Part shown: positions 1 to 61,654 of the stretch, in pieces
How positions within the stretch are numbered: the first letter of the stretch is position 1
Layout of the letters: every line of letters starts with the position of its first letter
From: Bacteroidia bacterium
GTDB lineage: Bacteria > Bacteroidota > Bacteroidia > 2-12-FULL-35-15
Length of the DNA: 61,654 bases
Assembly: GCA_046594925.1 (NCBI GenBank)
Contig: JBKJQG010000306.1
Span: 1-61,654 of the forward strand
Reading direction: 5' to 3'
The notes under the pieces: generated by a model
The model's database searches: none
Told to the model about the DNA's origin: nothing
The model's input: only the letters and a program-made list of their open reading frames with translations
Translations under genes and position numbers: made by a program

Positions 1-196
1 GAGCACTAATAGTCGTTTTGACATTTTTTTAGGAAATTTTTTGTGAGGTTAGTTTATAGGTGTGGTGTTTTCGTGATGTAAATGTATAGCAAAAAAACAT
101 TCTGTTATAAAATGTTAAATAATATTTATTTGGATAACTTTCAGGAGGAGGAGGCGTTATAGATGAGTACATTTGAAAGGATGATTTAAGAGGTTG

Positions 197-285
197 CTCG
201 CGGATCACGCAGATTTTATAGACTGCACAAATACACATGCAAAGGGGATTTACCTTTTTTTGCGAAAATCTGCGAAATCTGCGAG
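197..285. repeat. CGCAGAT-word palindromic element, copy 1
   Basis: Left arm 197-217 matches the reverse complement of 265-285 at 18/21 positions. The core is 43 nt. Confidence 0.7.
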
Positions 286-425
286 AAAAAACTGGGCTGG
301 AATTATGGAATTCGGCTCGTTTTATGCTCTAAGTGGAGGAGTTAAACCTGAAAACAACCGTCTGTCAAATTAACAAAAAAAACTCCGGGTCTGCGTATAA
401 AAATGACCCCTCTCAAATCTGATCT

Positions 426-1172
426 ATGGAATTAAAAATGTTCTTACTGCCACTGACTTTCGGGTTGGTTTTAGCCTCCTGCGGCAAGCCCGTAAAAGTG
501 ACTCCGGTGGCTCCTGAGGCAAAAAAGTCAGCTTCTCTGATCATTGGAAACCCTCTGGATTGTGGAGTGGAGAACATTTCCTTTTTCCCGGTCGGGACCA
601 ATTACAAACCTAAGATCTTTGAAGGAAGCGAGGTCATTAAAGCGCTAAAGGGAGCAGTGCTTGGATTTACGATGAATAGCCGCGGTTCTTATCTCGACAG
701 CAGTGCTGAAACCGAGTATTTGAACGGTAATGAGAACGAATTCGATATCCGAAACATCCTTTTCTATGACCGGAAAACAGGCCTGACTTACCCGCTCGTT
801 TCCGATACCATCCACATTTTATCCTTCGCCACCCACAAGGAATTTCCCAAGCCTATGATCTTTTACAGGGTCGTGAAGAAGGACTTCAACCTGGATTCGG
901 TCTATAATTCAAAGGATCCCGTGATGCTTTTCATCTCCGACATTTTCGGAAAGAACATGACTCAGATCACGCCGGATGATGAGCAGTTCCTTGAATATTC
1001 ATATTACGCCGATACCCAGAAGATCCTGATCAAAACCTCCATCGACAGAGATGAGAACAAAGAGTTTGCAGCTAACGATGAGACCAATTTCAGGGACATG
1101 GACATCAATGCACCAAAAATGGGAAGAGAGATCTTTTCTACTTCTTTAAAAGATTCATTAAGATTTAAATAA
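426..1172 (+). CDS. hypothetical lipoprotein
   Basis: 248-aa ORF. N-terminus MELKMFLLPLTFGLVLASCGK has a signal peptide and a lipobox Cys. No catalytic motif recognised. Confidence 0.6.
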   Translation: MELKMFLLPLTFGLVLASCGKPVKVTPVAPEAKKSASLIIGNPLDCGVENISFFPVGTNYKPKIFEGSEVIKALKGAVLGFTMNSRGSYLDSSAETEYLNGNENEFDIRNILFYDRKTGLTYPLVSDTIHILSFATHKEFPKPMIFYRVVKKDFNLDSVYNSKDPVMLFISDIFGKNMTQITPDDEQFLEYSYYADTQKILIKTSIDRDENKEFAANDETNFRDMDINAPKMGREIFSTSLKDSLRFK

Positions 1173-1251
1173 ATAGATTGTTTTGTAACACACAGATTTG
1201 TAAATTAGCTCCATAGGAGCCCCTTCGGGGTAATAATTCGAAATTCGTAAA

Positions 1252-3369
1252 ATGAAAATATCAAAAAAACTACTACTGATCATACCCGCAGCACTCGCGC
1301 TGGTATCAGCAACCATCATAAATGTTCAGTCCGACAAGGAAGAGGCCATCGATCAGATCCTGATGCAGAGTCTGAACAGTGTTCACTATTCACCCCATGT
1401 CATTGATAACGACTTTTCAGAGAAAGTATACAAGCTTTACCTGCAGCGGTTGGACTATAATAAGAAGTTCCTTATTCAGTCCGATGTGGACGAACTCAAA
1501 TCCTACGAAAAACTGGTTGATGACGACATCAACAAAGCCACCTTTACCTTTTTTGATAAATCCTTCGACATTATTAATGCAAGGGTTGAAGAAGCCAAAG
1601 TCTATTATACCGACATTCTTTCCAAACCATTTGACTTTACGGTGGAAGAGAACATTCAGCTGGATGCAGAGAAGATCGGCTATGCAAAAGACAGAGAGGC
1701 TTTGAAGGAAGATTGGAGAAAATCCCTGAAATACCAGACGCTCGCCCGCGTAGTGGAGATGATGGACAACCAGGAGAAAGCCCACGAAAAAAGCGATACC
1801 GTGACCCTGAAAAGCAGAGAAGTGCTGGAAGTGGAAGCCCGCAAGAAAATTCTTAAAAGCAATGATGATTATTTCAAAAGGCTGAAGGAATTCGACCGCA
1901 ACGACCGCATCGCCATCTACTTTAATGCCATAGCAGGAATTTATGATCCGCATACAGAATTCTTTGCTCCTAAGGATAAAGCGAATTTCGACATCGGCAT
2001 GACCGGACAATTGGAAGGAATTGGAGCACAGCTTCAGGAAAAAGACGGCTTCATCAAAGTAAGCAGCATCGTTCCGGGAAGTGCATCCTATAAACAGGGG
2101 CAACTGAAAGGCGGAGATATCATCTTAAAAGTAGCACAAGGAGAAGCAGAACCGGTAGACGTGGTCGACATGAAAATGGACGATGCTGTACAATTGGTGA
2201 GAGGGAAGAAAGGAACAGAAGTGAGATTGACAGTCAAAAAGCCTGACGGAAGTGTATTGATCATCCCGATCATCCGAGACATTGTGGTTTTGGAAGATTC
2301 CTACGCACAGTCCGTGATCTTAAAAGGAAAAAAGAACATCGGTTATATTAAGCTGCCTTCTTTCTACGCTGATTTCTCAGGAAAAAGTGGAAGAAGCTGT
2401 TCTAAAGACATTAAGAAAGAACTGGAAAAACTGAAAGCAGAGAATGTGGACGGCGTGATCTTGGATCTTCGTTACAACGGTGGCGGTTCGTTGCCGGATG
2501 TGGTTGACATGGCCGGTCTGTTTATCGACAAAGGACCAGTTTGCCAGGTAAAACAAAAGAATGCAGCAGCACAGGTGTTGGAGGACAGAGAATCAGGAAT
2601 AGTGTATGACGGACCTTTGACGGTGATGGTGAATTCCAATTCCGCTTCAGCGTCTGAGATCCTTGCCGCAGCTATTCAGGATTATAACAGAGGATTGATC
2701 GTGGGAACTTCTCCCGCATCTTTCGGAAAAGGAACCGTTCAGCGTTTCTTCAACCTGGATGACTATCTGCCTCCTGCTTATGCCAACATCAAGCCTTTGG
2801 GTGAAGTGAAGATCACCACTCAGAAATTCTATCGGATCAACGGAGGAACCACTCAGTTAAAAGGTGTCATTCCAGATGTCGTATTACCGGATCCTTATTA
2901 TTTATTGGACCAGGGTGAAAAGGAGCAGGATTATCCGATGGAGTGGGACGAGATCACCCCGGCGAAATATCAGACTTTGAAACAGGGTTATTCTATTTCA
3001 CAGCTGAAATCCAACAGTGCTGAGCGCGTGAAGAACAATCCTGGCTTTGCCATCCTTAACGATGCAGCAAAACGTTTGAAAAAACAAAAAGACAATACCA
3101 ATGTCTCTTTGAACTTCGATAAATACGTGGCTGAACAAAAAGCTTACAAAGCAGAAGCGAAGAAGATGGATGCACTCGATAAAGAGATCGAAGGCATAGA
3201 TGTGCAGGCATTGAAAGCAGATGCTTTCCCTGAAAGCGATACCGTGAAAGTAAATAAGAACAAAGACTGGTACAAAGCTTTGAAAAAAGACATCTACCTG
3301 CACGAGACCGTATCCATCATGAATGAGATGAATAATGGAGTAACAATGAATAAAGGAAAAGTGAAATAG
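1252..3369 (+). CDS. S41-family C-terminal processing (tail-specific) peptidase
   Basis: 705 aa with a signal peptide and a PDZ-like segment (GIGAQL...GDIILKV). S41 motifs LDLRYNGGGSL, NSNSASASEI (Ser) and SFGKGTVQ (Lys). Confidence 0.9.
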   Translation: MKISKKLLLIIPAALALVSATIINVQSDKEEAIDQILMQSLNSVHYSPHVIDNDFSEKVYKLYLQRLDYNKKFLIQSDVDELKSYEKLVDDDINKATFTFFDKSFDIINARVEEAKVYYTDILSKPFDFTVEENIQLDAEKIGYAKDREALKEDWRKSLKYQTLARVVEMMDNQEKAHEKSDTVTLKSREVLEVEARKKILKSNDDYFKRLKEFDRNDRIAIYFNAIAGIYDPHTEFFAPKDKANFDIGMTGQLEGIGAQLQEKDGFIKVSSIVPGSASYKQGQLKGGDIILKVAQGEAEPVDVVDMKMDDAVQLVRGKKGTEVRLTVKKPDGSVLIIPIIRDIVVLEDSYAQSVILKGKKNIGYIKLPSFYADFSGKSGRSCSKDIKKELEKLKAENVDGVILDLRYNGGGSLPDVVDMAGLFIDKGPVCQVKQKNAAAQVLEDRESGIVYDGPLTVMVNSNSASASEILAAAIQDYNRGLIVGTSPASFGKGTVQRFFNLDDYLPPAYANIKPLGEVKITTQKFYRINGGTTQLKGVIPDVVLPDPYYLLDQGEKEQDYPMEWDEITPAKYQTLKQGYSISQLKSNSAERVKNNPGFAILNDAAKRLKKQKDNTNVSLNFDKYVAEQKAYKAEAKKMDALDKEIEGIDVQALKADAFPESDTVKVNKNKDWYKALKKDIYLHETVSIMNEMNNGVTMNKGKVK

Positions 3370-3398
3370 TTTTTTGAGTTTAATGTTTGTGAGAGAAA

Positions 3399-3424
3399 GG
3401 CCCTGTAGAAATGCGGGGCTTTTT
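3399..3424 (+). terminator. rho-independent terminator of the S41 peptidase gene
   Basis: GCCCTG (3400-3405), an 8-nt loop, CGGGGC (3414-3419), then TTTTT. The G-U wobble pairs only in the + orientation. Confidence 0.6.
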
Positions 3425-3433
3425 GCGTAAGGA

Positions 3434-3464
3434 CCTCACCCTAACCCTCTTCAAAGGAGAGGGG
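3434..3464. repeat. REP-like hairpin cctcaccctaaCCCTCTtcaaaggAGAGGGg
   Basis: 6-bp stem CCCTCT/AGAGGG (3445-3450 / 3458-3463) lying between two convergent terminators. From memory it resembles a motif widespread in Bacteroidota intergenic DNA. Confidence 0.4.
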
Positions 3465-3504
3465 ATTTGTTCACTCTTGTAATCTGCGACAAATGGAACA
3501 CAAC

Positions 3505-3536
3505 AAAAAAGCCCCACATTTCTGTAGGGCTTTTTC
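3505..3536 (-). terminator. rho-independent terminator of the MORN-repeat gene (sequence twin of 3399-3424)
   Basis: On the minus strand: GCCCTA, loop CAGAAATG, TGGGGC, then TTTTTT. It uses the same AGAAATG loop as the + strand terminator 100 nt away. Confidence 0.6.
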
Positions 3537-3552
3537 TATAATTAATTGTGGC

Positions 3553-4101
3553 TTATTTCACCAACTCGCCATTCTTGTAAGTCTGTGTTCCGATTACTTT
3601 GCCGGTCTCATCGTACCAAGTCCAAACTCCGTCTTTTTGTCCGGCGGTGGTATAAGATCCTTCGTAGTTCTTGTTGCCGTTCTCGTGGTAGCCGGTCCAT
3701 TTTCCGGTGCTTACCATTCCGTCAGCGATACCGCCTTCACTGTGTTTCTTTCCGCTTTTATAGAAATGAGCCGCTGTTCCCGCAGTAAAGTTGACCTCGG
3801 ACTCGAGTAGCCCGTTCTCATGCCATACTTTCCAAGTACCGGTCATGCTTCCTTTATTATAATACTCCTCAGAACGCAACTTGCCGTCTTCGTACCAGTT
3901 GCTCCATTTTCCGTCGCGGATGATGTTTGCTGCCTGGCGTGACTGTACCTCTTTGGATGCACCTGCTTCTAGAGGTTTTCCGATAGTGATCCCTTCGCTT
4001 TTCTTGTTTCCATTTGGCCAGGATTCTGTCCTTTTTTCCTGTGCTGTTGCTACTAAGAACAAAGCAATCGCCGAGAATGTCAATATGATTTTTTTACTCA
4101 T
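3553..4101 (-). CDS. MORN-variant repeat protein (YwqK-like), secreted
   Basis: 182 aa. Signal peptide ending ATA-Q. Repeated G.W..(W/Y)(Y/H)ENG(K/L) units. Confidence 0.7.
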   Translation of the reverse strand: MSKKIILTFSAIALFLVATAQEKRTESWPNGNKKSEGITIGKPLEAGASKEVQSRQAANIIRDGKWSNWYEDGKLRSEEYYNKGSMTGTWKVWHENGLLESEVNFTAGTAAHFYKSGKKHSEGGIADGMVSTGKWTGYHENGNKNYEGSYTTAGQKDGVWTWYDETGKVIGTQTYKNGELVK

Positions 4102-4458
4102 TTTCTTGGGTTTTAATAGGGATAATTTGTTAATACAAAGATAGTTAAATTTTTTTCAGCTCAGATGATTCAAAATACTATATTTATGATGAGAAATGAA
4201 CCCAAAAGGTTGCATCAGCGACCAACAATATGGCAAAATCTAGGCGTATTTTGAATTGTGCGATCGAATTACCATTAACAAATAACAAATGGCGGAATCC
4301 ATGATAGCAAATCATCAGCCCATTAAAAATTTCGCCCATCACGAAGGTAGTTCCTGACCTGTAACAAATCAGAAAGCTCTTCGTCACACCTTTCGACATG
4401 CTATTAAATTAACACTTAACCCTTTTCCATTTAACATCATACATTATACATCTTCCAT

Positions 4459-5325
4459 ATGAATCTATCCATCACAAATCTTTCAAAAACCTACTCCAAT
4501 GGCCTGAAGGCATTGAATAACATCAACCTCGAGATTGGCAGTGGTATGTTCGGTCTTCTCGGGCCCAACGGAGCAGGAAAATCATCTTTGATGCGGACTA
4601 TTGCTACTTTGCAGGAAGCAGACAGCGGCAGTATCACGCTGGGCGGCATGGACGTGCTCAAGCAGAAAGATGAGGTGAGAAAGGTCTTAGGTTACCTGCC
4701 TCAGGATTTCGGTTTCTATCCTCGTGTTTCGGCTTGGGACATGATCAACCATTTCGCCATTCTGAAAGGGATCAGTGATGCTAAGGAGCGTAAAGAAATT
4801 TGCGAGGCTTTGCTGAATCAAACTAACCTTTTTGAAGCAAGAAAAAGAAACATCGGAGATTACTCCGGAGGGATGCGTCAGCGTTTCGGCATTGCACAGG
4901 CTTTGCTTGGAAATCCGAAATTGATCATTGTGGATGAGCCTACGGCAGGATTGGATCCGATGGAACGAAATCGCTTTCATAATTTGTTGAGCGAAATCGG
5001 GGAGAACATCATCGTCATCTTGTCTACTCACATTGTAGAAGATGTGAGGAATCTTTGTTCCAACATGGCCATCATGAATCAGGGAACTGTTTTGTTGTAT
5101 GGCAAACCAAACCAGACGATAGAAGATATGAAGGGCAAAATTTGGATGAAACTGATCGATAAGGAACAGCTGACCGAAAACAAGACCACTCACAAAGTGA
5201 TCTCCACAAAAGTGGTAGAAGGAAAGATTCAGATACACGTTTACAGCGCTACACAGCCGGATGGTTCTTTTGCTCCGTTGACTGCTGATCTGGAGGATGT
5301 TTATTTTGCAACGATTACGAATTAG
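4459..5325 (+). CDS. ABC transporter ATP-binding protein (ABC-2 type)
   Basis: Walker A GPNGAGKS, signature YSGGMRQR, Walker B LIIVDEPTAGLD. Confidence 0.9.
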   Translation: MNLSITNLSKTYSNGLKALNNINLEIGSGMFGLLGPNGAGKSSLMRTIATLQEADSGSITLGGMDVLKQKDEVRKVLGYLPQDFGFYPRVSAWDMINHFAILKGISDAKERKEICEALLNQTNLFEARKRNIGDYSGGMRQRFGIAQALLGNPKLIIVDEPTAGLDPMERNRFHNLLSEIGENIIVILSTHIVEDVRNLCSNMAIMNQGTVLLYGKPNQTIEDMKGKIWMKLIDKEQLTENKTTHKVISTKVVEGKIQIHVYSATQPDGSFAPLTADLEDVYFATITN

Positions 5326-5420
5326 ATCTGAGATGTCAGATGTGGATTTGAGAAAATTTTTTCTTTAGTAATTCACATTAATCGTCTCCAGTCTCAATAC
5401 TCATATCTCAATCCTATACC

Positions 5421-8400
5421 ATGTTCAAGCAAATTTTCTTATTCGAATTAAATCTCTGGCTGAAAAAGCCGGCTACTTATATTTTCTTTCTGGTGTTCTT
5501 CGGATTGTCGCTGTTCATTACTTCTGCCATAGCCGGATTGCTTGGCGGTGCTGAGGAAACGAATGCTACCATCAATTCTGCGAAAGCTGTTGCTGAGGTG
5601 TTGAACGCTCTTAACTCCGACCTGATGGGAATCATTTCCCTCATCATCCTGATCACGATCATTGCTCCGGCAGTATACAAGGATTTTCAATACAACATGC
5701 ATCCTTTGTTGTTCACCAACCCGATTACCAAATTCGGTTACATGTTCGGAAGGTTCTCCGCTTCTTTTCTAGTGGCTTTGTTTGTGGTTTCGGCAACGGT
5801 CCTCGGTCACTGGGTCACTTGTGTTATATTCGGAGTAGATGCAGAACGATTGGGGCCGTTTAATCTGATGAATTACGTTCAGCCTTTTGTTCTGTTCGTC
5901 GTTCCGAACACTTTATTGGTGGGCGCCATCTTTTTCTCCTTGGTGACTTTTTCAAGGAACATGATCTCTGGTTATGTTGGAGCTATAGTGCTTTTGGTTC
6001 TGAAAGGAGTCTCTCCAATTTTATTGTCGGATATCGACAATCAGAACCTGGCAGCCTTGTTGGATCCTTTTGGTGATCAGGCTTTGAATAACGCAACTAA
6101 ATATTGGTCGGCCGAGGAACAAAATACACTCGCACTTCCGATGAGCGGAATTTTATTGTACAACCGTTTGTTGTGGATGGGAATTTCCTTGGCGCTGACG
6201 GGTTTTACTTTTTACCGATTTCAATTCTCTCAGTTCAACAACCCGATTTCTTTTTCCTGGTTCAAAAGAAAAAAAGCGGAGATCAAATCAATTCCTTCAG
6301 CTCCTTTGCTTTCATTGGCGGATCTTCCGAAGGTCAATCCGATCTATACTTTCAAATTCAGTCTGCAACAGATCTGGTTCCTCGCGAAATTTGAATATGT
6401 AAAAGTGACAAAAACAATCTTCTTTCTGATCATAGCGCTGCTCAGTGCCCTCATCCTGACAGTGGTATCGGAAGTCTCCGTTCAGATCTATGGGACTCCG
6501 ACCATGCTGGTAACTCATCAAGTATTGCAGGTGAGCAATGCAGTATTTATCCTGTTTGCACCTTTGCTGATTGTTTTCTATTCCGGTGTCGTGGTTTGGA
6601 GAGAAAAGGATTCAAAGGTGGACGAATTGGTTGGTGCTTCTCCGATTGCATCCAGCACATCATTCCTTTCAAAATTAGCAGGTCTGGTCATGATGCAGGC
6701 TACTTTATTGCTTGTGATAATGGTGACGGGAATCATCATTCAATTGTCGAGCAACTATTACAACGTTGAAGTGCTGTTATACATTAAGGAACTCTTCGGA
6801 TTCAAATTGATTGGCTTAGCATTATTGTGTGCTTTGTCGATGGCACTTCAGGTTTTCTTCAACCAGAAATTCATCGGGTATACAATCTCGGCTTTGCTCA
6901 TCATGGTTTTGCCAATAGCTGCTGGCATACTGGGCTGGAACAGCGGTCTCTATCAATTCAACAGCAGTGGGCCACGCATGCCCTATTCCGACATGAACGG
7001 CTACGGACATCAGGTTTATACATTCATGATTTTTAAAGCCTATTGGGTAAGTTTCGCACTCATCATGATCATTCTTTCCCATTTGCTTTGGAGCAGAGGG
7101 AAAGAGAAAGGAGTGAAAGCTCGATTACGAATTGCCAAAGGAGCATTTAATGGAAAGGCAAAATTGGCTATGACTTTGAGTGTTCTGACTTTTGTTTTGT
7201 TCGGTAGTTTTATTTTTTACAATACGAACATTCTAAACAAGAATATTTCCCAAAAGGATACAGAAAAAATGCAGGCAGAGTTTGAAAAGAAGTACAAAAG
7301 CCTGAGCAAGACGCCTCAGCCACGCATTACTGCTGCGAATTGGAGCGTCGACATCTTTCCGGAAGAACGCGGAGTGAAGATGAAGGGATATTATTTCATT
7401 AAGAACAAGACCAACAAGCCAATCGACAGTCTGCTTCTCAATTTGTATTCTGAAGTGAACGTTTCTGTTCTGGAATTTGCTCCTGAGTACAAAGCGTCCA
7501 TTGCATTGGATGACAAAGATGCAGGATTCAGGATCTACAAGCTGGCAAAAAAGATGCAACCGGGAGATTCGATGAAAGTGACTATTGCGCTGGATTATTT
7601 CCCGAAAGGATTTAAAAATTCGGATGCAGGAACATCCATCGTCTACAACGGAACCTTCTTCAACAGTATGTTCCTTCCGAGCTTCGGATATCCGGAAGGC
7701 TCCGAGTTAACAGATGATTCGGACCGTAAAAAATACGGTTTAGGGAAAAAGGAGCGTATGGCCGCTGTAAATGATTCCACCGCCTTAAAGAACAATTACA
7801 TCACCAGTGATTCCGATTGGATAGATTTTGAATGTACAATGAGCACATCAAAAGATCAGATCGCATTGGCTCCGGGATATTTGTTGAAAGAGTGGGAGCT
7901 GGATGGCAGGAAATATTTCCACTACAAAATGGACTGTCGGATCTTAAATTTTTATTCTTTCCTTTCGGCCCGCTACGAAGTGAAGCGTGATAAATGGGTC
8001 CCGCCGGCTGCTTCAATGAATAAAGAGCCCGTAGCCATAGAGATCTATTACCACAAAGGGCACGAATACAACATTGATAAGATGATCAATGGAATTAAAA
8101 AGTCATTAGATTATTATACTGTGGAGTTCAGTCCTTATCAACATCGTCAGGTTCGCATTTTGGAATTCTCCTTGATTCAAGGAAGATTCGCTCAATCTTT
8201 CCCGAATACCATTCCGTTCTCGGAAGGGATAGGATTCATCGCGAAAGTAGATACAACAGATCCGGAATCGGTGGATTATCCGTTTTATGTGACTGCTCAC
8301 GAGGTGGCGCATCAGTGGTGGGCTCACCAAGTGATCGGCGGAAACGTTCAGGGAGCTACAGTGATGTCGGAAACCATGAGCCAATATTCGGCATTGATGG

Positions 8401-9137
8401 TTATGGAAAAGGAATTCGGAAAACCGGCCATGAAGAAATTCCTCAAATACGAAATGAATACGTATCTGAAAGGCCGCGCGATGGAAGGCAAGAAAGAGAA
8501 ACCGTTGATGCTTTGTGAGAATCAACAATACATTCATTACAACAAAGGAAGTGTTGTGATGTATGCTCTGCGAGATTACATTGGGGAAGATTCATTGAAC
8601 GCTGCTTTGGCGAAATACATCAAGAAAGTCGGCTATCAAGAACCTCCTTACACGAATTCCGTTGAATTCCTGAGTTTTATCCGCGCGGCAACTCCGGACA
8701 GTCTGAAATACATCATTAACGACATGTTCGAGACGATTACTATATACGAGAACAAAACGACAAAATGTTCTTATACAAAAACCAAGGACGGGAAATACCT
8801 GGTCAAAATTTTGGTGGAATGTAAGAAACAAAAGGCCGATAGCATTGGGAAAATGAAAGAAGTGGCCATCGGCGACTGGATTGATATTGGTGTATTCGGA
8901 ACTAAAGATGTGAAAGGAAAGAAAACAGAAACGGAATTGTATCTGAAAAAACGAAAGATCACACAGAATAAAATGGAATTTGAGATCATCGTGAATGATG
9001 AGCCAGAGAAGGTGGGGATAGATCCATATAATAAGTTGATAGATCGTACTCCCGATAACAATACGCGTACGTTTAAAGATTCTGCTCCGGTAACAGATGC
9101 CGGGGATGGCGGAGCGACGGTGGTGATTGGTGGTTAG
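5421..9137 (+). CDS. ABC-2 type permease fused to an M1-family zinc metallopeptidase domain
   Basis: 1238 aa. Roughly the first 600 aa are a run of hydrophobic helices. The C-terminal half carries HEVAHQWW (nt 8298-8312) plus a downstream Glu (VMSETMSQY) and FAQSFPNTIPFSEG where GAMEN would be. Confidence 0.8.
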   Translation: MFKQIFLFELNLWLKKPATYIFFLVFFGLSLFITSAIAGLLGGAEETNATINSAKAVAEVLNALNSDLMGIISLIILITIIAPAVYKDFQYNMHPLLFTNPITKFGYMFGRFSASFLVALFVVSATVLGHWVTCVIFGVDAERLGPFNLMNYVQPFVLFVVPNTLLVGAIFFSLVTFSRNMISGYVGAIVLLVLKGVSPILLSDIDNQNLAALLDPFGDQALNNATKYWSAEEQNTLALPMSGILLYNRLLWMGISLALTGFTFYRFQFSQFNNPISFSWFKRKKAEIKSIPSAPLLSLADLPKVNPIYTFKFSLQQIWFLAKFEYVKVTKTIFFLIIALLSALILTVVSEVSVQIYGTPTMLVTHQVLQVSNAVFILFAPLLIVFYSGVVVWREKDSKVDELVGASPIASSTSFLSKLAGLVMMQATLLLVIMVTGIIIQLSSNYYNVEVLLYIKELFGFKLIGLALLCALSMALQVFFNQKFIGYTISALLIMVLPIAAGILGWNSGLYQFNSSGPRMPYSDMNGYGHQVYTFMIFKAYWVSFALIMIILSHLLWSRGKEKGVKARLRIAKGAFNGKAKLAMTLSVLTFVLFGSFIFYNTNILNKNISQKDTEKMQAEFEKKYKSLSKTPQPRITAANWSVDIFPEERGVKMKGYYFIKNKTNKPIDSLLLNLYSEVNVSVLEFAPEYKASIALDDKDAGFRIYKLAKKMQPGDSMKVTIALDYFPKGFKNSDAGTSIVYNGTFFNSMFLPSFGYPEGSELTDDSDRKKYGLGKKERMAAVNDSTALKNNYITSDSDWIDFECTMSTSKDQIALAPGYLLKEWELDGRKYFHYKMDCRILNFYSFLSARYEVKRDKWVPPAASMNKEPVAIEIYYHKGHEYNIDKMINGIKKSLDYYTVEFSPYQHRQVRILEFSLIQGRFAQSFPNTIPFSEGIGFIAKVDTTDPESVDYPFYVTAHEVAHQWWAHQVIGGNVQGATVMSETMSQYSALMVMEKEFGKPAMKKFLKYEMNTYLKGRAMEGKKEKPLMLCENQQYIHYNKGSVVMYALRDYIGEDSLNAALAKYIKKVGYQEPPYTNSVEFLSFIRAATPDSLKYIINDMFETITIYENKTTKCSYTKTKDGKYLVKILVECKKQKADSIGKMKEVAIGDWIDIGVFGTKDVKGKKTETELYLKKRKITQNKMEFEIIVNDEPEKVGIDPYNKLIDRTPDNNTRTFKDSAPVTDAGDGGATVVIGG

Positions 9138-9253
9138 AACATTGCTTTGTTGGCTGGAGTATCAAAGAAAATTTTAAGAAACCCGCCTCATCTGAGTCAT
9201 CTCTGTTTCATCCTTTGGTTTGGACTTGAATAGCAACATGAAATTCAAATAAA

Positions 9254-9682
9254 ATGAAAAAAAAAGTTTTAGTATTCACTTTAATACTATTTGCAATGAA
9301 CACTTTTTCTCAAACTGAGGATGTGAAAGCGATCATCACGAAATTAATGGACGATCAGGAAGTGGCTTGGAACAAAGGCGATTTGGAAGGGTTTATGTAT
9401 CCTTATTCTAAAAGCGACAGTCTGAAGTTTATTGGCAAGAGTGGAATTACTTACGGGTGGCAAAAGACCTTAGACAATTACAAAAAAAATTATCCCGACA
9501 AAGCCACGATGGGAACATTGGATTTTACCATTCTTAGCATAGACGAAGTTTCTACGAGCGCTGCAGTGGTTGTCGGAAAATGGTTTTTGAAACGTGAGAA
9601 AGGCGATGTTGGCGGTTATTTTACCTTGGTTTGGCGGAGAACGGAAACACGCTGGGTGATTGTGATGGATCATACGAGCTAA
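9254..9682 (+). CDS. NTF2/SnoaL-like (DUF4440-type) secreted protein
   Basis: 142 aa. Signal peptide ending FS-Q. W.KGD.EGF ... GG.FTLVWRR...W.IVMDHTS pattern. Confidence 0.55.
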   Translation: MKKKVLVFTLILFAMNTFSQTEDVKAIITKLMDDQEVAWNKGDLEGFMYPYSKSDSLKFIGKSGITYGWQKTLDNYKKNYPDKATMGTLDFTILSIDEVSTSAAVVVGKWFLKREKGDVGGYFTLVWRRTETRWVIVMDHTS

Positions 9683-9715
9683 AAAAAACCGCAATAGATC
9701 TTATTGCGGTTTTTT
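9682..9715. terminator. bidirectional rho-independent terminator
   Basis: A7, CCGCAATA (9689-9696), loop GATCT, TATTGCGG (9702-9709), T6. Lies between convergent genes. Confidence 0.8.
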
Positions 9716-9732
9716 ATTGCTTTATAAAATTC

Positions 9733-10677
9733 TTAATCCCAACTCTTGCCTTCAACCGCCATGTTCATGTTGTCGGCATATTTTTTCGACATTTTGTCTC
9801 CCGTTGTGGCCGTTCTTCCGGAATCTTGAAATATGATCTTACCTGTTTCGCAATCAAGAACAGAAATCTGTCTGATAGAAGTTCCAGGCTCTATCGTATA
9901 GATTAGCATGCAATACTTTTTATCTTTTGTGTCTAATTTACTGAGATCGTTCACTTGAATTTTTTCCTTTTTGTATTTGTATGCAACATAAAACGGTTCA
10001 GTAATCTCATTGTCTAATACTAAAAGCGTTTTGTCTTTAAGCATTGGGGCCTTTTCGCGGAGGGTTTTTGCCACAGCTTTATATACGTCAATTGGTTTTG
10101 AAATGCCAGATGTCTTTTCTAAAGCATCAAGTGTTTGTTTGAATCCAATGACTGTCGACGGGATCATTGAAATTAAATTGGGTTCCGGCTTAAAAGTTTT
10201 GTCTAAGCCCGTTTTAGTATATGCCTCACGGGCTGCAGCGACTAAAAGGGTAAGGTTCATGTTGGGCGCGACCGGCAAGAAATCGTATTTTACTAAATGG
10301 TCCTTAAGGATTTCAATTTTTTGAAGTTTTTTTGCTTTACCTTGAAAGATGCCGATTGAAAAATTGTATTTGTCCCAGGTGTTTTGTTTGAACTTGTATT
10401 GCCCAAAATAATAAACCGTTAAGAAGAAATTGCCTTCGTTGTCCATTAGTTTGTCAGCTTCTGCTTCCGTTACAGCAGAGGCGAAATTTGGAAAGGCTGC
10501 TTTTGCTGCAGCTTCCAGTTTTGCATTCACATCATCATTTGTAGTCTTTACGACATACAATTTAGAAGTTGTCCATGCTTTGTACATTTTGTCTTCGTAG
10601 TTCACACCAATAATCTGTGCTTTGCACAAAGTTCCTAATGCTACTATCATTATGAAAAGAAGATTCAGTTTTTTCAT
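9733..10677 (-). CDS. hypothetical secreted protein
   Basis: Start moved to the ATG at 10677 (MKKLNLLFIMIVALGTLCKA-Q signal peptide). The ORF-track start at 10728 lies inside the predicted promoter. Confidence 0.6.
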   Translation of the reverse strand: MKKLNLLFIMIVALGTLCKAQIIGVNYEDKMYKAWTTSKLYVVKTTNDDVNAKLEAAAKAAFPNFASAVTEAEADKLMDNEGNFFLTVYYFGQYKFKQNTWDKYNFSIGIFQGKAKKLQKIEILKDHLVKYDFLPVAPNMNLTLLVAAAREAYTKTGLDKTFKPEPNLISMIPSTVIGFKQTLDALEKTSGISKPIDVYKAVAKTLREKAPMLKDKTLLVLDNEITEPFYVAYKYKKEKIQVNDLSKLDTKDKKYCMLIYTIEPGTSIRQISVLDCETGKIIFQDSGRTATTGDKMSKKYADNMNMAVEGKSWD

Positions 10678-10700
10678 GTTTATTTGTTTTTGAGTTTTAT

Positions 10701-10729
10701 CAAATATATGTATTATTATGCAAATCAAA
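10701..10729 (-). promoter_or_regulatory. Bacteroidota sigma-A type promoter (TTTG-N17-TATATTTG)
   Basis: Minus strand reads gaatcgTTTGatttgcataataatacaTATATTTG, ending 23 nt upstream of the ATG at 10677. Confidence 0.5.
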
Positions 10730-10791
10730 CGATTCTAACAGACGTTAAAGACGCGAAGAGAATAATTTGAAACGGCTGCGTAGGTGGAGTT

Positions 10792-11388
10792 TTAGGCTTT
10801 GCGGTCGACAAATAAGGCGATAATAGTTGAATATATAATGATCACTGGAAGCGTGAGAAAGAGAAATAGCGAATAGATGAGTCCAAAGATTGCAAATCCT
10901 CCTAAAGTAATAACATCTGCCCAACCGGCTTTTGTATCGTAAGGATATTTATCAAGCAACAACTCTTTATGCAATTCTTCCGTTTTTGTATCCATCACCA
11001 TTTGTATCGGTGGCAGGTCACCGTAGAGGTTTTTTGTTCGTCTGCCCCTTGCAAAGGCTTTCAATACGCTCGGAAGATAAAGTGGGATACCCAGCATCAC
11101 TCCGCTCGTGTCAATTAAAAAAGCAGCCCAGTATTTTTTGCAACCGGAAGCTATTTCCCATGCGCTGATCTCGCATTCTCCTTTGAATGTTGTTTTGTAG
11201 CCCGTAAGGATGTGGTGAATGTCGTGAATGGCAACAGCTTTTCTACGCGCATCAAAATTTGGAATGTAAAAATGAAAACTTTTGCTCGCTTCAATCTTTA
11301 CGTAAGACTTGCTGTTCCCTCCATCCTGATCAAGATGATTCTCAGTATAAAACCGGTTTAGGATCTGTCTTGGAGTTTCCTTGTTCAT
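10792..11388 (-). CDS. Coq4-like HDxxH...E motif protein with C-terminal TM helices
   Basis: 198 aa. AIHDIHHILTGYKTTFKGECEISAWE fits the Coq4-family HDxxH-x11-E pattern. Hydrophobic C-terminus. Starts 3 nt after the stop of the upstream M1 peptidase gene. Confidence 0.4.
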   Translation of the reverse strand: MNKETPRQILNRFYTENHLDQDGGNSKSYVKIEASKSFHFYIPNFDARRKAVAIHDIHHILTGYKTTFKGECEISAWEIASGCKKYWAAFLIDTSGVMLGIPLYLPSVLKAFARGRRTKNLYGDLPPIQMVMDTKTEELHKELLLDKYPYDTKAGWADVITLGGFAIFGLIYSLFLFLTLPVIIIYSTIIALFVDRKA

Positions 11389-11391
11389 TGA

Positions 11392-13746
11392 TTACTTTTT
11401 ATTCTTCGCTCTCTGCATCCAGTTCACATCGTTCGTATCGTAACGGCTTCCGCGCTTGGCTTTGTAAACTTCAAAACGGGATTGTTTGATCGTTTTCGGC
11501 CAGGAATTGTTCTCTTCGTTGATGTCGGCTGTTTCTTTGAACGGGTCAATTAAAATGGATTTCACTTCTTTGTATTTGACAAAGGTCTTCACGACTTTCT
11601 GTTCGTTTTTTCTCCAAATATAGGCGCTGAGCTGTTCTGTTTCGCTGGTCCCATCGGTGTAATTCCATTGAATGATGATAGGCATCACCAATCCGCCTTT
11701 GTTGGTGAATACCAACTCATAATAGAAATTGTTGGCGAAAGCTTTCATCTCTTCATCGGAAACAACGTTCAGTTTTGCATTTGCGTTGTATTTTATTTTA
11801 TCCGGATACACCATCACCGGAGGTTTATTATAGTAATAAAAATCCCTCAGGGCGGTATCGGTATCCACTAGAAATTTTATTCCGTTTTGTTTGTTGCGGA
11901 TTCTTGAAATGTGCTGAAAATTGTCGTTGGTCCTTGCTTCCGGGCGTTTCCAGGTTTCTATTTTCTCCGGAACTTCTTTGGAATTCCTAACAGTAAACAT
12001 TTTTACGCTGTCCAAAGAAATGTCAACTGGATCTGTATCGTAGAACCAGCCTCTCCAGAACCAGTCGAGATCCACTCCCGATGCATCTTCCATGGTTCGG
12101 TAAAAATCCGCAGGGGTAGGATGTTTGAAGGCCCATCGCTGTGCATAAGTTTTGAATGCAAAATCAAAAAGCTCCCGTCCCATGACGGTTTCGCGCAAAA
12201 TGTTCAAAGCTGTACAAGGTTTCCCATAAGCATTGGCTCCAAAGTTATTGATGTTCTCACTGTTGGTCATGATCGGTTCCAGTTCATCTTTTTCGGAACG
12301 CATGTAGTCAGTGATCTTGTCTGCCGGTCCGCGTGAAGAAGGATAATTATTATCAAATTCCTGCTCCGTTAAAAATTGAGTAAAGGTATTCAAGCCTTCA
12401 TCCATCCAGCTCCATTGACGTTCGTCGCTGTTGATGATCATAGGGAAAAAGTTGTGGCCGACTTCGTGAATGATCACGCCGATCATTCCATATTTTACTC
12501 TTTCTGTATAGGTTCCGTCCAGTTCGGTTCTGCCATAGTTGAAACAGATCATCGGGTATTCCATTCCGTTTGCAGCCTCCACACTGATAGCGGTCGGGTA
12601 GGGATAATCAATGGTGTATTTTGAATACGTGCGGATGGTGTGTGCTACCACTTTCGTGGAATACTTTGAATAAAGTGCGTATGCTTCTTTCGGATAATAA
12701 CTCATACACATCACGTTCTTTTCACTTTGTTTGATGCCCATTGCATCCCAGATGAATTTACGTGAACTTCCCCAGGCAAAATCCCTCACGTTTTCTGCAG
12801 CGTATTTCCAGGTCTTGAATTTGGTCTTGTCCGGATTCTTTTCTTTTTCTTGTGCTTCGCCTAGCGTGACGATTTCTATCGGTTTGTCGGATGTTTGTGC
12901 CTGCGTCCATTTTGTAAATTGTTCAGGCGTCAATACTTCTTTGTAGTTGGAACAAACACCGGTGGCTGCAATGACGTGATCGGCCGGCACGGTTAAGTTA
13001 ACTTTGAAATCTCCGAAAGCCAATGAGAATTCTCCGCGTCCGGTAAATTGTTTGTTGTTCCATCCGCCATAGTCGTTATAAACACACATGCGGGGATACC
13101 ACTGCGCGATCGTGAAAAGGGAGCTGCCATCTTCAAAAGGTTCAAAGCCGCCTCTGCCGCCAATTCTTGTGCGCTCCGGGATCTTGTAATTCCATTTGAT
13201 CCTGAAAATAAATTGCTGACCAGTCTTCAGAACCTGAAGCAGATCAATTCTCATCATTGTGTAGTTCACGGTATACGGAAGTTTTTTTCCTGCGGCGTCC
13301 TCCACATAAACGATGTTGACACCCCCGCCAGCCAATTGATTCTTTACATCTAGTCCGATTAATTGCTGATCGGTAACCGGCAGGTTGACTCTGCTGCCAT
13401 CAAAATAATTGGCTTCGTTGGTGGGGTTATGCTGGTTCTCATCCAGCTGTAGCCAGAGGTAAGTTAGGTTGTCCGGTGAGTTGTTGGTATAGGTTATGGT
13501 TTCTTCTCCTTCAAGGGTTAATGTCTTTTCATTCAGGAATGCATCGATCACGTAATCGGCTTTTTGCTGCCAGTACTGACTGCCGGGCGCACCGGATGCA
13601 GAACGGAAATTGTTGGCATCGGGCAATATGGTTCCCAGTTGTTCGAATTTGTTTCCGTGGTTCGACTGCGGATTGTTCTGAATGTTTTGGGCAAAAGTAA
13701 AATGCGGAAACAGAAATGCGGAAAGAATAAGCGTAATTTTTTTCAT
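11392..13746 (-). CDS. M1-family zinc metallopeptidase, secreted
   Basis: 784 aa. Signal peptide ending TFA-Q. HEVGHNFF ... WMDEGLNTF (HEXXH + E). NGMEYP in the exopeptidase-motif position. Confidence 0.85.
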   Translation of the reverse strand: MKKITLILSAFLFPHFTFAQNIQNNPQSNHGNKFEQLGTILPDANNFRSASGAPGSQYWQQKADYVIDAFLNEKTLTLEGEETITYTNNSPDNLTYLWLQLDENQHNPTNEANYFDGSRVNLPVTDQQLIGLDVKNQLAGGGVNIVYVEDAAGKKLPYTVNYTMMRIDLLQVLKTGQQFIFRIKWNYKIPERTRIGGRGGFEPFEDGSSLFTIAQWYPRMCVYNDYGGWNNKQFTGRGEFSLAFGDFKVNLTVPADHVIAATGVCSNYKEVLTPEQFTKWTQAQTSDKPIEIVTLGEAQEKEKNPDKTKFKTWKYAAENVRDFAWGSSRKFIWDAMGIKQSEKNVMCMSYYPKEAYALYSKYSTKVVAHTIRTYSKYTIDYPYPTAISVEAANGMEYPMICFNYGRTELDGTYTERVKYGMIGVIIHEVGHNFFPMIINSDERQWSWMDEGLNTFTQFLTEQEFDNNYPSSRGPADKITDYMRSEKDELEPIMTNSENINNFGANAYGKPCTALNILRETVMGRELFDFAFKTYAQRWAFKHPTPADFYRTMEDASGVDLDWFWRGWFYDTDPVDISLDSVKMFTVRNSKEVPEKIETWKRPEARTNDNFQHISRIRNKQNGIKFLVDTDTALRDFYYYNKPPVMVYPDKIKYNANAKLNVVSDEEMKAFANNFYYELVFTNKGGLVMPIIIQWNYTDGTSETEQLSAYIWRKNEQKVVKTFVKYKEVKSILIDPFKETADINEENNSWPKTIKQSRFEVYKAKRGSRYDTNDVNWMQRAKNKK

Positions 13747-13870
13747 TAGAGAGACGTGTTAATTTTCAATAAATCTAAGGAAAAAAGGGATAAGTATCGG
13801 GAAATGGGATGAATGGTAGCTATTGCTTATGGTATTTCCGTAGATTTGTTAAGTGGTAAGATGTAAAAAT

Positions 13871-14377
13871 ATGAAAAGAACCTTTTTTTGTCTGATGGTC
13901 GCTACCACGATGCTATTGATGGCTTCGTTTAGGCCGGCGATGCATAAATATTACCTGAGTCTTACCCAAGTGAACATCAATTCCCAAAAGCATTCGCTGG
14001 ACGTGAGCTGCAAATTGTTCATGGACGACCTTGAACAGGAGCTCGAAAAGAGTACCGGCAAAAAAGTGGATCTGAGTATTTCTAAAGACCAAGCGACAGA
14101 AAAATTGCTCGCGGATTATTTGGAAAAAAATTTCATGATCAACGTGGGAGGTGAGCTGCAGAAGTTGCAATTTTTAGGCTTCGAGGTTGAGAACGATGCG
14201 GTTTGGTGTTACTCCGAAGTGCACGTGTTCAAAGGGAAGGGGACGATCTCCATTTTAAATACCCTGCTTTACGAAAATTTTCCGGAGCAATCGAATCTGA
14301 TGAATTTGAATTGGGATGGGGTTGTTAAAACTTCTAAGTTGAGTAACCCTGATAAATTGGCTGAATTCTCGTTCTAA
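13871..14377 (+). CDS. hypothetical secreted protein
   Basis: Start set at the ATG at 13871 (MKRTFFCLMVATTMLLMA). A TAGATTTG box lies at 13841-13848. No motif recognised. Confidence 0.55.
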   Translation: MKRTFFCLMVATTMLLMASFRPAMHKYYLSLTQVNINSQKHSLDVSCKLFMDDLEQELEKSTGKKVDLSISKDQATEKLLADYLEKNFMINVGGELQKLQFLGFEVENDAVWCYSEVHVFKGKGTISILNTLLYENFPEQSNLMNLNWDGVVKTSKLSNPDKLAEFSF

Positions 14378-14381
14378 ATTT

Positions 14382-14537
14382 TTCACGCAGATTCGCGCAG
14401 AAAAGGCTCGCAGATTTTCGCAGATTTTTTCAAGTAGAATAGCTCTCTACCATGATGGGCGGCACGATTCAATAGTTCCTTTTTTTCCTTTTTTTTCGCG
14501 TTGATCTGCGAAATTTTTCTGCGGAAATCTGCGTGAA
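14382..14537. repeat. CGCAGAT-word palindromic element, copy 2
   Basis: Left arm 14382-14415 matches the reverse complement of 14504-14537 at 29/34 positions. Arms are built from (T/C)CGCAGAT words. About 70-nt core. Lies between convergent genes. Confidence 0.75.
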
Positions 14538-14561
14538 CCCTTTTTTTATTTCGGAGCGTAA

Positions 14562-15521
14562 TTAAATTTCCTCGTTAACCACCCCCATAGCGCAGAACTT
14601 ATCAATCCGCAGAGTAACACGTTTTTTAGGATCTAATTTTTCCAGGACTTCCAGTTGTTTCAGGATCTCTTCTTTCACCGTTTTGAAAGTTGCTTCCTGA
14701 TCCGTATGTGCACCACCAATTGGTTCTTTGATGATTCCGTCGATGAGTTTATTTCCAAACATGTCGTCCGGGGTTAATTTTAATGCTTCCGCTGCGCGTT
14801 CTTTATTGTTCCAGTTTCTCCACAAGATGGAAGAGCAGGATTCAGGAGAAATTACCGAGTACCAGGTGTTCTCTAACATCAGCACTCTATCGCCGATTCC
14901 TATTCCCAATGCTCCGCCGGATGCTCCTTCGCCAATGATGATACAGATCACAGGGACTTTCAATTGCGACATTTCCAATAAATTTCTGGCAATGGCTTCT
15001 CCTTGCCCGCGTTCTTCTGCTTCTAATCCCGGAAAAGCTCCCGGAGTATCTATTAAGGTAACAACAGGTTTGTTGAATTTCTCTGCCAGCTTCATCAGGC
15101 GCAACGCTTTTCTGTAACCTTCTGGATTCGGCATCCCGAAATTACGGATCTGACGCATCTTTGTATTGATCCCTTTCTGCTGTCCGATGAACATCACTGT
15201 TTTCCCATCAATGCTTCCGAAACCACCTACCATGGCTTTGTCGTCCTTAACGGTACGGTCGCCATGCAATTCCATGAAGGTTCCGCCGGTGATGTAATCA
15301 ATGTAAGCTAGAGTATAAGGCCTGTCCGGGTGACGGCTGACTTGTACGCGCTGCCATGGAGTCAATTTTCCATAGATCTCGGTACGCGCCTCTTTCATTT
15401 TTTCTTCAATATCAGCAATGGTCTTAGACACATCTACACCGCTCTTTTCGGCCACTTGCTGTACTTTTTCCAACTGCTCTGCTAATTCGGCGATCGGCTT
15501 TTCAAAATCCAAATAGTTCAT
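14562..15521 (-). CDS. accA: acetyl-CoA carboxylase carboxyltransferase subunit alpha
   Basis: 319 aa; full-length resemblance to AccA ([12 protein letters not shown]-type segment, [14 protein letters not shown]). Confidence 0.95.
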
Positions 15522-15752
15522 TCTTTTGTTTTTTAGAGGACGCTAAAATACGAAATTATCTAAGAAAGTGGGAATGATTGAAAATCAGCAAGTTGTGAGA
15601 CCTTTATTGTCCGGTTTGAAGTTTTTGTATATTTACGAGCGCCTCGGGAAAAGGAGTGATGCGGCATTTATTACGCAAGACGCATTCAAACTTCGCTGAT
15701 CAATCAGAGAAATACAGAGGAAAGAATTTAAACCGTTTGATGAAAAGATAAT

Positions 15753-16577
15753 ATGATCACTTTCCCCAATGCCAAAATTAACATAGGACTCAATATCATC
15801 GAAAAACGCGACGATGGGTTTCATAGCATTGAAAGTGTTTTTTATCCTGTAGGATTGTGCGATGCATTGGAAGTGATAGAAAATATGGAAGCAGGAGCGG
15901 AGCGCTTTACTTTTACTTCTTCAGGAATCGAAATTCCGGGAGATCCAACAGATAACCTTTGTTACTTTGCTTATCATTTGGTTTCACAGGATTATCCGGT
16001 TCCGGCGGTGAAGGTGCATTTGCACAAACACATTCCCATTGGCGCAGGTCTTGGTGGCGGTTCTTCCGATGCTGCTTTTTTCATAAAATTATTGAATGAT
16101 AAATTTGAATTGGGAATTTCCTGGGGCGAAATGCATCACTATGCCCGTCAGTTGGGAAGCGATTGTTCTTTTTTCATCAGCAACCGTGCTTCCTTTGCTG
16201 AAGGAAGAGGAGACGAATATGAATCCATGCAATTGGATCTAAGCAAATATCATGTGGTGTTGGTCTACCCCAAGATCCACATCGATACCGGGAAAGCTTA
16301 CAGTGCTGTAAAACCAAAAGCGCCTGTTCGTTCTCTTGAAAGCGACATGTTAAATCTTCCTCCTGAAAAATGGAAAGGTATCATCCACAATGATTTTGAA
16401 GATTCTGTTTTTCTGCAGTTTCCGGAGATTGAAAAGATCAAAGAGAAGTTATACGAGAAGGGTGCGATCTACGCTTCGATGAGTGGCAGCGGTTCGACGG
16501 TGTTCGGAATTTTTGAAAAGGAAACGGATTTTGCTTCTGAGTTTAAGGATGCCTTTGTTTTTGAAGGGAAGCTATAG
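15753..16577 (+). CDS. ispE: 4-diphosphocytidyl-2-C-methyl-D-erythritol kinase
   Basis: 274 aa; GHMP kinase motif PIGAGLGGGSSDAA; N-terminus FPNAKINIGLNI typical of IspE. Confidence 0.9.
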   Translation: MITFPNAKINIGLNIIEKRDDGFHSIESVFYPVGLCDALEVIENMEAGAERFTFTSSGIEIPGDPTDNLCYFAYHLVSQDYPVPAVKVHLHKHIPIGAGLGGGSSDAAFFIKLLNDKFELGISWGEMHHYARQLGSDCSFFISNRASFAEGRGDEYESMQLDLSKYHVVLVYPKIHIDTGKAYSAVKPKAPVRSLESDMLNLPPEKWKGIIHNDFEDSVFLQFPEIEKIKEKLYEKGAIYASMSGSGSTVFGIFEKETDFASEFKDAFVFEGKL

Positions 16578-16603
16578 TTAACAAGAAAGAATTTATTGCT
16601 TCC

Positions 16604-16692
16604 TCATGCTGAGCGCCTGCCTGCCGGTAGGGACTCGAAGTATGTATGATTCAGCGCTGTAGCATGTGCCCTTCGACTACGCTCAGGGTGAC
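16604..16692. repeat. inverted pair of CTGAGCG..TCGAAG REP-like units
   Basis: Forward unit at 16604-16644 (interrupted by an 18-nt insert). Reverse unit at 16664-16692 contains the exact 16-mer CTGAGCGTAGTCGAAG (16671-16686, minus strand). Confidence 0.7.
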
Positions 16693-16723
16693 GGATCAAC
16701 AAGCATCATCGCCCCTTAAGTTA

Positions 16724-16756
16724 CCCCATCACTTCATCACTCCATCACCCCATCAC
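16724..16756 (+). repeat. 8-nt-periodic NCATCACN array (4 units)
   Basis: ccccatcacttcatcactccatcaccccatcac. The last unit supplies the TGA stop (16753-16755, minus strand) of the adjacent gene. Confidence 0.75.
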
Positions 16757-17175
16757 TTTTTCCTCGTCACATACCCTTTGATACAAATCGACTTCTGTCC
16801 CCCCGGAAAATTCCCTTGAATGACAATACTCGTGCAAAATGGCCTGAGGTCTTCTCCTTTTTTCATGTAGCCCGTATATTTAAATCGGGTGAATGTTGCT
16901 TTGATGATTCCTTTTTGTTTTGGAAGGATCGGTGTTTTCGGATAGTCTGCGTTGCCATAGCCTGCTGAAGTTGCGGAGGTAATGATTAGTGGTTCGTTTC
17001 CTACATTAACGTAGGGGAAGTCCAAAGTGATGATCTTTTGTTTTTCATGCTCTGCAGAATCCATTTCCAAAACAATTGTTCCTAAGTCGATCGTGTCTTT
17101 TTCAAATTTGAGGTTGCTTTGTCCGTAACTGAATCCGAAACAAAACAAAAGAAGAAGAGCGAAAGACTGTTTCAT
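16753..17175 (-). CDS. DUF1573-like secreted protein
   Basis: 140 aa. Signal peptide ending SYG-Q. The DLGTI ... NVGNEPLII pattern resembles DUF1573, but the CGC motif is absent. Confidence 0.45.
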   Translation of the reverse strand: MKQSFALLLLFCFGFSYGQSNLKFEKDTIDLGTIVLEMDSAEHEKQKIITLDFPYVNVGNEPLIITSATSAGYGNADYPKTPILPKQKGIIKATFTRFKYTGYMKKGEDLRPFCTSIVIQGNFPGGQKSICIKGYVTRKK

Positions 17176-17176
17176 T

Positions 17177-18253
17177 TTATTTCTGAGCTTTCTTCAGAAG
17201 ATACCAGGCCAAGCCTCCGAAGATGACATTCGGGATCCATACGGCAACCATTGGTTTGATAAGTCCGCTCGAAGCAAACGTGGTGCTCACCTGCATGAAC
17301 ATGATGAAAGTGAAACTGATGAAGATCCCCAATCCGATGTGCATTCCAATTCCTCCACGTACTTTTCTGCTGGCAATGGAAACTCCTATGAGGGTCAGGA
17401 CGAAGGTGGCGAAAGGGAACGCTGTTCGTCTGTACTTTTCGATCTTATACGATTCAATGTTGTCGGAACCTTTTAATGTTTCATCGGCAATGTACTCATC
17501 GAGTTCGTAATAGTCCATTGTTCCTACTGTGTTGTCCTTTCTGCCGAATTCTTTTGGTGTGAATGCGAAAGTGGTATCGATCTTTTGACCTTTCTTGATG
17601 AACTCTTCCATGCCGTTGATGTAGCGGACATAATAGTTGTTGATCGTCCAGTTGCTTTTAGTACTGTCCCATTTGATGCTTTCCGCCATTAACTTATAAT
17701 ACAACTTGCCTTTAGCGAATTTTTCGATTGAAAATTTATACCCTGTATTTTCTTCAGTGCTGTAGCGCTCCAGGTAAATGTAATTTCCGGGGGAGACTTG
17801 CTTGTGAATGTTACGGTCGTGATTGTGAAATTGATTCCGGATGTAAGTGTCCTCAAAATCGATCTGGTTCTTTGTTGCGTGTGGGATTACAAAATTATTC
17901 AGGTAAAGAGAAAGCATTGCAATGACCGTTGCCGAAAGCAGGTAAGGATAAAGCAGGCGGGTATAACTGATGCCGCTGCTGAGGATCGCAACGATCTCCG
18001 TTCTTGTCGCCATTTGCGAAGTAAAAAAGATCACGGCAATGAAGGTGAAGAGCGGACTGAATAAATTCAGAAAGAATGGGATGAAGTTGAAATAGTAATC
18101 AAAGACGATCGCCTTTAAAGGAGCATCTTTGGAAATGAAATCATCGATCTTTTCCGAAATGTCGAACACCACCACGATGAGTATGATGAGTGCCATGGAG
18201 AAGAAAAATGTCCCCAGAAATTTACGGATGATATAACGATCTAATAATTTCAA
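17177..18253 (-). CDS. LptF/LptG (YjgP/YjgQ) family permease
   Basis: 358 aa. N-terminus LDRYIIRKFLGTFFFS, TM helices at both ends and a periplasmic middle domain. Confidence 0.8.
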   Translation of the reverse strand: MKLLDRYIIRKFLGTFFFSMALIILIVVVFDISEKIDDFISKDAPLKAIVFDYYFNFIPFFLNLFSPLFTFIAVIFFTSQMATRTEIVAILSSGISYTRLLYPYLLSATVIAMLSLYLNNFVIPHATKNQIDFEDTYIRNQFHNHDRNIHKQVSPGNYIYLERYSTEENTGYKFSIEKFAKGKLYYKLMAESIKWDSTKSNWTINNYYVRYINGMEEFIKKGQKIDTTFAFTPKEFGRKDNTVGTMDYYELDEYIADETLKGSDNIESYKIEKYRRTAFPFATFVLTLIGVSIASRKVRGGIGMHIGLGIFISFTFIMFMQVSTTFASSGLIKPMVAVWIPNVIFGGLAWYLLKKAQK

Positions 18254-18287
18254 CTTTCAATATCTAAATAACTAAATTATAATTTTC

Positions 18288-18312
18288 GTCACACTGAGCG
18301 TAGTCGAAGTGC
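18288..18312 (+). repeat. REP-like unit containing CTGAGCGTAGTCGAAG
   Basis: Exact 16-mer at 18294-18309, immediately downstream of the tgt stop codon. Confidence 0.7.
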
Positions 18313-19442
18313 TATAGTCTAACTCCCAGTTGGGGCACAATTTTATTTTTCCATTCTCTAAAGGTTCCGGCGATGATCTGATTGCGAGCTTCGCCGACCA
18401 ACCACAAATAAAAAGCCAAATTGTGAATGCTACAAATCTGGGCGCCCAGTAATTCTTGTGAATGCACCAAATGGCGCACGTATGCCTTTGTGTAAGCCTT
18501 GTCCACGTATGAAGTTCCGGTTTCATCCAACACCGAAAAATCATTCTTCCATTTTTCGTTCTTCATGTTCATGATCCCACTTTGTGTATAGATGAGACCG
18601 TGTCTAGCATTGCGTGTAGGCATTACACAATCAAACATGTCGATGCCAAGGTCGATCGATTCCAGAATGTTCACCGGTGTTCCCACGCCCATCAGGTAAC
18701 GGGGTTTGTCTACGGGTAATATATCGCAGACCACTTCGGTCATTGCATACATGTCTTCTGCCGGTTCGCCTACCGACAAGCCGCCAATTGCATTCCCTTC
18801 GCGGTTCTGAGCGGCTATGAATTCCGCTGATTTTTTTCTCAGGTCGGGATACACGCTGCCTTGAACGATGGGAAATAAAGTTTGTGAAAATCCGTATTTG
18901 CCTTCTGTCTCGTCAAACCGTGTACAGCAGCGTTTCAGCCAGCGGTGGGTCATGTCGAGTGATTTTTTTGCGTAATCGTATTCGCAGGGATAGGGTGTAC
19001 ACTCATCAAAAGCCATAATGATGTCGGCTCCGATAGTTCTTTGAATGTCCATCACATTCTCGGGAGTAAAAGTATGTTTGCTTCCGTCGATGTGTGAAGT
19101 AAATTTGGCTCCTTCTTCCGTCAATTTTCTTGAACTGGAGAGGGAATACACTTGATAACCACCGCTATCGGTCAGCAAGGGCCTGTCCCAGCCGTTGAAT
19201 TTATGCAGGCCGCCTGCTTGTTCAATGATCTCAAGCCCCGGACGCAGGTATAAATGATAGGTATTTCCAAGAATGATCTGTGCTTTGATGTCCTCTTTCA
19301 ATTCATGCTGATGAACGCCCTTCACCGTTCCGGCAGTTCCCACCGGCATAAAGATGGGGGTTTGTATGGTTCCGTGGTCGGTGACTAGCTCTCCGGCACG
19401 GGCTTTACTGTTTTTATCTTTATGTGATATGCTGAATTTCAT
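18312..19442 (-). CDS. tgt: tRNA-guanine transglycosylase (queuine tRNA-ribosyltransferase)
   Basis: 376 aa; motifs TDSGGYQV, GLSVGEP, YLMGVGTP. Confidence 0.95.
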   Translation of the reverse strand: MKFSISHKDKNSKARAGELVTDHGTIQTPIFMPVGTAGTVKGVHQHELKEDIKAQIILGNTYHLYLRPGLEIIEQAGGLHKFNGWDRPLLTDSGGYQVYSLSSSRKLTEEGAKFTSHIDGSKHTFTPENVMDIQRTIGADIIMAFDECTPYPCEYDYAKKSLDMTHRWLKRCCTRFDETEGKYGFSQTLFPIVQGSVYPDLRKKSAEFIAAQNREGNAIGGLSVGEPAEDMYAMTEVVCDILPVDKPRYLMGVGTPVNILESIDLGIDMFDCVMPTRNARHGLIYTQSGIMNMKNEKWKNDFSVLDETGTSYVDKAYTKAYVRHLVHSQELLGAQICSIHNLAFYLWLVGEARNQIIAGTFREWKNKIVPQLGVRL

Positions 19443-19453
19443 AATAATGGAAG

Positions 19454-19522
19454 ATGTATGATGGAAGATGGAAAATGTAAGGTATTGCCCCCATTTTCCA
19501 TCTTCCCTCTTACATTATACAT
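19454..19522. repeat. GGAAGATG-word hairpin
   Basis: Perfect 15-bp stem: 19463-19477 ggaagatggaaaatg pairs with 19492-19506 cattttccatcttcc. 14-nt loop and imperfect extensions. Lies 12-80 nt upstream of the tgt ATG. Confidence 0.8.
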
Positions 19523-19692
19523 GCTTTGTTAATTACTTTGTTTAAATCCTTGCAAAGATAAGAGAATACCAGAGAACAATACATCTATTTTTGCGGGTAA
19601 GCGGGTACGTTCTGAGTGAAATCTACTAGCAACCACCGATTAGCTCGTTGGCATAAAATATTAAATTAGTGTACTCGTGAATCGCAAGGGCG

Positions 19693-19732
19693 ATTTCGTA
19701 AAATTCGTTTTTATTCGTTATTCGTTATTCGT
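19693..19732 (+). repeat. ATTCGT word run abutting a start codon
   Basis: atttcgtaaaattcgtttttattcgttattcgttattcgt, then aagATG (19736). Related aattcgaaattcgtaaaATG lies before the ATG at 1252. Confidence 0.6.
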
Positions 19733-19735
19733 AAG

Positions 19736-20869
19736 ATGGATTGGTCAGTATTTAAAGTGTATTCATTTGGTTTGCTAGCATTCGGCATCTTTGCTTTTGC
19801 TCTGCTTGTGCAATTGTGGTATTATTTGGGGTTTTTCAGCCGTCTGGCCTTCCACAAGAAAGCAGCACTTCCTGTAAATACACCTCCTGCATCCATTGTG
19901 ATTTGCGCTAGGAACGAAGACGATAACCTCGCAGAATTCCTTCCCCTCGTTTTTGCACAGGACTATCCTCAGTTCGAAGTGGTGGTGGTGAACGATTGTT
20001 CTTGGGACAATACCTCTGATTTTTTGAAAGAATTCGCTACGAAACATTCCAACCTGAAAATCGTTACGATCAAGGAAGATGATACTTATTCCCACGGTAA
20101 GAAAGTTGCCCTGATGATGGGTATAAAAGGAGCTAGCAATGAACACATGCTATTGACCGATGCCGATTGCAAACCCAATAACAAGGATTGGCTGAAGAAC
20201 ATGATGCAGCATTTTACCGATGAGACCGAGATTGTGTTGGGCTATGGCGGTTATGAGAAACAAAAAGGCTTTCTGAACAAAATCATCCGTTACGATACCT
20301 TCCTGATTGCTGTGCAGTTCCTTTCTTTTGCTTTGGCCGGAAAGACCTATATGGGAACAGGTCGAAATCTGGCGTATAAAAAATCACTTTTTTTTAAAAT
20401 GAAGGGTTTTGCATCTCATTACCACATTGAGTCGGGCGACGATGACCTTTTTGTGAACGAAGCAGCTACAAAACGCAATTCCAAAATAGAAGTAAGTTTA
20501 GAGAGCCATACCATTTCCAAAGTAAAAAAAACCTTCAAGGCTTGGTTTCGTCAGAAACGCAGACATGTGACCACCTTTAAATTTTACAACGGAGCCAGCA
20601 AATTCCGCTTACTAATGATCAGTGTCAGCCAGTATTTATTCTTCATATCCTTTACAGCGGCCCTCGTACTTCAGTTTCAGCCCGTCGTGGTATTATCAGT
20701 TTTTGCTTTGCGGGTATTGATACAAATGATTATCTTTAACAAATCGATGAAGCAATTGGGGGAGAAGGATCTGTTGTTGGTGGCGCCGCTCATTGAAGTT
20801 CTTTTGCTGTTCATATACCCGATCATCACCGTGTCGAATGTGTTCATAAAAAAAAATAAGTGGAAATAA
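19736..20869 (+). CDS. family 2 glycosyltransferase, membrane-anchored
   Basis: 377 aa; SIVICARNE...VVVVNDCSWDNT, LTDADC (DxD); TM helices at both ends. Confidence 0.8.
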   Translation: MDWSVFKVYSFGLLAFGIFAFALLVQLWYYLGFFSRLAFHKKAALPVNTPPASIVICARNEDDNLAEFLPLVFAQDYPQFEVVVVNDCSWDNTSDFLKEFATKHSNLKIVTIKEDDTYSHGKKVALMMGIKGASNEHMLLTDADCKPNNKDWLKNMMQHFTDETEIVLGYGGYEKQKGFLNKIIRYDTFLIAVQFLSFALAGKTYMGTGRNLAYKKSLFFKMKGFASHYHIESGDDDLFVNEAATKRNSKIEVSLESHTISKVKKTFKAWFRQKRRHVTTFKFYNGASKFRLLMISVSQYLFFISFTAALVLQFQPVVVLSVFALRVLIQMIIFNKSMKQLGEKDLLLVAPLIEVLLLFIYPIITVSNVFIKKNKWK

Positions 20870-20896
20870 AAAATTAAAAATAAGTTTTGATTATTT

Positions 20897-21514
20897 ATGG
20901 ATGAATTAGAATTTGACCCGAATCTTTCAGTAAAGGCAGTACACGACTATCATTTGATCCGTGCTGCTTTGGATAAAGGCGATCAAAAAGCGTATGCCGA
21001 ATTAATGGGGCGTTATCGCGATTCTGTCTATTTCATGCTGTTGAAGATGGTCAACAACAAAGACGATGCAGATGATCTTACGATCGAAGCATTCGGTAAA
21101 GCTTTCAAGCGCTTAAGTCAGTATACCCCCAATTATGCTTTCAGCACCTGGTTGTTCAAGATCGCATCCAACAATTGCATCGATTTCATCCGCAGAAAAA
21201 AGATGACCACATTTTCCATCGACCGTACTTTTGAGAACGATGAAGGAGGGGAAATGAGCATGGACATCAAAGCAGAAGGTCTGAACCCTGAAGAAAACAT
21301 GGTGAAGAAGCAAAAGGTGAAGCACATGCACGAAGTGGTAGAGAAACTCAAACCGCGTTACCGTATCTTAGTGGAAATGCGCTATTTCGAAGAATTATCA
21401 TACGAAGAGATCGCTGAGAAATTGGATCTTCCTTTGGGAACTGTAAAAGCACAATTGTTCCGTGCCCGCGAGTTTCTTGCTAACATCCTTAAGAACAGTG
21501 AAGGGAAGATATAG
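20897..21514 (+). CDS. sigma-70 family RNA polymerase sigma factor (ECF-like)
   Basis: 205 aa. Region 2 is DDLTIEAFGKAF...FSTWLFKIASNNCIDFIRRKK. Region 4 is YFEELSYEEIAEKLDLPLGTVKAQLFRARE. Confidence 0.85.
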   Translation: MDELEFDPNLSVKAVHDYHLIRAALDKGDQKAYAELMGRYRDSVYFMLLKMVNNKDDADDLTIEAFGKAFKRLSQYTPNYAFSTWLFKIASNNCIDFIRRKKMTTFSIDRTFENDEGGEMSMDIKAEGLNPEENMVKKQKVKHMHEVVEKLKPRYRILVEMRYFEELSYEEIAEKLDLPLGTVKAQLFRAREFLANILKNSEGKI

Positions 21515-21522
21515 CTGGAAAT

Positions 21523-21679
21523 GTGATGAAGTGATTAGGTGATGGGGAGATGAAGTAGTTCAAATCCGCGGGGTATTCAATCACACATTTTTAAATTACA
21601 TTATCAGATGATAAAATATTCGCACTTATATTTAAACGTTTAACTACCCCATCACTTCATCACCCAATCACCTCATCAC
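21523..21679. repeat. inverted GTGATG/CATCAC word arms flanking an 85-nt core
   Basis: 21523-21558 matches the reverse complement of 21644-21679 at 28/36 positions. It fills the whole sigma-rsmG spacer. Confidence 0.75.
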
Positions 21680-22303
21680 TTGCGAGACATCATCCTAAAA
21701 TATTTTCCCGACCTCACTCCAACTCAAAAAGACCAGTTTGCTCAATTGCAAAGCCTTTACGAGGAGTGGAATGCTCAGATCAATGTGATCTCGCGCAAGG
21801 ACATCGACTTGCTTTACGAACGCCATATTTTGCATTCTCTCGGCATCGCTAAAGTGATGCAGTTCAAACCAAAGACCAATGTGATGGATGTAGGCTGCGG
21901 TGGCGGTTTTCCCGGAATTCCGCTTGCTATAATGTTTCCGCAGAGCAATTTTTATCTGGTGGATTCCATAGGAAAAAAAATAAAAGTGGTGAATGAGGTG
22001 GCTTCGGCACTTGGACTGAAGAACGTGAGAGCAGAACACAAAAGGGCTGAAGAAGTAAAAGAGAAATTTGAATTCATTGTCAGCCGGGCGGTAACCGAGT
22101 TTCCGACTTTCTACCGTTGGGTGCAGAATAAAGTCAGCAAGAATCAGTTCAACAACCTTCCCAACGGAATCCTTTATTTAAAGGGCGGTGACCTGAAAGA
22201 GGAAATGAAGGATTTTGAAAAACGAATAACTTACTACAACCTTCACTATTATTTTAAAGAAGAGTTTTTCGAGACCAAAAAAGTGGTCTACCTGGGAATG
22301 TAA
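21680..22303 (+). CDS. rsmG: 16S rRNA (guanine527-N7)-methyltransferase
   Basis: 207 aa; TTG start giving M-RDIILKYFPDLT (typical RsmG N-terminus); SAM motif DVGCGGGFPGIPLAI. Confidence 0.85.
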   Translation: MRDIILKYFPDLTPTQKDQFAQLQSLYEEWNAQINVISRKDIDLLYERHILHSLGIAKVMQFKPKTNVMDVGCGGGFPGIPLAIMFPQSNFYLVDSIGKKIKVVNEVASALGLKNVRAEHKRAEEVKEKFEFIVSRAVTEFPTFYRWVQNKVSKNQFNNLPNGILYLKGGDLKEEMKDFEKRITYYNLHYYFKEEFFETKKVVYLGM

Positions 22304-22307
22304 AATT

Positions 22308-22350
22308 GGTGACTAAGCGACTAGGTAACTGGGTGACGGGTGACTGGGTC
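22308..22350 (-). repeat. 8-nt-periodic GGTGAC-type array (reverse orientation of the CATCACC family)
   Basis: ggtgacta agcgacta ggtaactg ggtgacgg gtgactgg. Starts 5 nt after the rsmG stop codon. Confidence 0.65.
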
Positions 22351-22414
22351 GTTCAGCCACCGCCCGATGGGCAGAAGCTTTTGACTTTTGAATTCCTTTC
22401 TTTTGACTTCCTTT

Positions 22415-24682
22415 TTAGATCCTGATGCCCAAAACGCTAACGTCATCCACCTGCTCTAATTCTCCGATCCAGTTTGTGAACGCTTCTTCTAAATGAGCAT
22501 GCTGAGTTTCCATGGAAGCGGATGCATTGTCGAGCAAGATGGCTGCCATTTGATTGTATTTGAATTTTTTTCCGAGCGGACCGCCAAACTGATCTGCATA
22601 TCCGTCTGTGAACAAATAAACCAAGTCGCCTGCTTCCAGGTGAATGGTGTGAGTGATGAATGGTCTCCGGTTTTCATTGTAGCCGACATGTTGTTTGACC
22701 GCTTTGATCTCATAAAGAAAATAGTCGCCACTTTCTCTGACCATTTTCAGCGGTTCATTGTCTACCGTCCGGATCGCTTTCCTCTTGCTGATGATCCACA
22801 GCGGATTGTTGGCTCCGGAATAACTCATTAAATTCTTTGTCTTGTTGATAGCACAAAATGCAACGTCCATCCCATCCCTTATACTTCCTTCTTTCTGGTG
22901 GGAACGCAGCAACGTATAAAACTCCTTGCTCACAAAATCCAATCCTGCTCCGGGTTCGTTGATGGATTTTTCTTTTAAGGATTGTTTCAGGAAATTATAA
23001 CCTATGATGCTCATGAATGCTCCCGGAACGCCATGGCCTGTGCAATCTGCCATCGCTACTGCTAACCATTCGTTCCCGTCGGATGCTTCTATCGGTTCAA
23101 TGAAATAAAAATCTCCGCTCACAATATCCTTTGGTTTGTAAAGGATAAAAGAATCCGGGAGCAATTTTTTTACTTCTTCAATGGGTGTGAGGATGGCTTG
23201 CTGAATGCGTTTTGAGTAGTTGATGCTATCGAGGATATCTTTGTTCTTATGCTCGATCGTTTTTTTCTGCTCGCTGATCTCAATGTTGGCTTTTTGCTTC
23301 TGACGATAGTTTCTGAGTAAGAAGATAAACAAGATCAACAATATTCCAGATGCAATAAGAATAATGTTTTTGATCATCTTTTGTTTTTCAAATTCTGCCT
23401 TAGCAAGCTCCTTCTCCTGCATGTGAGCCTGCTCCTGTCTGGCCTTTTCATTGTTCAGTTCCTGCTTGGCAATCTCTATCTGTTGTGTGGATCCGTTGAT
23501 CTCTTTTTCTATCGCTATGTATTTTTTCAAGTAGAAGAACGCCTGATCGTTGTTGCCGGTTTTTTCGTGGATGAGGTAGAGGTTGTGGTATGCCGTTATC
23601 AAATCAGCCTTTCCGCCCAGTTCATGCGCCACCGATTCGGAAAGCTTTGCATACTTCAGCGCCAGGGGATAATTCTCCAGTTCAAAATAGCATTCAAAAA
23701 ATATATTGTAGCACAAGGCCAATCCTCCTTTACGGTTGATCTTTGTACTGATCTGTTCGGCTTCCGTTGCATAGTCTAGCGCTTTGTTGTAGTCTTTTTT
23801 CTTTTGATAGGGAATGGCAATGCAGGTTAATGCTATCGAATAGTGAAAGTCATCGTCGATCTTCCTGGCAAGGGCAAGTGCCTGATCGTATAACACAATT
23901 GCAGAGTCAAGCTGGAAACTTGCTGCGTAGATGTTTCCTTCATCAATAAAAATGCCGGCAAGCGAATAATCGTCCTTCAAAGCTATTGCATATCTTTTAG
24001 CTTTTTGCGTATAGATCATCGCATTCTTAAAGTCTTTCAGACTATAATACGCTATCCCTAAACCTTCAGAGGAATAAATGATGCTGGAGCTGTCGTTTGA
24101 TTTTTCAGCAATCCGCAATGCTTTGTAGTTGTGGTCGATGGCCTTGGTGTAATGGCCCTGCTGATTGTAGATCAGCGACATGTTGTAATATGTTTCGATG
24201 ATGGAAGTAGTGTCCTTCAGCTCAATCGACAACGCTAATTTCTGCCGGTAGTAATTATTCGCCGATTCATATTTTCCTTCATTGAAATTCATTGCACCCA
24301 ATAAATTGTAGTTCTTCGACATCAGGTGCTTGTCTTTTATTTTTCTCGCCTTGTTCAGTGATTTGAACTGGTAGAGTTTTGCATTTGGATAGTCATTGCT
24401 GTAATAATAGATTTTCGCCTCAAGGTATAAGGCATCGGCAACTTTTTGGTCGTCGATGATCTGCAATGCTTTTAATTCGGCTTTGTTCGCATACACCAGA
24501 GCGCTGTCTTTTTGAACTTCGATGTATGCATTCGAAATAGCCAAGTAACGGTTGATCCTTGCGGTGTCGGAAAGGCGAATGTCGGAAAGCTCTTTTTGCA
24601 ACTGAGCGATCTTTCCCTTGTTCTGGGAAAAAGTGCTCGCGCTGAAAAGCAAAAAAGAAAGGAGGAGGCAAAAGCGTTTCAT
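22415..24682 (-). CDS. TPR-repeat sensor protein with a TM helix and a PP2C/SpoIIE phosphatase domain
   Basis: 755 aa. Signal peptide ending TFS-Q, about 8 or more TPR-like units, a coiled coil, TM segment IILIASGILLILFIFLL, and a C-terminal PP2C pattern (SGDFY...MADCTGHGVPGA...TDGYADQ). Confidence 0.85.
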   Translation of the reverse strand: MKRFCLLLSFLLFSASTFSQNKGKIAQLQKELSDIRLSDTARINRYLAISNAYIEVQKDSALVYANKAELKALQIIDDQKVADALYLEAKIYYYSNDYPNAKLYQFKSLNKARKIKDKHLMSKNYNLLGAMNFNEGKYESANNYYRQKLALSIELKDTTSIIETYYNMSLIYNQQGHYTKAIDHNYKALRIAEKSNDSSSIIYSSEGLGIAYYSLKDFKNAMIYTQKAKRYAIALKDDYSLAGIFIDEGNIYAASFQLDSAIVLYDQALALARKIDDDFHYSIALTCIAIPYQKKKDYNKALDYATEAEQISTKINRKGGLALCYNIFFECYFELENYPLALKYAKLSESVAHELGGKADLITAYHNLYLIHEKTGNNDQAFFYLKKYIAIEKEINGSTQQIEIAKQELNNEKARQEQAHMQEKELAKAEFEKQKMIKNIILIASGILLILFIFLLRNYRQKQKANIEISEQKKTIEHKNKDILDSINYSKRIQQAILTPIEEVKKLLPDSFILYKPKDIVSGDFYFIEPIEASDGNEWLAVAMADCTGHGVPGAFMSIIGYNFLKQSLKEKSINEPGAGLDFVSKEFYTLLRSHQKEGSIRDGMDVAFCAINKTKNLMSYSGANNPLWIISKRKAIRTVDNEPLKMVRESGDYFLYEIKAVKQHVGYNENRRPFITHTIHLEAGDLVYLFTDGYADQFGGPLGKKFKYNQMAAILLDNASASMETQHAHLEEAFTNWIGELEQVDDVSVLGIRI

Positions 24683-24706
24683 ATCTCGACCTTAAAGATA
24701 TAGATT

Positions 24707-26500
24707 TTAAGCCAACTGCATTTGGAGGTTACTCAGACTTCGGTACATGCCATTTTCTAAGTGCATCAGCTCTTCATGCGTTCCGATCTCACGCACAGCA
24801 CCTTTGTCGATCACGACTATCTTATCCGCTTTACGGATGGTCGATAATCTATGGGCGATAACGAATGAAGTCCTTCCAACCATCAGTTTATCCAAAGCTT
24901 CCTGAACAACTCTCTCTGATTCGGAATCCAATGAGCTGGTAGCTTCATCTAAAATAAGAATGCTCGGATCTTTCAATACGGCTCTCGCAATAGCGATCCG
25001 CTGACGTTGTCCGCCCGATAGTTTAATTCCTCTTTCTCCAACCAATGTCTCGAACTTTTCCGGAAAGGTGTCAATGAACTCGATCGCGTTTGCCTTGCGT
25101 GCCGCTTCCGCGATTTCAGCAATGGTCGCATTCGGTTTTCCATAAGCTATATTTTCTTTGATGGTTCCACCAAAGAGTAATACATCTTGTGGAACGATGG
25201 CCATGTTGTTACGCAGCTCGGTTAAAGAATAACTCTTGGCATCTTTGTCGTCAATAAATAATGTTCCTTTTTCGGGATCATAAAAACGCAGCAACAGTCC
25301 AATCAAGGTAGACTTCCCGGAACCGCTTGGCCCCACGATTGCGATGGTTTCTCCCTTTTTAGCTGTCAGCGTGATGTTTTTCAAAACCTGGATCTCCTTA
25401 CGGGAAGGATAAGTGAATGCGACTTCATCGAAACGTACGTTTCCTTCCACGCGGGCGATATCTGTTTGCGCCGCAGCGATGTCGAGTGTCTCCGGGCTCT
25501 CATCTAAAAGTTCAAACACACGTTCTGTAGCGCCTACTGCTTTCTGGATCTGTGCATAAAGCTCAGCAATGCCGCCAAAAGAGATCCCCAAATACATGGA
25601 ATACAGAATGAATTTGATCAGGTCGCCGATGAAAAGCTGTCCTAAGGAAGCTAAATGAACCCCATACCAGATAACGGCTACGATGGCGCCAAACAAACAA
25701 AAGATAATGAAGGAAGCGAATGCCCCGCGGTATTTCCCGCCCTGGATGGCATTTTGGACAATGGTTTCTGTACTTTTTTTATAACGTTGGTTCTCAAAGA
25801 ATTCGTTTGCGAAAGCTTTTACATTGGTAATGCCTTGCAGCGTTTCCTGCACAATGGTATTGGATTCTGCGATCTTGTCCTGCACCATTCTGGAGGTTTT
25901 ACGGATAAAACGTCCAAAGATCACAGCAGCCACGGCCACAACGGGCACGATCGATAGCATGAGCAATGTCAGTTTTGGGGAAATAATGAGGAGAAATACG
26001 ATACCGCCCACGATCAGGAAGAATTGGCGTAAAAACTCAGCAATGGTAGTCGTTAATGTATCCTGGATCTGTGTAATATCTGCGGAAATTCGGCTGTTCA
26101 GGTCGCCCACACGCTGTTCCGCGAAAAAGGTCATCGGAAGCTGGATCAGATTGGAATAAACGGCCTGGCGGACAACTGCAAGGGTGTTTTCGGTATAATT
26201 CACGAAAAGGTAAACGCGGAAATAGGAGAAAAAGGATTGGAATGTCAGTACTACTATAAGGATGATCCCGATGTCGTTGATCACCTCATAATGCTTGGTC
26301 TCGATGCTTTTGATCAGATCGCCCAGGATCCAGGGGAAGATAAGGGCGGTAACGCTGGTCATGACAAGGAAAAATAGCCCCAGGTACATTTTCCACTTAT
26401 GCCCGTCCGCATATTTAAAGATGCGCATGGCTTTACTAAGAGTGGTGGTAGTTATCTTTGCTTTCGGTAGATCGTCCGTTTCTTTTACTTTTCTGGCCAT
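24707..26500 (-). CDS. MsbA-like ABC exporter (fused TMD-NBD)
   Basis: 597 aa. Six-helix TMD, then GPSGSGKST, LSGGQRQR, ILILDEATSSLD. Confidence 0.9.
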   Translation of the reverse strand: MARKVKETDDLPKAKITTTTLSKAMRIFKYADGHKWKMYLGLFFLVMTSVTALIFPWILGDLIKSIETKHYEVINDIGIILIVVLTFQSFFSYFRVYLFVNYTENTLAVVRQAVYSNLIQLPMTFFAEQRVGDLNSRISADITQIQDTLTTTIAEFLRQFFLIVGGIVFLLIISPKLTLLMLSIVPVVAVAAVIFGRFIRKTSRMVQDKIAESNTIVQETLQGITNVKAFANEFFENQRYKKSTETIVQNAIQGGKYRGAFASFIIFCLFGAIVAVIWYGVHLASLGQLFIGDLIKFILYSMYLGISFGGIAELYAQIQKAVGATERVFELLDESPETLDIAAAQTDIARVEGNVRFDEVAFTYPSRKEIQVLKNITLTAKKGETIAIVGPSGSGKSTLIGLLLRFYDPEKGTLFIDDKDAKSYSLTELRNNMAIVPQDVLLFGGTIKENIAYGKPNATIAEIAEAARKANAIEFIDTFPEKFETLVGERGIKLSGGQRQRIAIARAVLKDPSILILDEATSSLDSESERVVQEALDKLMVGRTSFVIAHRLSTIRKADKIVVIDKGAVREIGTHEELMHLENGMYRSLSNLQMQLA

Positions 26501-26652
26501 TTTTATTGAAAATTCTGCTGCAAATGTATCATTTTTTGGTGCCCTGCTTTCTAAATCCGATTATTTAACCCTTTATGAAGGACGAATAGAAGGGCGTTTT
26601 ACTCTAAAAAGATGTAAATTTGCCCGATAAAGGCATGAAAAGCAATTAAAAT

Positions 26653-26682
26653 TTTGCTGAAATAAAAAAACTGCTATCTTTG
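26653..26682 (+). promoter_or_regulatory. Bacteroidota sigma-A type promoter of rpmH (TTTG-N18-TATCTTTG)
   Basis: TTTG at 26653-26656 and TATCTTTG at 26675-26682, ending 61 nt upstream of the rpmH ATG. Confidence 0.55.
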
Positions 26683-26743
26683 CAGTCCGAATTTTAGAAC
26701 AGAACAATATTAATAGCTCAGAAGGGCATAACATAATCAAACA

Positions 26744-26905
26744 ATGAAAGCATTACGTACTTACCAGCCATCAGTTAAAAAGAGAAAGAACAAACACGGT
26801 TTCCGTGAGAGAATGGCATCAGCTAACGGCCGCAGAGTTCTTGCTTCCCGCAGAGCTAAAGGAAGAAAAAAATTAACCGTTTCTGACGAAAAAACACATA
26901 AATAA
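26744..26905 (+). CDS. rpmH: 50S ribosomal protein L34
   Basis: Hand-translated 53 aa: [53 protein letters not shown]. It falls below the ORF-track length cutoff. Confidence 0.9.
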
Positions 26906-26907
26906 GG

Positions 26908-27082
26908 TCAATTTGAAAATGATTCAATTTGAAAATTTGAAAATTAAGTGCTTCTCCAACGAGAAGCATTTTTTTTTGCCCTAAACTGTTGAAAACCTAT
27001 TATAAAAATTCAATACAAAAAGACCTGAAAACAATAATTTCGTAATCATTTTCAAATTGAGCCATTTCCAAATTTTCAAATT
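26908..27082. repeat. inverted TTGAAAAT word arms around the rpmH terminator
   Basis: Perfect 17-bp inverted repeat: 26908-26924 tcaatttgaaaatgatt and 27044-27060 aatcattttcaaattga. Additional word copies lie at 26925-26945 and 27061-27082. Confidence 0.8.
26948..26977 (+). terminator. rho-independent terminator of rpmH
   Basis: GCTTCTC, loop CAAC, GAGAAGC, followed by A and T9. Confidence 0.8.
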
Positions 27083-27088
27083 AAATCT

Positions 27089-29905
27089 ATGCCAAGAGAT
27101 CATTCCATAAAATCAGTTTTAATCATAGGTTCCGGCCCGATCGTCATCGGACAAGCCTGCGAGTTTGACTATTCCGGCTCACAAGCCGCCCGTTCCTTAA
27201 AGGAAGAAGGCGTGAAAGTGACCCTGATCAACTCCAATCCGGCTACCATCATGACGGATAAAGTAACAGCGGAGAACATCTACCTGTTACCCATGGAAGT
27301 GAAATCCATCGTTAAGATCCTGGAAGAGAACAAAGACATTGATGCAGTGCTGCCTTCTGTAGGCGGACAAACAGCATTGAACCTGGCGATGAAGTGTGAT
27401 GAGATGGGCATCTGGAAAAAATACGGTGTGCGTATGATCGGAGTGGATATTGAAGCGATTGAAGTGACAGAAGACAGAGATAAATTCCGTGCCCGCATGG
27501 AATCCATCGGAGTGGGAATGGCACCCTCGAAAATCTGCCGTTCCTTTTTAGAAGGAAAAGAAATTGCCCAGGAATTCGGATTTCCCTTGGTGATTCGCCC
27601 TTCTTTCACCCTCGGTGGAAGCGGAGGTGCCGTGGTTTATCTAAAAGAAGAATTTGATAAGGCAATCGACAGAGGTTTGCATACATCACCGATCCATGAA
27701 GTACTTATCGACAAAGCCGTATTGGGCTGGAAAGAATATGAGCTGGAATTGCTGCGTGATAGTAACGACAATGTAGTGATCATCTGTTCGATAGAAAACT
27801 TTGATCCGATGGGTGTTCATACAGGTGATAGTATTACCGTTGCTCCTGCAATGACATTGTCCGACAGCACTTTTCAAAAGATGCGTACACTGGCCATCAA
27901 AATGATGCGCAGCATCGGGAACTTTGCAGGCGGCTGCAACGTTCAGTTTGCTGTGAATCCAGATGATTCCGAAGACATCATCGCCATCGAGATCAATCCG
28001 CGCGTGTCCCGTTCTTCTGCTCTGGCTAGTAAGGCAACAGGTTATCCAATCGCTAAGATCGCAGCCAAACTGGCTATCGGATTCAATCTTGATGAATTGG
28101 AAAACCAAATCACTAAATCCACTTCTGCGTTTTTTGAACCGACACTTGATTACGTCATCGTAAAAATTCCCCGTTGGAACTTTGATAAGTTCAAAGGCGC
28201 TAACCGCGAATTAGGATTCCAGATGAAGTCCGTTGGTGAAGTAATGGGTATCGGACGCTGTTTTCAGGAGGCTTTACAAAAAGCTTGTCAGTCGCTGGAA
28301 ATAAAACGTAACGGACTTGGTGCCGATGGAAGAGAAGTGAAGAACCAAGACGAATTATTAAAAAGTTTAGAACGTCCTAGCTGGAACCGTTTGTTCCACA
28401 TCTACGACTCCATCAAATTGGGAATTTCCATCAAGACCATCCAGAAACTCACCCGCATCGACCCTTGGTTCCTTAACCAGATCGAAGAGATGATCATCCT
28501 CGAGAATGAAATTTCTAAATATGCTTTACTGGAATTGCCCCGCGAAATTTTGTACGAAGCCAAACAAAAAGGGTATGCCGACAGACAAATCGCTCACTTA
28601 CTAAAATGTTTGGAGAGCGAAGTGTTCAACCGCCGCCGCGACCTGAACATCAATCGTGTTTACAAATTGGTGGATACCTGCGCAGCTGAATTCGAAGCGA
28701 AAACTCCGTATTACTACAGCACTTTTGAAGACGAGAACGAATCCATCGCCTCCGACAAGAAAAAGATTGTCGTGCTGGGAAGCGGGCCTAACCGTATCGG
28801 ACAAGGAATCGAATTCGATTACAGCTGTGTGCATGGCGTACTTGCTGCAAAAGAATTGGGTTACGAAACAATCATGATCAATTGCAATCCCGAAACTGTT
28901 TCTACAGATTTCAACGTAGCTGATAAATTATATTTTGAGCCTGTATTCTGGGAACACATTTACGACATCATCCTGAATGAAAAACCGGAAGGTGTAATCG
29001 TGCAGTTGGGCGGACAAACAGCTCTGAAACTTGCAGAGAAATTGGAACGCTACGGCATCAAGATCATCGGAACCGATTATAAATCCTTGGATCTTGCAGA
29101 AGACCGTGGAAGTTTTTCCAACCTCTTGAAAGAATACAACATTCCTTACCCGAGATTCGGAGTTATTGAAGATGCCGAACAAGCAGTTGAATTGTCACGT
29201 GAACTGGGCTTCCCATTGTTGGTTAGACCTAGTTATGTATTGGGCGGACAAAACATGAAGATCGTTATCAACGAACAGGAGCTGGAGCAGCACGTGGTGA
29301 ACTTGTTGAAAGACCATCCGGGTAATCAGGTATTGTTAGATCACTTTTTAGAAGGAGCAATAGAAGCAGAGTCGGATTCCATTTGTGACGGAACCGACAA
29401 TTACATCATTGGAATGATGGAACACATCGAGCCTGCCGGCATTCACTCCGGAGATTCTTATGCAGTACTTCCTCCATTCGACTTAAGCGATAACGTGATC
29501 AAACAAATGGAAGATCATACCAAGACCATCGCCATTGCTTTGAAAACAGTTGGATTGTTAAACATTCAGTTTGCGATAAAAGATGAGGTCGTCTACATCA
29601 TTGAAGCCAACCCGCGTGCATCACGTACTGTTCCTTTCATTGCAAAGGCTTACGATGAACCTTATGTGAACTTCGCTACTAAAGTAATGTTGGGCGCAAA
29701 AGTCAAAGACTTCAAATTCAATCCACGCAAAAAAGGATACGCCATAAAAATTCCTGTCTTCTCTTATGAGAAATTCCCGGAAGTAACCAAAGAGCTTGGT
29801 CCTGAAATGAAATCAACAGGTGAAGCGATTTACTTCATTGATGATTTGACAGATGAATTCTTTCACACGATTTACTCGGAGAGGAATTTGTATTTGAGCA
29901 AGTAG
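27089..29905 (+). CDS. carB: carbamoyl-phosphate synthase large subunit (short form, no C-terminal MGS-like allosteric domain)
   Basis: 938 aa. Two ATP-grasp halves (ILIIGSGPIVIGQACEFDYSG... and IVVLGSGPNRIGQGIEFDYS...). Ends about where the E. coli allosteric domain begins. Confidence 0.95.
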   Translation: MPRDHSIKSVLIIGSGPIVIGQACEFDYSGSQAARSLKEEGVKVTLINSNPATIMTDKVTAENIYLLPMEVKSIVKILEENKDIDAVLPSVGGQTALNLAMKCDEMGIWKKYGVRMIGVDIEAIEVTEDRDKFRARMESIGVGMAPSKICRSFLEGKEIAQEFGFPLVIRPSFTLGGSGGAVVYLKEEFDKAIDRGLHTSPIHEVLIDKAVLGWKEYELELLRDSNDNVVIICSIENFDPMGVHTGDSITVAPAMTLSDSTFQKMRTLAIKMMRSIGNFAGGCNVQFAVNPDDSEDIIAIEINPRVSRSSALASKATGYPIAKIAAKLAIGFNLDELENQITKSTSAFFEPTLDYVIVKIPRWNFDKFKGANRELGFQMKSVGEVMGIGRCFQEALQKACQSLEIKRNGLGADGREVKNQDELLKSLERPSWNRLFHIYDSIKLGISIKTIQKLTRIDPWFLNQIEEMIILENEISKYALLELPREILYEAKQKGYADRQIAHLLKCLESEVFNRRRDLNINRVYKLVDTCAAEFEAKTPYYYSTFEDENESIASDKKKIVVLGSGPNRIGQGIEFDYSCVHGVLAAKELGYETIMINCNPETVSTDFNVADKLYFEPVFWEHIYDIILNEKPEGVIVQLGGQTALKLAEKLERYGIKIIGTDYKSLDLAEDRGSFSNLLKEYNIPYPRFGVIEDAEQAVELSRELGFPLLVRPSYVLGGQNMKIVINEQELEQHVVNLLKDHPGNQVLLDHFLEGAIEAESDSICDGTDNYIIGMMEHIEPAGIHSGDSYAVLPPFDLSDNVIKQMEDHTKTIAIALKTVGLLNIQFAIKDEVVYIIEANPRASRTVPFIAKAYDEPYVNFATKVMLGAKVKDFKFNPRKKGYAIKIPVFSYEKFPEVTKELGPEMKSTGEAIYFIDDLTDEFFHTIYSERNLYLSK

Positions 29906-29930
29906 CTTGCCTTTACCCTGGGCGGAGCAT

Positions 29931-29970
29931 GGTCTCTCCGTCATGCTGAGCGTAGTCGAAGTATGAGAGC
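29931..29970 (+). repeat. REP-like hairpin containing CTGAGCGTAGTCGAAG
   Basis: Exact 16-mer at 29946-29961, flanked by the pairing segments TCATGCT/AGTATGA and CTCTC/GAGAG. Confidence 0.7.
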
Positions 29971-29983
29971 CAAGTCTTAGAAG

Positions 29984-30017
29984 AAAAAAAGCCATTTCGT
30001 GAGAAATGGCTTTTTTT
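29984..30017. terminator. bidirectional-type rho-independent terminator after carB
   Basis: A7, GCCATTTC (29991-29998), loop GTGA, GAAATGGC (30003-30010), T7. Confidence 0.85.
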
Positions 30018-30210
30018 GTGGGGCTCCGGTATTAAAGCGCGTGAATTTCTTTCTCTTTCGTCCAGTTTTTCCTCGAGGTTCGTTTAGGTTGGTAGTTTGT
30101 TTGTCAGTTTGATCTTTAGCCCTCCCAACCACCTACCAAAACATAGCTCTCAACGAATTTTCCACTTCATCTGTTTAGTGCTCCCATAACTTTGTCTCAA
30201 ATTTCAGCAC

Positions 30211-31746
30211 ATGAGAACACTCTTCCTTTTACTCCTTTCTTGTGTTTCTTTCACAGCTCCTTCCCAAACCTGGGATTGGGCAAAAAGGGCAAACACTGCT
30301 ACGTCCAATGCAGGACCAACGCAGATTCGGACGGATGGTTTGGGCAACACCTATTTATATGGCAACACAGTATCTGCCGGGCCATTTGTGACTAAATATG
30401 ATGCTTCTGGAAATAGTCTCTGGTCGGTAAACATTCCTTTTGCTACAAATTCCGTGGTGGACTTTAGGGTCGATAAAGACGGAAACAGCTATTTTCTGGG
30501 CCAGTACAGCGATACGATCAATGTCTTTTTTTATACGTTCATCAGTCAGGGACTGCAGGATTTCTACCTCCTGAAGCTGGATCAGAACGGTTTTCCTGTC
30601 TGGGCAAGAAGTTTTGGCGGAATCTCCTATGAGATACCGGGTTCCATTGCCATTGATGATGACCAGAATATTTTCATGGGTGCCAGCTTCAGAATAATGA
30701 TCGATTTCGATGGTCACATGTTGATGGATTCAATACAAAGGTTCTGCCTGGTAAAACTAGATCCGTCCGGTCATACGATCTGGGCCACCGCGGGGGATAC
30801 AACCTTCTGTGCAGTGCAATTGATCGAGCTGGACAAGCAAGCAAATCCCTACATCATTGGCTCGAACAAAAGCCTCGGCGGTCCGACCTCTACCTTCATT
30901 TCGAAGTTCGACAGTACCGGAAATCTGCTTTCCTATTCCATACACTGGGGAATTTATAATGAAGTTTATTCTTTTGCAGTCAGCGATTCAGGAAATATTT
31001 TTCTGCTGCACAATTCGGGTGGCCATTATGACATTATCCCCGATCTCGTAAAATATGATGCGGGAATGAATATGATCTGGCATAAAGAGCTGTCCGGGAT
31101 GAGCGTATGCTATGGGTTCGGGCTCGATCGTTACCGGGGAGTATTTCTTGACGAAAATGAAAATGCTTATGTAGGAGGAATGGTCGGTCATTCCACGTGC
31201 AATGACTCGGTATACTTTGAGGGGCAGTTGATCTACATTGGCCAATACAGTGTTCCAGCTGTTATCGCATTGAATACTTCCGGTACGATGCTCTGGACCA
31301 AAACTGCAACAGCAACCAATGACGACGATATAAGGACGATGGCAAAAGACAAAGACGGGAACCTGATGGTTGCCGGGATATTCAACACGGGGTATGCAGC
31401 CGATCACATGATGTTTGATTCACATACATTGAACAGCAGTGGAGCCTGGCAACAGATCTTTCTCGCGAAATTAAATGTCGTTGGATTCACAACAGGAATA
31501 TCTGAAGCAACTTCTTTAAACACAATCGAAATTTTCCCAAACCCTTCTTCCGGAATTTTTACACTTCGAATGAATCATTCTGCGGCAAAAGTATGCGTGC
31601 GCGATGTGATGGGCAGGTGCGTATTACAGAAAGAGTGCAAGCACGAAATAAATGAGATTGATCTTTCTGCTAATTCCAAAGGCGTTTACTTTATGGAAGT
31701 GCTAGCGGAAGGTAAAAGTGTGGTGAAGAAAATCGTACTACAATAG
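30211..31746 (+). CDS. T9SS-sorted beta-propeller (SBBP-like) repeat protein, paralog 1 of 5
   Basis: 511 aa. Signal peptide ending APS-QTWDWAKR. Repeated GN.Y..G / KLD..G..W / SFGG blades. C-terminal IFPNPSSGIFTL...GVYFMEVLAEGKSVVKKIVLQ T9SS CTD. TAACTTTG box at 30187-30194. Confidence 0.8.
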   Translation: MRTLFLLLLSCVSFTAPSQTWDWAKRANTATSNAGPTQIRTDGLGNTYLYGNTVSAGPFVTKYDASGNSLWSVNIPFATNSVVDFRVDKDGNSYFLGQYSDTINVFFYTFISQGLQDFYLLKLDQNGFPVWARSFGGISYEIPGSIAIDDDQNIFMGASFRIMIDFDGHMLMDSIQRFCLVKLDPSGHTIWATAGDTTFCAVQLIELDKQANPYIIGSNKSLGGPTSTFISKFDSTGNLLSYSIHWGIYNEVYSFAVSDSGNIFLLHNSGGHYDIIPDLVKYDAGMNMIWHKELSGMSVCYGFGLDRYRGVFLDENENAYVGGMVGHSTCNDSVYFEGQLIYIGQYSVPAVIALNTSGTMLWTKTATATNDDDIRTMAKDKDGNLMVAGIFNTGYAADHMMFDSHTLNSSGAWQQIFLAKLNVVGFTTGISEATSLNTIEIFPNPSSGIFTLRMNHSAAKVCVRDVMGRCVLQKECKHEINEIDLSANSKGVYFMEVLAEGKSVVKKIVLQ

Positions 31747-31756
31747 AACATACAAC

Positions 31757-33292
31757 ATGAAAAAAATTACACTCTTCTTCTTTTGCTTTGTGTGCATCAC
31801 GACATCCGCTCAAACCTGGGAATGGGCAAGAAAGGCAGATGCTACAACTTCCGGCGAAGTCCCCAGAAAGATCTTAACGGATAGCCTTGGAAATAGCTAC
31901 TTTCGTGGATACTGTAACGGCTGTCAATATGGAAGTACAACAATAGGATCTTCTCAATTTGTAACAAAATTCAATTCTTCAGGAGGGGTTGTTTGGGCGA
32001 TGCCTATTGATCAGAACCCCATAGACTTTAAAGTAGACAAGGATGGAAATTCCTATTTCTTTGGTAGTTATACCGGCACACAGAATATATTCTCCTATAC
32101 ATTTACCAGCAATGGTTCTGTCGATTTGTATCCCGTGAAGTTAGACGCCGCCGGCAGTCCTTTATGGGGAAGAAGTTTTGGAGGAGTAGGCGGAGAAAAC
32201 CCGGGAAAAATAGGCATCGATCAAGATCTGAATGTTTACTTAACCGGAAACTTCAAGACGGCTATTTCTTTTGATGCCTACACGCTTATCGATTCGACAA
32301 CTCAGTTCTTTCTGGCAAAATTAGACGCATCCGGTAATACAGTATGGGCTACTGCGGCCGATCCATCGTTTGCGATCGGAGATTTAATTGTGCCGGATAA
32401 ACATTCCAATCTTTATTTGGTTGGTTTCAATGATTCTTATGGTTGGTTTGTTGCAAAATTTGATAACGCAGGAAATCTGCTTTTTCACACCGTCTTATTC
32501 GGAATGTATGATTATGTCCCAACAATGGCCGTCGGCGAATTCGGAAATGTATTCTTGCTTCACAATGGTATTGGGCATTATGGCTTTTTACCCATTCTTG
32601 TAAAATATGACTCCTTGATGAACCAGCAATGGAGTCGGACGATAGGAACCCATTACGGATGTTATCAATATGAAGCAGAGATCTCTTTGGATGGTGCGGA
32701 AAATATCTATGTTGGCGGAACCCTCGGCGGCGGATACTGCTTTCAGGATTCGGTTTACTTTTTTGGCCAGTTAGCTTACGTTGGCGACTTAAGCGTTCCT
32801 TCAGTTGCGAAGTTTAGTACGTCCGGAAATTTGCTCTGGACAAAAGCGGCGGAATCTTCGAATCTTGACGCTATCTACACTATGTCCATGGATAGCGACG
32901 GAAATTTGGTTGTAGCCGGAATATTCAATTGGGCCTATACTATAAATGATCACATCGTGTTTGATTCCTACGCTTTGGATAATGACGGCGCCTTTCAGCA
33001 GTCTTTTGTGGCGAAATTAAATCCTTCCGCGCTTGCCACGTCCTTCCCGCAAATTTCATCAGTTGATCAAATTCAAATTTTCCCAAATCCTTCTTCCGGA
33101 ATTTTTACACTGCTCGTGAATAATTCAAATGCAAAAGTCTGCGTGCGTGATGTAATGGGCAGATGCATATTGCAAAAAGAGTGCAGGAATGAAGCAAGTG
33201 ATATTGATCTGTCTGCTGAGGGTAAAGGCATTTACTTTCTGGAAGTAATGGCAGAAGATAAAAGTGTGGTGAAGAAAATAGTGATACAATAA
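31757..33292 (+). CDS. T9SS-sorted beta-propeller repeat protein, paralog 2 of 5
   Basis: 511 aa with the same architecture. Starts 10 nt after paralog 1. Confidence 0.8.
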   Translation: MKKITLFFFCFVCITTSAQTWEWARKADATTSGEVPRKILTDSLGNSYFRGYCNGCQYGSTTIGSSQFVTKFNSSGGVVWAMPIDQNPIDFKVDKDGNSYFFGSYTGTQNIFSYTFTSNGSVDLYPVKLDAAGSPLWGRSFGGVGGENPGKIGIDQDLNVYLTGNFKTAISFDAYTLIDSTTQFFLAKLDASGNTVWATAADPSFAIGDLIVPDKHSNLYLVGFNDSYGWFVAKFDNAGNLLFHTVLFGMYDYVPTMAVGEFGNVFLLHNGIGHYGFLPILVKYDSLMNQQWSRTIGTHYGCYQYEAEISLDGAENIYVGGTLGGGYCFQDSVYFFGQLAYVGDLSVPSVAKFSTSGNLLWTKAAESSNLDAIYTMSMDSDGNLVVAGIFNWAYTINDHIVFDSYALDNDGAFQQSFVAKLNPSALATSFPQISSVDQIQIFPNPSSGIFTLLVNNSNAKVCVRDVMGRCILQKECRNEASDIDLSAEGKGIYFLEVMAEDKSVVKKIVIQ

Positions 33293-33393
33293 AAACGTAC
33301 AACATGAAAGCAATCTTATTCTTTTTATTTTCTTTTGGCTGCGTCTCAGCATCCGCTCAAACCTGGGAATGGGCAAGAAAGGCCGATGCAACT
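33259..33393 (+). repeat. 135-bp junction segment (end of paralog 2 CTD + spacer + paralog 3 signal peptide)
   Basis: 134/135 nt identical to 34830-34964. The single mismatch is G at 33338 versus T at 34909. Confidence 0.9.
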
Positions 33394-34863
33394 GCTGCGA
33401 TCGAAACGCCTACGGAAGTGATGAGTGATGGTCTTGGAAATACATACCTGTTCGGAACCGGATCCGGTGGTTCTCAGTATGGCAGTACCGTATTGTCTCC
33501 TGGAAAATTTCTGGTCAAACTTAATTCATCGGGTAATGTGATCTGGGCAAAGAATATTCCATTCAGCATCAGTTCTACTTCCGTTTTTATAAGCGACTAT
33601 TATTTGGATGAATATGGGAACAGCTATTTCCTCGGACAATTCTATGGAACGTTTACAGTCGAGTCGTTTACATTCACGAGCAATGGGGTGGCTGATGTTT
33701 TTGTAGTCAAGCTGGATCCGGCAGGAAACCCCTTGTGGGGAAAATCTTTTGGTGGAACCGGCTCAGAGACTCCTGGCAGAATCATTGCCGATGGTGAAGA
33801 GAATGTTTACTTCGATGGAGGTTTTCAGGATTCTGTTTCTTTTGGTCCCTCAACAATATTTGATACAACAAGCACTTTCTTTTTGACCAAATTGGATGCA
33901 GCGGGAAATGTGGCTTGGGCAACTGCCGGCCATAACGATTTCGAGTTTGGCGGACAACTTATTTTGGACGACAACGCAAACATTTACGTTGTTGGAAGTG
34001 CAAGTTCATTTTTTTATTACTTCATTGCAAAGTTTGACAACAATGGCAACTTATTATTTCATCAAAACAAATGGGGAAGCTATGATTTTGTTCCAACCTT
34101 AAAATTCAGCCAAGCCGGGAATATATTTCTATTACATAACGGGGGCGGACATTACGGTTATGTGCCTATTCTTGCTAAGTATGACACGCTCATGAATCTG
34201 CAATGGAGCAGGGGTATTGGTACGTATTACGGATGTTATCAATTTGATGCCGGCGTTTTTCTGGATGAGTTTGAAAATGTATACGTTGGTGGAACGATCG
34301 GAAATCAATACTGTTACAGTGATTCCGTTTATTTTCAAGGCACTCTTGCTTACATCGGAGAACACGGTGTGCCTGCCATCGCTAAGTTTGATACTTGGGG
34401 AAATCATATTTGGACAAAAACGGCACTTTCCTCGGATTACGATGTAACCAATGCCATGGATATTGATAAGGATGGAAACCTTATCATTGCCGGTATTTTT
34501 AATGCTTCAGGGCCTGATGATACTCTTAGGTTCGATTCACATATCTTATACAACGACGGCAACTATAGCCAGATCTTTATCGCGAAATTGAACCCCAATG
34601 GGGTTCCGACAGGTCACACAGAAATTGTTTCATCTGAACTGATAAACATTTTTCCAAATCCATCTTCCGGAATATTTACACTGCGCATGAATAATTCAAA
34701 CGCGAAAGTCTGCGTGCGCGATGTGATGGGGAGATGCATATTAAAGCAAGGGTGCAAGAACGAAATAAATGAGATAGATCTTTCTGCTAATTCCAAAGGC
34801 GTTTACTTTATTGAAGTGCTAGCGGAAGGTAAAAGTGTGGTGAAGAAAATAGTGATACAATAA
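33304..34863 (+). CDS. T9SS-sorted beta-propeller repeat protein, paralog 3 of 5
   Basis: 519 aa with the same architecture. Starts 11 nt after paralog 2. Confidence 0.8.
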   Translation: MKAILFFLFSFGCVSASAQTWEWARKADATAAIETPTEVMSDGLGNTYLFGTGSGGSQYGSTVLSPGKFLVKLNSSGNVIWAKNIPFSISSTSVFISDYYLDEYGNSYFLGQFYGTFTVESFTFTSNGVADVFVVKLDPAGNPLWGKSFGGTGSETPGRIIADGEENVYFDGGFQDSVSFGPSTIFDTTSTFFLTKLDAAGNVAWATAGHNDFEFGGQLILDDNANIYVVGSASSFFYYFIAKFDNNGNLLFHQNKWGSYDFVPTLKFSQAGNIFLLHNGGGHYGYVPILAKYDTLMNLQWSRGIGTYYGCYQFDAGVFLDEFENVYVGGTIGNQYCYSDSVYFQGTLAYIGEHGVPAIAKFDTWGNHIWTKTALSSDYDVTNAMDIDKDGNLIIAGIFNASGPDDTLRFDSHILYNDGNYSQIFIAKLNPNGVPTGHTEIVSSELINIFPNPSSGIFTLRMNNSNAKVCVRDVMGRCILKQGCKNEINEIDLSANSKGVYFIEVLAEGKSVVKKIVIQ

Positions 34864-34964
34864 AAACGTACAACATGAAAGCAATCTTATTCTTTTTATT
34901 TTCTTTTGTCTGCGTCTCAGCATCCGCTCAAACCTGGGAATGGGCAAGAAAGGCCGATGCAACT
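34830..34964 (+). repeat. 135-bp junction segment (end of paralog 3 CTD + spacer + paralog 4 signal peptide)
   Basis: Direct repeat of 33259-33393. Confidence 0.9.
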
Positions 34965-36422
34965 TCTGCCGAAGAAGGTTCGAAAAAAATCAGAACCGAT
35001 AGTTATGGGAACATTTATATGATGAGCGTTGGCACCGGCAATACCACCTATGGCAGTACAACCTTGCCTCCGGGTCTTTTTCTCGTGAAATTCGCGCCCT
35101 CCGGATTAGTTTTGTGGGCGACAAGTTTACCTTTTCCTTTCACCGGATTCATGGATTTTAACGTGGATGAAGCGGGGAACAGTTATTTCCTCAGCGTTTA
35201 TAATACTTCCTTAAGTGCGTACTCTTTTAATTTTACCAGCAACGGAGAGGCCGATGTTTACATTTTTAAGTTCGATCCATCCGGGAATGCACTTTGGGGA
35301 AGAAGTTTTGGCGGGACAGGACAAGACATTTCCGGAACCATTGCCATTGATCGCGATCAAAATATTTACTTCGACGGAAGTTTTAAAACGTCCATATCTT
35401 TTGACACAGATACACTGAGTGCCTCGCCAGCAGGAATGTTCCTCGTAAAATTAAATTCTTCGGGTAACACCATTTGGGCAACCAAAGGCGATAACTCATT
35501 TGAGTTTGGAAAATTAATCACACTCGATAAAGATCAAAACCCTTATGTGATTGGTTTTACTCCACTTCCTCCAGAAGATATTTTTATTGCAAAATTTGAT
35601 GTACATGGAAATCTGCTTTCTCATTCCATAGTATTTGGAATCTATGATTTCGTGCCGTCCATGGCGATCAGTGAATCGGGAAATATCTATCTCATTCATA
35701 ATGGAGGTGGGCACTATCATTTTGTGCCTATACTGGTGAAGTACGATTCAATGATGAACGAACAGTGGAGTAAGACCATAGGAACCGGGTATGGATGTTA
35801 TAATTTCAGGGAAGGATTATTCCTGGACGAGTCCGAGAACATATTTGTCGCGGGCGATTTCGGAGGCCAGTACTGCTCTTACGATTCCGTTTATTTTGAA
35901 GGCGAGTTGGCATACGTCGGCGAAAATAGCGTTCCTGCCATCGCTATGTATTCCGCTTCTGGAAATATGATGTGGTTCAGCACGGCAGCTTCCGCCGATC
36001 TGGATTGGACAGTGAGTCTGGCTCGGGATGCCAGTGGCGGCTTGATCATTGCGGGAGGGTTCAATACAATGGGGGTAACGGACACGCTCAGTTTCGGTGC
36101 ACATGCCTTAGTCAATGATGGGAGTTGGAGGCAGAGTTTTCTTGCTAAGTTTAACCCCTCCGCACTTAGCACCGCTTTTTCTGAATTATCTTTCAACGAC
36201 GTCTACATTTTTCCCAATCCTTCTTCCGGAATATTTACCCTACAGATGAATGGTTCGTCTGCGAAAATCTGCGTAAGGGATGTAATGGGTAGATGTGTTT
36301 TTCAAAAAGACTGCAAAAGCGAAACTCTGGAGATCGACCTGTCTGCGCAAAGTAAAGGCATTTACTTCCTGGAAGTTTTGGCTGAAGGTAAACGCGAAGT
36401 AAAAAAAATTGTCTTGCAATAA
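34875..36422 (+). CDS. T9SS-sorted beta-propeller repeat protein, paralog 4 of 5
   Basis: 515 aa with the same architecture. The first 30 aa differ from paralog 3 at one residue. Confidence 0.8.
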   Translation: MKAILFFLFSFVCVSASAQTWEWARKADATSAEEGSKKIRTDSYGNIYMMSVGTGNTTYGSTTLPPGLFLVKFAPSGLVLWATSLPFPFTGFMDFNVDEAGNSYFLSVYNTSLSAYSFNFTSNGEADVYIFKFDPSGNALWGRSFGGTGQDISGTIAIDRDQNIYFDGSFKTSISFDTDTLSASPAGMFLVKLNSSGNTIWATKGDNSFEFGKLITLDKDQNPYVIGFTPLPPEDIFIAKFDVHGNLLSHSIVFGIYDFVPSMAISESGNIYLIHNGGGHYHFVPILVKYDSMMNEQWSKTIGTGYGCYNFREGLFLDESENIFVAGDFGGQYCSYDSVYFEGELAYVGENSVPAIAMYSASGNMMWFSTAASADLDWTVSLARDASGGLIIAGGFNTMGVTDTLSFGAHALVNDGSWRQSFLAKFNPSALSTAFSELSFNDVYIFPNPSSGIFTLQMNGSSAKICVRDVMGRCVFQKDCKSETLEIDLSAQSKGIYFLEVLAEGKREVKKIVLQ

Positions 36423-36442
36423 AAAATTTAAAACAATAAATC

Positions 36443-38005
36443 ATGAAATCATTCTCCCTCCTTCTATTTTCAATTGTCTGCATGTCTGTATCCGCCCAAT
36501 CCTGGGAATGGGCAAGAAAGGCAGATGCGACTGCATCCTATGAATCAGCACTGAATACCAAGACCGATGGCTTTGGAAACATTTATTTGCGGGGAAATAG
36601 TGGCGGTGGCTCACAATACGGCAGTACAGTTTTAGGAGCGGGTGAATTTTTAGTAAAGTTTGACCCTAACGGTTCAGTGATCTGGGCGAAAAACATCAAC
36701 TTCTTCTGCCCAAGTTCTTATCACGTTTCCTGCTTCAATGTGGATGTAGCAGGAAATAGTTATTACACAGGACAGTTTCGCAACACATTGAGCGTCTTGT
36801 CATATAATTTAGTTAGTCATGGAGAAGAAGATGTTTTTATATTAAAACTGGATCCCTCCGGAAATCCGGTTTTGGGAAAGAACTATGGAGGACCGAGCGG
36901 TGAGGCTCCCGGTTCGATTTATGCCGATGAGTATGAAAATATATACTTTGATGGAGGATTCGGGAATACAATCTCGTTTGATTCGCATACCTTGTATGAT
37001 TCAACCGGAACGTTCTTCTTAGCAAAATTGAATCCCGCCGGAAATGCCTTATGGGCAACAACCGGGCATAGTTCATTCGCATACGGGCAGTTGATCGTGC
37101 CGGATAAGCACTCAAACATTTATGTTGTGGGATATGCTACATCCTATTATGGCTATTTCATTTCAAAGTTTGACGCCAATGGAAATCTACTTTTTCGCAA
37201 AACCGAATGGGGAATGTATGATTACGTTCCCGCGTTGGTTGTGAGCGACCTCGGGAATATCTTTTTGCTTCACAACGGGGCCGGCCATTATGCTTTTGTT
37301 CCCATTCTTTGTAAATATGATTCTTTGATGAACATGCAGTGGAGCAAGGGCATTGGAACATATTACGGATGTTATCAATTTTCCGCTGGGGTCGTCGTTG
37401 ATGAATCGGAAAATGTATTTGTCGGAGGAGGTTTGGGTGGCTACTATTGCCACGACGATTCTGTCTATTTCGATGGCGCATTGGCCTATATTGGGGATAG
37501 AAGTGTTCCCACTCTGGCGATGTTCAACACTTCTGGAAATCTTGTCTGGATCAAGTCGGCAAAGTCTTCCGATTACGATGGGGTAGGTGCGATGTGCATG
37601 GATAAAGACGGTAGCTTGATCGCCGCAGGAGGGCTTAATGGGTCAGTGGCAAACGATACTTTGGTTTTCGATGGAATCACACTAATCAATGATGGGAGCT
37701 GGCGGCAAATCTTTCTCTCGAAATTAAATCCCTCATCTGTTGCAACTGACTTAGCCGAACTGAATCCCCTTGATTTTATTAACGTCTTTCCGAATCCTTC
37801 TTCAGGATTATTTACTTTACGAATGAATAAGTCCCATGCGGAAGCAAGCGTAATTGTTAGTGATGTAATGGGCAGATGCATATTAAAAAAAGAGTGCAAG
37901 AATGAAACACATGAGATTGACCTGTCAGCACAAGGCAAAGGTGTTTACTTTTTGGAAGTAATAGCTGAGGGAAAAAAGGTAGTGAAGAAAATTGTGGTGC
38001 AATAA
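36443..38005 (+). CDS. T9SS-sorted beta-propeller repeat protein, paralog 5 of 5
   Basis: 520 aa with the same architecture. CTD variant VFPNPSSGLFTL...AEASVIVSDVMGRC. Confidence 0.8.
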   Translation: MKSFSLLLFSIVCMSVSAQSWEWARKADATASYESALNTKTDGFGNIYLRGNSGGGSQYGSTVLGAGEFLVKFDPNGSVIWAKNINFFCPSSYHVSCFNVDVAGNSYYTGQFRNTLSVLSYNLVSHGEEDVFILKLDPSGNPVLGKNYGGPSGEAPGSIYADEYENIYFDGGFGNTISFDSHTLYDSTGTFFLAKLNPAGNALWATTGHSSFAYGQLIVPDKHSNIYVVGYATSYYGYFISKFDANGNLLFRKTEWGMYDYVPALVVSDLGNIFLLHNGAGHYAFVPILCKYDSLMNMQWSKGIGTYYGCYQFSAGVVVDESENVFVGGGLGGYYCHDDSVYFDGALAYIGDRSVPTLAMFNTSGNLVWIKSAKSSDYDGVGAMCMDKDGSLIAAGGLNGSVANDTLVFDGITLINDGSWRQIFLSKLNPSSVATDLAELNPLDFINVFPNPSSGLFTLRMNKSHAEASVIVSDVMGRCILKKECKNETHEIDLSAQGKGVYFLEVIAEGKKVVKKIVVQ

Positions 38006-38120
38006 GTAACTTATAGTTTGCCATTTTTTAGTGGCAACGCAAGGACCACACCTCCCGACGGGAGCAGGAGAATGTCAGGAATAGAAACAGGTCACATTTC
38101 TTTAATTTCCCCATCTGCAT

Positions 38121-39011
38121 TCAGGGACGTAAAATAAAATCCCCTACAGCATTCGTGTAATTCACAAAGCCCATCGTTTGAGGAACGCTGCTATGCCCGG
38201 CTCCCGGAATGCGGTGCGCTTCTTTGTAAACGCCTTGATGATTGTTGTAAACTACGGCTCCATGTGTGTCGATGTTCAAAAAATCATCGGCTTCTCCGTG
38301 TACCCAGAAGAGGGGCTGTGAAACGGATTTGATCTTTTCTCCGTTATCTATGCTCAAGGTCGTGAAGAAGTCGACCGGCATAGCCAGTCCCGAACCGTTC
38401 TGCACCATTGTTTCCGCGGAAGCGAAAGGTGCTTCCAGCATCAGTTTTGCGGGTTTCATGCTGTAGTTGTCAGCTGCCATTTTTGTGGCGGGTGCGCTGC
38501 CCAAGCTGAATCCGTAGATCACCAGGCGGTCGTTGGAGAGTCCTTTGCTTTTCAGCCAATTCAATGCTGCATCCACATCGGCATAAATTCCTTCTTCGGT
38601 TGGTTTTCCTTCCGACATGCCATAACCACGGTAATCTACCATCAGCACTCCAAACCTGTTTTTGCTTTTTGTGTTCGCCAATAGTTTTGCGCGCTGCCAG
38701 TAGAAATCCATGTGGTCTTTGTTGCCGTGGCAATACATGATCACTGTATCTGTAGAAATTTGTGAAATGTCGCCGATGTAAATCGCGTAAATGCTGGTGG
38801 CGTTAGTTTCTTCTGGCGCTTTGGAAGCAAGCGTAAAAATGCTGACCAAACTGGAAGGGATCTGGTAGGAATTATCTAAGATGAAGTCTACTTCTCCTGA
38901 ATAGTTATCCAGTTGGTAGGATTCCAGCTTTGAGTTATTGAATAGGTTTTCGTCCAAAGTGAGGCAGCTTGTTAACAGTGTAACGCAAAATAGTGCAATT
39001 AGTTTTTTCAT
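38121..39011 (-). CDS. alpha/beta hydrolase lipoprotein
   Basis: 296 aa. N-terminus with lipobox LLTSC. Nucleophile elbow GFSLGS. HGEADD and GAGH segments. Confidence 0.8.
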   Translation of the reverse strand: MKKLIALFCVTLLTSCLTLDENLFNNSKLESYQLDNYSGEVDFILDNSYQIPSSLVSIFTLASKAPEETNATSIYAIYIGDISQISTDTVIMYCHGNKDHMDFYWQRAKLLANTKSKNRFGVLMVDYRGYGMSEGKPTEEGIYADVDAALNWLKSKGLSNDRLVIYGFSLGSAPATKMAADNYSMKPAKLMLEAPFASAETMVQNGSGLAMPVDFFTTLSIDNGEKIKSVSQPLFWVHGEADDFLNIDTHGAVVYNNHQGVYKEAHRIPGAGHSSVPQTMGFVNYTNAVGDFILRP

Positions 39012-39014
39012 TTC

Positions 39015-39677
39015 TTAGAATTTACGTGTATAGCCTATATAAACTCCAAAAGCTCCTTTTGTTTGAAGCGGTGTGACATAATCCACCACTAGCTTTTCGT
39101 TCGACAAATTGGGCGCGATGACTTTTGCTTCCATTGTAAAGTTCCAGCGCTTTCCTGTAAAGCTATGTCCGACCATGGGCATGAAGATCCAATGATTCTC
39201 TTGGCGCATTCCGTATCCTCGTGTTTTAGCCAGCTCGAACCAGTTGTCGGCTCCGACATAGAAATAATTTTTCCGTTTGCCGTATTCCCACATCGCATTC
39301 AAAGCCAGTTGAGGGTAGATCTTTTTGGCGTCTTTGTTTTTGTAAATGAAGTTGATGACCGGACTCACACTCAAGGCCGGAAGATAGTTCTTTTGTTTCG
39401 TGAACTGCTTCGTTCCGCCCAGCTCGATCTGGAAATTGCCATAAAGAGCAGAAGTAATATTCACAGAAGAAAAAACGGTGAGGCTGCTGTCAATCCCATA
39501 TCCATAATTTGCAGTCAGAAAGGGGATGGGAACGGTTGCCGTTCCATATTTAAGCAGCGGTCCGCCCAAAGACAAATTGGCTGCATGTTGATTTTTAGCC
39601 AAAGGTTTTACAAAGCGGGCAGGCGCACAGGAAAAAAGGAATGAAATAAAAAGGTAAAACGGAATCCTTGAACGCAT
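39015..39677 (-). CDS. putative outer-membrane beta-barrel protein
   Basis: 220 aa. Signal peptide, alternating-hydrophobic strands, C-terminal ...GYTRKF (terminal Phe). Its stop lies 3 nt upstream of the hydrolase start. Confidence 0.5.
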   Translation of the reverse strand: MRSRIPFYLFISFLFSCAPARFVKPLAKNQHAANLSLGGPLLKYGTATVPIPFLTANYGYGIDSSLTVFSSVNITSALYGNFQIELGGTKQFTKQKNYLPALSVSPVINFIYKNKDAKKIYPQLALNAMWEYGKRKNYFYVGADNWFELAKTRGYGMRQENHWIFMPMVGHSFTGKRWNFTMEAKVIAPNLSNEKLVVDYVTPLQTKGAFGVYIGYTRKF

Positions 39678-39740
39678 GGGTTTTATAATAGTTCAGTAAA
39701 GGTATTCATATTTGATAAAAACGTAAATTTGTAATCCAAA

Positions 39741-39959
39741 ATGAAAGACGTTTTTTATACCTTAGTAGTAGTGTGGCTGGTTTGGCGCATTCTGACTAGT
39801 TTGAGTGCACATCGTGCAAAGAAAACTTCTGCTCAGCAAGCTTCACCCAAAAAAGAAGGAAAAACGACCGTGAATTATGTCCCGCCTACAACTCACAAAA
39901 AGAAAAATGTAGGAGACGTAGAAGACGGAGAATACGTAGATTTTGAAGAGGTCGATTAA
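39741..39959 (+). CDS. small membrane protein (DUF4834-like)
   Basis: 72 aa. One N-terminal TM helix, a Lys-rich linker and an acidic tail GEYVDFEEVD. Confidence 0.45.
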   Translation: MKDVFYTLVVVWLVWRILTSLSAHRAKKTSAQQASPKKEGKTTVNYVPPTTHKKKNVGDVEDGEYVDFEEVD

Positions 39960-39970
39960 ACTTTTGTTTT

Positions 39971-40008
39971 CATCACTTCTTACCCCATCACTTCATCACC
40001 CATCACTC
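39971..40008 (+). repeat. CATCAC word array (4 units)
   Basis: catcacttcttaccccatcacttcatcacccatcactc. The last unit supplies the TGA stop (40003-40005, minus strand) of the SDR gene. Confidence 0.7.
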
Positions 40009-40797
40009 TTTAGTCATCTTCCGCATCAGCGTATAAAAGATCTTTGGAAAATACTGTTTCACATAAACCGAAAAGATCTCATAGTTGCCAATGTATTTAT
40101 GGTCGCGATCGCCTTTGACAGCTTTGATCACGCCTTTTGCGCAGTCCATTGCTGACATCCCTTTTTCCTGAGCATCGCTTTTGATTCCGTAGGGTGTTCC
40201 GTCTTCTTTTAAAAGTTTGGTGCTCACATCGGTATTGATGAAACCCGGAGTCGCAATCAGTACGCTCACATGATCCGCATACAACTCCTGGCGCAGAGAT
40301 TCGAAAAAACCGAACAAGGCGTGTTTGGATGCTGAATAGGTAGAGTAGAGTGGAAGTCCGTATTTGCCCATGATGCTAGTGATCACGACCAGTTTTCCAC
40401 TTTTTGCTTTCTGCATTCTCCTCGCAACCGCTTTTGTGAGGTTGATGGTCCCGAAGAAATTCACTTCCATCACTCTGCGGTCGATGGCAGTAGGAGTGTT
40501 CACTACCTTAGTGCGGTGACCCATTCCGCTGTTGTTGATAAGCACATCGATTCGCCCGAATCTTTGGATGACTTGTTCTACTTTTTCTTCGATGTTCTCC
40601 GTGTGTTCTAAGTCGAGTGGAAGAACAAAATAATTTTCAGGGTCGATGTTGCAAGCAGTAGCAACACGTTTCAGTTCTTCTTCCCGGCGCGCGGAAAGGA
40701 CAAGGATAGCCCCTTCCTTAGCAGCAGTATATGCAAGAGCTTCACCAATTCCTGATGAAGCTCCCGTAATCCAAACAATTTTCTTCTGTAGATTCAA
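40003..40797 (-). CDS. classical SDR-family oxidoreductase
   Basis: 264 aa; TTG start; TGASSGIG, NNSG, YSASK (YxxxK). Confidence 0.85.
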   Translation of the reverse strand: MNLQKKIVWITGASSGIGEALAYTAAKEGAILVLSARREEELKRVATACNIDPENYFVLPLDLEHTENIEEKVEQVIQRFGRIDVLINNSGMGHRTKVVNTPTAIDRRVMEVNFFGTINLTKAVARRMQKAKSGKLVVITSIMGKYGLPLYSTYSASKHALFGFFESLRQELYADHVSVLIATPGFINTDVSTKLLKEDGTPYGIKSDAQEKGMSAMDCAKGVIKAVKGDRDHKYIGNYEIFSVYVKQYFPKIFYTLMRKMTKE

Positions 40798-40817
40798 TTT
40801 TTCCTTTTTCTTTTTTA

Positions 40818-40890
40818 CCTAGTCACCTCATCACCTAATCACTTCATCACCCCATCACCTAATCACCCCATCACCTAATCACCCCATCAC
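40818..40890 (+). repeat. nine-unit 8-nt-periodic NNATCACC array
   Basis: TCAC occurs at 40823, 40831, 40839, 40847, 40855, 40863, 40871, 40879 and 40887, an exact 8-nt phase. The array fills the spacer between the 2OG oxygenase stop and the SDR start. Confidence 0.9.
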
Positions 40891-40893
40891 TAT

Positions 40894-41712
40894 TTAGTCT
40901 TTCTTATTCTTATCCTGAAAATCCAAAGATTTAACACCTAAGAATTTCAGAAATTTTTTCGCATTGATCTTTAAGGTTTCCTTGATCTCGGTGATGGCTG
41001 TTTTGGTCATGCTTTCATCCGGACGGGTCTTAAAGCGTGAATCGCGGTAAACGAAATCCTTTCCTGCCGGTGTGTAGTAATAGGCGTAAAAGGATTTACG
41101 ACTTTCATCTTCCGGAATGTTGATCTTGGCATAACCGTGGTAAGAAGTCTCATCCGTTATCATAATAGCTGCCTGGTTGAAATAAGGCATTACTTTCGAC
41201 ATGCAATTCTTTACATCTTTGTCCCAAAACTCCAGTGCTCCGCCATATTCATCTTTCCAGTTCTTGTTCAGATAGATCAGAAGATTTAGCCTGCGGTGCA
41301 ATTTTGCAGCGGGATTCATATTCACATCCACGTGGATGTCGACAAAACTTCCAGGTCCGCCTTGATGAACTCCCGAACCCAACGCATCGTATGTTGAACT
41401 CAAACCTTCGATGCCGGTCACTTTGCTCATCCACTCGTACATTTCAGGAGTATTGATGAAGTCGCGCAGTTCATTGAACTGAGGATGGTAGCGGTCGAGA
41501 TGGTATTCTTCGGATTTATTTTCGTTGATGCTTTTGCGTTTTACTTTCAAGGCATCCAGCTTCGGAAAATTAGAATATAGCGTATTGGCAGCATCGTCCA
41601 GAAGGAAATTCGGCAAGGCAACATGTTTGCAGGGGATTGCGGACTCGAACTGAGCGCGGATCTCTTTTATTTTCTCGTCGGTCAAATAAACCGGATTGAT
41701 CAGATTTTTCAT
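40894..41712 (-). CDS. 2OG-Fe(II) oxygenase family protein
   Basis: 272 aa; FVDIHVDVN (HxD) and a later SYHGY His. TATTTTTG box on the minus strand at 41735-41742. Confidence 0.6.
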   Translation of the reverse strand: MKNLINPVYLTDEKIKEIRAQFESAIPCKHVALPNFLLDDAANTLYSNFPKLDALKVKRKSINENKSEEYHLDRYHPQFNELRDFINTPEMYEWMSKVTGIEGLSSTYDALGSGVHQGGPGSFVDIHVDVNMNPAAKLHRRLNLLIYLNKNWKDEYGGALEFWDKDVKNCMSKVMPYFNQAAIMITDETSYHGYAKINIPEDESRKSFYAYYYTPAGKDFVYRDSRFKTRPDESMTKTAITEIKETLKINAKKFLKFLGVKSLDFQDKNKKD

Positions 41713-41821
41713 AGGTAATAAGGGATTTCAAACACAAAAATACGTATTTATTGGAGATGATGACTCCCTATTATCGGGTAAAATCTGCGGTTTTTAACAG
41801 TTTTTACGAAAAAGGAATCGG

Positions 41822-41850
41822 TTTGAGAGAACCGTTTTTCCCTATATTTG
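41822..41850 (+). promoter_or_regulatory. Bacteroidota sigma-A type promoter (TTTG-N17-TATATTTG)
   Basis: TTTG at 41822-41825 and TATATTTG at 41843-41850, ending 27 nt upstream of the ATG at 41878. Confidence 0.5.
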
Positions 41851-41877
41851 TGGGTAAGACAAAAAGCCGCCATACCT

Positions 41878-44433
41878 ATGAACAACATCAATTTCAAGTC
41901 ACTTTTGCCCATTGTTACGGGAATCGTAATTTTTATCGTTCTCACCTTCGGTTATTTCACGCCTTTGACAAAAGGGAAAGCGATCGTTCAGAGCGACATG
42001 GTTCAGAACCGTGGTATGTCGAAAGAAGTGGTGGATCACCGGGAAAAGTACCAGGAAGAAGCATTGTGGACCAACTCCATGTTCGGCGGGATGCCCACCT
42101 TTCAGATCTCAGTGACTTATCCGTCGAACTTGATCACTCCCTTAAGGAATTTCTTCATGCTTGGTTTCCCTACGCCAGCAAACATGGTATTCTCATACAT
42201 GCTAGGTTTTTTCATTCTACTGCTGGTGCTGAAGGTGGATAAATGGCTGAGCATAGTCGGGGCTATAGCCTTTGGGTTCTCGGCCTTCTTCTTTCTCATC
42301 ATCGATGCGGGGCACAATACACAGGCGCTGGCCATTGCGTACATGGCTCCTGTGTTTGCAGGAGTGGTATTGGTTTGCAGAGGACGATATTTATTGGGAG
42401 GTGCGTTGACCGGAATTTTCTTCGCGCTGGAATTGGTTTGTAATCACCCGCAGATTGCTTATTACCTGACTTTGGGTTGTATGATCTACGTTTTATTTGA
42501 GTGGGTCGCTAGAGTAAGACAAAAACAATACATGGACATTGTAAAAGGGTTCACGGTATTTGCTATTGCCGGAATATTGGCCATCGGGTGTAACATTACA
42601 AATCTTTGGAATACTTACGATTATGCAAAGTCAACCATACGTGGGCCCTCGGAATTAAAATCAGCCAATGTAACCGAAAACGGAACATCCGGATTGGATA
42701 AGGATTATGTGACGCAATGGAGCTTGGGTAAAGGAGAGACATTCACGCTGATGATTCCCGGATTCAAAGGCCGTTCCTCCAGTGTCTTATTCAAAGAAAA
42801 TAAAAGTGCTTTGAAAGAAGCGGATCCTCAGATGCGCGATACAGTAGCTAACTTTCCTCAGTATTGGGGTGAACAGCCTTTTACGGATTCTCCTTATTCA
42901 GGAGCCATCGTCATCTTCCTGTTTGTATTGGGTTTATTTATCGTTGAAGGACGGATGAAATGGGCGCTTTTGACTATTACAATTTTTTCGATCATGCTGG
43001 CTTGGGGACATAATTTCATGTGGCTCACGAGTTTATTCCTGGATTATTTTCCTGGCTACAACAAATTCCGGGCAGTGACGATGATCCTCGTTTTAGCCGA
43101 GTTCGCCATTCCTTTGCTGGCCATCCTAGCTTTGGATAAGATTCTTAAGACGCCTGATATTTTTAAAAATAACATTCAGTTGGGCCTGAAATGGAAAAGT
43201 GTGAAACTGTTTGAAAAAGAAGTATCGTTTCAGAATATTTTCATGCTTTCTTTTGGATTGACTGGCGGATTGTGTTTGCTGCTTTATGTCATGCCGACTG
43301 CATTTGTTGATTTCACCTGGGTGCAGGATGCTAAGTATTATGACTCTTTCTCGAAAAGCAATGGTGCCGACATAGCCCAGAGATTAATTGATAGTCTGGA
43401 GAATGTCCGCATTGCGATCTTTAAATCGGAAGCCATACGCAGTTTCTTTTTCATTGCAGTGGCTGCGATCCTTGTCTGGCTGTTTGCAAAAAGAATCATC
43501 GGAAAAGGCGTGTTGATTCCTGTGCTTGCTGTTTTGATTCTTTTTGATCTTGCTTTAGTTGACAAAACTTATCTGAACGATAAAAATTTCACAGGAAAAA
43601 AAGAAGCGGCTAACCCGTTTCCAATGACGGAGGCCGACAGAATGGTGCTGGAAGATAAAGATCCGAATTACAGGGTGCTGGACATGATGGACATGCAGAA
43701 CGGACCGTTCAATTCGGCTCGTGCTTCTTTCTATCACAAGTCCATTGGCGGTTATCACGCTGCGAAACTAAGACGTTATCAGGAGCTGATTGAGGCACAC
43801 ATCGGAAATAGCATTCAGAACATTGTAACAACAATGAACTCCAGTCCAACCGATTCGGCTCTGCGTGCAACTTTTGCTCAACAAGGTGTTCTTAACATGC
43901 TGAACATGCGTTACATCATCTACAACGCACAAGCTCAACCGATCCAAAACAGATACGCTTTGGGTAATGCCTGGTTTGTTAATGAGGTGAAAATGGTTAA
44001 AGACGCGAACGAAGAATTGAAAGCTGTCGGAGAGATTAATCCTGCAAAAACGATTGTCGTGGATGAACGTTATAAAGGGCAGTTGGATGGTTTTACTCCT
44101 AAAGCAGATCCTTCAGCAACTATTCAATTGTCGGAATACAGACCCAATCATTTGACTTATCAATCCAATGCAGCTTCCGAACAACTGGCCGTATTCTCTG
44201 AAATTTATTATAAGGACTGGGTAGTTTATGTAGACGGACAGAAGAGCACTTATTTCGGCGGAGATTGGGTGTTGCGTGCAATGCGCGTTCCGGCTGGGAA
44301 ACATACGATCGAATTCAAATTTGAGCCTGAAAAATATTATACCGGAGAAAAGATCGCACTTGCCTGCTGTCTGCTTTTATTCGGATTCGCCGGAGCTTCC
44401 TTATTCATGGCTTGGAAAAAGAAAGAGTTGTAA
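41878..44433 (+). CDS. YfhO-family polytopic membrane protein (putative glycan transferase)
   Basis: Start moved to the ATG at 41878 (MNNINFKSLLP...) because the ORF-track start lies in the -7 box. About 850 aa: many TM helices, then a large C-terminal extracytoplasmic domain and a final TM. Confidence 0.7.
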   Translation: MNNINFKSLLPIVTGIVIFIVLTFGYFTPLTKGKAIVQSDMVQNRGMSKEVVDHREKYQEEALWTNSMFGGMPTFQISVTYPSNLITPLRNFFMLGFPTPANMVFSYMLGFFILLLVLKVDKWLSIVGAIAFGFSAFFFLIIDAGHNTQALAIAYMAPVFAGVVLVCRGRYLLGGALTGIFFALELVCNHPQIAYYLTLGCMIYVLFEWVARVRQKQYMDIVKGFTVFAIAGILAIGCNITNLWNTYDYAKSTIRGPSELKSANVTENGTSGLDKDYVTQWSLGKGETFTLMIPGFKGRSSSVLFKENKSALKEADPQMRDTVANFPQYWGEQPFTDSPYSGAIVIFLFVLGLFIVEGRMKWALLTITIFSIMLAWGHNFMWLTSLFLDYFPGYNKFRAVTMILVLAEFAIPLLAILALDKILKTPDIFKNNIQLGLKWKSVKLFEKEVSFQNIFMLSFGLTGGLCLLLYVMPTAFVDFTWVQDAKYYDSFSKSNGADIAQRLIDSLENVRIAIFKSEAIRSFFFIAVAAILVWLFAKRIIGKGVLIPVLAVLILFDLALVDKTYLNDKNFTGKKEAANPFPMTEADRMVLEDKDPNYRVLDMMDMQNGPFNSARASFYHKSIGGYHAAKLRRYQELIEAHIGNSIQNIVTTMNSSPTDSALRATFAQQGVLNMLNMRYIIYNAQAQPIQNRYALGNAWFVNEVKMVKDANEELKAVGEINPAKTIVVDERYKGQLDGFTPKADPSATIQLSEYRPNHLTYQSNAASEQLAVFSEIYYKDWVVYVDGQKSTYFGGDWVLRAMRVPAGKHTIEFKFEPEKYYTGEKIALACCLLLFGFAGASLFMAWKKKEL

Positions 44434-44448
44434 AGAAAAAAAATGTTA

Positions 44449-44488
44449 TAAAAAATTCCGCCCGGGAAATCGTGGCGGATTTTTTTTT
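44449..44488. terminator. bidirectional rho-independent terminator
   Basis: A-rich run, TCCGCC (44457-44462), 11-nt loop, GGCGGA, T9. Lies between convergent yfhO and wzx. Confidence 0.75.
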
Positions 44489-45968
44489 AGATGTTGATCG
44501 AAAACCGTTTCAGGTTCTTTCGGATCTTGTTGTTAAGTTCCGGAGCTGCATTCATTTTAAACAGCAGGATCAGGAACAAACCTCCTACCAGACTGCTTCT
44601 GATGGCAATGTCAATGTATTTATCCGAAAACGCCGGAATGAAAAAGCTCGGAAGGATCGCTATCCCGGCTATCAAGATGATTTTGATTGAATTCAAATCG
44701 TAAGGCTGCATTCCGAATTTTACTTTCAGGAACAGAAAACGGATGATGTTATTGGCCGAAAGCGTAATGGCCGTGGCCAAAGCCGACCCGATAATACCAT
44801 AAATCGGAATAAAGATGAGGTTGGCAAGAATGATTACTCCCACCATTAAAAGCGTAAAGAAAGTGTCGTAACGATAATATTTTGAATTCGCGATGATCAC
44901 CTGGTTGATTCCTGTCGACATTTCTACCAGATAACCCACACTCAAAATGATGATCACATTTTTTCCGGATGCATAAGCTTCAGGGATAAGGTGCATGATG
45001 TTGTTGATGTTGGCGACTACACCAATGAATAAAAGAATTCCGATTGCCATTTGGTTGTTGCAGGATTTTTTATACAAAGAGGCCACTTCGATGAAATCTT
45101 CTTTTTTAAATGCTTCGGATACAACGCTGGTCATGATGCGGTAGAGTGAGCGGGCAGGAATTAGCATAATTGCGCCGATCTGAATCGCTATTCCATAGAT
45201 CCCGGTTTTTTCTTCCCCGAGCATAGAGTTGACCATGATCGTATCAATGTTCAGGATGATGGCTCCGGCTCCACCCGTTATGATGGCGTACGATCCTAAT
45301 TTGAGCATGTCCGTCTTTAGTTCCTTGGTCATGAACCCCTTCACTGGCCTGATGTGCCATTCGCCCTGCCGGATAATGAAGAACAGTAAAATGAAAGTGG
45401 GAATGCAAATGATCAATATGTAGAGGAAGATAAAGATGCTGAAATCGATGAGTTTTAAAAAGTAGACACCCAATAAGATCAGAATAAGAATACGCTGAAG
45501 GAAGTCTTTACTGAACGATCCAATGACGGAACTAAATCCTGCTCTTAAGTAACTGTCGAAGATGTTAAAAAAAATCGTGAAGAAAGTTAAGGGGAGCAAA
45601 TAGAACAAGTAGGTGACAAAAAGAGGTGATTTGGCGGCGCTATCTTCTATCAGTTTTGGCTGTATGAAAATGAAAACAATGCAGCATAAGAGAAACCCTA
45701 TAGCAGAAACAAGCATAGCGTAGAATAGAAATCCGTTGTGCCCTTTCTCTTTGTCCCTGAAATAAGGAAAAAATCGGTTGGTGACAGAAACGAATCCCAA
45801 ATTGGAGAATTGAGCGAATAAAGCAGCATAGGAGATTAATAATCCCCGTGCACCATTTTCTGCGGGACTTAGTAAATGTGCGATCCACATTACCGTCAGA
45901 AAGCCCAGCCCAGCCCCTAGATAGGAGTAGATGGCATTCTTGGTAGCTTGTTTTTCTATGATGCCCAA
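44487..45968 (-). CDS. Wzx-type oligosaccharide flippase (MOP superfamily), copy 1
   Basis: 493 aa with about 12-14 TM helices. N-terminus is paralogous to the ORF at 59688. Confidence 0.75.
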   Translation of the reverse strand: MGIIEKQATKNAIYSYLGAGLGFLTVMWIAHLLSPAENGARGLLISYAALFAQFSNLGFVSVTNRFFPYFRDKEKGHNGFLFYAMLVSAIGFLLCCIVFIFIQPKLIEDSAAKSPLFVTYLFYLLPLTFFTIFFNIFDSYLRAGFSSVIGSFSKDFLQRILILILLGVYFLKLIDFSIFIFLYILIICIPTFILLFFIIRQGEWHIRPVKGFMTKELKTDMLKLGSYAIITGGAGAIILNIDTIMVNSMLGEEKTGIYGIAIQIGAIMLIPARSLYRIMTSVVSEAFKKEDFIEVASLYKKSCNNQMAIGILLFIGVVANINNIMHLIPEAYASGKNVIIILSVGYLVEMSTGINQVIIANSKYYRYDTFFTLLMVGVIILANLIFIPIYGIIGSALATAITLSANNIIRFLFLKVKFGMQPYDLNSIKIILIAGIAILPSFFIPAFSDKYIDIAIRSSLVGGLFLILLFKMNAAPELNNKIRKNLKRFSINI

Positions 45969-45975
45969 TGTGTAC

Positions 45976-46686
45976 CTAGTTTATGCTTCTAACTATAACA
46001 AAAGCTTCTGCATACGATTTTCCAACGGCAACACCCCATCGCTGTGCTTGGATCTTCAATGCTTCTGGTGATCTTGGATGCGGATATTTTCTCTTTTCAA
46101 ATTCATAGGATTCCATTCCTTTGATTTTTGCCTGGATGTTTTTTTCTGAGACTTCAAAAAATAAATTCGGAATAAAATGTCTTGGATCTGTAGATGCTCT
46201 CCATTCTGTTCCGGAAGGTGTTTCAAAAGCGATGATCGTTGAAACTTTTTCGTTTTCCATCGGGCGAGTCGCGGTAATAACCGCATCAAATGTTTTCTGA
46301 TGGTCGATGTTCAGGTCGCCGCCATGGTGTGTGAAGATCACATCGGGCTTGAATTCATTTTTTTCTTTTTCAACGACTTTCACAATGTCAAGAAGATTCA
46401 CGTCGTCGAAACGGTTGTCCGGAAATTCGTAAATGCTCACGGTTTTATATCCTATGGCGTCTTTCGCTGAGTGAATGTTCTTTTTATGTGTTTCCAGTTC
46501 TTTTTTCCAGGCTTCAGAATCGCGCTGATCGGAGCGGGAAGTAATGCCTTCTCCGAGGATGACTACGTGGGTAATCACGTTGTATTCCGTTATCAGTTTG
46601 TGCATGGTTGCACCCAGTCCTAAAAGTTCATCATCAGGATGAGCCACTACGATCATGATCCGTTTGTCTTTTAATGATTGTAACAT
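45976..46686 (-). CDS. PIG-L/LmbE-family N-deacetylase
   Basis: 236 aa; VVAHPDDELLG and HHGGDLNIDH motifs. Confidence 0.85.
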   Translation of the reverse strand: MLQSLKDKRIMIVVAHPDDELLGLGATMHKLITEYNVITHVVILGEGITSRSDQRDSEAWKKELETHKKNIHSAKDAIGYKTVSIYEFPDNRFDDVNLLDIVKVVEKEKNEFKPDVIFTHHGGDLNIDHQKTFDAVITATRPMENEKVSTIIAFETPSGTEWRASTDPRHFIPNLFFEVSEKNIQAKIKGMESYEFEKRKYPHPRSPEALKIQAQRWGVAVGKSYAEAFVIVRSIN

Positions 46687-46696
46687 TTTCTGTTAA

Positions 46697-47431
46697 TTAT
46701 AGTTGCTGCCAGGCTCTCACTCTCGGGATCGCCGGGCATACATCTTGGTTTATACTGGATAATTGAACGGTTTGATTGTCTGAATTTATGAAAAAATCTT
46801 CGTCTGTGCAAAATGCTGTCAGTGGCTGTTCTTTCAGGTAGCAAGCTGCTGTATCTATTCCGATCTTATAGCCGTCGTAATACACAGAATAAAAGCCTGT
46901 GTGCCCAAAAATTACGATCTTATCAAAATACTTTGTTTTCTGTTTTATGAAATCGTAACGGTTCAGCATTAATTTTTCTGCCGGGATCTTCTCAATGCTT
47001 GTATCATAGAGTTCAGGAGGAATTCCGCTATGTGTCATCACGTATTTATCCGTCTGATGATAATTTTTCAGTGAGGCAAAGAATGATCCGAACTCAGAAA
47101 ATAGTTTTTTCTTCGTTTCTGAAAGGGTTGCGTTCTTGCCGACCGACAGCACCGTGTTTTTTCCGCCGTATCGGATCAAGTGAGCTGCATGTTCATCGTT
47201 CTCACTGTTCAGTTGTTCCCAATAGTATTCATGGTTTCCGCGTAAAAAGACGCAGGAATATTCTTTGGACAATTGAACCAGATGCTCGAGAACCGCATAA
47301 GCGTCTTCTCCTTTGTCGACATAATCGCCAATGAATACGAAGGAGGGAGCCTTATCCTGCGCGATGATGTTTTTGAGAAGCAATTTCAATTTGCTAATCT
47401 CTCCGTGTATGTCGCCGATTACATAGTTCAT
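46697..47431 (-). CDS. calcineurin-like metallophosphoesterase (PPP/ApaH-like)
   Basis: 244 aa; GDIHG, GDYVDKG, GNHE, GHTG motifs. Confidence 0.85.
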   Translation of the reverse strand: MNYVIGDIHGEISKLKLLLKNIIAQDKAPSFVFIGDYVDKGEDAYAVLEHLVQLSKEYSCVFLRGNHEYYWEQLNSENDEHAAHLIRYGGKNTVLSVGKNATLSETKKKLFSEFGSFFASLKNYHQTDKYVMTHSGIPPELYDTSIEKIPAEKLMLNRYDFIKQKTKYFDKIVIFGHTGFYSVYYDGYKIGIDTAACYLKEQPLTAFCTDEDFFINSDNQTVQLSSINQDVCPAIPRVRAWQQL

Positions 47432-48318
47432 GCGGAGATGCTATTTAAATATCCTTTAAGGGAATGCTCATAATTGTCGTTGATAGTGACGTATTTCCTG
47501 ATCTTACTGTTGTCCAGATAAAAGTCTACATATCCTTTGTTGCCTTCTACACGTATTTCGGATGCCGAATCCAATGCTTTTTTTATCAGGGAGGCGCACT
47601 CAATGAAGTCTGTTTGCCTTCCGTAACTTAGATTGAAAACTTCTATAGAATGCTTCCAGTCGTATTTCTCAATGAAGCTGTTAAGGTAGTCGGAAAGGTC
47701 ATTTACATGGATCGTCTCCCAATATCCCAAAGATTCTGAGTTGAGAACTACTGCTTCATTTTTTAAACATTTTAGGGCTGTGTTGTAAATATACCCCGAA
47801 GTTCTGTCCCCTCCGTATATTCCCGGGGGCCGAAGGATCACTCCTTTTGGGCCGCTGGATTTGCAGTGAAAGCTAAAAATGTTCTCTCCAAGCAATTTGC
47901 TTAAGCCGTATGTACTCAATGGATCCAGTTCTCCGTCTTCCTTTACCGGTAAACTGTTGTTCTTTCCGTAAACAGTCATTGAAGAGACATAAATTATTTT
48001 TTCGGTCAGATGGTGCTCTTTTACGAAAGCCAGAAAAGAGCCCAATCCCAGCGTGTCCAGCTGAATGTATTCTTCTTTTAGTTCGGTCGTTCCCAATCCT
48101 TTTAAGGTAGAGGCCAGGATGATGATTTCTTCGTAGTGTCGCGAACGGATATTTTCAAATGTTTTTTTGTCGAGCAAGTCCAACTTAATCGATTCGTCTT
48201 TGCCTGTAGTGGAAGTAAAAAAAATGGAACGACTGGAAATTGAATTTCGGAGATGGGAACCCAGATACCCGGATCCACCTACAAGCAATATGTTTTTGCT
48301 CTTATTCATAGAAAACAT
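47428..48318 (-). CDS. NAD-dependent epimerase/dehydratase (extended SDR)
   Basis: 296 aa; VGGSGYLGSHL, YGLSK. The start could instead be the Met at 48309. Confidence 0.8.
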   Translation of the reverse strand: MFSMNKSKNILLVGGSGYLGSHLRNSISSRSIFFTSTTGKDESIKLDLLDKKTFENIRSRHYEEIIILASTLKGLGTTELKEEYIQLDTLGLGSFLAFVKEHHLTEKIIYVSSMTVYGKNNSLPVKEDGELDPLSTYGLSKLLGENIFSFHCKSSGPKGVILRPPGIYGGDRTSGYIYNTALKCLKNEAVVLNSESLGYWETIHVNDLSDYLNSFIEKYDWKHSIEVFNLSYGRQTDFIECASLIKKALDSASEIRVEGNKGYVDFYLDNSKIRKYVTINDNYEHSLKGYLNSISA

Positions 48319-49246
48319 TTTCCCATCTTCTGTGAAGGATCAAATTTTCTTTGGGCCTGATCAAGGGGCCGTCGTACTTTTTATCGGAGTAGGTCAGCCA
48401 TAATCCGACTTCATCAATGCCATCTTCATAACTCATGATGGAAGTGGTAGAGAAACGAGGATTTATTTCAAATATTTTTATTGCTCCTTCTGGAGTGATG
48501 TATAATTGAATATTAATGGGGCCTTTGGGTTTCAAAGTCTTGTTTATTTCCAATGCGATCTTTTCGATTTCAGCATTTGTTTCAGTGATTGCCTTGATGG
48601 TGATTCCTTTTTTACTCAGTATTTTCCGGCAACTGATGTAAATGACATCGTCCAGATTATTGATCAGCACTCCTACGGTGTATTCCTGTCCCTGGATGCA
48701 TTCCTGAACGAGTAGTTCTTTTGGTTGATATTTTTCCAACACGTAGTAAGCTTCCAGTTCTTGTTTGGAACTGATCTTGCGGATGCCTCTGCTTCCTCTT
48801 CCCGAAATGGGTTTTACAAAATATTCTTTGCCGCCTTCCCACTTGAACTCATCACCGGTCCAGGTTGCGATGGAAGAAATCTTTTTGGCGTCCAATTCTT
48901 TCATCAGCAGGTCTTTTCTCATGGCAAGCAGACAAAAGGCCAGATCTGGAGAAAGGAGTCTTAAGGATGGGACTTGTTTTTTTATTTCGTGGGCGACTTC
49001 TATTTCTTCATCTATCAAAGGAATGTAAACATCAATCGCGTTTTTCTCAATGATGTTCTTGATGAAGGGAATGTAGGCCGGGTCACGGACAAGAGGAGCA
49101 GGAAAAAAATTATAAGATGGATAAAGTTTTGTTAATGAGCTGTCGGCATCGACATAGAACAATTCATAGGAGTCTTTTAGCTTTTCATGAAGGTAGGGGA
49201 ACAATGATCCGCCCAGGCCCGACAACAGCAACTTTGTTTTAATCAT
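48302..49246 (-). CDS. ATP-grasp domain protein
   Basis: 314 aa; FVKPISGRGSRGI, LVQECIQGQEYTV, IFEINPRFS pattern. Confidence 0.75.
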   Translation of the reverse strand: MIKTKLLLSGLGGSLFPYLHEKLKDSYELFYVDADSSLTKLYPSYNFFPAPLVRDPAYIPFIKNIIEKNAIDVYIPLIDEEIEVAHEIKKQVPSLRLLSPDLAFCLLAMRKDLLMKELDAKKISSIATWTGDEFKWEGGKEYFVKPISGRGSRGIRKISSKQELEAYYVLEKYQPKELLVQECIQGQEYTVGVLINNLDDVIYISCRKILSKKGITIKAITETNAEIEKIALEINKTLKPKGPINIQLYITPEGAIKIFEINPRFSTTSIMSYEDGIDEVGLWLTYSDKKYDGPLIRPKENLILHRRWENVFYE

Positions 49247-50277
49247 AACATTTCCCAGGTTATTGGTTCATCATCTTCAATGTTCTTCTGGGCGGTTTTT
49301 CCGACAACTAAATGGATCTGTGAAGGATGTATTCCAAGCCCCGGACGCTTGATGATGATGTCATCATTAGTGATTACCTGGCCCTTACTTATTTTATTCC
49401 TCGCAATGATGCTTCTTCTGGCTTTCGTGAACAATTCTTGTTCTTCAGCGCGTGGACCGTTCTTCAAACCATCTCCGAAAGCACTTTCAATATCCCTGAT
49501 CTTACCGATCATCGCTTTCAGTTCTTCCGGTTCGATCGCAAAATTATGATCAGGACCTGGAAGCTGACGTCCGAGTGTATAATGTTTTTCGATCACTTTT
49601 GCTCCCATTGCGACAGCTGCACAAGGAATGTGATCTCCTAAAGTATGATCTGAATATCCGGTGATCACTCCAAACATGTTGGCCATCGTGCTCATGGAAT
49701 TCAGGTTTGACAAATGTGCGGGTGCCGGGTAAAGCGAAGTACATTGAAGAACTATGATCTGGTCATTGTTGTTTTGTCTGCAGATATTTATCGCGGTTTC
49801 AATTTCTGCCGTCGTCGACATACCCGTTGAGAACATCACTGCTTTGCCGGTCTTGGCGATTGTTTCCACCAGGCGAATGTCCACCATGTCGTAGGACGCG
49901 ATCTTGATGACCGGCATTCCTACGGAGACAGCTATTTCTATCGCTTCTTTATCGCAGGGTGAATCTAAAAAATCAATGTTTAGTTTATCACAGAGGGGAG
50001 CTAACTTTGAATGCCAGCTGCGGTCGATCTCCAGTTTCTCTATCAATTCATAAATGCCTTCTTTATAGAGATCGATCTTGGGTGTCCTTTTGGAATAGTG
50101 ATCTTTTGCTTTGAACGTTTGAAATTTTACGGCATTGGCACCTGCATTTTTTGCTTTTTCAATTAACTCACAGGCCATGTCGAAATTTCCATTGTGATTG
50201 CTGCCAATTTCAGCAATTACATAGCAAGGCTGGCCGGAACCGATTTCGGAAAATTTTGTTTTGATCGTTTTTTTCAT
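49243..50277 (-). CDS. pseI: NeuB-family nonulosonic acid synthase (pseudaminic acid synthase-like) with SAF domain
   Basis: 344 aa; CYVIAEIGSNHNGNFDMA..AGANAVKFQTF; C-terminal SAF-like segment. Assignment to Pse rather than Neu or Leg rests on the neighbouring pseB/pseG/pseH. Confidence 0.8.
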   Translation of the reverse strand: MKKTIKTKFSEIGSGQPCYVIAEIGSNHNGNFDMACELIEKAKNAGANAVKFQTFKAKDHYSKRTPKIDLYKEGIYELIEKLEIDRSWHSKLAPLCDKLNIDFLDSPCDKEAIEIAVSVGMPVIKIASYDMVDIRLVETIAKTGKAVMFSTGMSTTAEIETAINICRQNNNDQIIVLQCTSLYPAPAHLSNLNSMSTMANMFGVITGYSDHTLGDHIPCAAVAMGAKVIEKHYTLGRQLPGPDHNFAIEPEELKAMIGKIRDIESAFGDGLKNGPRAEEQELFTKARRSIIARNKISKGQVITNDDIIIKRPGLGIHPSQIHLVVGKTAQKNIEDDEPITWEML

Positions 50278-50381
50278 TTAATCGTCTGCTTATCTGGTAT
50301 GAAGCAACAGAATCAATGCAAATATAAGAAATTTACTCAGATGAGGGTGGTTTGTAAGATAGCTATATGCTTAGCTGTCAA

Positions 50382-51857
50382 TTATTTGTATCGAAGAACA
50401 CTGTAGGAAGAATAGCGAATACCCTTTGCGACTGATGATCCTCTTCGTTTGAACCCAAGCTTTTCGAAAACACGGTTAGACGCCATGTTGGACACTTTTG
50501 CTTTTGCAGTGATCAGGTCATTTGGATAGTTGAGGTAATAGTCTTGGATGGATTTCTTTAAAATGATTTCTCCATATCCTTTGCCACGGTATTTTTTTGC
50601 GATGGAATAATCTATTTCCGCGGTGGTGTTTGTTCTGTCGAGGCGCACCTGTCCCAAAGGAATTCCATTTTTCTCGAGGATGTAAAGTACAGCGTTTTCA
50701 TTTTTCAATTTTCTATCAAACCAACTTTTATGATCAGCAAACAAAATGGGTTCGGTGCTGACTGAATTCTTGCGGACGTCTGTGTCATTCGCCCATTTAA
50801 AATAAGTGAGGACATCTTTGGAGTTTGCCCGACGAAGTGTCAATCCTCTTTCTTTTTCTAAATTGTCGAAGATGCCCGACAGGTTCTTTTTTGAATTTCC
50901 GGAAAAATAGGTGTTCCTGTTTTTGAAGTATGCTGGTGCGGTGGAACTGTTCTGCAATTTAGAAAGTTGTGTGTTGAAGGACGCGAGCGGGTAAGCAATT
51001 TTTGAACGGATCAAAAATTTGTAGATGTTCTTTTGATTCAGTACCGTTTGGTAGACAAACAGAAAGCCGCCAACGGAAGCATATTCGTAGGAGATGGTGC
51101 TGGCAGAACAAATGGCGACAGAAGATTTTTTCATCAATGAATGAATCTTTTCTTCGGAAAGGTTATGATGAATGGCAATCGAAGTGTGTTTGTTCTTCTT
51201 GATGATTTCATTCAGCTCATTCTTGTGTGGATAGAAACTTCCTATGACGATGTCGATCGACTGAATCGTTTTGTTTTTTAGGCAAACGGACAAAGCTTTC
51301 TTGCTGAAGTTCTGCTGATCTGTCCCCCCCATATTTATAAAAGCCTTATGTGTCTTTTTTAAAGACGGGAGCTTCTGTTTTTTTAAGAAAGAACTTCTTA
51401 GGATCGCATACTGTGTACCCAGATAGAGTTTTGAAAACTGTTCGATGGAATAGTCCATGGGCTTTATTCCTTCACTGTGATTAATGACCACATCTGCTGC
51501 AAAAGAACGATCATAGATGTCGTCGATGCAGACTAACTTAAAACACTTTTCCTTTACTTCCAGCTGATAGTTGAGGTCGAATCCATATCCGTCGAGGATA
51601 ACAATGTCATTACTGCGAATGAATTCAGTCGCTATTTTTTTTGCTTCTGCATCGCTGTTCTTTGATACAGGAATTTCTATCAGTTCATCACAAGTATTTT
51701 TGATCTGCTCTTTTAGAAATGCGTCTGTTTTCTGAATGATGAAGACAATGCGGTATTTAGCTTTTAGGATGGAAGCCAGGCTCAATGCGCGGATGACATG
51801 TCCATATCCGGCTACAACGTTGCCATCAGCTCTGAATATGATCCTGTTTTTGTCCAC
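50382..51857 (-). CDS. PseG-like UDP-sugar hydrolase fused to a PseH-like GNAT N-acetyltransferase
   Basis: 491 aa. N-terminus IIFRADGNVVAGYGHVIRALSLA (PseG signature). The C-terminal ~170 aa is a GNAT (YRGKGYGEIILK...NRVFEKLGF). Confidence 0.75.
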   Translation of the reverse strand: MDKNRIIFRADGNVVAGYGHVIRALSLASILKAKYRIVFIIQKTDAFLKEQIKNTCDELIEIPVSKNSDAEAKKIATEFIRSNDIVILDGYGFDLNYQLEVKEKCFKLVCIDDIYDRSFAADVVINHSEGIKPMDYSIEQFSKLYLGTQYAILRSSFLKKQKLPSLKKTHKAFINMGGTDQQNFSKKALSVCLKNKTIQSIDIVIGSFYPHKNELNEIIKKNKHTSIAIHHNLSEEKIHSLMKKSSVAICSASTISYEYASVGGFLFVYQTVLNQKNIYKFLIRSKIAYPLASFNTQLSKLQNSSTAPAYFKNRNTYFSGNSKKNLSGIFDNLEKERGLTLRRANSKDVLTYFKWANDTDVRKNSVSTEPILFADHKSWFDRKLKNENAVLYILEKNGIPLGQVRLDRTNTTAEIDYSIAKKYRGKGYGEIILKKSIQDYYLNYPNDLITAKAKVSNMASNRVFEKLGFKRRGSSVAKGIRYSSYSVLRYK

Positions 51858-51863
51858 GTTCGT

Positions 51864-52652
51864 TTATTTAGAAGATATTTTGGTAACCCTGTTCAAAGTT
51901 TCGATTAATTCCTTGTTGTCTTTATATTTGACAACAAGCGAGTCATTGATCTTCGCTATCTCCGGATTCGCATCCAGGAATTGGATGACATCTCTGAGAT
52001 CGGGGTCAACGCCGATTTTTGAAAAATGGTCTTCAATAACGTTGAATAAGGTCAAATCTTCTTCGTAATCAAGTGTAAGCCTGTAGTCACGAATCAGATC
52101 GGCTGGCAGATCTACTTTGTTCAATTTGAAGTAATCCGGATTGTTGGTGAAATAAAACGACATATACTCCGAATAGTCGGCATTCGGAAAAAAGCTTTTT
52201 GCTTTTCTCAGTGCATCTGAATTGATGATCTCTAGATTGGTTCCGATCGCCGCAGTCGTGCCTATCGTATAGTCTGCATTGTTTTCGAGGTGAGATTTTA
52301 ATACAACTTGAAAGATCTCATTCGTAACAAAAGGCATGTCGGCGGTGACTCTTGCAAATACATCAATGTGGTATTTATTCACAACATCCACGTAGCGTTG
52401 CATCACATCATCGGGTTCCCCCTGAAAGAATTTTACTTCCGGACTGTAGGTGTGTTTTGCAAGTTCTCCATCTTCAGGCAGTGTTGATGTGGCGAGAACG
52501 GTAGTGTTGACACCTTTGAAGCGCAGTGTGTTTTTAATGCAATATTCTACTGAACTCAGGTTGCCGATCTTCAGCAATGCCTTCCTTGTCAGCCTGGTCG
52601 ACTTTAACCGGCAGGCTATGATGGTTCCGATGTTTAAATTTTTCTTGTCCAT
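51864..52652 (-). CDS. cytidylyltransferase (SpsF/PseF/NeuA family)
   Basis: 262 aa; IIACRLKSTRLTRKAL N-terminal motif. Confidence 0.75.
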   Translation of the reverse strand: MDKKNLNIGTIIACRLKSTRLTRKALLKIGNLSSVEYCIKNTLRFKGVNTTVLATSTLPEDGELAKHTYSPEVKFFQGEPDDVMQRYVDVVNKYHIDVFARVTADMPFVTNEIFQVVLKSHLENNADYTIGTTAAIGTNLEIINSDALRKAKSFFPNADYSEYMSFYFTNNPDYFKLNKVDLPADLIRDYRLTLDYEEDLTLFNVIEDHFSKIGVDPDLRDVIQFLDANPEIAKINDSLVVKYKDNKELIETLNRVTKISSK

Positions 52653-52655
52653 TGT

Positions 52656-53687
52656 TTATGAAACTAATTTTTCCAGTTCATCGATTTCTTCGAGTGCTTC
52701 AAATTGAGTTTGAAAGATGAAGGACCACTTTGAACTTCCTTTTTCAGTCAACTCCTTCATTATGTAAAGTAAACGTTTTAAAACATCCGTCTTTCCCAGG
52801 ACAATTAATGCTGCCAAACTTTTTTCGGGAAAGGAAAGTTGAAATTCGGCCTTTAATTGAAGAGCAATCTTTTTATGATCAGACGCTGTGGCCGCCTCAT
52901 TCAGTGTCATCAGCTGGCGCATGCATTTATAGAGACCAAAGCCTAGCGAAATTTCAATCGTCGTGTTTTGGAAACTCTCGAAGTCGGTCAGTAATTTAAG
53001 TTTCTTGTTCTCAAAGATCAGATTGTGCGGGTGGATGTCGACATGAAAAATCGAATTATGATAATTGTGTTTATTGTTTTCGAAAAGCGCTCTCGATTTT
53101 TCGTATTCGGAAAGTATGCGCTCGAGGTGTCCGTTTTCAATGCCTTCGACTTTTCCTGTGTTCTTTAATTTACCCACCAGGAGGTCTTCTTCATTTGTAA
53201 AGAAGCTCCGTTCCGGGAGGTCTTGCAACTTGCGGGGGTTGTTGAATGAAGCATCGTAAAGCGTTTTCATTGCTGCAACAAGGGTTGGCCATTGCTCAAG
53301 GGAGGAACCGAAATAATTTCCGTTCTCAAAAAAAGTAAGACAATAGCAATGGTCTGCGTCAGAACTGATAAGTTTGCCTTGTTTGTCCGGAACGAATTGA
53401 ATGGAAGGGAAGCTACTGTCTGAAATGCGGACAGTCCATTCAGCCTGCGCGGATAAAGTTTTGTGTTTTGACAGATCCGCGCGTTTCAGGATGTAGATGC
53501 TATTCGCAGTCACAACCTTCCAGTTGCTACTGTTCAGCTCAAAGGCCCCAATCCCATAGATTTCTTTTACTACAATATTTTCGTAATGTCTTTTAATGAC
53601 CGCGGTCAGTTTTTCGGTTTCCGGAACTGATAGGATGGAAAAGACGGGTGACGGAGCGGAAAAAATATTTTTCTTGAACAGGTACAT
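52656..53687 (-). CDS. APH/choline-kinase-fold small-molecule kinase
   Basis: 343 aa; Brenner motif HVDIHPHN and TDFES (DFG-equivalent). Confidence 0.7.
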   Translation of the reverse strand: MYLFKKNIFSAPSPVFSILSVPETEKLTAVIKRHYENIVVKEIYGIGAFELNSSNWKVVTANSIYILKRADLSKHKTLSAQAEWTVRISDSSFPSIQFVPDKQGKLISSDADHCYCLTFFENGNYFGSSLEQWPTLVAAMKTLYDASFNNPRKLQDLPERSFFTNEEDLLVGKLKNTGKVEGIENGHLERILSEYEKSRALFENNKHNYHNSIFHVDIHPHNLIFENKKLKLLTDFESFQNTTIEISLGFGLYKCMRQLMTLNEAATASDHKKIALQLKAEFQLSFPEKSLAALIVLGKTDVLKRLLYIMKELTEKGSSKWSFIFQTQFEALEEIDELEKLVS

Positions 53688-53697
53688 TCAGCAGGAT

Positions 53698-54477
53698 CTA
53701 AAAACTTTTCTTAACCAGTCCTCCGTCGATCGGTATGACTGTTCCTGTGATGTAATTGGATTCTTCGCCGGCGAGAAAGACGGCCATGTGTGAAAAATCT
53801 TTCGGGGATGCGATCCTTTGTATTGGAATGCTTGCTCCAACATTGATGATCACTTCATCCAATGTTTTTCCGGATGTGTCTGCTTGTTTTTGGAAAAGAC
53901 TGATCAGTCGGTCCGTCATCACAGCACCCGGGCATAAAGTATTGATGGTTACTCCGTCTTTCGCAACCAACAGTGAGGTTGATTTCAATGCATTGATGAG
54001 CATTGCTCGGAAGCTTGCCGATAGGATCATTCCGGCTGTGGGTTCGATTGCAATGGAAGAACTGATGTTTATGATTCTTCCGAATTTATTTTTTTGCATG
54101 TCTGGCACGAATGCTTTTAAAAGCATGATGGAGCTTTTGAATTGTTGCTGATAGTGAGTGTCCCAGTCTTCGAGTGATACGTCCTCGAATGTTCCCGGCG
54201 TTGGCCCTCCCGAATTCAGAACCAGGATAGAAGGAGCAAGGGACAGTTTTCGGATGTCGGAAATTAAATTGCTGACAGAATCTGCAAGGGAATAATCAGA
54301 TGGAATGGCATGGATTCCGGCAGAGGGAAATTGTTTCTTTAGTTCAGATTCGGTTTCCTGCAATCGACCACTACGTCCTGTGATGATGACATCAAATCCT
54401 TTTTCCAAAAGCCCTTGGGCGATCGCTTTTCCGATTCCTGCTGTAGAGCCCCCTACAAGTGCAATTTTTTTAGCCAT
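53698..54477 (-). CDS. atypical SDR-fold protein lacking the catalytic Tyr
   Basis: 259 aa; GGSTAGIGKAIA and NISSS are present, but the YxxxK position reads S-A-S-F-R. No Tyr occurs in IAIEPTAGMILSASFRAMLINALKSTSLLVAKDG. Confidence 0.75.
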   Translation of the reverse strand: MAKKIALVGGSTAGIGKAIAQGLLEKGFDVIITGRSGRLQETESELKKQFPSAGIHAIPSDYSLADSVSNLISDIRKLSLAPSILVLNSGGPTPGTFEDVSLEDWDTHYQQQFKSSIMLLKAFVPDMQKNKFGRIINISSSIAIEPTAGMILSASFRAMLINALKSTSLLVAKDGVTINTLCPGAVMTDRLISLFQKQADTSGKTLDEVIINVGASIPIQRIASPKDFSHMAVFLAGEESNYITGTVIPIDGGLVKKSF

Positions 54478-54481
54478 TTTT

Positions 54482-55186
54482 TTACAATGATTTTTGATAA
54501 GTAGTCAGTCTTTCTCTCAGCTTCTCAGAATAGCCCAGTTTTGTGGTTTCAATAAGCAATGCATCCAGGTACTTGCCTAAGGATAGATTGTAGTCCGATG
54601 GAAAAGGAAGTAATTCCTCTCTGATTTCTTCAATGTAATTTGTTCTGACCTGATCATCCGGATTCAGACCAAGCACAAAAAGATTGTCAATTTTGTCGAG
54701 CAGTTTCACAAGGACCAAAGATGTTCCTTTGTTGAAGATAGCTTTGTAATAAGATTTCTGGATGCTCGGAAAATGTGCTTTTCTGTCGATTACGAGTGTG
54801 TCAATGCCCGAAGAGATGAGTTCATTAAAACTGTTCTTCAACTCTTCGATCGTTATTTCTGTCGTTTCAGGAACGTTGTGAAGCAGTGCGATGACGATGT
54901 AATCAGAATGGATGTCGGGCTTCACTTTCAACAAGTAGGAGGCAAGGCGCAAAGGATGACTCAGATAACTGGATTTCAAATGGTTCTTTGAAAAGTCAAG
55001 ATTTTTTGCGTACTGCAATGCGTCGAGGATGTTCTGTTCTTCCCTGTTGTATTGACTTAGAAGGTCAAGAAACTGTTTTTCGGTAAGAGATGAATCGGAA
55101 CACAGGCTGGTCATTTTCTCAGCTCTTTCGGAGTCAAAATCTTTGAAAATGAGCATGTCATTGATGATTAAATTCATTTGAATCAA
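54482..55186 (-). CDS. RelA/SpoT-type HD (HD_4) hydrolase-like protein with a degenerate metal site
   Basis: 234 aa; SHPLRLASYLL...IALLHNVPETTE...VKLLDKIDN parallels HP..VA..L...AALLHDV.EDT...KLADRLHN. HD is changed to HN and ED to ET. Confidence 0.6.
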   Translation of the reverse strand: MIQMNLIINDMLIFKDFDSERAEKMTSLCSDSSLTEKQFLDLLSQYNREEQNILDALQYAKNLDFSKNHLKSSYLSHPLRLASYLLKVKPDIHSDYIVIALLHNVPETTEITIEELKNSFNELISSGIDTLVIDRKAHFPSIQKSYYKAIFNKGTSLVLVKLLDKIDNLFVLGLNPDDQVRTNYIEEIREELLPFPSDYNLSLGKYLDALLIETTKLGYSEKLRERLTTYQKSL

Positions 55187-56025
55187 TCTAAGGAACCGTA
55201 TTCAGGAACCAATTTCAATACTTCTAAGTTTTTTTGTTTTGCCAATTCGAATACTTTCGGGTCAAACCGGGATACTTGTAAGTAGCCTTTAATGTCGTCG
55301 CGGCCCAGCACGTGTTTTTCAATGTATCTGTCGAGATGTTTTGATTTTACGGCGAAGGTCATAAAAAGTGTTGCTCTTTCTTTTTGCTGATCTTTCTTCA
55401 TAAATGCAGGAACCATTCCTTCTCGTCCCGCTTTGTTGATCATCAGGTTCTTGAAAAACTTGAATCGTACGGCATTTCCGCTGTGCATGGTCCGCAGGCT
55501 CCATATTACCACATCTCCTTCTTCACTGTCGACGAATACCGGTTTTCCATTCGCCTTTTTATGGGAACCGACCTGGATCTTCAATCCTCCGCTGTAATTC
55601 TTGTGATCCTGCAGATAGATGGCGAGACGAACTATCGTGTATTCTCCCTGCCAATCAGGCGCGTTGAGGTCGGTGCGGTCGACATTGTCTCTGTGGAATC
55701 CTCTGAATCCTGTTCCGAAATGATAATTGCTGTCTCCGAAATACACGGGGTCTCCGCCCAATACTTTTTTCACCAGAAATAAGATCCTATCATCCAGCAG
55801 GTATTTACGCAGCAGGTCTTTGCTCAGGATATCGCCTTTTGCATAGACTGCATTTGACATTTTTGAAGGATGCTTGAATGTCAGGTTCTTTTTTTTGTCT
55901 TCCTCAAAAGCAGCATAAGCATCTTTTCTGATCTGATCAATTTCGGCTTTGCTGAAAACATTTTTGATGAGGAGAAATCCTTCATCGTCAAATTTTTTTT
56001 TGTCTATGTTTAAATTGACATCCAT
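55183..56025 (-). CDS. PhyH-family Fe(II)/2OG dioxygenase
   Basis: 280 aa; GFHRDN (HxD) and MHSGN; 4-nt overlap with the downstream HD-like gene. Confidence 0.7.
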   Translation of the reverse strand: MDVNLNIDKKKFDDEGFLLIKNVFSKAEIDQIRKDAYAAFEEDKKKNLTFKHPSKMSNAVYAKGDILSKDLLRKYLLDDRILFLVKKVLGGDPVYFGDSNYHFGTGFRGFHRDNVDRTDLNAPDWQGEYTIVRLAIYLQDHKNYSGGLKIQVGSHKKANGKPVFVDSEEGDVVIWSLRTMHSGNAVRFKFFKNLMINKAGREGMVPAFMKKDQQKERATLFMTFAVKSKHLDRYIEKHVLGRDDIKGYLQVSRFDPKVFELAKQKNLEVLKLVPEYGSLD

Positions 56026-56053
56026 CTTTTTGATTTATATATTTTTGCAGGTT

Positions 56054-57070
56054 TTAGGCTGTAAAAGTAGCATCCACGTGTTGAATAATTAATTTTCGGA
56101 CGTCCTCAACAGTCAGCCATTCCTTGTTTTCTCCGGAATTGTACTGGAAGCCTTGTGGAACGGGTTTGGCATTAAAGGTCTTGATGAATTCGTTCAGATT
56201 GAAATTTGGAACCTGAGGAAGAATAGCATAATATTTTCCAAGATCATAAGTTGAAAAAGAGTCGGAAGAAGTAATCATCTCTTCGTGTACTTTTTCTCCG
56301 GGACGGATGCCAATCACTTCCTGCTTGCACTCAGGGCCAATGGCCGTGGCTACATCCGTGATTTTGTAAGAAGGAATTTTAGGAACGAAGATTTCGCCAC
56401 CCCAAGCCGTTTCCAATGCATGCAACACCATTTCCACCCCATCCTGAAGGGAAATGTTAAAACGGGTCATGTTTGGATCTGTGATGGGCAGAATGCCTTC
56501 TTTTTTCTTTTTCATGAAGAATGGAATCACCGAACCGTTGGAGCCCATGACATTTCCATAACGGACCACGGAGAACTTAATGTCGGCCTTTCCCTTGATG
56601 TTATTGGCTGCAACGAATAATTTGTCGGAACACAATTTGGTAGCCCCATACAGGTTGATCGGAGCCGCCGCTTTGTCGGTCGACAGAGCCACTACATTCT
56701 TAATGCCCATTTCCATGCAGGCATTGATCACGTTCTCTGCACCAAGCACGTTGGTCTTCACACATTCCATCGGATTGTACTCGGCAATGGGAACGTGTTT
56801 CATCGCAGCGGCATGGATCACATAATCTATTTCAGTGAATGCTTTTTTTAAACGGTCGAAATCCCTCACATCACCAATGAAATATCTGATTGCAGGGTAT
56901 TTGGCGTGCGGGTATTCCTGCGCCATTTCAAACTGCTTTTGCTCGTCACGGGAAAAGATGACTAAGCGTTTTACTTTTGGAAATTTGGAGAGTATGTTCT
57001 TAGTTAAATGTTTTCCGAGAGATCCGGTACCGCCGGTAATTAAAATTGATTTGCCGTTTAAATCTAACAT
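56054..57070 (-). CDS. pseB: UDP-N-acetylglucosamine 4,6-dehydratase (inverting)
   Basis: Start set at the ATG at 57070 (MLDLNGKSILITGGTGSLGK). FIGDVRD, HAAAMKHVP, YGATK. The ORF-track TTG at 57097 lies in the -7 box. Confidence 0.85.
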   Translation of the reverse strand: MLDLNGKSILITGGTGSLGKHLTKNILSKFPKVKRLVIFSRDEQKQFEMAQEYPHAKYPAIRYFIGDVRDFDRLKKAFTEIDYVIHAAAMKHVPIAEYNPMECVKTNVLGAENVINACMEMGIKNVVALSTDKAAAPINLYGATKLCSDKLFVAANNIKGKADIKFSVVRYGNVMGSNGSVIPFFMKKKKEGILPITDPNMTRFNISLQDGVEMVLHALETAWGGEIFVPKIPSYKITDVATAIGPECKQEVIGIRPGEKVHEEMITSSDSFSTYDLGKYYAILPQVPNFNLNEFIKTFNAKPVPQGFQYNSGENKEWLTVEDVRKLIIQHVDATFTA

Positions 57071-57094
57071 AGTTCGGGTTTTTGTAACAAGTCC

Positions 57095-57126
57095 CAAAAT
57101 TAAGCAGAGTTTAGCGAAATACCAAA
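57095..57126 (-). promoter_or_regulatory. Bacteroidota sigma-A type promoter of pseB (TTTG-N20-TAATTTTG)
   Basis: Minus strand reads aatcTTTGgtatttcgctaaactctgctTAATTTTG, ending 24 nt upstream of the ATG at 57070. Confidence 0.5.
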
Positions 57127-57161
57127 GATTTTCAAGAATGCTCAGATAGGCGAAGAGGGTC

Positions 57162-57842
57162 TTATTTTAGTGGGTTTTGAGCCATAAAACTGCCTAGATT
57201 TTGGAAATTGTGTTTGTTCTTTTTCAGCCATTCCAGGTCTTTGTCCCACCATTTGAATTGAAGCTGGTATTCGATCTCATCCTGACTGAAACGATATTTG
57301 ATGATCTTTGCAGGTACACCACCCACAATGCTGTAGGGTTCAACATCTTTAGTAACCACGGCACCGGAGCCGATAATGGCGCCATCACCGATCTTAACTC
57401 CGGATCTTACAGTTACGTTATTGCCTATCCACACGTCATTCCCTATTTCTGTATGCGGATATTCATCAAAGAGGTTCTTTTCAACGATCACCAGTCCGGA
57501 CGACTGTCCGATGGTGGAATAGAATAACGGATGGATGGAGACGAATTCTGCCGAAGGGTGCGCGCCCATCCCCGTGCTGACGTTTGGACCTATGCAGGTG
57601 AATTTCCCCACTTTGGTGTTGAAGATCTGTGATTCCCTGGCCACATAAGTGTAGTCGCCTAATTCAGAATTGCGGAGTCTTGCGAATTTGTAGACGGTAT
57701 TGTAAGTGTTGAATTTGCAGTCTTTCACTTCCGCCATGTATTCCACGCGAAGGTGTTTGCCGCTGTATTTTAATTGAAGACTCCATTTTTTATAGAGCCA
57801 GCGAAGCCAGTAAGTAAATGGATTTAGGAAGAGTGCCGTCAT
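57162..57842 (-). CDS. hexapeptide-repeat (XAT/CatB-like) acetyltransferase
   Basis: 226 aa; left-handed beta-helix repeats IGNDVWIGNNVTVRSGVKIGDGAIIGSGAVV. Confidence 0.8.
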   Translation of the reverse strand: MTALFLNPFTYWLRWLYKKWSLQLKYSGKHLRVEYMAEVKDCKFNTYNTVYKFARLRNSELGDYTYVARESQIFNTKVGKFTCIGPNVSTGMGAHPSAEFVSIHPLFYSTIGQSSGLVIVEKNLFDEYPHTEIGNDVWIGNNVTVRSGVKIGDGAIIGSGAVVTKDVEPYSIVGGVPAKIIKYRFSQDEIEYQLQFKWWDKDLEWLKKNKHNFQNLGSFMAQNPLK

Positions 57843-57844
57843 TA

Positions 57845-58720
57845 CTATAATTTTTTTCTTTCAAATGCATCAATAAAACTCACTTCACTGGCATTGTATA
57901 TTTTGCAGTTCCTGGTTTCAGCATATTTCTGAATGACGTGATAACCGTAAAACATTTTACCAAATGTATGAAACAATTCATGCATTTTGAAACTGTCGGT
58001 CTGAGTCAGATCCTTGTAAAAGATCCGGTAATTCGTTTGCTTTTCGTCCTCATAAAAATGAAAGTCTTTCAAGCAAACTTCATTTTTCTCATTCACATGC
58101 AGTTGCTCGTGCCAGGTATGGTCAGCTCCAAGCAGATATAATTCCTTAAAACCGATGTTGATGCCTAAAAATAGACAAGCGACAAGAATATTCTGTGACT
58201 GAGGCATTGCCAAGTTCCTTTTATAAAAAGAATGGGATGCATTTTCAAAACCTTTGAAGACCGTATAATTGAAATAAGTAATTTCGATGTGCTCGTTCTG
58301 CTGAGCAAGCAGTCGGAATGCTTTCGATCTTTTTGCGTGGACTGGCACGAGCAACTGCAGTTTCCAGGTTGTTTTCTTTCTCAGATTCTCCAGGCAGTCT
58401 GCAACCATCTGGTTGGGATTTTTAACCCAATAAACCGGATCCAGCATTGCATAATAGCCCGGCTTTAATTTTTCGTACTCATCAGTAACAGCAAAATTGT
58501 TCACACACATAAGCGAATGAGCAGCAATGAATTCTGGATGCTTTTCAATGGATGTTTTTAAAGAGGGCCCATTGCCTAAGATAATACAGGTATTGCTTTT
58601 TGCTTCGGGCAGCTTTACCGAAAAGTTGGATTTGGCCAATACCTTCAGCACCGAAATACCGGAACCGGTGAATTGACGAATGAATTCCCCCATGTATTTA
58701 TATGTTGTTTCGGCCGACAT
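57845..58720 (-). CDS. DUF115/MptE-like protein (putative nonulosonic-acid transferase, Maf/GT42-like)
   Basis: ILGNGPSLK N-terminal motif as in Cst-II/Maf. Start set at the ATG at 58720. A TACATTTG box lies on the minus strand at 58727-58734. Confidence 0.55.
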   Translation of the reverse strand: MSAETTYKYMGEFIRQFTGSGISVLKVLAKSNFSVKLPEAKSNTCIILGNGPSLKTSIEKHPEFIAAHSLMCVNNFAVTDEYEKLKPGYYAMLDPVYWVKNPNQMVADCLENLRKKTTWKLQLLVPVHAKRSKAFRLLAQQNEHIEITYFNYTVFKGFENASHSFYKRNLAMPQSQNILVACLFLGINIGFKELYLLGADHTWHEQLHVNEKNEVCLKDFHFYEDEKQTNYRIFYKDLTQTDSFKMHELFHTFGKMFYGYHVIQKYAETRNCKIYNASEVSFIDAFERKKL

Positions 58721-58872
58721 GCATTGCAAATGTAGTAAAATTATGCTTTTGAGGTTTTAACACGTTGGGCACATAGTTTTTAAACTTTATAATGTGCATT
58801 GGGCCTCTTAAATTCTCAAACCTTTGCAAAATTCATTAATATTGTAGTCAGATCCCTTATCGCCGAAAATAA

Positions 58873-59622
58873 ATGCATTTTGAACCTAAGATAAGTATTG
58901 TAACGGTTGTTTATAATGCCCACTCCCTGATCGAACGTACGATCAAAAGTGTGCTGGAACAAACCTATGTCAATATCGAATACATCATCATCGATGGTGG
59001 TTCTTCCGACGGAACATTGGAGCTGGCTGAAAAGTTTCAGCATGAAGTCGCGGTCATTCTTTCTGGAAAAGATAATGGCATTTACGATGCCATGAACAAA
59101 GGCTTAGGCATTGCGACTGGAGATTATATTCTTTTTTTGAATGCAGGAGATGAATTGTACTCAGAGCAAACAATTGCCAATGTTGTCGCCATGGGCGAAG
59201 CGGATGTGTATTATGGCAATACCGCAGTGGTGGGAGAAAATGGAGTGGTGCAGGGTGACAGAAGATTGAGTCCTCCGGAACAGCTTAACTGGAAAAGTCT
59301 TCAGTACGGAATGTGCGTATCGCATCAGTCTTTCATTGCAAAACGCGCTCTTTGTGAGCCTTACGACTTGCACTACAAGGTCAGTTCCGACATTGATTGG
59401 GTGATTCGTGTCCTGAAAAAATCAGACAAAATTTTGAATATACGCACATACATTTCGAAATTCTTGGAAGGCGGCACTTCTGATAAAAATAGGATATGGG
59501 CCTTGATGGAGCGTTTTGGTATCATGACAAAACATTATGGTTTTTTTCAGACGCTTTTGAATCACATTTACATTCTGTTCAGATATCCTTTTCATAGATT
59601 TTCAAAAAGGTCGATGACCTGA
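58873..59622 (+). CDS. family 2 glycosyltransferase
   Basis: 249 aa; ISIVTVVYNA, IIIDGGSSDGT, LFLNAGDE. Confidence 0.85.
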   Translation: MHFEPKISIVTVVYNAHSLIERTIKSVLEQTYVNIEYIIIDGGSSDGTLELAEKFQHEVAVILSGKDNGIYDAMNKGLGIATGDYILFLNAGDELYSEQTIANVVAMGEADVYYGNTAVVGENGVVQGDRRLSPPEQLNWKSLQYGMCVSHQSFIAKRALCEPYDLHYKVSSDIDWVIRVLKKSDKILNIRTYISKFLEGGTSDKNRIWALMERFGIMTKHYGFFQTLLNHIYILFRYPFHRFSKRSMT

Positions 59623-59687
59623 TCCCGATTGCTATCGCGACTACAATTTTTAAAGTTAATTATCGTTTCAGCACTAAAAACAGCACA

Positions 59688-61154
59688 TTGAGCACAATAA
59701 AAGAGCAGGGAATCCGGAATGCACTCATAACTTACGCAGGTGTGGTGATTGGGTTCGTTAGCCTCATGTTCATCCAGCCGAATTTGTTGAAACCGGAAGA
59801 GCTCGGTCTGACTCGTATTCTAATTGCTGCAGCCAGTCTTTTGTCGACCATCCTTCCTTTGGGGGTGAGCAGCGTGACCATCCGTTATTTTCCTTTTTTC
59901 AGAAGCCAGGAAAAAAAACACCATGGCTTTTTCGGATTCATGCTCTTGTTCCCACTGATTGGGACGGTGATCTGCGCTATTCTGGTGTATGTATTTAAGA
60001 ACATTGTTGTTCAGCAGTACATCGATCAGTCTCCGTTGTTCACTTATTATTTCGACCTCTTACTGCCCTTCGCAACCATCATGGGCGTGAACATGGCGCT
60101 GAATGCTTATTCTGCTTCGCTTTTTAAAACGACCATCATCACCTTCCTCGAAGGAATATTGTCGCGCGTAGTGTTCATTGCCCTCATTGTTCTGTTTTAT
60201 TACGAGTGGATCACTTTGTCGCAATTCGTTCACCTCTTTGTGTTCAGCTATTTACTGCAGACCATCTGGATGTGCATTTATTTGTTCGTAGTGGATCGTC
60301 CTTCTGTTAAGATCGATGGCAATTATCTAAAAGGAGTAGGATTACGTAAGATGATCGGCTACGGGTTATTTCTAACGTTGACGAATGTGGCCACGCTCAG
60401 CATCAAACATCTGGATGCCATTCTTATTGGGAAATACTGGGATCTTTCTTATGTGGCCGTTTTTTCCGTTGCAGCCTACATTTCACTCATCATTGAGATC
60501 CCATTGAATTCTTTGGAGCGCATCACGAATACAAAAGTAGCTCAGGCTTTTTCTGACAACGATTACGAGAGCATCAAAAAGATCTATTATCAGTCCGTAA
60601 AATACCTGATGCTGGGCGGCGGGCTTTTGCTTGTGGGGATTGTTTCTAATGTGCACGAGTTGCTCGGTTTGCTTCCGGAAGAATACCACGTGGGTGCTAA
60701 CGTGACGATCATTTCCTGTTTTGCGGCTTTTCTTAACGTCTCGACTGGAGTGAATTCCTCCATCATTTTTAATTCCACGAAGTATTATTACGGAACACTA
60801 TTGTTGGTGGTGCTGATGGTACTTGCCCTGATCTTTAACATCTGGTTCATTCCGATGTATGGAATGGTAGGTGCGGCCATGGTTACGGGAGGATTGGCTG
60901 TGCTCTACAACATTGCAAAATTTCTGATCATCCTGCTTTTTTATAAAATGCAGCCTTACGACTTGTCGAGCCTCAAAATTTTGTTCGTGATTTGTATGTC
61001 GTTCCTTGCTACCTACTTTTTGCCCGAAATGGAGAACGGACTACTTTCCATGTTCATCAAAACGACTACCATCTGCAGTGTTTATTTTGTCGGCAGCTAT
61101 GTCCTGAAGATCGTTCCTGAACTTCACCGACATATTCCTTTCCGCAAAAAATAG
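59688..61154 (+). CDS. Wzx-type oligosaccharide flippase (MOP superfamily), copy 2
   Basis: 488 aa; TTG start; polytopic. RYFPFFRSQEKKHHGFFGF parallels NRFFPYFRDKEKGHNGFLFY of copy 1. Confidence 0.7.
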   Translation: MSTIKEQGIRNALITYAGVVIGFVSLMFIQPNLLKPEELGLTRILIAAASLLSTILPLGVSSVTIRYFPFFRSQEKKHHGFFGFMLLFPLIGTVICAILVYVFKNIVVQQYIDQSPLFTYYFDLLLPFATIMGVNMALNAYSASLFKTTIITFLEGILSRVVFIALIVLFYYEWITLSQFVHLFVFSYLLQTIWMCIYLFVVDRPSVKIDGNYLKGVGLRKMIGYGLFLTLTNVATLSIKHLDAILIGKYWDLSYVAVFSVAAYISLIIEIPLNSLERITNTKVAQAFSDNDYESIKKIYYQSVKYLMLGGGLLLVGIVSNVHELLGLLPEEYHVGANVTIISCFAAFLNVSTGVNSSIIFNSTKYYYGTLLLVVLMVLALIFNIWFIPMYGMVGAAMVTGGLAVLYNIAKFLIILLFYKMQPYDLSSLKILFVICMSFLATYFLPEMENGLLSMFIKTTTICSVYFVGSYVLKIVPELHRHIPFRKK

Positions 61155-61270
61155 ATCCTTTTCCAGCTATTCTTTTCCCGCACTTACCGAAAATAGGAGC
61201 AGAGACTCCTCCATTCAAATTTTCTTTGCATTATTAATTTTAAAATCTAAAAACTTAAAATCCAATAATC

Positions 61271-61654
61271 ATGAAAAAATCAATGTTTTTATTTCTGTTA
61301 ATTATCGGCGGTGTTGCGAAAGCATACTGTCAGGCCCCTGCTGTAGTTGTAAGTGATAAAACCGGCTGGCACAAGATCGGCGAAGCAACCGCAAGCCGCG
61401 AGTTAGATGCAGATGAGATTGCCGTTGTAGGTGCCGATAAATTTGCGTTCCTCAAGATCAAAGTCACAGAGGCTCCCATTAATTTGACCTCGTTTGAGAT
61501 CTATTTTGAAGAGGGTGATAAACAAAGTGTTCTTGTAGGGAAAGAGATCAAAGCTGCAGGCGAAACGCGTACAGTTCAGTTAAAAGGCGGTGAGCGGAGC
61601 ATTAAGAAAGTAAGTTTTATCTATAAGACGGTACCTCCCAATTCTGAGGAAAAA
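61271..61654 (+). CDS. hypothetical secreted protein (3' end beyond the window)
   Basis: Hand-translated open frame of 128 codons running to the window end. MKKSMFLFLLIIGGVAKAYC-QAPAVV signal peptide. Confidence 0.6.
   Translation, partial: MKKSMFLFLLIIGGVAKAYCQAPAVVVSDKTGWHKIGEATASRELDADEIAVVGADKFAFLKIKVTEAPINLTSFEIYFEEGDKQSVLVGKEIKAAGETRTVQLKGGERSIKKVSFIYKTVPPNSEEK

Follow-up and report, generated by a model that had tools for sequence, protein, structure and literature searches.

Proteins that combine SBBP repeats with a T9SS type A sorting domain (PF06739 + PF18962, approximately 520–570 aa) are known from Bacteroidota, and SBBP-propeller T9SS cargo is very numerous in environmental members of the phylum, with tens of thousands of sequence clusters. 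These proteins have the same architecture as the five described here (G1–G5), and the QxWxWA closing strand is common to both. The closest solved structure to the propellers of G1–G5 is the C-terminal domain of CylK, which, like BrtB, is a cyanobacterial alkyl-halide-activating enzyme (PDB 7RON, 7FH6). The blade motifs of CylK are those of G1–G5. However, CylK acts in cytoplasmic biosynthesis, whereas G1–G5 are predicted to be secreted via the T9SS, and CylK has an N-terminal Ca2+-binding domain, supplying Arg105, that G1–G5 do not have.

Two other systems are relevant. LipL53 (LIC12099) of Leptospira is a surface-exposed SBBP propeller, whose family model NF047494 is the best NCBIfam match for the propeller of G1–G5. 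It is an SBBP lipoprotein and a reported adhesin for the extracellular matrix, with laminin, collagen IV and fibronectin as ligands (PMC4388678). LipL53 is a spirochaete lipoprotein without a T9SS CTD, whereas G1–G5 have a putative signal peptidase I site with Gln at +1. The KLIKK proteases of Tannerella forsythia, a precedent for such arrays, are encoded by clustered T9SS cargo genes, with a near-identical CTD and differing functional domains, and the array is missing in a close relative (PMC4404884). The KLIKK proteins are unrelated proteases of different classes fused to a common N-/C-terminal frame with a CTD that ends in KLIKK, whereas G1–G5 are paralogous propellers and their CTDs end in KKIV(L/I/V)Q.

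The locus lies in a window of 61,654 nt, the whole stretch of DNA that was analysed. Five same-strand ORFs of 511–520 aa, 10–20 nt apart, had been proposed from the sequence, and all five were recovered at exactly the coordinates proposed:

30211–31746, plus strand: G1, 511 aa; putative signal peptide, SBBP propeller of seven blades and T9SS type A CTD
31757–33292, plus strand: G2, 511 aa; architecture as G1
33304–34863, plus strand: G3, 519 aa; architecture as G1; the copy modelled with AlphaFold2
34875–36422, plus strand: G4, 515 aa; architecture as G1
36443–38005, plus strand: G5, 520 aa; architecture as G1

The spacers are, in order, 10, 11, 11 and 20 nt. G1 is the most divergent of the copies, and a comparison of the five cores placed that of G5 nearest to that of G3. 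No further paralogs were found elsewhere in the window. Two features precede the array:

29984–30017, plus strand: probable carB terminator, an inverted repeat with perfect 15-nt arms and then a T run
30187–30194, plus strand: candidate array promoter, TAACTTTG, matching the Bacteroidetes −7 box TAnnTTTG

The inverted repeat, with arms at 29984–29998 and 30003–30017 (complementarity 100%), is probably the terminator of carB, so that the array would be separate from carB. The sequence TAACTTTG sits 17 nt 5′ of the G1 start codon, and the −7 box is absent from every inter-gene spacer of the array. It is a weak candidate for the sole promoter, and only a candidate, because it is one match to a motif that occurs across the window no more often than chance predicts (50 found vs. 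53 expected). A sigma-70 promoter and terminator scan of the window gave counts at or below the shuffled expectation, and an Rfam scan of the window gave zero matches.

It is confirmed that each protein consists of a seven-bladed SBBP-type propeller and a type A CTD. The paralogous SBBP-type propellers of the original prediction are supported by the SBBP lipoprotein model NF047494, which is matched by all five proteins (E 1e-23 to 1e-27), by the seven-bladed AlphaFold2 model and by the match to the CylK propeller. Membership of the LipL53 family itself (the NF047494 equivalog) was rejected, as the scores were 82–94 bits vs. a cut-off of 400 and the lipobox is absent. PF06739 scored above the Pfam cut-off in G1 (28.2), G2 (24.8) and G4 (21.0) and below it in G5 (14.2), and G3 gave no match; most relatives in the family carry this domain. 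There are seven K-x-D-x-x-G-N blade motifs per propeller. The model of G3 (pLDDT 91.5, pTM 0.81) consists of a propeller of 7 × 4 strands (residues 20–430) in which the N-terminal strand closes blade 7, a flexible linker (435–446) and a beta-sandwich CTD (447–519). A Foldseek search with this model placed CylK first (E 4e-19, 23% identity), with generic binding propellers (NHL, BtuG, PHL lectin) lower down, and the CylK propeller was also matched by a profile made from 83 family sequences (E 8.5e-65). When a five-sequence profile was used, the match to CylK was register-shifted, which points to repeat-unit-level similarity.

The T9SS sorting domain that had been proposed was upheld by the HMM searches. 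All five proteins match PF18962 (Por_Secre_tail; E 1e-13 to 1e-15, 49–55 bits against a cut-off of 27) and TIGR04183 type A (44–53 bits against a cut-off of 23), and both matches reach the final residue in all five. The domain measures approximately 72–75 aa, not the ~85 aa first given. Its motifs PNPxxG, GxYF and KKI are general type A features. In the G3 model, the CTD region (447–518) has seven strands with pLDDT of ~86–96, and the 83-sequence profile matches solved T9SS CTDs (8glk_D, 8glj_D, 5hfs_A; E 1e-14). The ORFs annotated in the 61.6-kb window include no T9SS machinery gene, and we infer a T9SS in the source genome from the phylum and the CTD. The array was compared with the KLIKK type: its genes form a cluster, with CTDs 68–86% identical. 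However, the cargo is a propeller and the C-terminus differs, and this comparison was kept as an analogy only. No potempin-like inhibitor gene separates the copies.

At the N-terminus, a signal peptide was recognised by eye, with n, h and c regions and the −3/−1 rule satisfied (e.g. ASA before QTW). In Bacteroidetes, signal peptidase I cleaves ahead of an N-terminal Gln, which is known as the Q-rule (PMC5837995). The Gln at +1 of the cleavage site, as judged by eye, fits this rule. No lipobox was found in G1–G5, and the putative cleavage site has the form expected for signal peptidase I. The mature N-terminus, Q(T/S)WEWA(R/K)KA, had been taken for part of the export signal. This reading did not hold: in the model, the segment forms the outermost blade-7 strand and so closes the ring. 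QxWxWA fits the blade motif GNxxWAKxxGG and is kept family-wide, even at 29% overall identity.

Since the nearest solved structure is that of an enzyme, the absence of an enzymatic motif, as originally predicted, needed testing. CylK-type catalysis was raised by the strong PDB match and ruled out by residue mapping and by the missing N-terminal domain. In G1–G5, the propeller starts at approximately residue 20, directly after the putative signal peptide, with no extra domain, and the equivalent of Arg105 is missing because the Ca2+-binding domain is missing. Alignment to a common HMM showed that D440 of CylK is replaced by A/I/F/F/Y in G1–G5, E374 by I/N/T/I/A and H391 by S/N/G/S/G. Y473 is replaced by T/-/F/E/-, and most members lack the loop at this position. 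G1–G5 matched no enzyme family in Pfam or NCBIfam, and there are no CylC-type halogenase or biosynthetic genes among the annotated neighbours of the array in the window. The prediction was thus right in that the CylK catalytic apparatus is absent.

The five proteins are 49–60% identical in pairwise amino-acid comparison, in agreement with the estimate by eye that half of the residues differ. Mean nucleotide identity is ~75% at each end vs. ~55% in the core, so the proposed contrast between ends and cores is real, although its strength was overstated. Near-identical DNA, which had been described for the ends in general, was found for the G3/G4 junction and the G1/G3 CTDs, but not on average. 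The tracts concerned are as follows:

31576–31745, plus strand: G1 CTD coding region, 89% DNA identity to the G3 CTD (34693–34862)
33259–33393, plus strand: junction tract copy 1, identical to copy 2 at 134 of 135 positions; last 34 nt of the G2 CTD, stop codon, 11-nt spacer and first 90 nt of G3
34830–34964, plus strand: junction tract copy 2, identical to copy 1 at 134 of 135 positions; last 34 nt of the G3 CTD, stop codon, 11-nt spacer and first 90 nt of G4

The G1/G3 CTDs are ~88–93% identical, and their 89% at the DNA level stands against ~55% for the cores of the same two genes. Permutation tests gave p = 2e-4 for the G3/G4 tract and p = 1e-3 for the G1/G3 CTD. Synonymous differences are saturated in the cores (pS 0.76–0.83), whereas the G1/G2/G3 CTDs have a pS of 0.31–0.39 and the 5′ ends of G3/G4 a pS of 0. 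The homogenisation is patchy: the CTDs of G4 and G5 have a near-saturated pS of 0.57–0.84 vs. the others, which indicates that purifying selection alone accounts for part of the conservation of the ends. The trees of core and CTD are incongruent, as the former groups G3 with G5 (70%) and the latter G1 with G3 (83%); in the CTD tree, the five array copies are monophyletic (100%). At equal core divergence, CTD identity is 0.75 within the array (68–86%) vs. 0.40–0.42 among relatives. The ratio of CTD to core identity is 1.5 within the array and 0.75–0.88 outside it; in relatives with a single copy, it is the CTD that changes more quickly (ratio 0.75). Four independent results therefore show recombination to have homogenised the CTDs and junctions, beyond what constraint alone would give. 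The proposed concerted evolution of export signals is accordingly correct for the CTDs (pS, trees, identity ratio), but not for the QTWEWA strand, which plays no part in export signalling.

The other half of the original prediction, a diversified binding surface, was supported only weakly. The inner A strands (0.34) and the top loops of blades 1–4 and 7 (0.40) vary somewhat more; however, variability is diffuse over the propeller, with a modest gradient between surface classes (0.34–0.64). dN/dS was not computable for the cores at pS 0.76–0.83, and the saturation of dS makes a dN/dS test of diversifying selection impossible. An average dN of 0.34–0.50 against saturated dS indicates purifying selection.

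The array is flanked by unrelated housekeeping genes: carB, genes for an alpha/beta hydrolase, an SDR and a 2OG oxygenase, and others. In two relatives with conserved synteny (L099 and L100), carB and the hydrolase gene are cleanly separated by 151 nt, with no SBBP remnants at the empty sites. The array is thus a 7.8-kb accessory insertion that is missing at the same site in related genomes. Its GC content matches that of the flanks. No direct repeat of more than 8 nt flanks it, and neither an integrase nor a transposase lies at its borders. SBBP/CTD genes vary between strains in the lineage (L099 vs. L100). There is no conserved operon partner, and close relatives of the proteins lie in unrelated neighbourhoods.

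Searches with the family gave hundreds of matches at E < 1e-40, and the superfamily comprises 31,389 clusters at E ≤ 1e-30; among species-representative genomes, no relative above 28% identity was found. G1–G5 fall within a narrow clade, 15 proteins in all, which differ from other Bacteroidota SBBP/T9SS proteins in having HNxGHY, YGCY and DSxYF on blades 5–6 and a shortened B–C loop in blade 4. In G3, this signature is located as follows:

34135–34335, plus strand: sub-family signature region, blades 5–6, with HNGGGHY (residues 278–284), YGCY (Cys311), Cys337 and DSVYF (340–344)

It is invariant in G1–G5 and in P0005–P0014, except that His278 (present in 14 of the 15 clade members) is Arg in P0014. 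It is confined to the sub-family and is missing in the next relatives. The patch is predicted to lie on the top face, where the faces were assigned by strand topology and the description of the CylK top face, not from coordinates. For initial work on function, it offers well-defined residues to mutate.

Taken together, we consider it reasonably probable that the locus is an accessory island of five anciently duplicated, T9SS-exported, non-enzymatic binding propellers, the junctions of which are homogenised by recombination. The five genes are probably co-transcribed from a single promoter 3′ of the carB terminator. Each product would be exported by Sec, with signal peptidase I cutting ahead of the N-terminal Gln, and would fold as a seven-bladed propeller in which the QTWEWARKA strand pairs with blade 7 and closes the ring. 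The type A CTD would then take the product across the outer membrane via the T9SS. As in type A cargo studied elsewhere, the CTD may subsequently be removed and the propeller attached to the surface or released. The propellers are most likely non-enzymatic binding modules, adhesin- or lectin-like, with one invariant top-face patch on blades 5–6 and a remaining surface that differs between copies. Such a role accords with the matrix binding reported for LipL53 and with the lack of the CylK catalytic positions and Arg105 domain. Gene conversion or unequal recombination repeatedly homogenises the junctions, i.e. the 3′ end of the CTD, the spacer, the signal peptide and the closing strand. The export tags thereby stay alike, and the junctions offer in-frame sites for the gain or loss of whole propeller cassettes.

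The main alternative is that G1–G5 are secreted enzymes, in which the patch on blades 5–6 (His278, Asn279, His283, Tyr284, Asp340, Ser341 and Tyr343, stabilised by a Cys311–Cys337 disulfide) is an active or metal site and the paralogs differ in substrate range. The sole solved close relative of the propeller is an enzyme with its active site on the same top face, hydrolases are numerous among T9SS cargo, and the patch is kept across proteins that are 42–60% identical, yet missing in the next relatives. A patch rich in His, Asn, Asp, Ser and Tyr (HNGxGHY, DSxYF) could indeed serve catalysis or hold a metal instead of binding a ligand. However, the CylK catalytic positions have become unconserved, mostly hydrophobic residues or deletions, the domain essential to CylK is missing, no enzyme family is matched and the neighbours offer no biosynthetic or substrate link. 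An invariant patch equally suits a common ligand or partner, and the Arg of P0014 also speaks against catalysis, so an enzymatic function is regarded as unlikely. Still less probable is the stronger version, that the HNxGHY/Cys–Cys/DSxYF patch is the active site of an unrecognised class of secreted enzymes built on the SBBP propeller alone and the array a substrate-diversified battery. If true, this would mean that the propeller suffices without the second domain that CylK needs, and that five paralogs are kept as a recombining cassette array.

The similarity of the junctions can be read in other ways. The junction repeats might serve programmed variation, with frequent recombination between them adding, removing or reshuffling propeller cassettes, so that surface repertoires differ across the population as in a contingency locus. 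The junction tracts are in frame across the gene boundaries, so crossovers would cleanly delete or duplicate whole genes; the island is missing in relatives, SBBP/CTD genes are strain-variable and the pattern recurs in other arrays. Yet the homology tracts are few and short (≤135 nt at >95%), invertase, recombinase and silent-cassette organisation are all absent, and each of the five copies is a whole gene with a start codon of its own. The ordinary dynamics of tandem arrays account for these observations equally, which leaves programmed variation with little probability. Slightly more doubtful again is that purifying selection alone keeps the ends, without gene conversion, in an array of passively diverging old duplicates. 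It would be consistent with the structural conservation of QxWxWA, the general type A character of the CTD motifs and the high pS of the G4/G5 CTDs, but it is largely refuted by the low pS of the G1/G2/G3 CTDs and the G3/G4 5′ ends compared with the cores, by the incongruent trees, by the faster evolution of the CTD in single-copy relatives and by a junction tract that takes in a non-coding spacer. An assembly artefact behind the array or its junction identities is highly improbable. The window is an entire metagenomic contig, repeats can mislead assemblers and the related scaffolds are gapped at this site; however, the repeated tracts are shorter than the read pair length, the cores cannot be mistaken for each other because only ~55% of their DNA is identical, and the five intact, regularly spaced ORFs have a GC content like that of the flanks.

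The locus offers a clean, quantified view of the evolution of such families, in which the cores are old and far apart in sequence, recombination across the junctions keeps the export tags uniform and the whole array acts as accessory DNA. It is a tidy yet precedented example of a common protein family, which does not overturn current understanding. The arrangement is not unusual: a metagenome scan covering distant members found tandem runs at 11 of 61 related loci among the matches listed, several of which have homogenised CTDs. CTD homogenisation thus recurs in independent Bacteroidota arrays, for example, in L049 (overall protein identity 37%, CTD DNA 95.8% identical) and L034 (50% and 85.6%, respectively). 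The same pattern in unrelated arrays suggests as a general rule that the T9SS sorting domains of tandem cargo evolve in concert, which bears on CTD-based cargo prediction and on full-length protein phylogenies. Within the 15-protein clade, the other members with examinable loci are single-copy, and P0009 has only an unrelated DUF5122+CTD neighbour.

The five genes following carB (G1–G5) are, by their sequence and genomic context, an accessory tandem set of SBBP beta-propellers predicted to be secreted by the T9SS. The observation behind the original prediction was confirmed and its interpretation was supported in part. The five open reading frames match it exactly, with spacers of 10, 11, 11 and 20 nt in order:

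30211-31746, + strand, G1, ORF of 511 aa
31757-33292, + strand, G2, ORF of 511 aa
33304-34863, + strand, G3, ORF of 519 aa
34875-36422, + strand, G4, ORF of 515 aa
36443-38005, + strand, G5, ORF of 520 aa

Using all five as tblastn queries, no extra copy or fragment was found in the window, and the GC content of the array (0.40–0.45) is like that of its flanks. The probable carB terminator, at 29984-30017, is a perfect inverted repeat of 15 nt followed by a T run, and the sole Bacteroidetes-type TAnnTTTG box near the array, a candidate promoter, lies 17 nt upstream of G1. Since the spacers are also too short for promoters, G1–G5 are probably co-transcribed. No Rfam family reached its gathering score on either strand of the 61.6-kb window.

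Both anticipated domains were recovered by HMM searches. All five proteins match two sorting-domain models up to the last residue: PF18962 (Por_Secre_tail, 49–55 bits, cut-off 27) and the type A model TIGR04183. The SBBP lipoprotein model NF047494 also matches all five (E 1e-23 to 1e-27, far under its equivalog cut-off), and the PF06739 SBBP repeat exceeds its cut-off in G1, G2 and G4 only. A profile built from 83 members of the family hit the CylK beta-propeller domain (E 8.5e-65); its other matches included several T9SS CTDs of solved structure (E about 1e-14). An AlphaFold2 model made for G3 only, from the family alignment (pLDDT 91.5, pTM 0.81), shows seven four-stranded blades (residues 20–430), a disordered linker (435–444) and a beta-sandwich CTD (447–519). 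CylK was the top Foldseek match of this model in the PDB (E 4e-19, 23% identity), followed only by generic propellers (NHL, BtuG, PHL lectin).

The mature N-terminus QTWEWARKA had been taken as a targeting end. However, it resembles the final strand of the family blade consensus (D..GN.Y.TG.F...(loop)...D.FI.KYD..GN..WAK..GG) and, as strand 20–26 of the G3 model, lies alongside the C strand of blade 7, so it is the 'velcro' strand that closes the propeller rather than a targeting signal. Conservation of QxWxWA in relatives down to 29% overall identity is consistent with this role. Signal peptidase I substrates of Bacteroidetes follow a Q-rule (PMC5837995), with which the Gln at +1 agrees.

Whole-protein identity among the five is 49–60% (57–64% in nucleotides). 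In 30-codon windows, mean nucleotide identity was 0.75 in the first window, 0.50–0.67 in the core and 0.70–0.76 in the CTD; the ends, described earlier as near-identical, are so in certain pairs only, such as the 5' ends of G3 and G4. By the Nei-Gojobori method, core pS is saturated in every pair (0.76–0.83), CTD pS is 0.31–0.39 among G1, G2 and G3 and 0.57–0.84 in pairs with G4 or G5, and the first 30 codons of G3 and G4 have a pS of 0. Runs of concordant variable sites were also put to a permutation test, which picked out codons 12–30 of G3/G4 (p = 2e-4) and the CTD of G1/G3 (p = 1e-3). When G3 and G4 were anchored at their start codons, a single mismatch was found from offset -45 to +89:

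33259-33393, + strand, junction tract copy 1, 134/135 identical to copy 2
34830-34964, + strand, junction tract copy 2, 134/135 identical to copy 1

The tract takes in the last 34 CTD nt and the stop codon of one gene, the 11-nt spacer and 30 codons of the gene after it, so the unit being homogenised is the inter-gene junction. The neighbour-joining trees are incongruent: the core tree pairs G3 with G5 (70% bootstrap) and has long branches and weak monophyly of the five (43%), whereas the CTD tree has short branches, 100% monophyly and a G1+G3 pair (83%). At equal core divergence (core identity about 0.50), CTD identity was 0.75 within the array (CTD/core ratio 1.51), 0.42 between array members and relatives (0.88) and 0.40 between relatives (0.75). 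By these ratios, the CTD evolves faster than the propeller in single-copy relatives and is held alike in the array. Taken together, the proposed concerted evolution of the ends is upheld, and the export-tag junctions are homogenised through recombination. CTDs can apparently be replaced too, since the homologues P0005 and P0007 have 90% identical cores with only 53% identical CTDs; this suggests a swap of linker and CTD on a nearly unaltered core. P0007 has about 128 additional residues between propeller and CTD.

The pattern recurs in several independent arrays. An HMM scan of all retrieved loci found same-strand tandem SBBP+CTD runs in 11 of 61, including four copies with 3-nt spacers (L005) and three plus two copies (L049). 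A neighbour pair in L049 shares 37% overall identity against 95.8% CTD DNA identity over 212 nt; for a pair in L034 the values are 50% and 85.6% over 284 nt, with 5' ends 82% identical over 101 nt. The contrast between ends and core is missing in the arrays L024, L068 and L072. In the representative library, the superfamily reaches 31,389 clusters at E <= 1e-30. A precedent has been published for Tannerella forsythia, whose KLIKK proteases are T9SS cargo encoded by clustered genes, share an almost identical CTD and are missing from a close relative (PMC4404884). The locus is thus not very special and belongs to a known, very common kind.

A diversified binding surface had also been proposed. 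Mean pairwise identity is low in the inner A strands (0.34) and in the top-face (B-C and D-A) loops of blades 1–4 and 7 (0.40), but reaches 0.60 in the top-face loops of blades 5–6 and 0.61 in the bottom GN turns. By structural element, no hypervariable surface was found among the five copies; there is a single conserved patch, on blades 5–6, with diffuse divergence elsewhere. Positive selection cannot be gauged from dN/dS because dS is saturated. The top G3 matches outside the window (P0005–P0014) are only 42–57% identical and are single genes amid unrelated housekeeping neighbours; a gene beside P0009 has only the CTD in common. Fifteen proteins, G1–G5 plus P0005–P0015, share a signature that the next most similar proteins (at most 39% identical) lack:

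B-C loop of blade 5: HNxGHY
loops of blade 6: YGCY (Cys311), Cys337 and DSxYF

CylK-type chemistry was considered; catalysis by CylK needs Arg105, Tyr473 and Asp440 (PMC8916777). CylK, numbered natively from its H391A entry, and G1–G5 were aligned to a single family HMM. In the five copies E374 is replaced by I/N/T/I/A, D440 by A/I/F/F/Y and H391 by S/N/G/S/G, and Y473 falls in a loop missing from most members. CylK also has an N-terminal domain, unlike G1–G5. Because catalytic positions are unmatched and this domain is absent, CylK-type chemistry is ruled out; the match of a five-sequence profile to CylK splits into register-shifted blades, which points to homology at repeat level. The earlier statement that no enzymatic motif is present holds as far as CylK is concerned, and the invariant patch may be put to a different catalytic use. 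A putative binding role for the five propellers is favoured.

The host belongs to an uncultured Bacteroidia lineage, and its Tgt and carB have orthologues of 93–97% identity. The accessory status follows from comparison with the contigs that carry these carB orthologues, whose gene order agrees with that of the window to either side:

left: ACCA, GHMP kinase, LptF/G, Tgt, GT2, ECF sigma, GidB, ABC, L34, carB
right of carB: alpha/beta hydrolase, 220-aa ORF, SDR, 2OG oxygenase, YfhO, Polysacc_synt

In all contigs syntenic on both sides the hydrolase gene directly follows carB. DNA homology breaks at 29905 and returns near 38131, and no SBBP remnant was found at the relatives' carB-hydrolase site. 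The gap is a clean 151 nt in L099 and L100; in L096–L098, where the array is probably absent, it contains a repeat of about 150 nt, in tandem copies broken up by runs of N:

L096 12818-13377, gap with repeats
L097 10579-10898, gap with repeats
L098 12818-13077, gap with repeats

In L101 a different gene, a 1134-aa Reg_prop/Y_Y_Y-SpoIIE, follows carB, and the position looks like a hotspot of variable content. The relatives are roughly genus-level, as their carB DNA is about 82% and their flanks about 70% identical to the window. No flanking repeats or mobility genes were found at the island borders. The five cores have diverged further than the orthologues in the flanks, so the array was either acquired pre-diversified or lost from the relatives.

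At 60-1742, L100 carries a distant SBBP+CTD gene, 26–29% identical to G1–G5; its otherwise identical sister contig L099 has ACCA and a 112-aa ORF at this position (383-1745). SBBP/CTD genes therefore appear strain-variable in the lineage. A second indel of the region is a TPR + SpoIIE-phosphatase gene (22415-24682, - strand, 754 aa) between GidB and the ABC transporter, which adjoin in L096–L100. The 220-aa ORF (39015-39677, - strand), with a signal-peptide-like N-terminus and no Pfam match, is kept beside the hydrolase gene in all syntenic relatives. For two large proteins (5421-9137, + strand, 1238 aa; 11392-13746, - strand, 783 aa) the only domain match is a weak one to Peptidase_M1, and the ORFs lying between them (9733-10728 and 10792-11388) match nothing in Pfam. 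Genes for the biosynthesis of polysaccharide and nonulosonic acid form a cluster (44487-58729, - strand) that contains Polysacc_synt, PIG-L, metallophosphoesterase, epimerase, ATP-grasp, NeuB, GNAT and cytidylyltransferase genes; its content varies in relatives, with an epimerase and DegT following Polysacc_synt in L096.

Follow-up and report, generated by a model that had tools for sequence, protein, structure and literature searches.

A rare HD-SDR-kinase cassette and a PhyH dioxygenase gene in a pseudaminic-acid-type operon of a Bacteroidia bacterium

The closest described counterpart of the locus studied here is the CMP-pseudaminic acid (Pse) pathway of Campylobacter jejuni and Helicobacter pylori (PseB, C, H, G, I, and F). 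Among other ulosonic acids, sialic acid and Kdo are known to be hydroxylated at or after activation, by the oxygenases CMP-Neu5Ac hydroxylase (CMAH) and the Kdo 3-hydroxylase KdoO, respectively. We analyzed a stretch of 61,654 nucleotides from an uncultured Bacteroidia bacterium (contig JBKJQG010000306.1, hereafter the window) that carries a Pse-type operon. The order of its genes, B-(C)-F-G/H-I, is that of the usual Pse operon, its PseB and PseG pass the NCBI equivalog cut-offs, and it includes both a NeuB-family synthase and a CTP_transf_3 cytidylyltransferase. However, it differs from the C. jejuni and H. pylori systems in lacking PseC, in having proteins that do not reach the PseH, PseI, and PseF models, and in carrying eight additional genes, four that separate pseB from the cytidylyltransferase and four after neuB. 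All genes of the operon described below are on the minus strand, and coordinates refer to the window.

The Pse-type operon and its flanking genes

The head of the operon (57162..58729) encodes an MptE-like (Maf/DUF115-type) putative nonulosonic acid (NulO) transferase and a hexapeptide acyltransferase, both matched by Pfam and NCBIfam models and both conserved in place in loci L001, L012, L014, and L029. The next gene encodes PseB, the inverting UDP-GlcNAc 4,6-dehydratase (56054..57097), which scores 515.5 bits against TIGR03589 (cut-off 407.75). A spacer of only 28 nt separates it from the dioxygenase gene PhyH, at the place where relatives carry PseC: L001/L014 and L002 have it between the genes for PseB and PhyH, and tblastn found no PseC anywhere in the window. 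Given the absence of PseC, the operon may be incomplete on its own.

The four additional genes are followed by a SpsF-like CTP_transf_3 cytidylyltransferase in the PseF position (51864..52652; PF02348, 66.8 bits), which does not match the PseF equivalog model and whose best solved relative is the uncharacterised protein 6oew. Then come a fusion of the UDP-sugar hydrolase PseG with a PseH-like GNAT N-acetyltransferase (50382..51857) and a NeuB-family nonulosonic acid synthase (49243..50277; PF03102, 273.9 bits). The fusion scores 196.6 bits against the PseG model TIGR03590 (cut-off 153.55) and 35.5 bits, below the cut-off, against the PseH model, its GNAT domain spanning residues 339-470. The synthase falls just under the cut-offs of both NeuB_NnaB (362.8 bits) and PseI (290.3 bits). 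Compared with loci that lack the three-gene cassette described below, PseB is 85% identical, whereas the cytidylyltransferase is 24% identical; together with PseG-H and NeuB, it lies in a range of only 24-35% identity, so that the sugar product of this operon may be distinct in further respects. Downstream of neuB lies a block with Pfam matches to an ATP-grasp ligase, a RmlD-like epimerase/reductase, a metallophosphoesterase, and a PIG-L deacetylase (45976..49246). Type-A Bacteroidota loci inherit this block along with the cassette, with the same order in L001, L002, L012, and L014, and the basic loci L029 and L030 lack it.

A dioxygenase and a three-gene cassette

Four intact genes separate pseB from the cytidylyltransferase/pseG-H/neuB genes. 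They encode a PhyH-family Fe(II)/2-oxoglutarate dioxygenase of 280 aa (55183..56025; Pfam PF05721, 44.2 bits), a HD protein of the SpoT/Mesh1/small-alarmone-hydrolase fold of 234 aa when read from a TTG start (54482..55186; HD_4, 24.9 bits, below the Pfam cut-off of 27.2), a classical-fold SDR of 259 aa without the catalytic Tyr and Lys (53698..54477; adh_short_C2, 123.8 bits), and a small-molecule kinase of 343 aa with an APH/protein-kinase-like fold (52656..53687; Pfam APH, 23.5 bits for a cut-off of 23.2). The original prediction had placed the four reading frames correctly, as well as the 10-nt gap between kinase and SDR and the 4-nt gap between SDR and HD, and the motifs it described (the HVDIHPHN...DFE of the kinase, the Tyr-less SDR, the altered HD metal site, and the PhyH triad) are those that we find. 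The 4-nt overlap it gave between PhyH and HD holds only for the TTG start; with the ATG at 55177, the two genes are instead 5 nt apart. Alignment with orthologues favors this ATG, which is likely the true start. The gene order of the window recurs in independent genomes, which excludes a chance arrangement. Relative to L012, synonymous sites are saturated in all four genes with dN of 0.10-0.42, which places each of them under purifying selection. These four genes are real and under constraint.

The genes had been proposed to be tailoring functions added to an operon for a Pse-type nonulosonic acid, and our analysis agrees with this. They had also been described as a single module, which we do not retain, since PhyH is part of the basic Bacteroidota locus (PseB-PseC-CTP-PhyH-PseGH-NeuB) and HD, SDR, and kinase form a separate cassette of three genes. 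PhyH adjoins CTP_transf_3 in the cassette-free locus L029, and the two are fused in the cassette-free L030/P0164. The dioxygenase is a resident of Bacteroidota Pse-type loci and a common partner of their cytidylyltransferase, outside the three-gene cassette. Hence, PhyH and the cassette are in all likelihood separate additions to the pseudaminic-acid-type operon.

PhyH has 340 homologues, and its best solved relative is EctD, the ectoine hydroxylase. The iron-binding triad H111-x-D113...H181 is intact in the window, and none of its three residues varies across 25 homologues. Most likely, this active-looking enzyme would work with the cytidylyltransferase and hydroxylate a nonulosonic acid or its CMP ester. 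That L030 has PhyH and the cytidylyltransferase in one fused protein suggests a role comparable to those of CMAH and KdoO. These two belong to other families than the window protein: CMAH is of the Rieske type, and KdoO lies outside Pfam PhyH. The earlier suggestion that dioxygenase and SDR together oxidize a side chain is a poor fit, as the SDR groups with Tyr-less C=C reductases (see below).

The cassette is much rarer. HD, SDR, and APH genes are found in the same order, mostly overlapping or nearly abutting, in 25 distinct loci, and the cassette occurs in 17 of 185,579 species genomes. A search of 5.8 billion proteins returned 38 homologues of the HD protein and 22 of the kinase. The lineages concerned are nevertheless diverse: Bacteroidota, Planctomycetia, Gamma-, Beta-, and Alphaproteobacteria, Omnitrophica, and one Methanoregula archaeon. 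The original prediction had named a common occurrence in unrelated non-glycan contexts as an observation that would speak against it; all 25 distinct cassette-bearing loci are glycan loci. They include Pse-type loci (PseB/PseC/PseG), NeuC-type 2-epimerase loci (L004, L032), and, in Micavibrio, an LPS-core-like context where NeuB is absent within 10 kb. In about 20 of the 25, a cytidylyltransferase of one type or another is found at most two genes from the cassette. This neighbor is SpsF-like, SpsF-like and fused to a class-III aminotransferase, or canonical and NeuA-like, and in some type-B loci a pair of cytidylyltransferases is present, of which one is an aminotransferase fusion. In Rhodoferax (L019), the only cytidylyltransferase is a canonical one at a distance of 7 kb from the retained cassette; L005 has none within 10 kb, its kinase gene being on the opposite strand. 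The cassette is also found with an aldo-keto reductase in place of PhyH or with neither, and type-C loci carry it in the absence of the ATP-grasp gene and of a second phosphatase. These results show that the cassette is a rare three-gene unit moving between glycan loci of distant lineages with a cytidylyltransferase. Its association with CMP activation across differing sugar loci fits a target common to ulosonic acids, and we consider it fairly probable that the cassette acts on the ulosonic acid around this step.

The original prediction had suggested that the kinase could work with the adjacent cytidylyltransferase to activate a second substrate. In this reading, a CDP- or CMP-linked substituent would be formed and then moved onto the glycan. 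The adjacency of the two genes in most loci is in line with it, as are the second, aminotransferase-fused enzyme of some type-B loci and the window cytidylyltransferase itself, with its failure to match PseF and its low identity to the cassette-free counterpart. Yet this enzyme is the only cytidylyltransferase of the operon and sits in the PseF position: assigning it to a second substrate would leave the operon without a CMP-NulO synthetase, despite its NulO synthase and MptE-like transferase. Furthermore, CTP_transf_3 enzymes are known to use the anomeric hydroxyl of ulosonic acids and not phosphate esters, the Rhodoferax cassette has a single and distant canonical enzyme, and neither HD nor SDR is accounted for. 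Activation of a second substrate is therefore possible, if less parsimonious, and we regard it as quite improbable.

Active sites of the cassette proteins

The catalytic apparatus of the kinase is intact, with K68, H215, D217, N222, and D235 invariant. The basic residues K254, R257, and R305 of its C-terminal part are conserved (K254 and R305 are invariant) and would fit an anionic substrate. An AlphaFold2 model (pLDDT 93.5) has as Foldseek neighbors homoserine kinase II, APH(9), YtaA/CotI, N-acetylhexosamine 1-kinase, and amicoumacin kinase, all at 18% identity or less, and neither sequence nor Foldseek comparison with these distant relatives gave a clue to the substrate.

The AlphaFold2 model of the HD protein (pLDDT 94.2) best matches small alarmone hydrolases, Mesh1, and Rel hydrolase domains (Foldseek probability 1.0, TM up to 0.7). 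Of the four Mn ligands of the Mesh1/Rel/SpoT hydrolases, the protein retains three, along with the Glu of their ED motif. However, the motif expected as LLHDVVED reads LLHNVPET, HN replacing HD and ET replacing ED in every member of the family; HN was found in every cassette locus where the motif is readable. The residues H67, H93, N94, E97, D154, D157, and N158 are invariant in 27 homologues. The protein further differs from these relatives by an added N-terminal helical segment of about 50 residues and by its location in glycan operons instead of stringent-response contexts.

In the SDR, the YxxxK position reads L-SAS-F, so that Tyr and Lys are both replaced, with Leu in place of Tyr in all cassette loci and a family motif EP...M[IV]LS..xRA. 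The best PDB match of the family profile is AerF (6jh7, E 2e-73, 250 bits), an NADPH alkenal double-bond reductase of the aeruginosin Choi pathway, followed by other Tyr-less SDRs and by BacG/YwfH (3u49, 216 bits), the H2HPP reductase of the bacilysin pathway; FabG-type reductases score lower, at 213 bits or less. Judging from its sequence, the cassette SDR is thus AerF/BacG-like and clusters with Tyr-less C=C reductases. It has in common with AerF and BacG the fold, an NADPH-type Rossmann motif, and the lack of YxxxK. These two enzymes reduce C=C bonds conjugated to a 2-oxo acid or an aldehyde (2-oxo-3-enoates), an activity that sequence suggests for the cassette SDR as well. They differ from it in their setting, which is the biosynthesis of prephenate-derived amino acids and not a sugar operon, and in their active-site loop (KSGVVN and TNSMMN versus LSxxxRA). 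The only locus without the SDR, L017, has a nitroreductase-family flavoprotein after the kinase, which suggests that a reduction step other than that of a ketoreductase is required.

With the canonical residues gone from both proteins (HD to HN, ED to ET, and YxxxK to LxxxF), HD and SDR could be catalytically dead scaffolds or regulators, leaving kinase and PhyH as the only enzymes. The original prediction had raised the possibility of scaffolds, but the altered residues, along with many other polar ones, are invariant from Bacteroidota to Methanoregula, and the conservation of such odd active sites across each family makes decay or mere scaffolding unlikely. Moreover, the SDR retains the glycine motif for NAD(P) binding and falls among active Tyr-less reductases, and a different reductase stands in for it in L017. 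We find it very hard to credit that both are inactive.

A candidate deoxygenation route and its alternatives

We tentatively propose that the cassette remodels the free ulosonic acid just ahead of CMP activation, by removing its 4-hydroxyl. The APH-fold kinase would phosphorylate O4 of the free nonulosonic acid. In a 5,7-diacylamido-tetradeoxy nonulosonic acid, only two hydroxyls are present besides the anomeric one, and of these it is O4 that lies beta to the C2 keto group. The HD-fold metalloprotein, which retains three metal ligands and the Glu while lacking two acidic catalytic residues, would then strip the phosphate, probably by beta-elimination, to give a 2-oxo-3-enoate. Finally, the Tyr-less SDR would reduce the resulting enone with NADPH, and the neighboring cytidylyltransferase would activate the product, a 3,4-dideoxy (4-deoxy) nonulosonic acid. 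We infer the substrate, the site of phosphorylation, the elimination rather than hydrolysis, and the product, and hold this route to be possible, though clearly short of probable. We know of no HD-fold phosphate eliminase and of no natural 4-deoxy nonulosonic acid, nor did literature searches find any of the latter. The Kdo 4-kinase of Haemophilus and Vibrio LPS, KdkA, has a protein-kinase-like fold and phosphorylates O4 of a 2-keto-3-deoxy ulosonic acid, and Kdo 4-phosphate is chemically prone to beta-elimination. However, KdkA acts on lipid-linked Kdo and its phosphate is retained on the product, unlike in the route proposed here. Kinase-initiated sugar deoxygenation has a precedent with the same logic in gentamicin biosynthesis (GenP/GenB3/GenB4), where an APH-fold kinase makes a sugar hydroxyl a leaving group, followed by elimination and C=C reduction (PMC7941887). 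The GenB elimination is PLP-dependent and carried out by an enzyme of the class-III aminotransferase family, whereas the window has no such gene; the class-III aminotransferases of type-B loci are closest to glutamate-1-semialdehyde aminomutases and not especially to GenB enzymes. The deoxygenation model does not explain these aminotransferases, nor why PhyH, an aldo-keto reductase, or neither comes first.

The phosphate might instead be a handle, placed by the kinase on the sugar or on an acyl or amine side-chain precursor, with SDR and PhyH or aldo-keto reductase acting on the phospho-intermediate and HD serving as an ordinary phosphatase. Such a route would resemble those via Neu5Ac-9-P and Kdn-9-P, or the phospho-amine amidation of the C. 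jejuni HS:2 capsule. It agrees with the pairing of a kinase and a phosphohydrolase-fold protein in one cassette, with homoserine kinase II as the best family and structural match of the kinase, and with the ATP-grasp ligase and second phosphatase downstream in type-A loci (the metallophosphoesterase here, an inositol-monophosphatase-family gene in L005), but type-C loci have the cassette without the latter two. Furthermore, Pse-type sugars are 9-deoxy, so that the animal-type 9-phosphate logic does not apply, one would hardly expect an ordinary alcohol or ketone step from an SDR without Tyr and Lys, and the HD protein lacks both Asp residues, of HD and of ED, on which hydrolysis by Rel, SpoT, and Mesh1 depends. 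We deem this route rather unlikely.

A target in the N-acyl side chain rather than in the backbone is unlikely too. The logic of kinase, elimination, and ene-reduction applies equally to a beta-hydroxyacyl group, so that the cassette could turn a 3-hydroxyacyl into a saturated acyl group, or else provide a hydroxy acid for the ATP-grasp ligase. The PIG-L deacetylase and this ligase are in the same operon, and a DUF4910/DUF2172 gene, which we take to be of the Cj1295 family, adjoins the cassette in L025. Against this, the cassette is tied to the cytidylyltransferase, many cassette loci lack ATP-grasp and deacetylase genes, and the cassette shows no sign of a carrier protein or CoA ligase. In favor of such a target, unusual N-acyl groups are found on nonulosonic acids of Bacteroidota, such as Pse5Am7Gra in Tannerella forsythia (PMC5378307).

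A counterargument to 4-deoxygenation comes from the HD fold, whose structural relatives all act on nucleotide 3'-/2'-(pyro)phosphates ((p)ppGpp, (p)ppApp, NADPH; a MESH1-PAPS complex exists) and do so by hydrolysis; in this respect, a role at the nucleotide level would fit at least as well. The kinase would phosphorylate the CMP-sugar, or a cytidine nucleotide, at the 3' or 2' hydroxyl of its ribose, yielding a donor like PAPS or CoA, and HD would remove the phosphate from the spent nucleotide. Capsule modification in Campylobacter uses a 3'-phosphorylated cytidine diphosphoramidate, and the near-constant proximity of a cytidylyltransferase is also expected under this explanation. However, it gives the invariant SDR no role, the kinase has the fold of small-molecule O-kinases and not of nucleotide 3'-kinases, and the catalytic Asp residues of the hydrolases are replaced in the HD protein. 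This leaves nucleotide phosphorylation with a small share of the probability.

In line with the original prediction, our sequence, structure, and literature searches found no described pathway with this combination of genes and no characterized close homologue. The trio of the cassette and the separate hydroxylase probably make, together, a previously undescribed version of a sialic-acid-like surface sugar.

The operon and its pseudaminic acid framework

The minus strand holds one densely packed glycan operon, running from 58729 to 44487. In transcription order it opens with an MptE-like putative transferase and a hexapeptide acyltransferase (57162-57842), followed by PseB, the PhyH dioxygenase (55183-56025), the SpoT-like HD protein (54482-55186), the SDR (53698-54477), and the APH-fold kinase (52656-53687). 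Next come a CTP_transf_3 cytidylyltransferase, a PseG-GNAT fusion, NeuB, an ATP-grasp ligase, an RmlD-like epimerase/reductase, a metallophosphoesterase, a PIG-L deacetylase, and finally a Wzx flippase, all on the same strand. The coordinates, gaps, and motifs of the four genes from PhyH to the kinase agree with the original prediction, except for the overlap between PhyH and the HD gene, which holds only with a TTG start. The alignment of orthologues favours the ATG at 55177, leaving a 5-nt spacer after PhyH.

The framework of the operon is the known CMP-pseudaminic acid pathway. PseB and PseG reach their equivalog models (respectively, TIGR03589 with 515.5 bits for a cut-off of 407.75, and TIGR03590 with 196.6 bits for a cut-off of 153.55). 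The PseH and PseI models score 35.5 bits and 290.3 bits, for cut-offs of 93.1 and 340.25, and the cytidylyltransferase matches the general CTP_transf_3 family and no PseF model. Searches of the whole 61.6-kb window identified neither a tblastn match to PseC at E <= 1e-3 nor any DegT-type gene, and the PseC position between PseB and PhyH holds a 28-nt spacer (56026-56053). In L012, the closest cassette locus, this place is taken by a 214-aa methyltransferase (8473-9117). Another locus, L013, also lacks PseC and has a similar methyltransferase reading frame together with a stop-riddled PhyH remnant (8845-9973). PseC is kept in the more distant relatives L014, L002, L029, and L030, the last two being devoid of the HD, SDR, and kinase genes.

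Two observations concern the borders of the operon. The top model of the hexapeptide acyltransferase (57162-57842) is TIGR03308, "phosphonate metabolism transferase" (148.8 bits, below its cut-off), and not a NeuD/PglD-type sugar N-acetyltransferase. On the other side, positions 40003-44433 are syntenic with positions 7382-12050 of L030 and encode a YfhO-like membrane protein, a 2OG-Fe(II) oxygenase, and a canonical SDR, a group that is followed in L030 by a radical SAM/SPASM gene and may be a conserved neighbouring unit.

A three-gene cassette and a separate dioxygenase

Our comparison defines a compact and conserved three-gene unit, made of the HD protein, the SDR, and the kinase, which is spread over several bacterial phyla and one archaeon and whose enzymes have systematically altered active sites. 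The comparison covered 25 distinct loci, found in metagenomes and in 17 species-representative genomes out of 185,579. The order HD-SDR-kinase is constant in every locus recovered, with frames that usually overlap or almost touch, the one departure being L017, which lacks the SDR. The carriers include Bacteroidota (among them Sediminibacterium and Spirosoma), Planctomycetia, one gammaproteobacterium, Comamonadaceae, a Rhodospirillaceae MAG, Micavibrio, Omnitrophica, and a Methanoregula archaeon. The loci closest to the window are from Bacteroidota. Rhodoferax sp. TS-BS-61-7 (Comamonadaceae) is the one carrier found whose record lacks the label of a metagenome-assembled genome, and offers a possible experimental handle. 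An occurrence outside glycan contexts, which would have counted against the original prediction, was not observed: the 25 loci examined are all glycan loci, and about 20 of them have a cytidylyltransferase at most two genes away from the cassette.

The cassette is found in three types of architecture. Type A, that of the window, is PseB-(PseC)-PhyH-HD-SDR-APH-CTP-PseGH-NeuB-ATPgrasp-Epim-Metallophos-PIGL. Type B starts with PseB-PseC-aldo-keto reductase-HD-SDR-APH, continues directly after the kinase with a cytidylyltransferase fused to a class-III aminotransferase, and then has PseG and, further on, NeuB. Such fusions were found in L008 (12542-14569), L021, L022, L024, and L031, and in the Rhodoferax locus (L019) the aminotransferase is a standalone gene (12574-13923) with a canonical cytidylyltransferase 7 kb downstream. 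Type C has a canonical NeuA-like cytidylyltransferase immediately before or after the cassette, in some cases with a NeuC-type 2-epimerase. The Micavibrio locus is of this type and lies in an LPS-core-like setting where NeuB is absent within 10 kb. The cassette is tied to the cytidylyltransferase and not to any one type of nonulosonic acid. Its target is therefore probably a feature that ulosonic acids have in common as free acids.

In the exception, L017 (10001-12344, in an Omnitrophica genome), the HD gene is followed by the kinase gene, and the latter by a gene for a 190-aa nitroreductase-family flavoprotein. This flavoprotein may stand in for the SDR as a non-orthologous reductase, which suggests, if only circumstantially, that a reductive step other than ketoreduction is needed. 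Two further kinds of genes recur near the cassette (L025, 6672-8021 and 9309-11123; L005, 16909-18625; L010, 6280-8258), namely pairs of split transketolase/E1-like genes and a DUF4910/DUF2172 aminopeptidase-like gene, of the family of Campylobacter Cj1295. These genes hint at a further decoration of two-carbon or glyceroyl type.

The dioxygenase is not part of this unit. The idea that all four genes form a single tailoring module inserted at 52656-56025, between pseB and pseF/G/H/I, is not supported, since PhyH occurs without the other three in basic Bacteroidota Pse-type loci (L029, L030). Homologues of PhyH are also much more numerous (340) than those of the HD protein (38, in 5.8 billion proteins) or of the kinase (22). 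In L029 the order is PseB-PseC-...-CTP_transf_3-PhyH-PseG/GNAT-...-NeuB-Wzx. In L030 a single 462-aa protein (P0164, 1847-3235) fuses an N-terminal SpsF-like cytidylyltransferase to a PhyH domain (residues ~198-460) with 60% identity to the PhyH of the window. These loci indicate that PhyH is a resident partner of the CMP-activating enzyme, and the fusion is Rosetta-stone evidence that the putative hydroxylase would work with CMP activation. The protein of the window scores 44.2 bits with the Pfam model (cut-off 22). Its iron triad H111, D113, and H181 (HxD...H) is invariant among 25 homologues, and so are R217, R233, and R242, the candidates for the Arg that would bind the C5 carboxylate of 2-oxoglutarate. 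The simplest reading is that PhyH hydroxylates the nonulosonic acid or its CMP ester, and the fusion suggests that bacteria have an enzyme hydroxylating sialic-acid-like sugars in their activated form. A phosphonate chemistry akin to that of PhnY/PhnZ, which also pairs PhyH and HD proteins, was rejected because the HD protein belongs to the SpoT type, the dioxygenase lies outside the cassette, and there are no phosphonate genes.

Comparison with the cassette-free L029 reveals very uneven identities, high for PseB (85%) and PhyH (58%), and low for the cytidylyltransferase (24%), PseG-GNAT (35%), and NeuB (35%). Hence, the locus (44487-57097) is a mosaic, in which everything downstream of PhyH, starting with the HD gene, seems to have been replaced in a single block. 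If so, the sugar may have several differences from Pse5Ac7Ac.

Folds, altered active sites, and constraint

The AlphaFold2 model of the HD protein (pLDDT 94.2) has its best Foldseek matches in SAH, Mesh1, and Rel hydrolase domains, with a probability of 1.0, while the Pfam HD_4 model gives 24.9 bits, under its cut-off of 27.2. The cassette protein has the all-helical HD fold of the (p)ppGpp-type Rel/SpoT/Mesh1/SAH hydrolases, but where these enzymes have an H...HD...D site and an ED pair, it has HN and ET. The two changes are present in all 27 aligned homologues, and HN was found in all loci with a readable motif. Seven positions are invariant in the family (H67, H93, N94, E97, D154, D157, and N158), including H67, H93, E97, and D154 of the metal/catalytic set.

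The SDR matches adh_short_C2 with 123.8 bits, and its best solved relatives are 2z1n, AerF (6jh7), and BacG (3u49). Classical SDRs have a Ser-Tyr-Lys set (YxxxK), whereas the cassette SDR retains the catalytic Ser and lacks both Tyr and Lys. The Tyr position is a Leu in all members and the Lys position varies (Phe, Tyr, Thr, Met, Ala, Leu, or Val). The Rossmann cofactor motif is present (GGSTAGIG, of the TGxxxGxG type, with G10, G14, and G16 invariant), together with a conserved motif EP...M(I/V)LS..xRA. Searched against solved structures, the family profile scores 250 bits with AerF, 224-233 with other Tyr-less SDRs, 216 with BacG, and at most 213 with FabG-type enzymes. AerF and BacG, which also lack YxxxK, are thus closer to the cassette SDR than keto-reductases are. 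The substrate of BacG is the 2-oxo acid H2HPP, whose conjugated double bond it reduces, and the similarities suggest that the cassette SDR may be an NADPH-dependent reductase of a conjugated C=C bond.

The kinase model (pLDDT 93.5) has a bilobal APH fold, with Foldseek E-values of ~1e-12 to homoserine kinase II and APH(9). Its neighbours also include YtaA/CotI, N-acetylhexosamine 1-kinase, and the amicoumacin kinase, all with at most 18% identity. Since none of these many small-molecule kinases is close, no substrate can be read from the Foldseek matches. When single sequences were compared with solved structures, the kinase gave no informative match (E 0.49) and the cytidylyltransferase only the uncharacterised 6oew. 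The residues expected of such kinases are invariant in 27 sequences, with K68 for ATP binding, H215, D217, and N222 in the catalytic loop (HxDxxxxN, here HxDxHPxN), and D235 in the metal-binding D(F/I/V)(E/D) motif. The kinase also has conserved basic residues, among them K254 and R305, which might line its pocket. An aminoglycoside-resistance enzyme is unlikely, given the low identity to the Foldseek neighbours and the fact that all homologues whose context was examined lie in glycan operons.

Across these alignments, the non-canonical active sites of the cassette are family traits. Relative to L012, synonymous sites are saturated and dN is 0.10-0.42 for the four genes, which shows that all of them are constrained, a conclusion that is qualitative only since saturation makes dN/dS not computable. 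The kinase evolves fastest, with 52% identity to its L012 counterpart (11460-12479) versus 75-92% for the HD protein, SDR, PhyH, cytidylyltransferase, NeuB, and PseB. Among solved structures, family models, and the literature searched, we did not identify characterised counterparts of the added genes, and the literature on pseudaminic and nonulosonic acids yielded no relevant paper tying in a kinase, HD domain, SDR, PhyH, or APH.

A candidate route to deoxygenated sugars

Overall, the cassette probably remodels an ulosonic acid around CMP activation. Apart from the anomeric hydroxyl, a 5,7-diacylamido-3,5,7,9-tetradeoxy nonulosonic acid bears only two, O4 and O8, of which O4 is beta to the C2 carbonyl. 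Phosphorylation there would hence create a good leaving group, whose departure would leave a 2-oxo-3-enoate, the type of substrate reduced by AerF and BacG. In the scheme that we tentatively put forward as one possibility, the kinase would phosphorylate O4 of the ulosonic acid, the HD-fold metalloprotein would eliminate the 4-phosphate, and the SDR would reduce the resulting double bond to produce a 4-deoxy sugar, which would then be CMP-activated. A parallel for the first step is KdkA, which phosphorylates O4 of Kdo, and Kdo 4-phosphate is labile.

Kinase-initiated sugar deoxygenation is established in gentamicin biosynthesis, where it involves GenP, GenB3, and GenB4 (PMC7941887). The likeness is in logic only, as that system combines a kinase, a PLP-dependent eliminase, and a reductase, whereas the window has a kinase but no class-III aminotransferase. 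The type-B class-III aminotransferase was considered as a GenB3-like eliminase and set aside, because its nearest relatives are glutamate-1-semialdehyde aminomutases, with GenB-type matches about nine orders of magnitude weaker, which lends the idea no specific support. This enzyme and the type-B aldo-keto reductase have no role in the proposed scheme. An animal or Kdn-type 9-phosphate route was also discarded, since the PseB-type pathway yields 9-deoxy sugars. The rivals to deoxygenation are a pathway using the phosphate as a handle, side-chain chemistry, a nucleotide-level 3'-phosphate cycle, the activation of a second substrate, and pseudo-enzymes.

In its most ambitious form, which we think improbable, the deoxygenation scheme would make the cassette a self-contained machine with an O4 kinase, a SpoT-fold phosphate eliminase derived from a phosphohydrolase (HD changed to HN), and an AerF-like ene-reductase. 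This machine would lead to 3,4-dideoxy nonulosonic (or octulosonic) acids in CMP-activated form. To our knowledge, this class of monosaccharides has not yet been reported from nature.

Flagella, S-layers, capsules, and LPS all carry nonulosonic acids, which shape recognition by hosts and phages. Work on Tannerella forsythia, also of the Bacteroidota, states explicitly that the enzymes modifying them are largely unknown (PMC5378307). The scheme offers a concrete chemical hypothesis for the cassette that is open to test, and there is a moderate chance that the sugar chemistry is genuinely new. If the hypothesis is true, it would reveal a new class of sugars and a new type of reaction for the SpoT/HD fold, and would show that kinase-initiated deoxygenation serves cell-surface glycans as well as antibiotic pathways.
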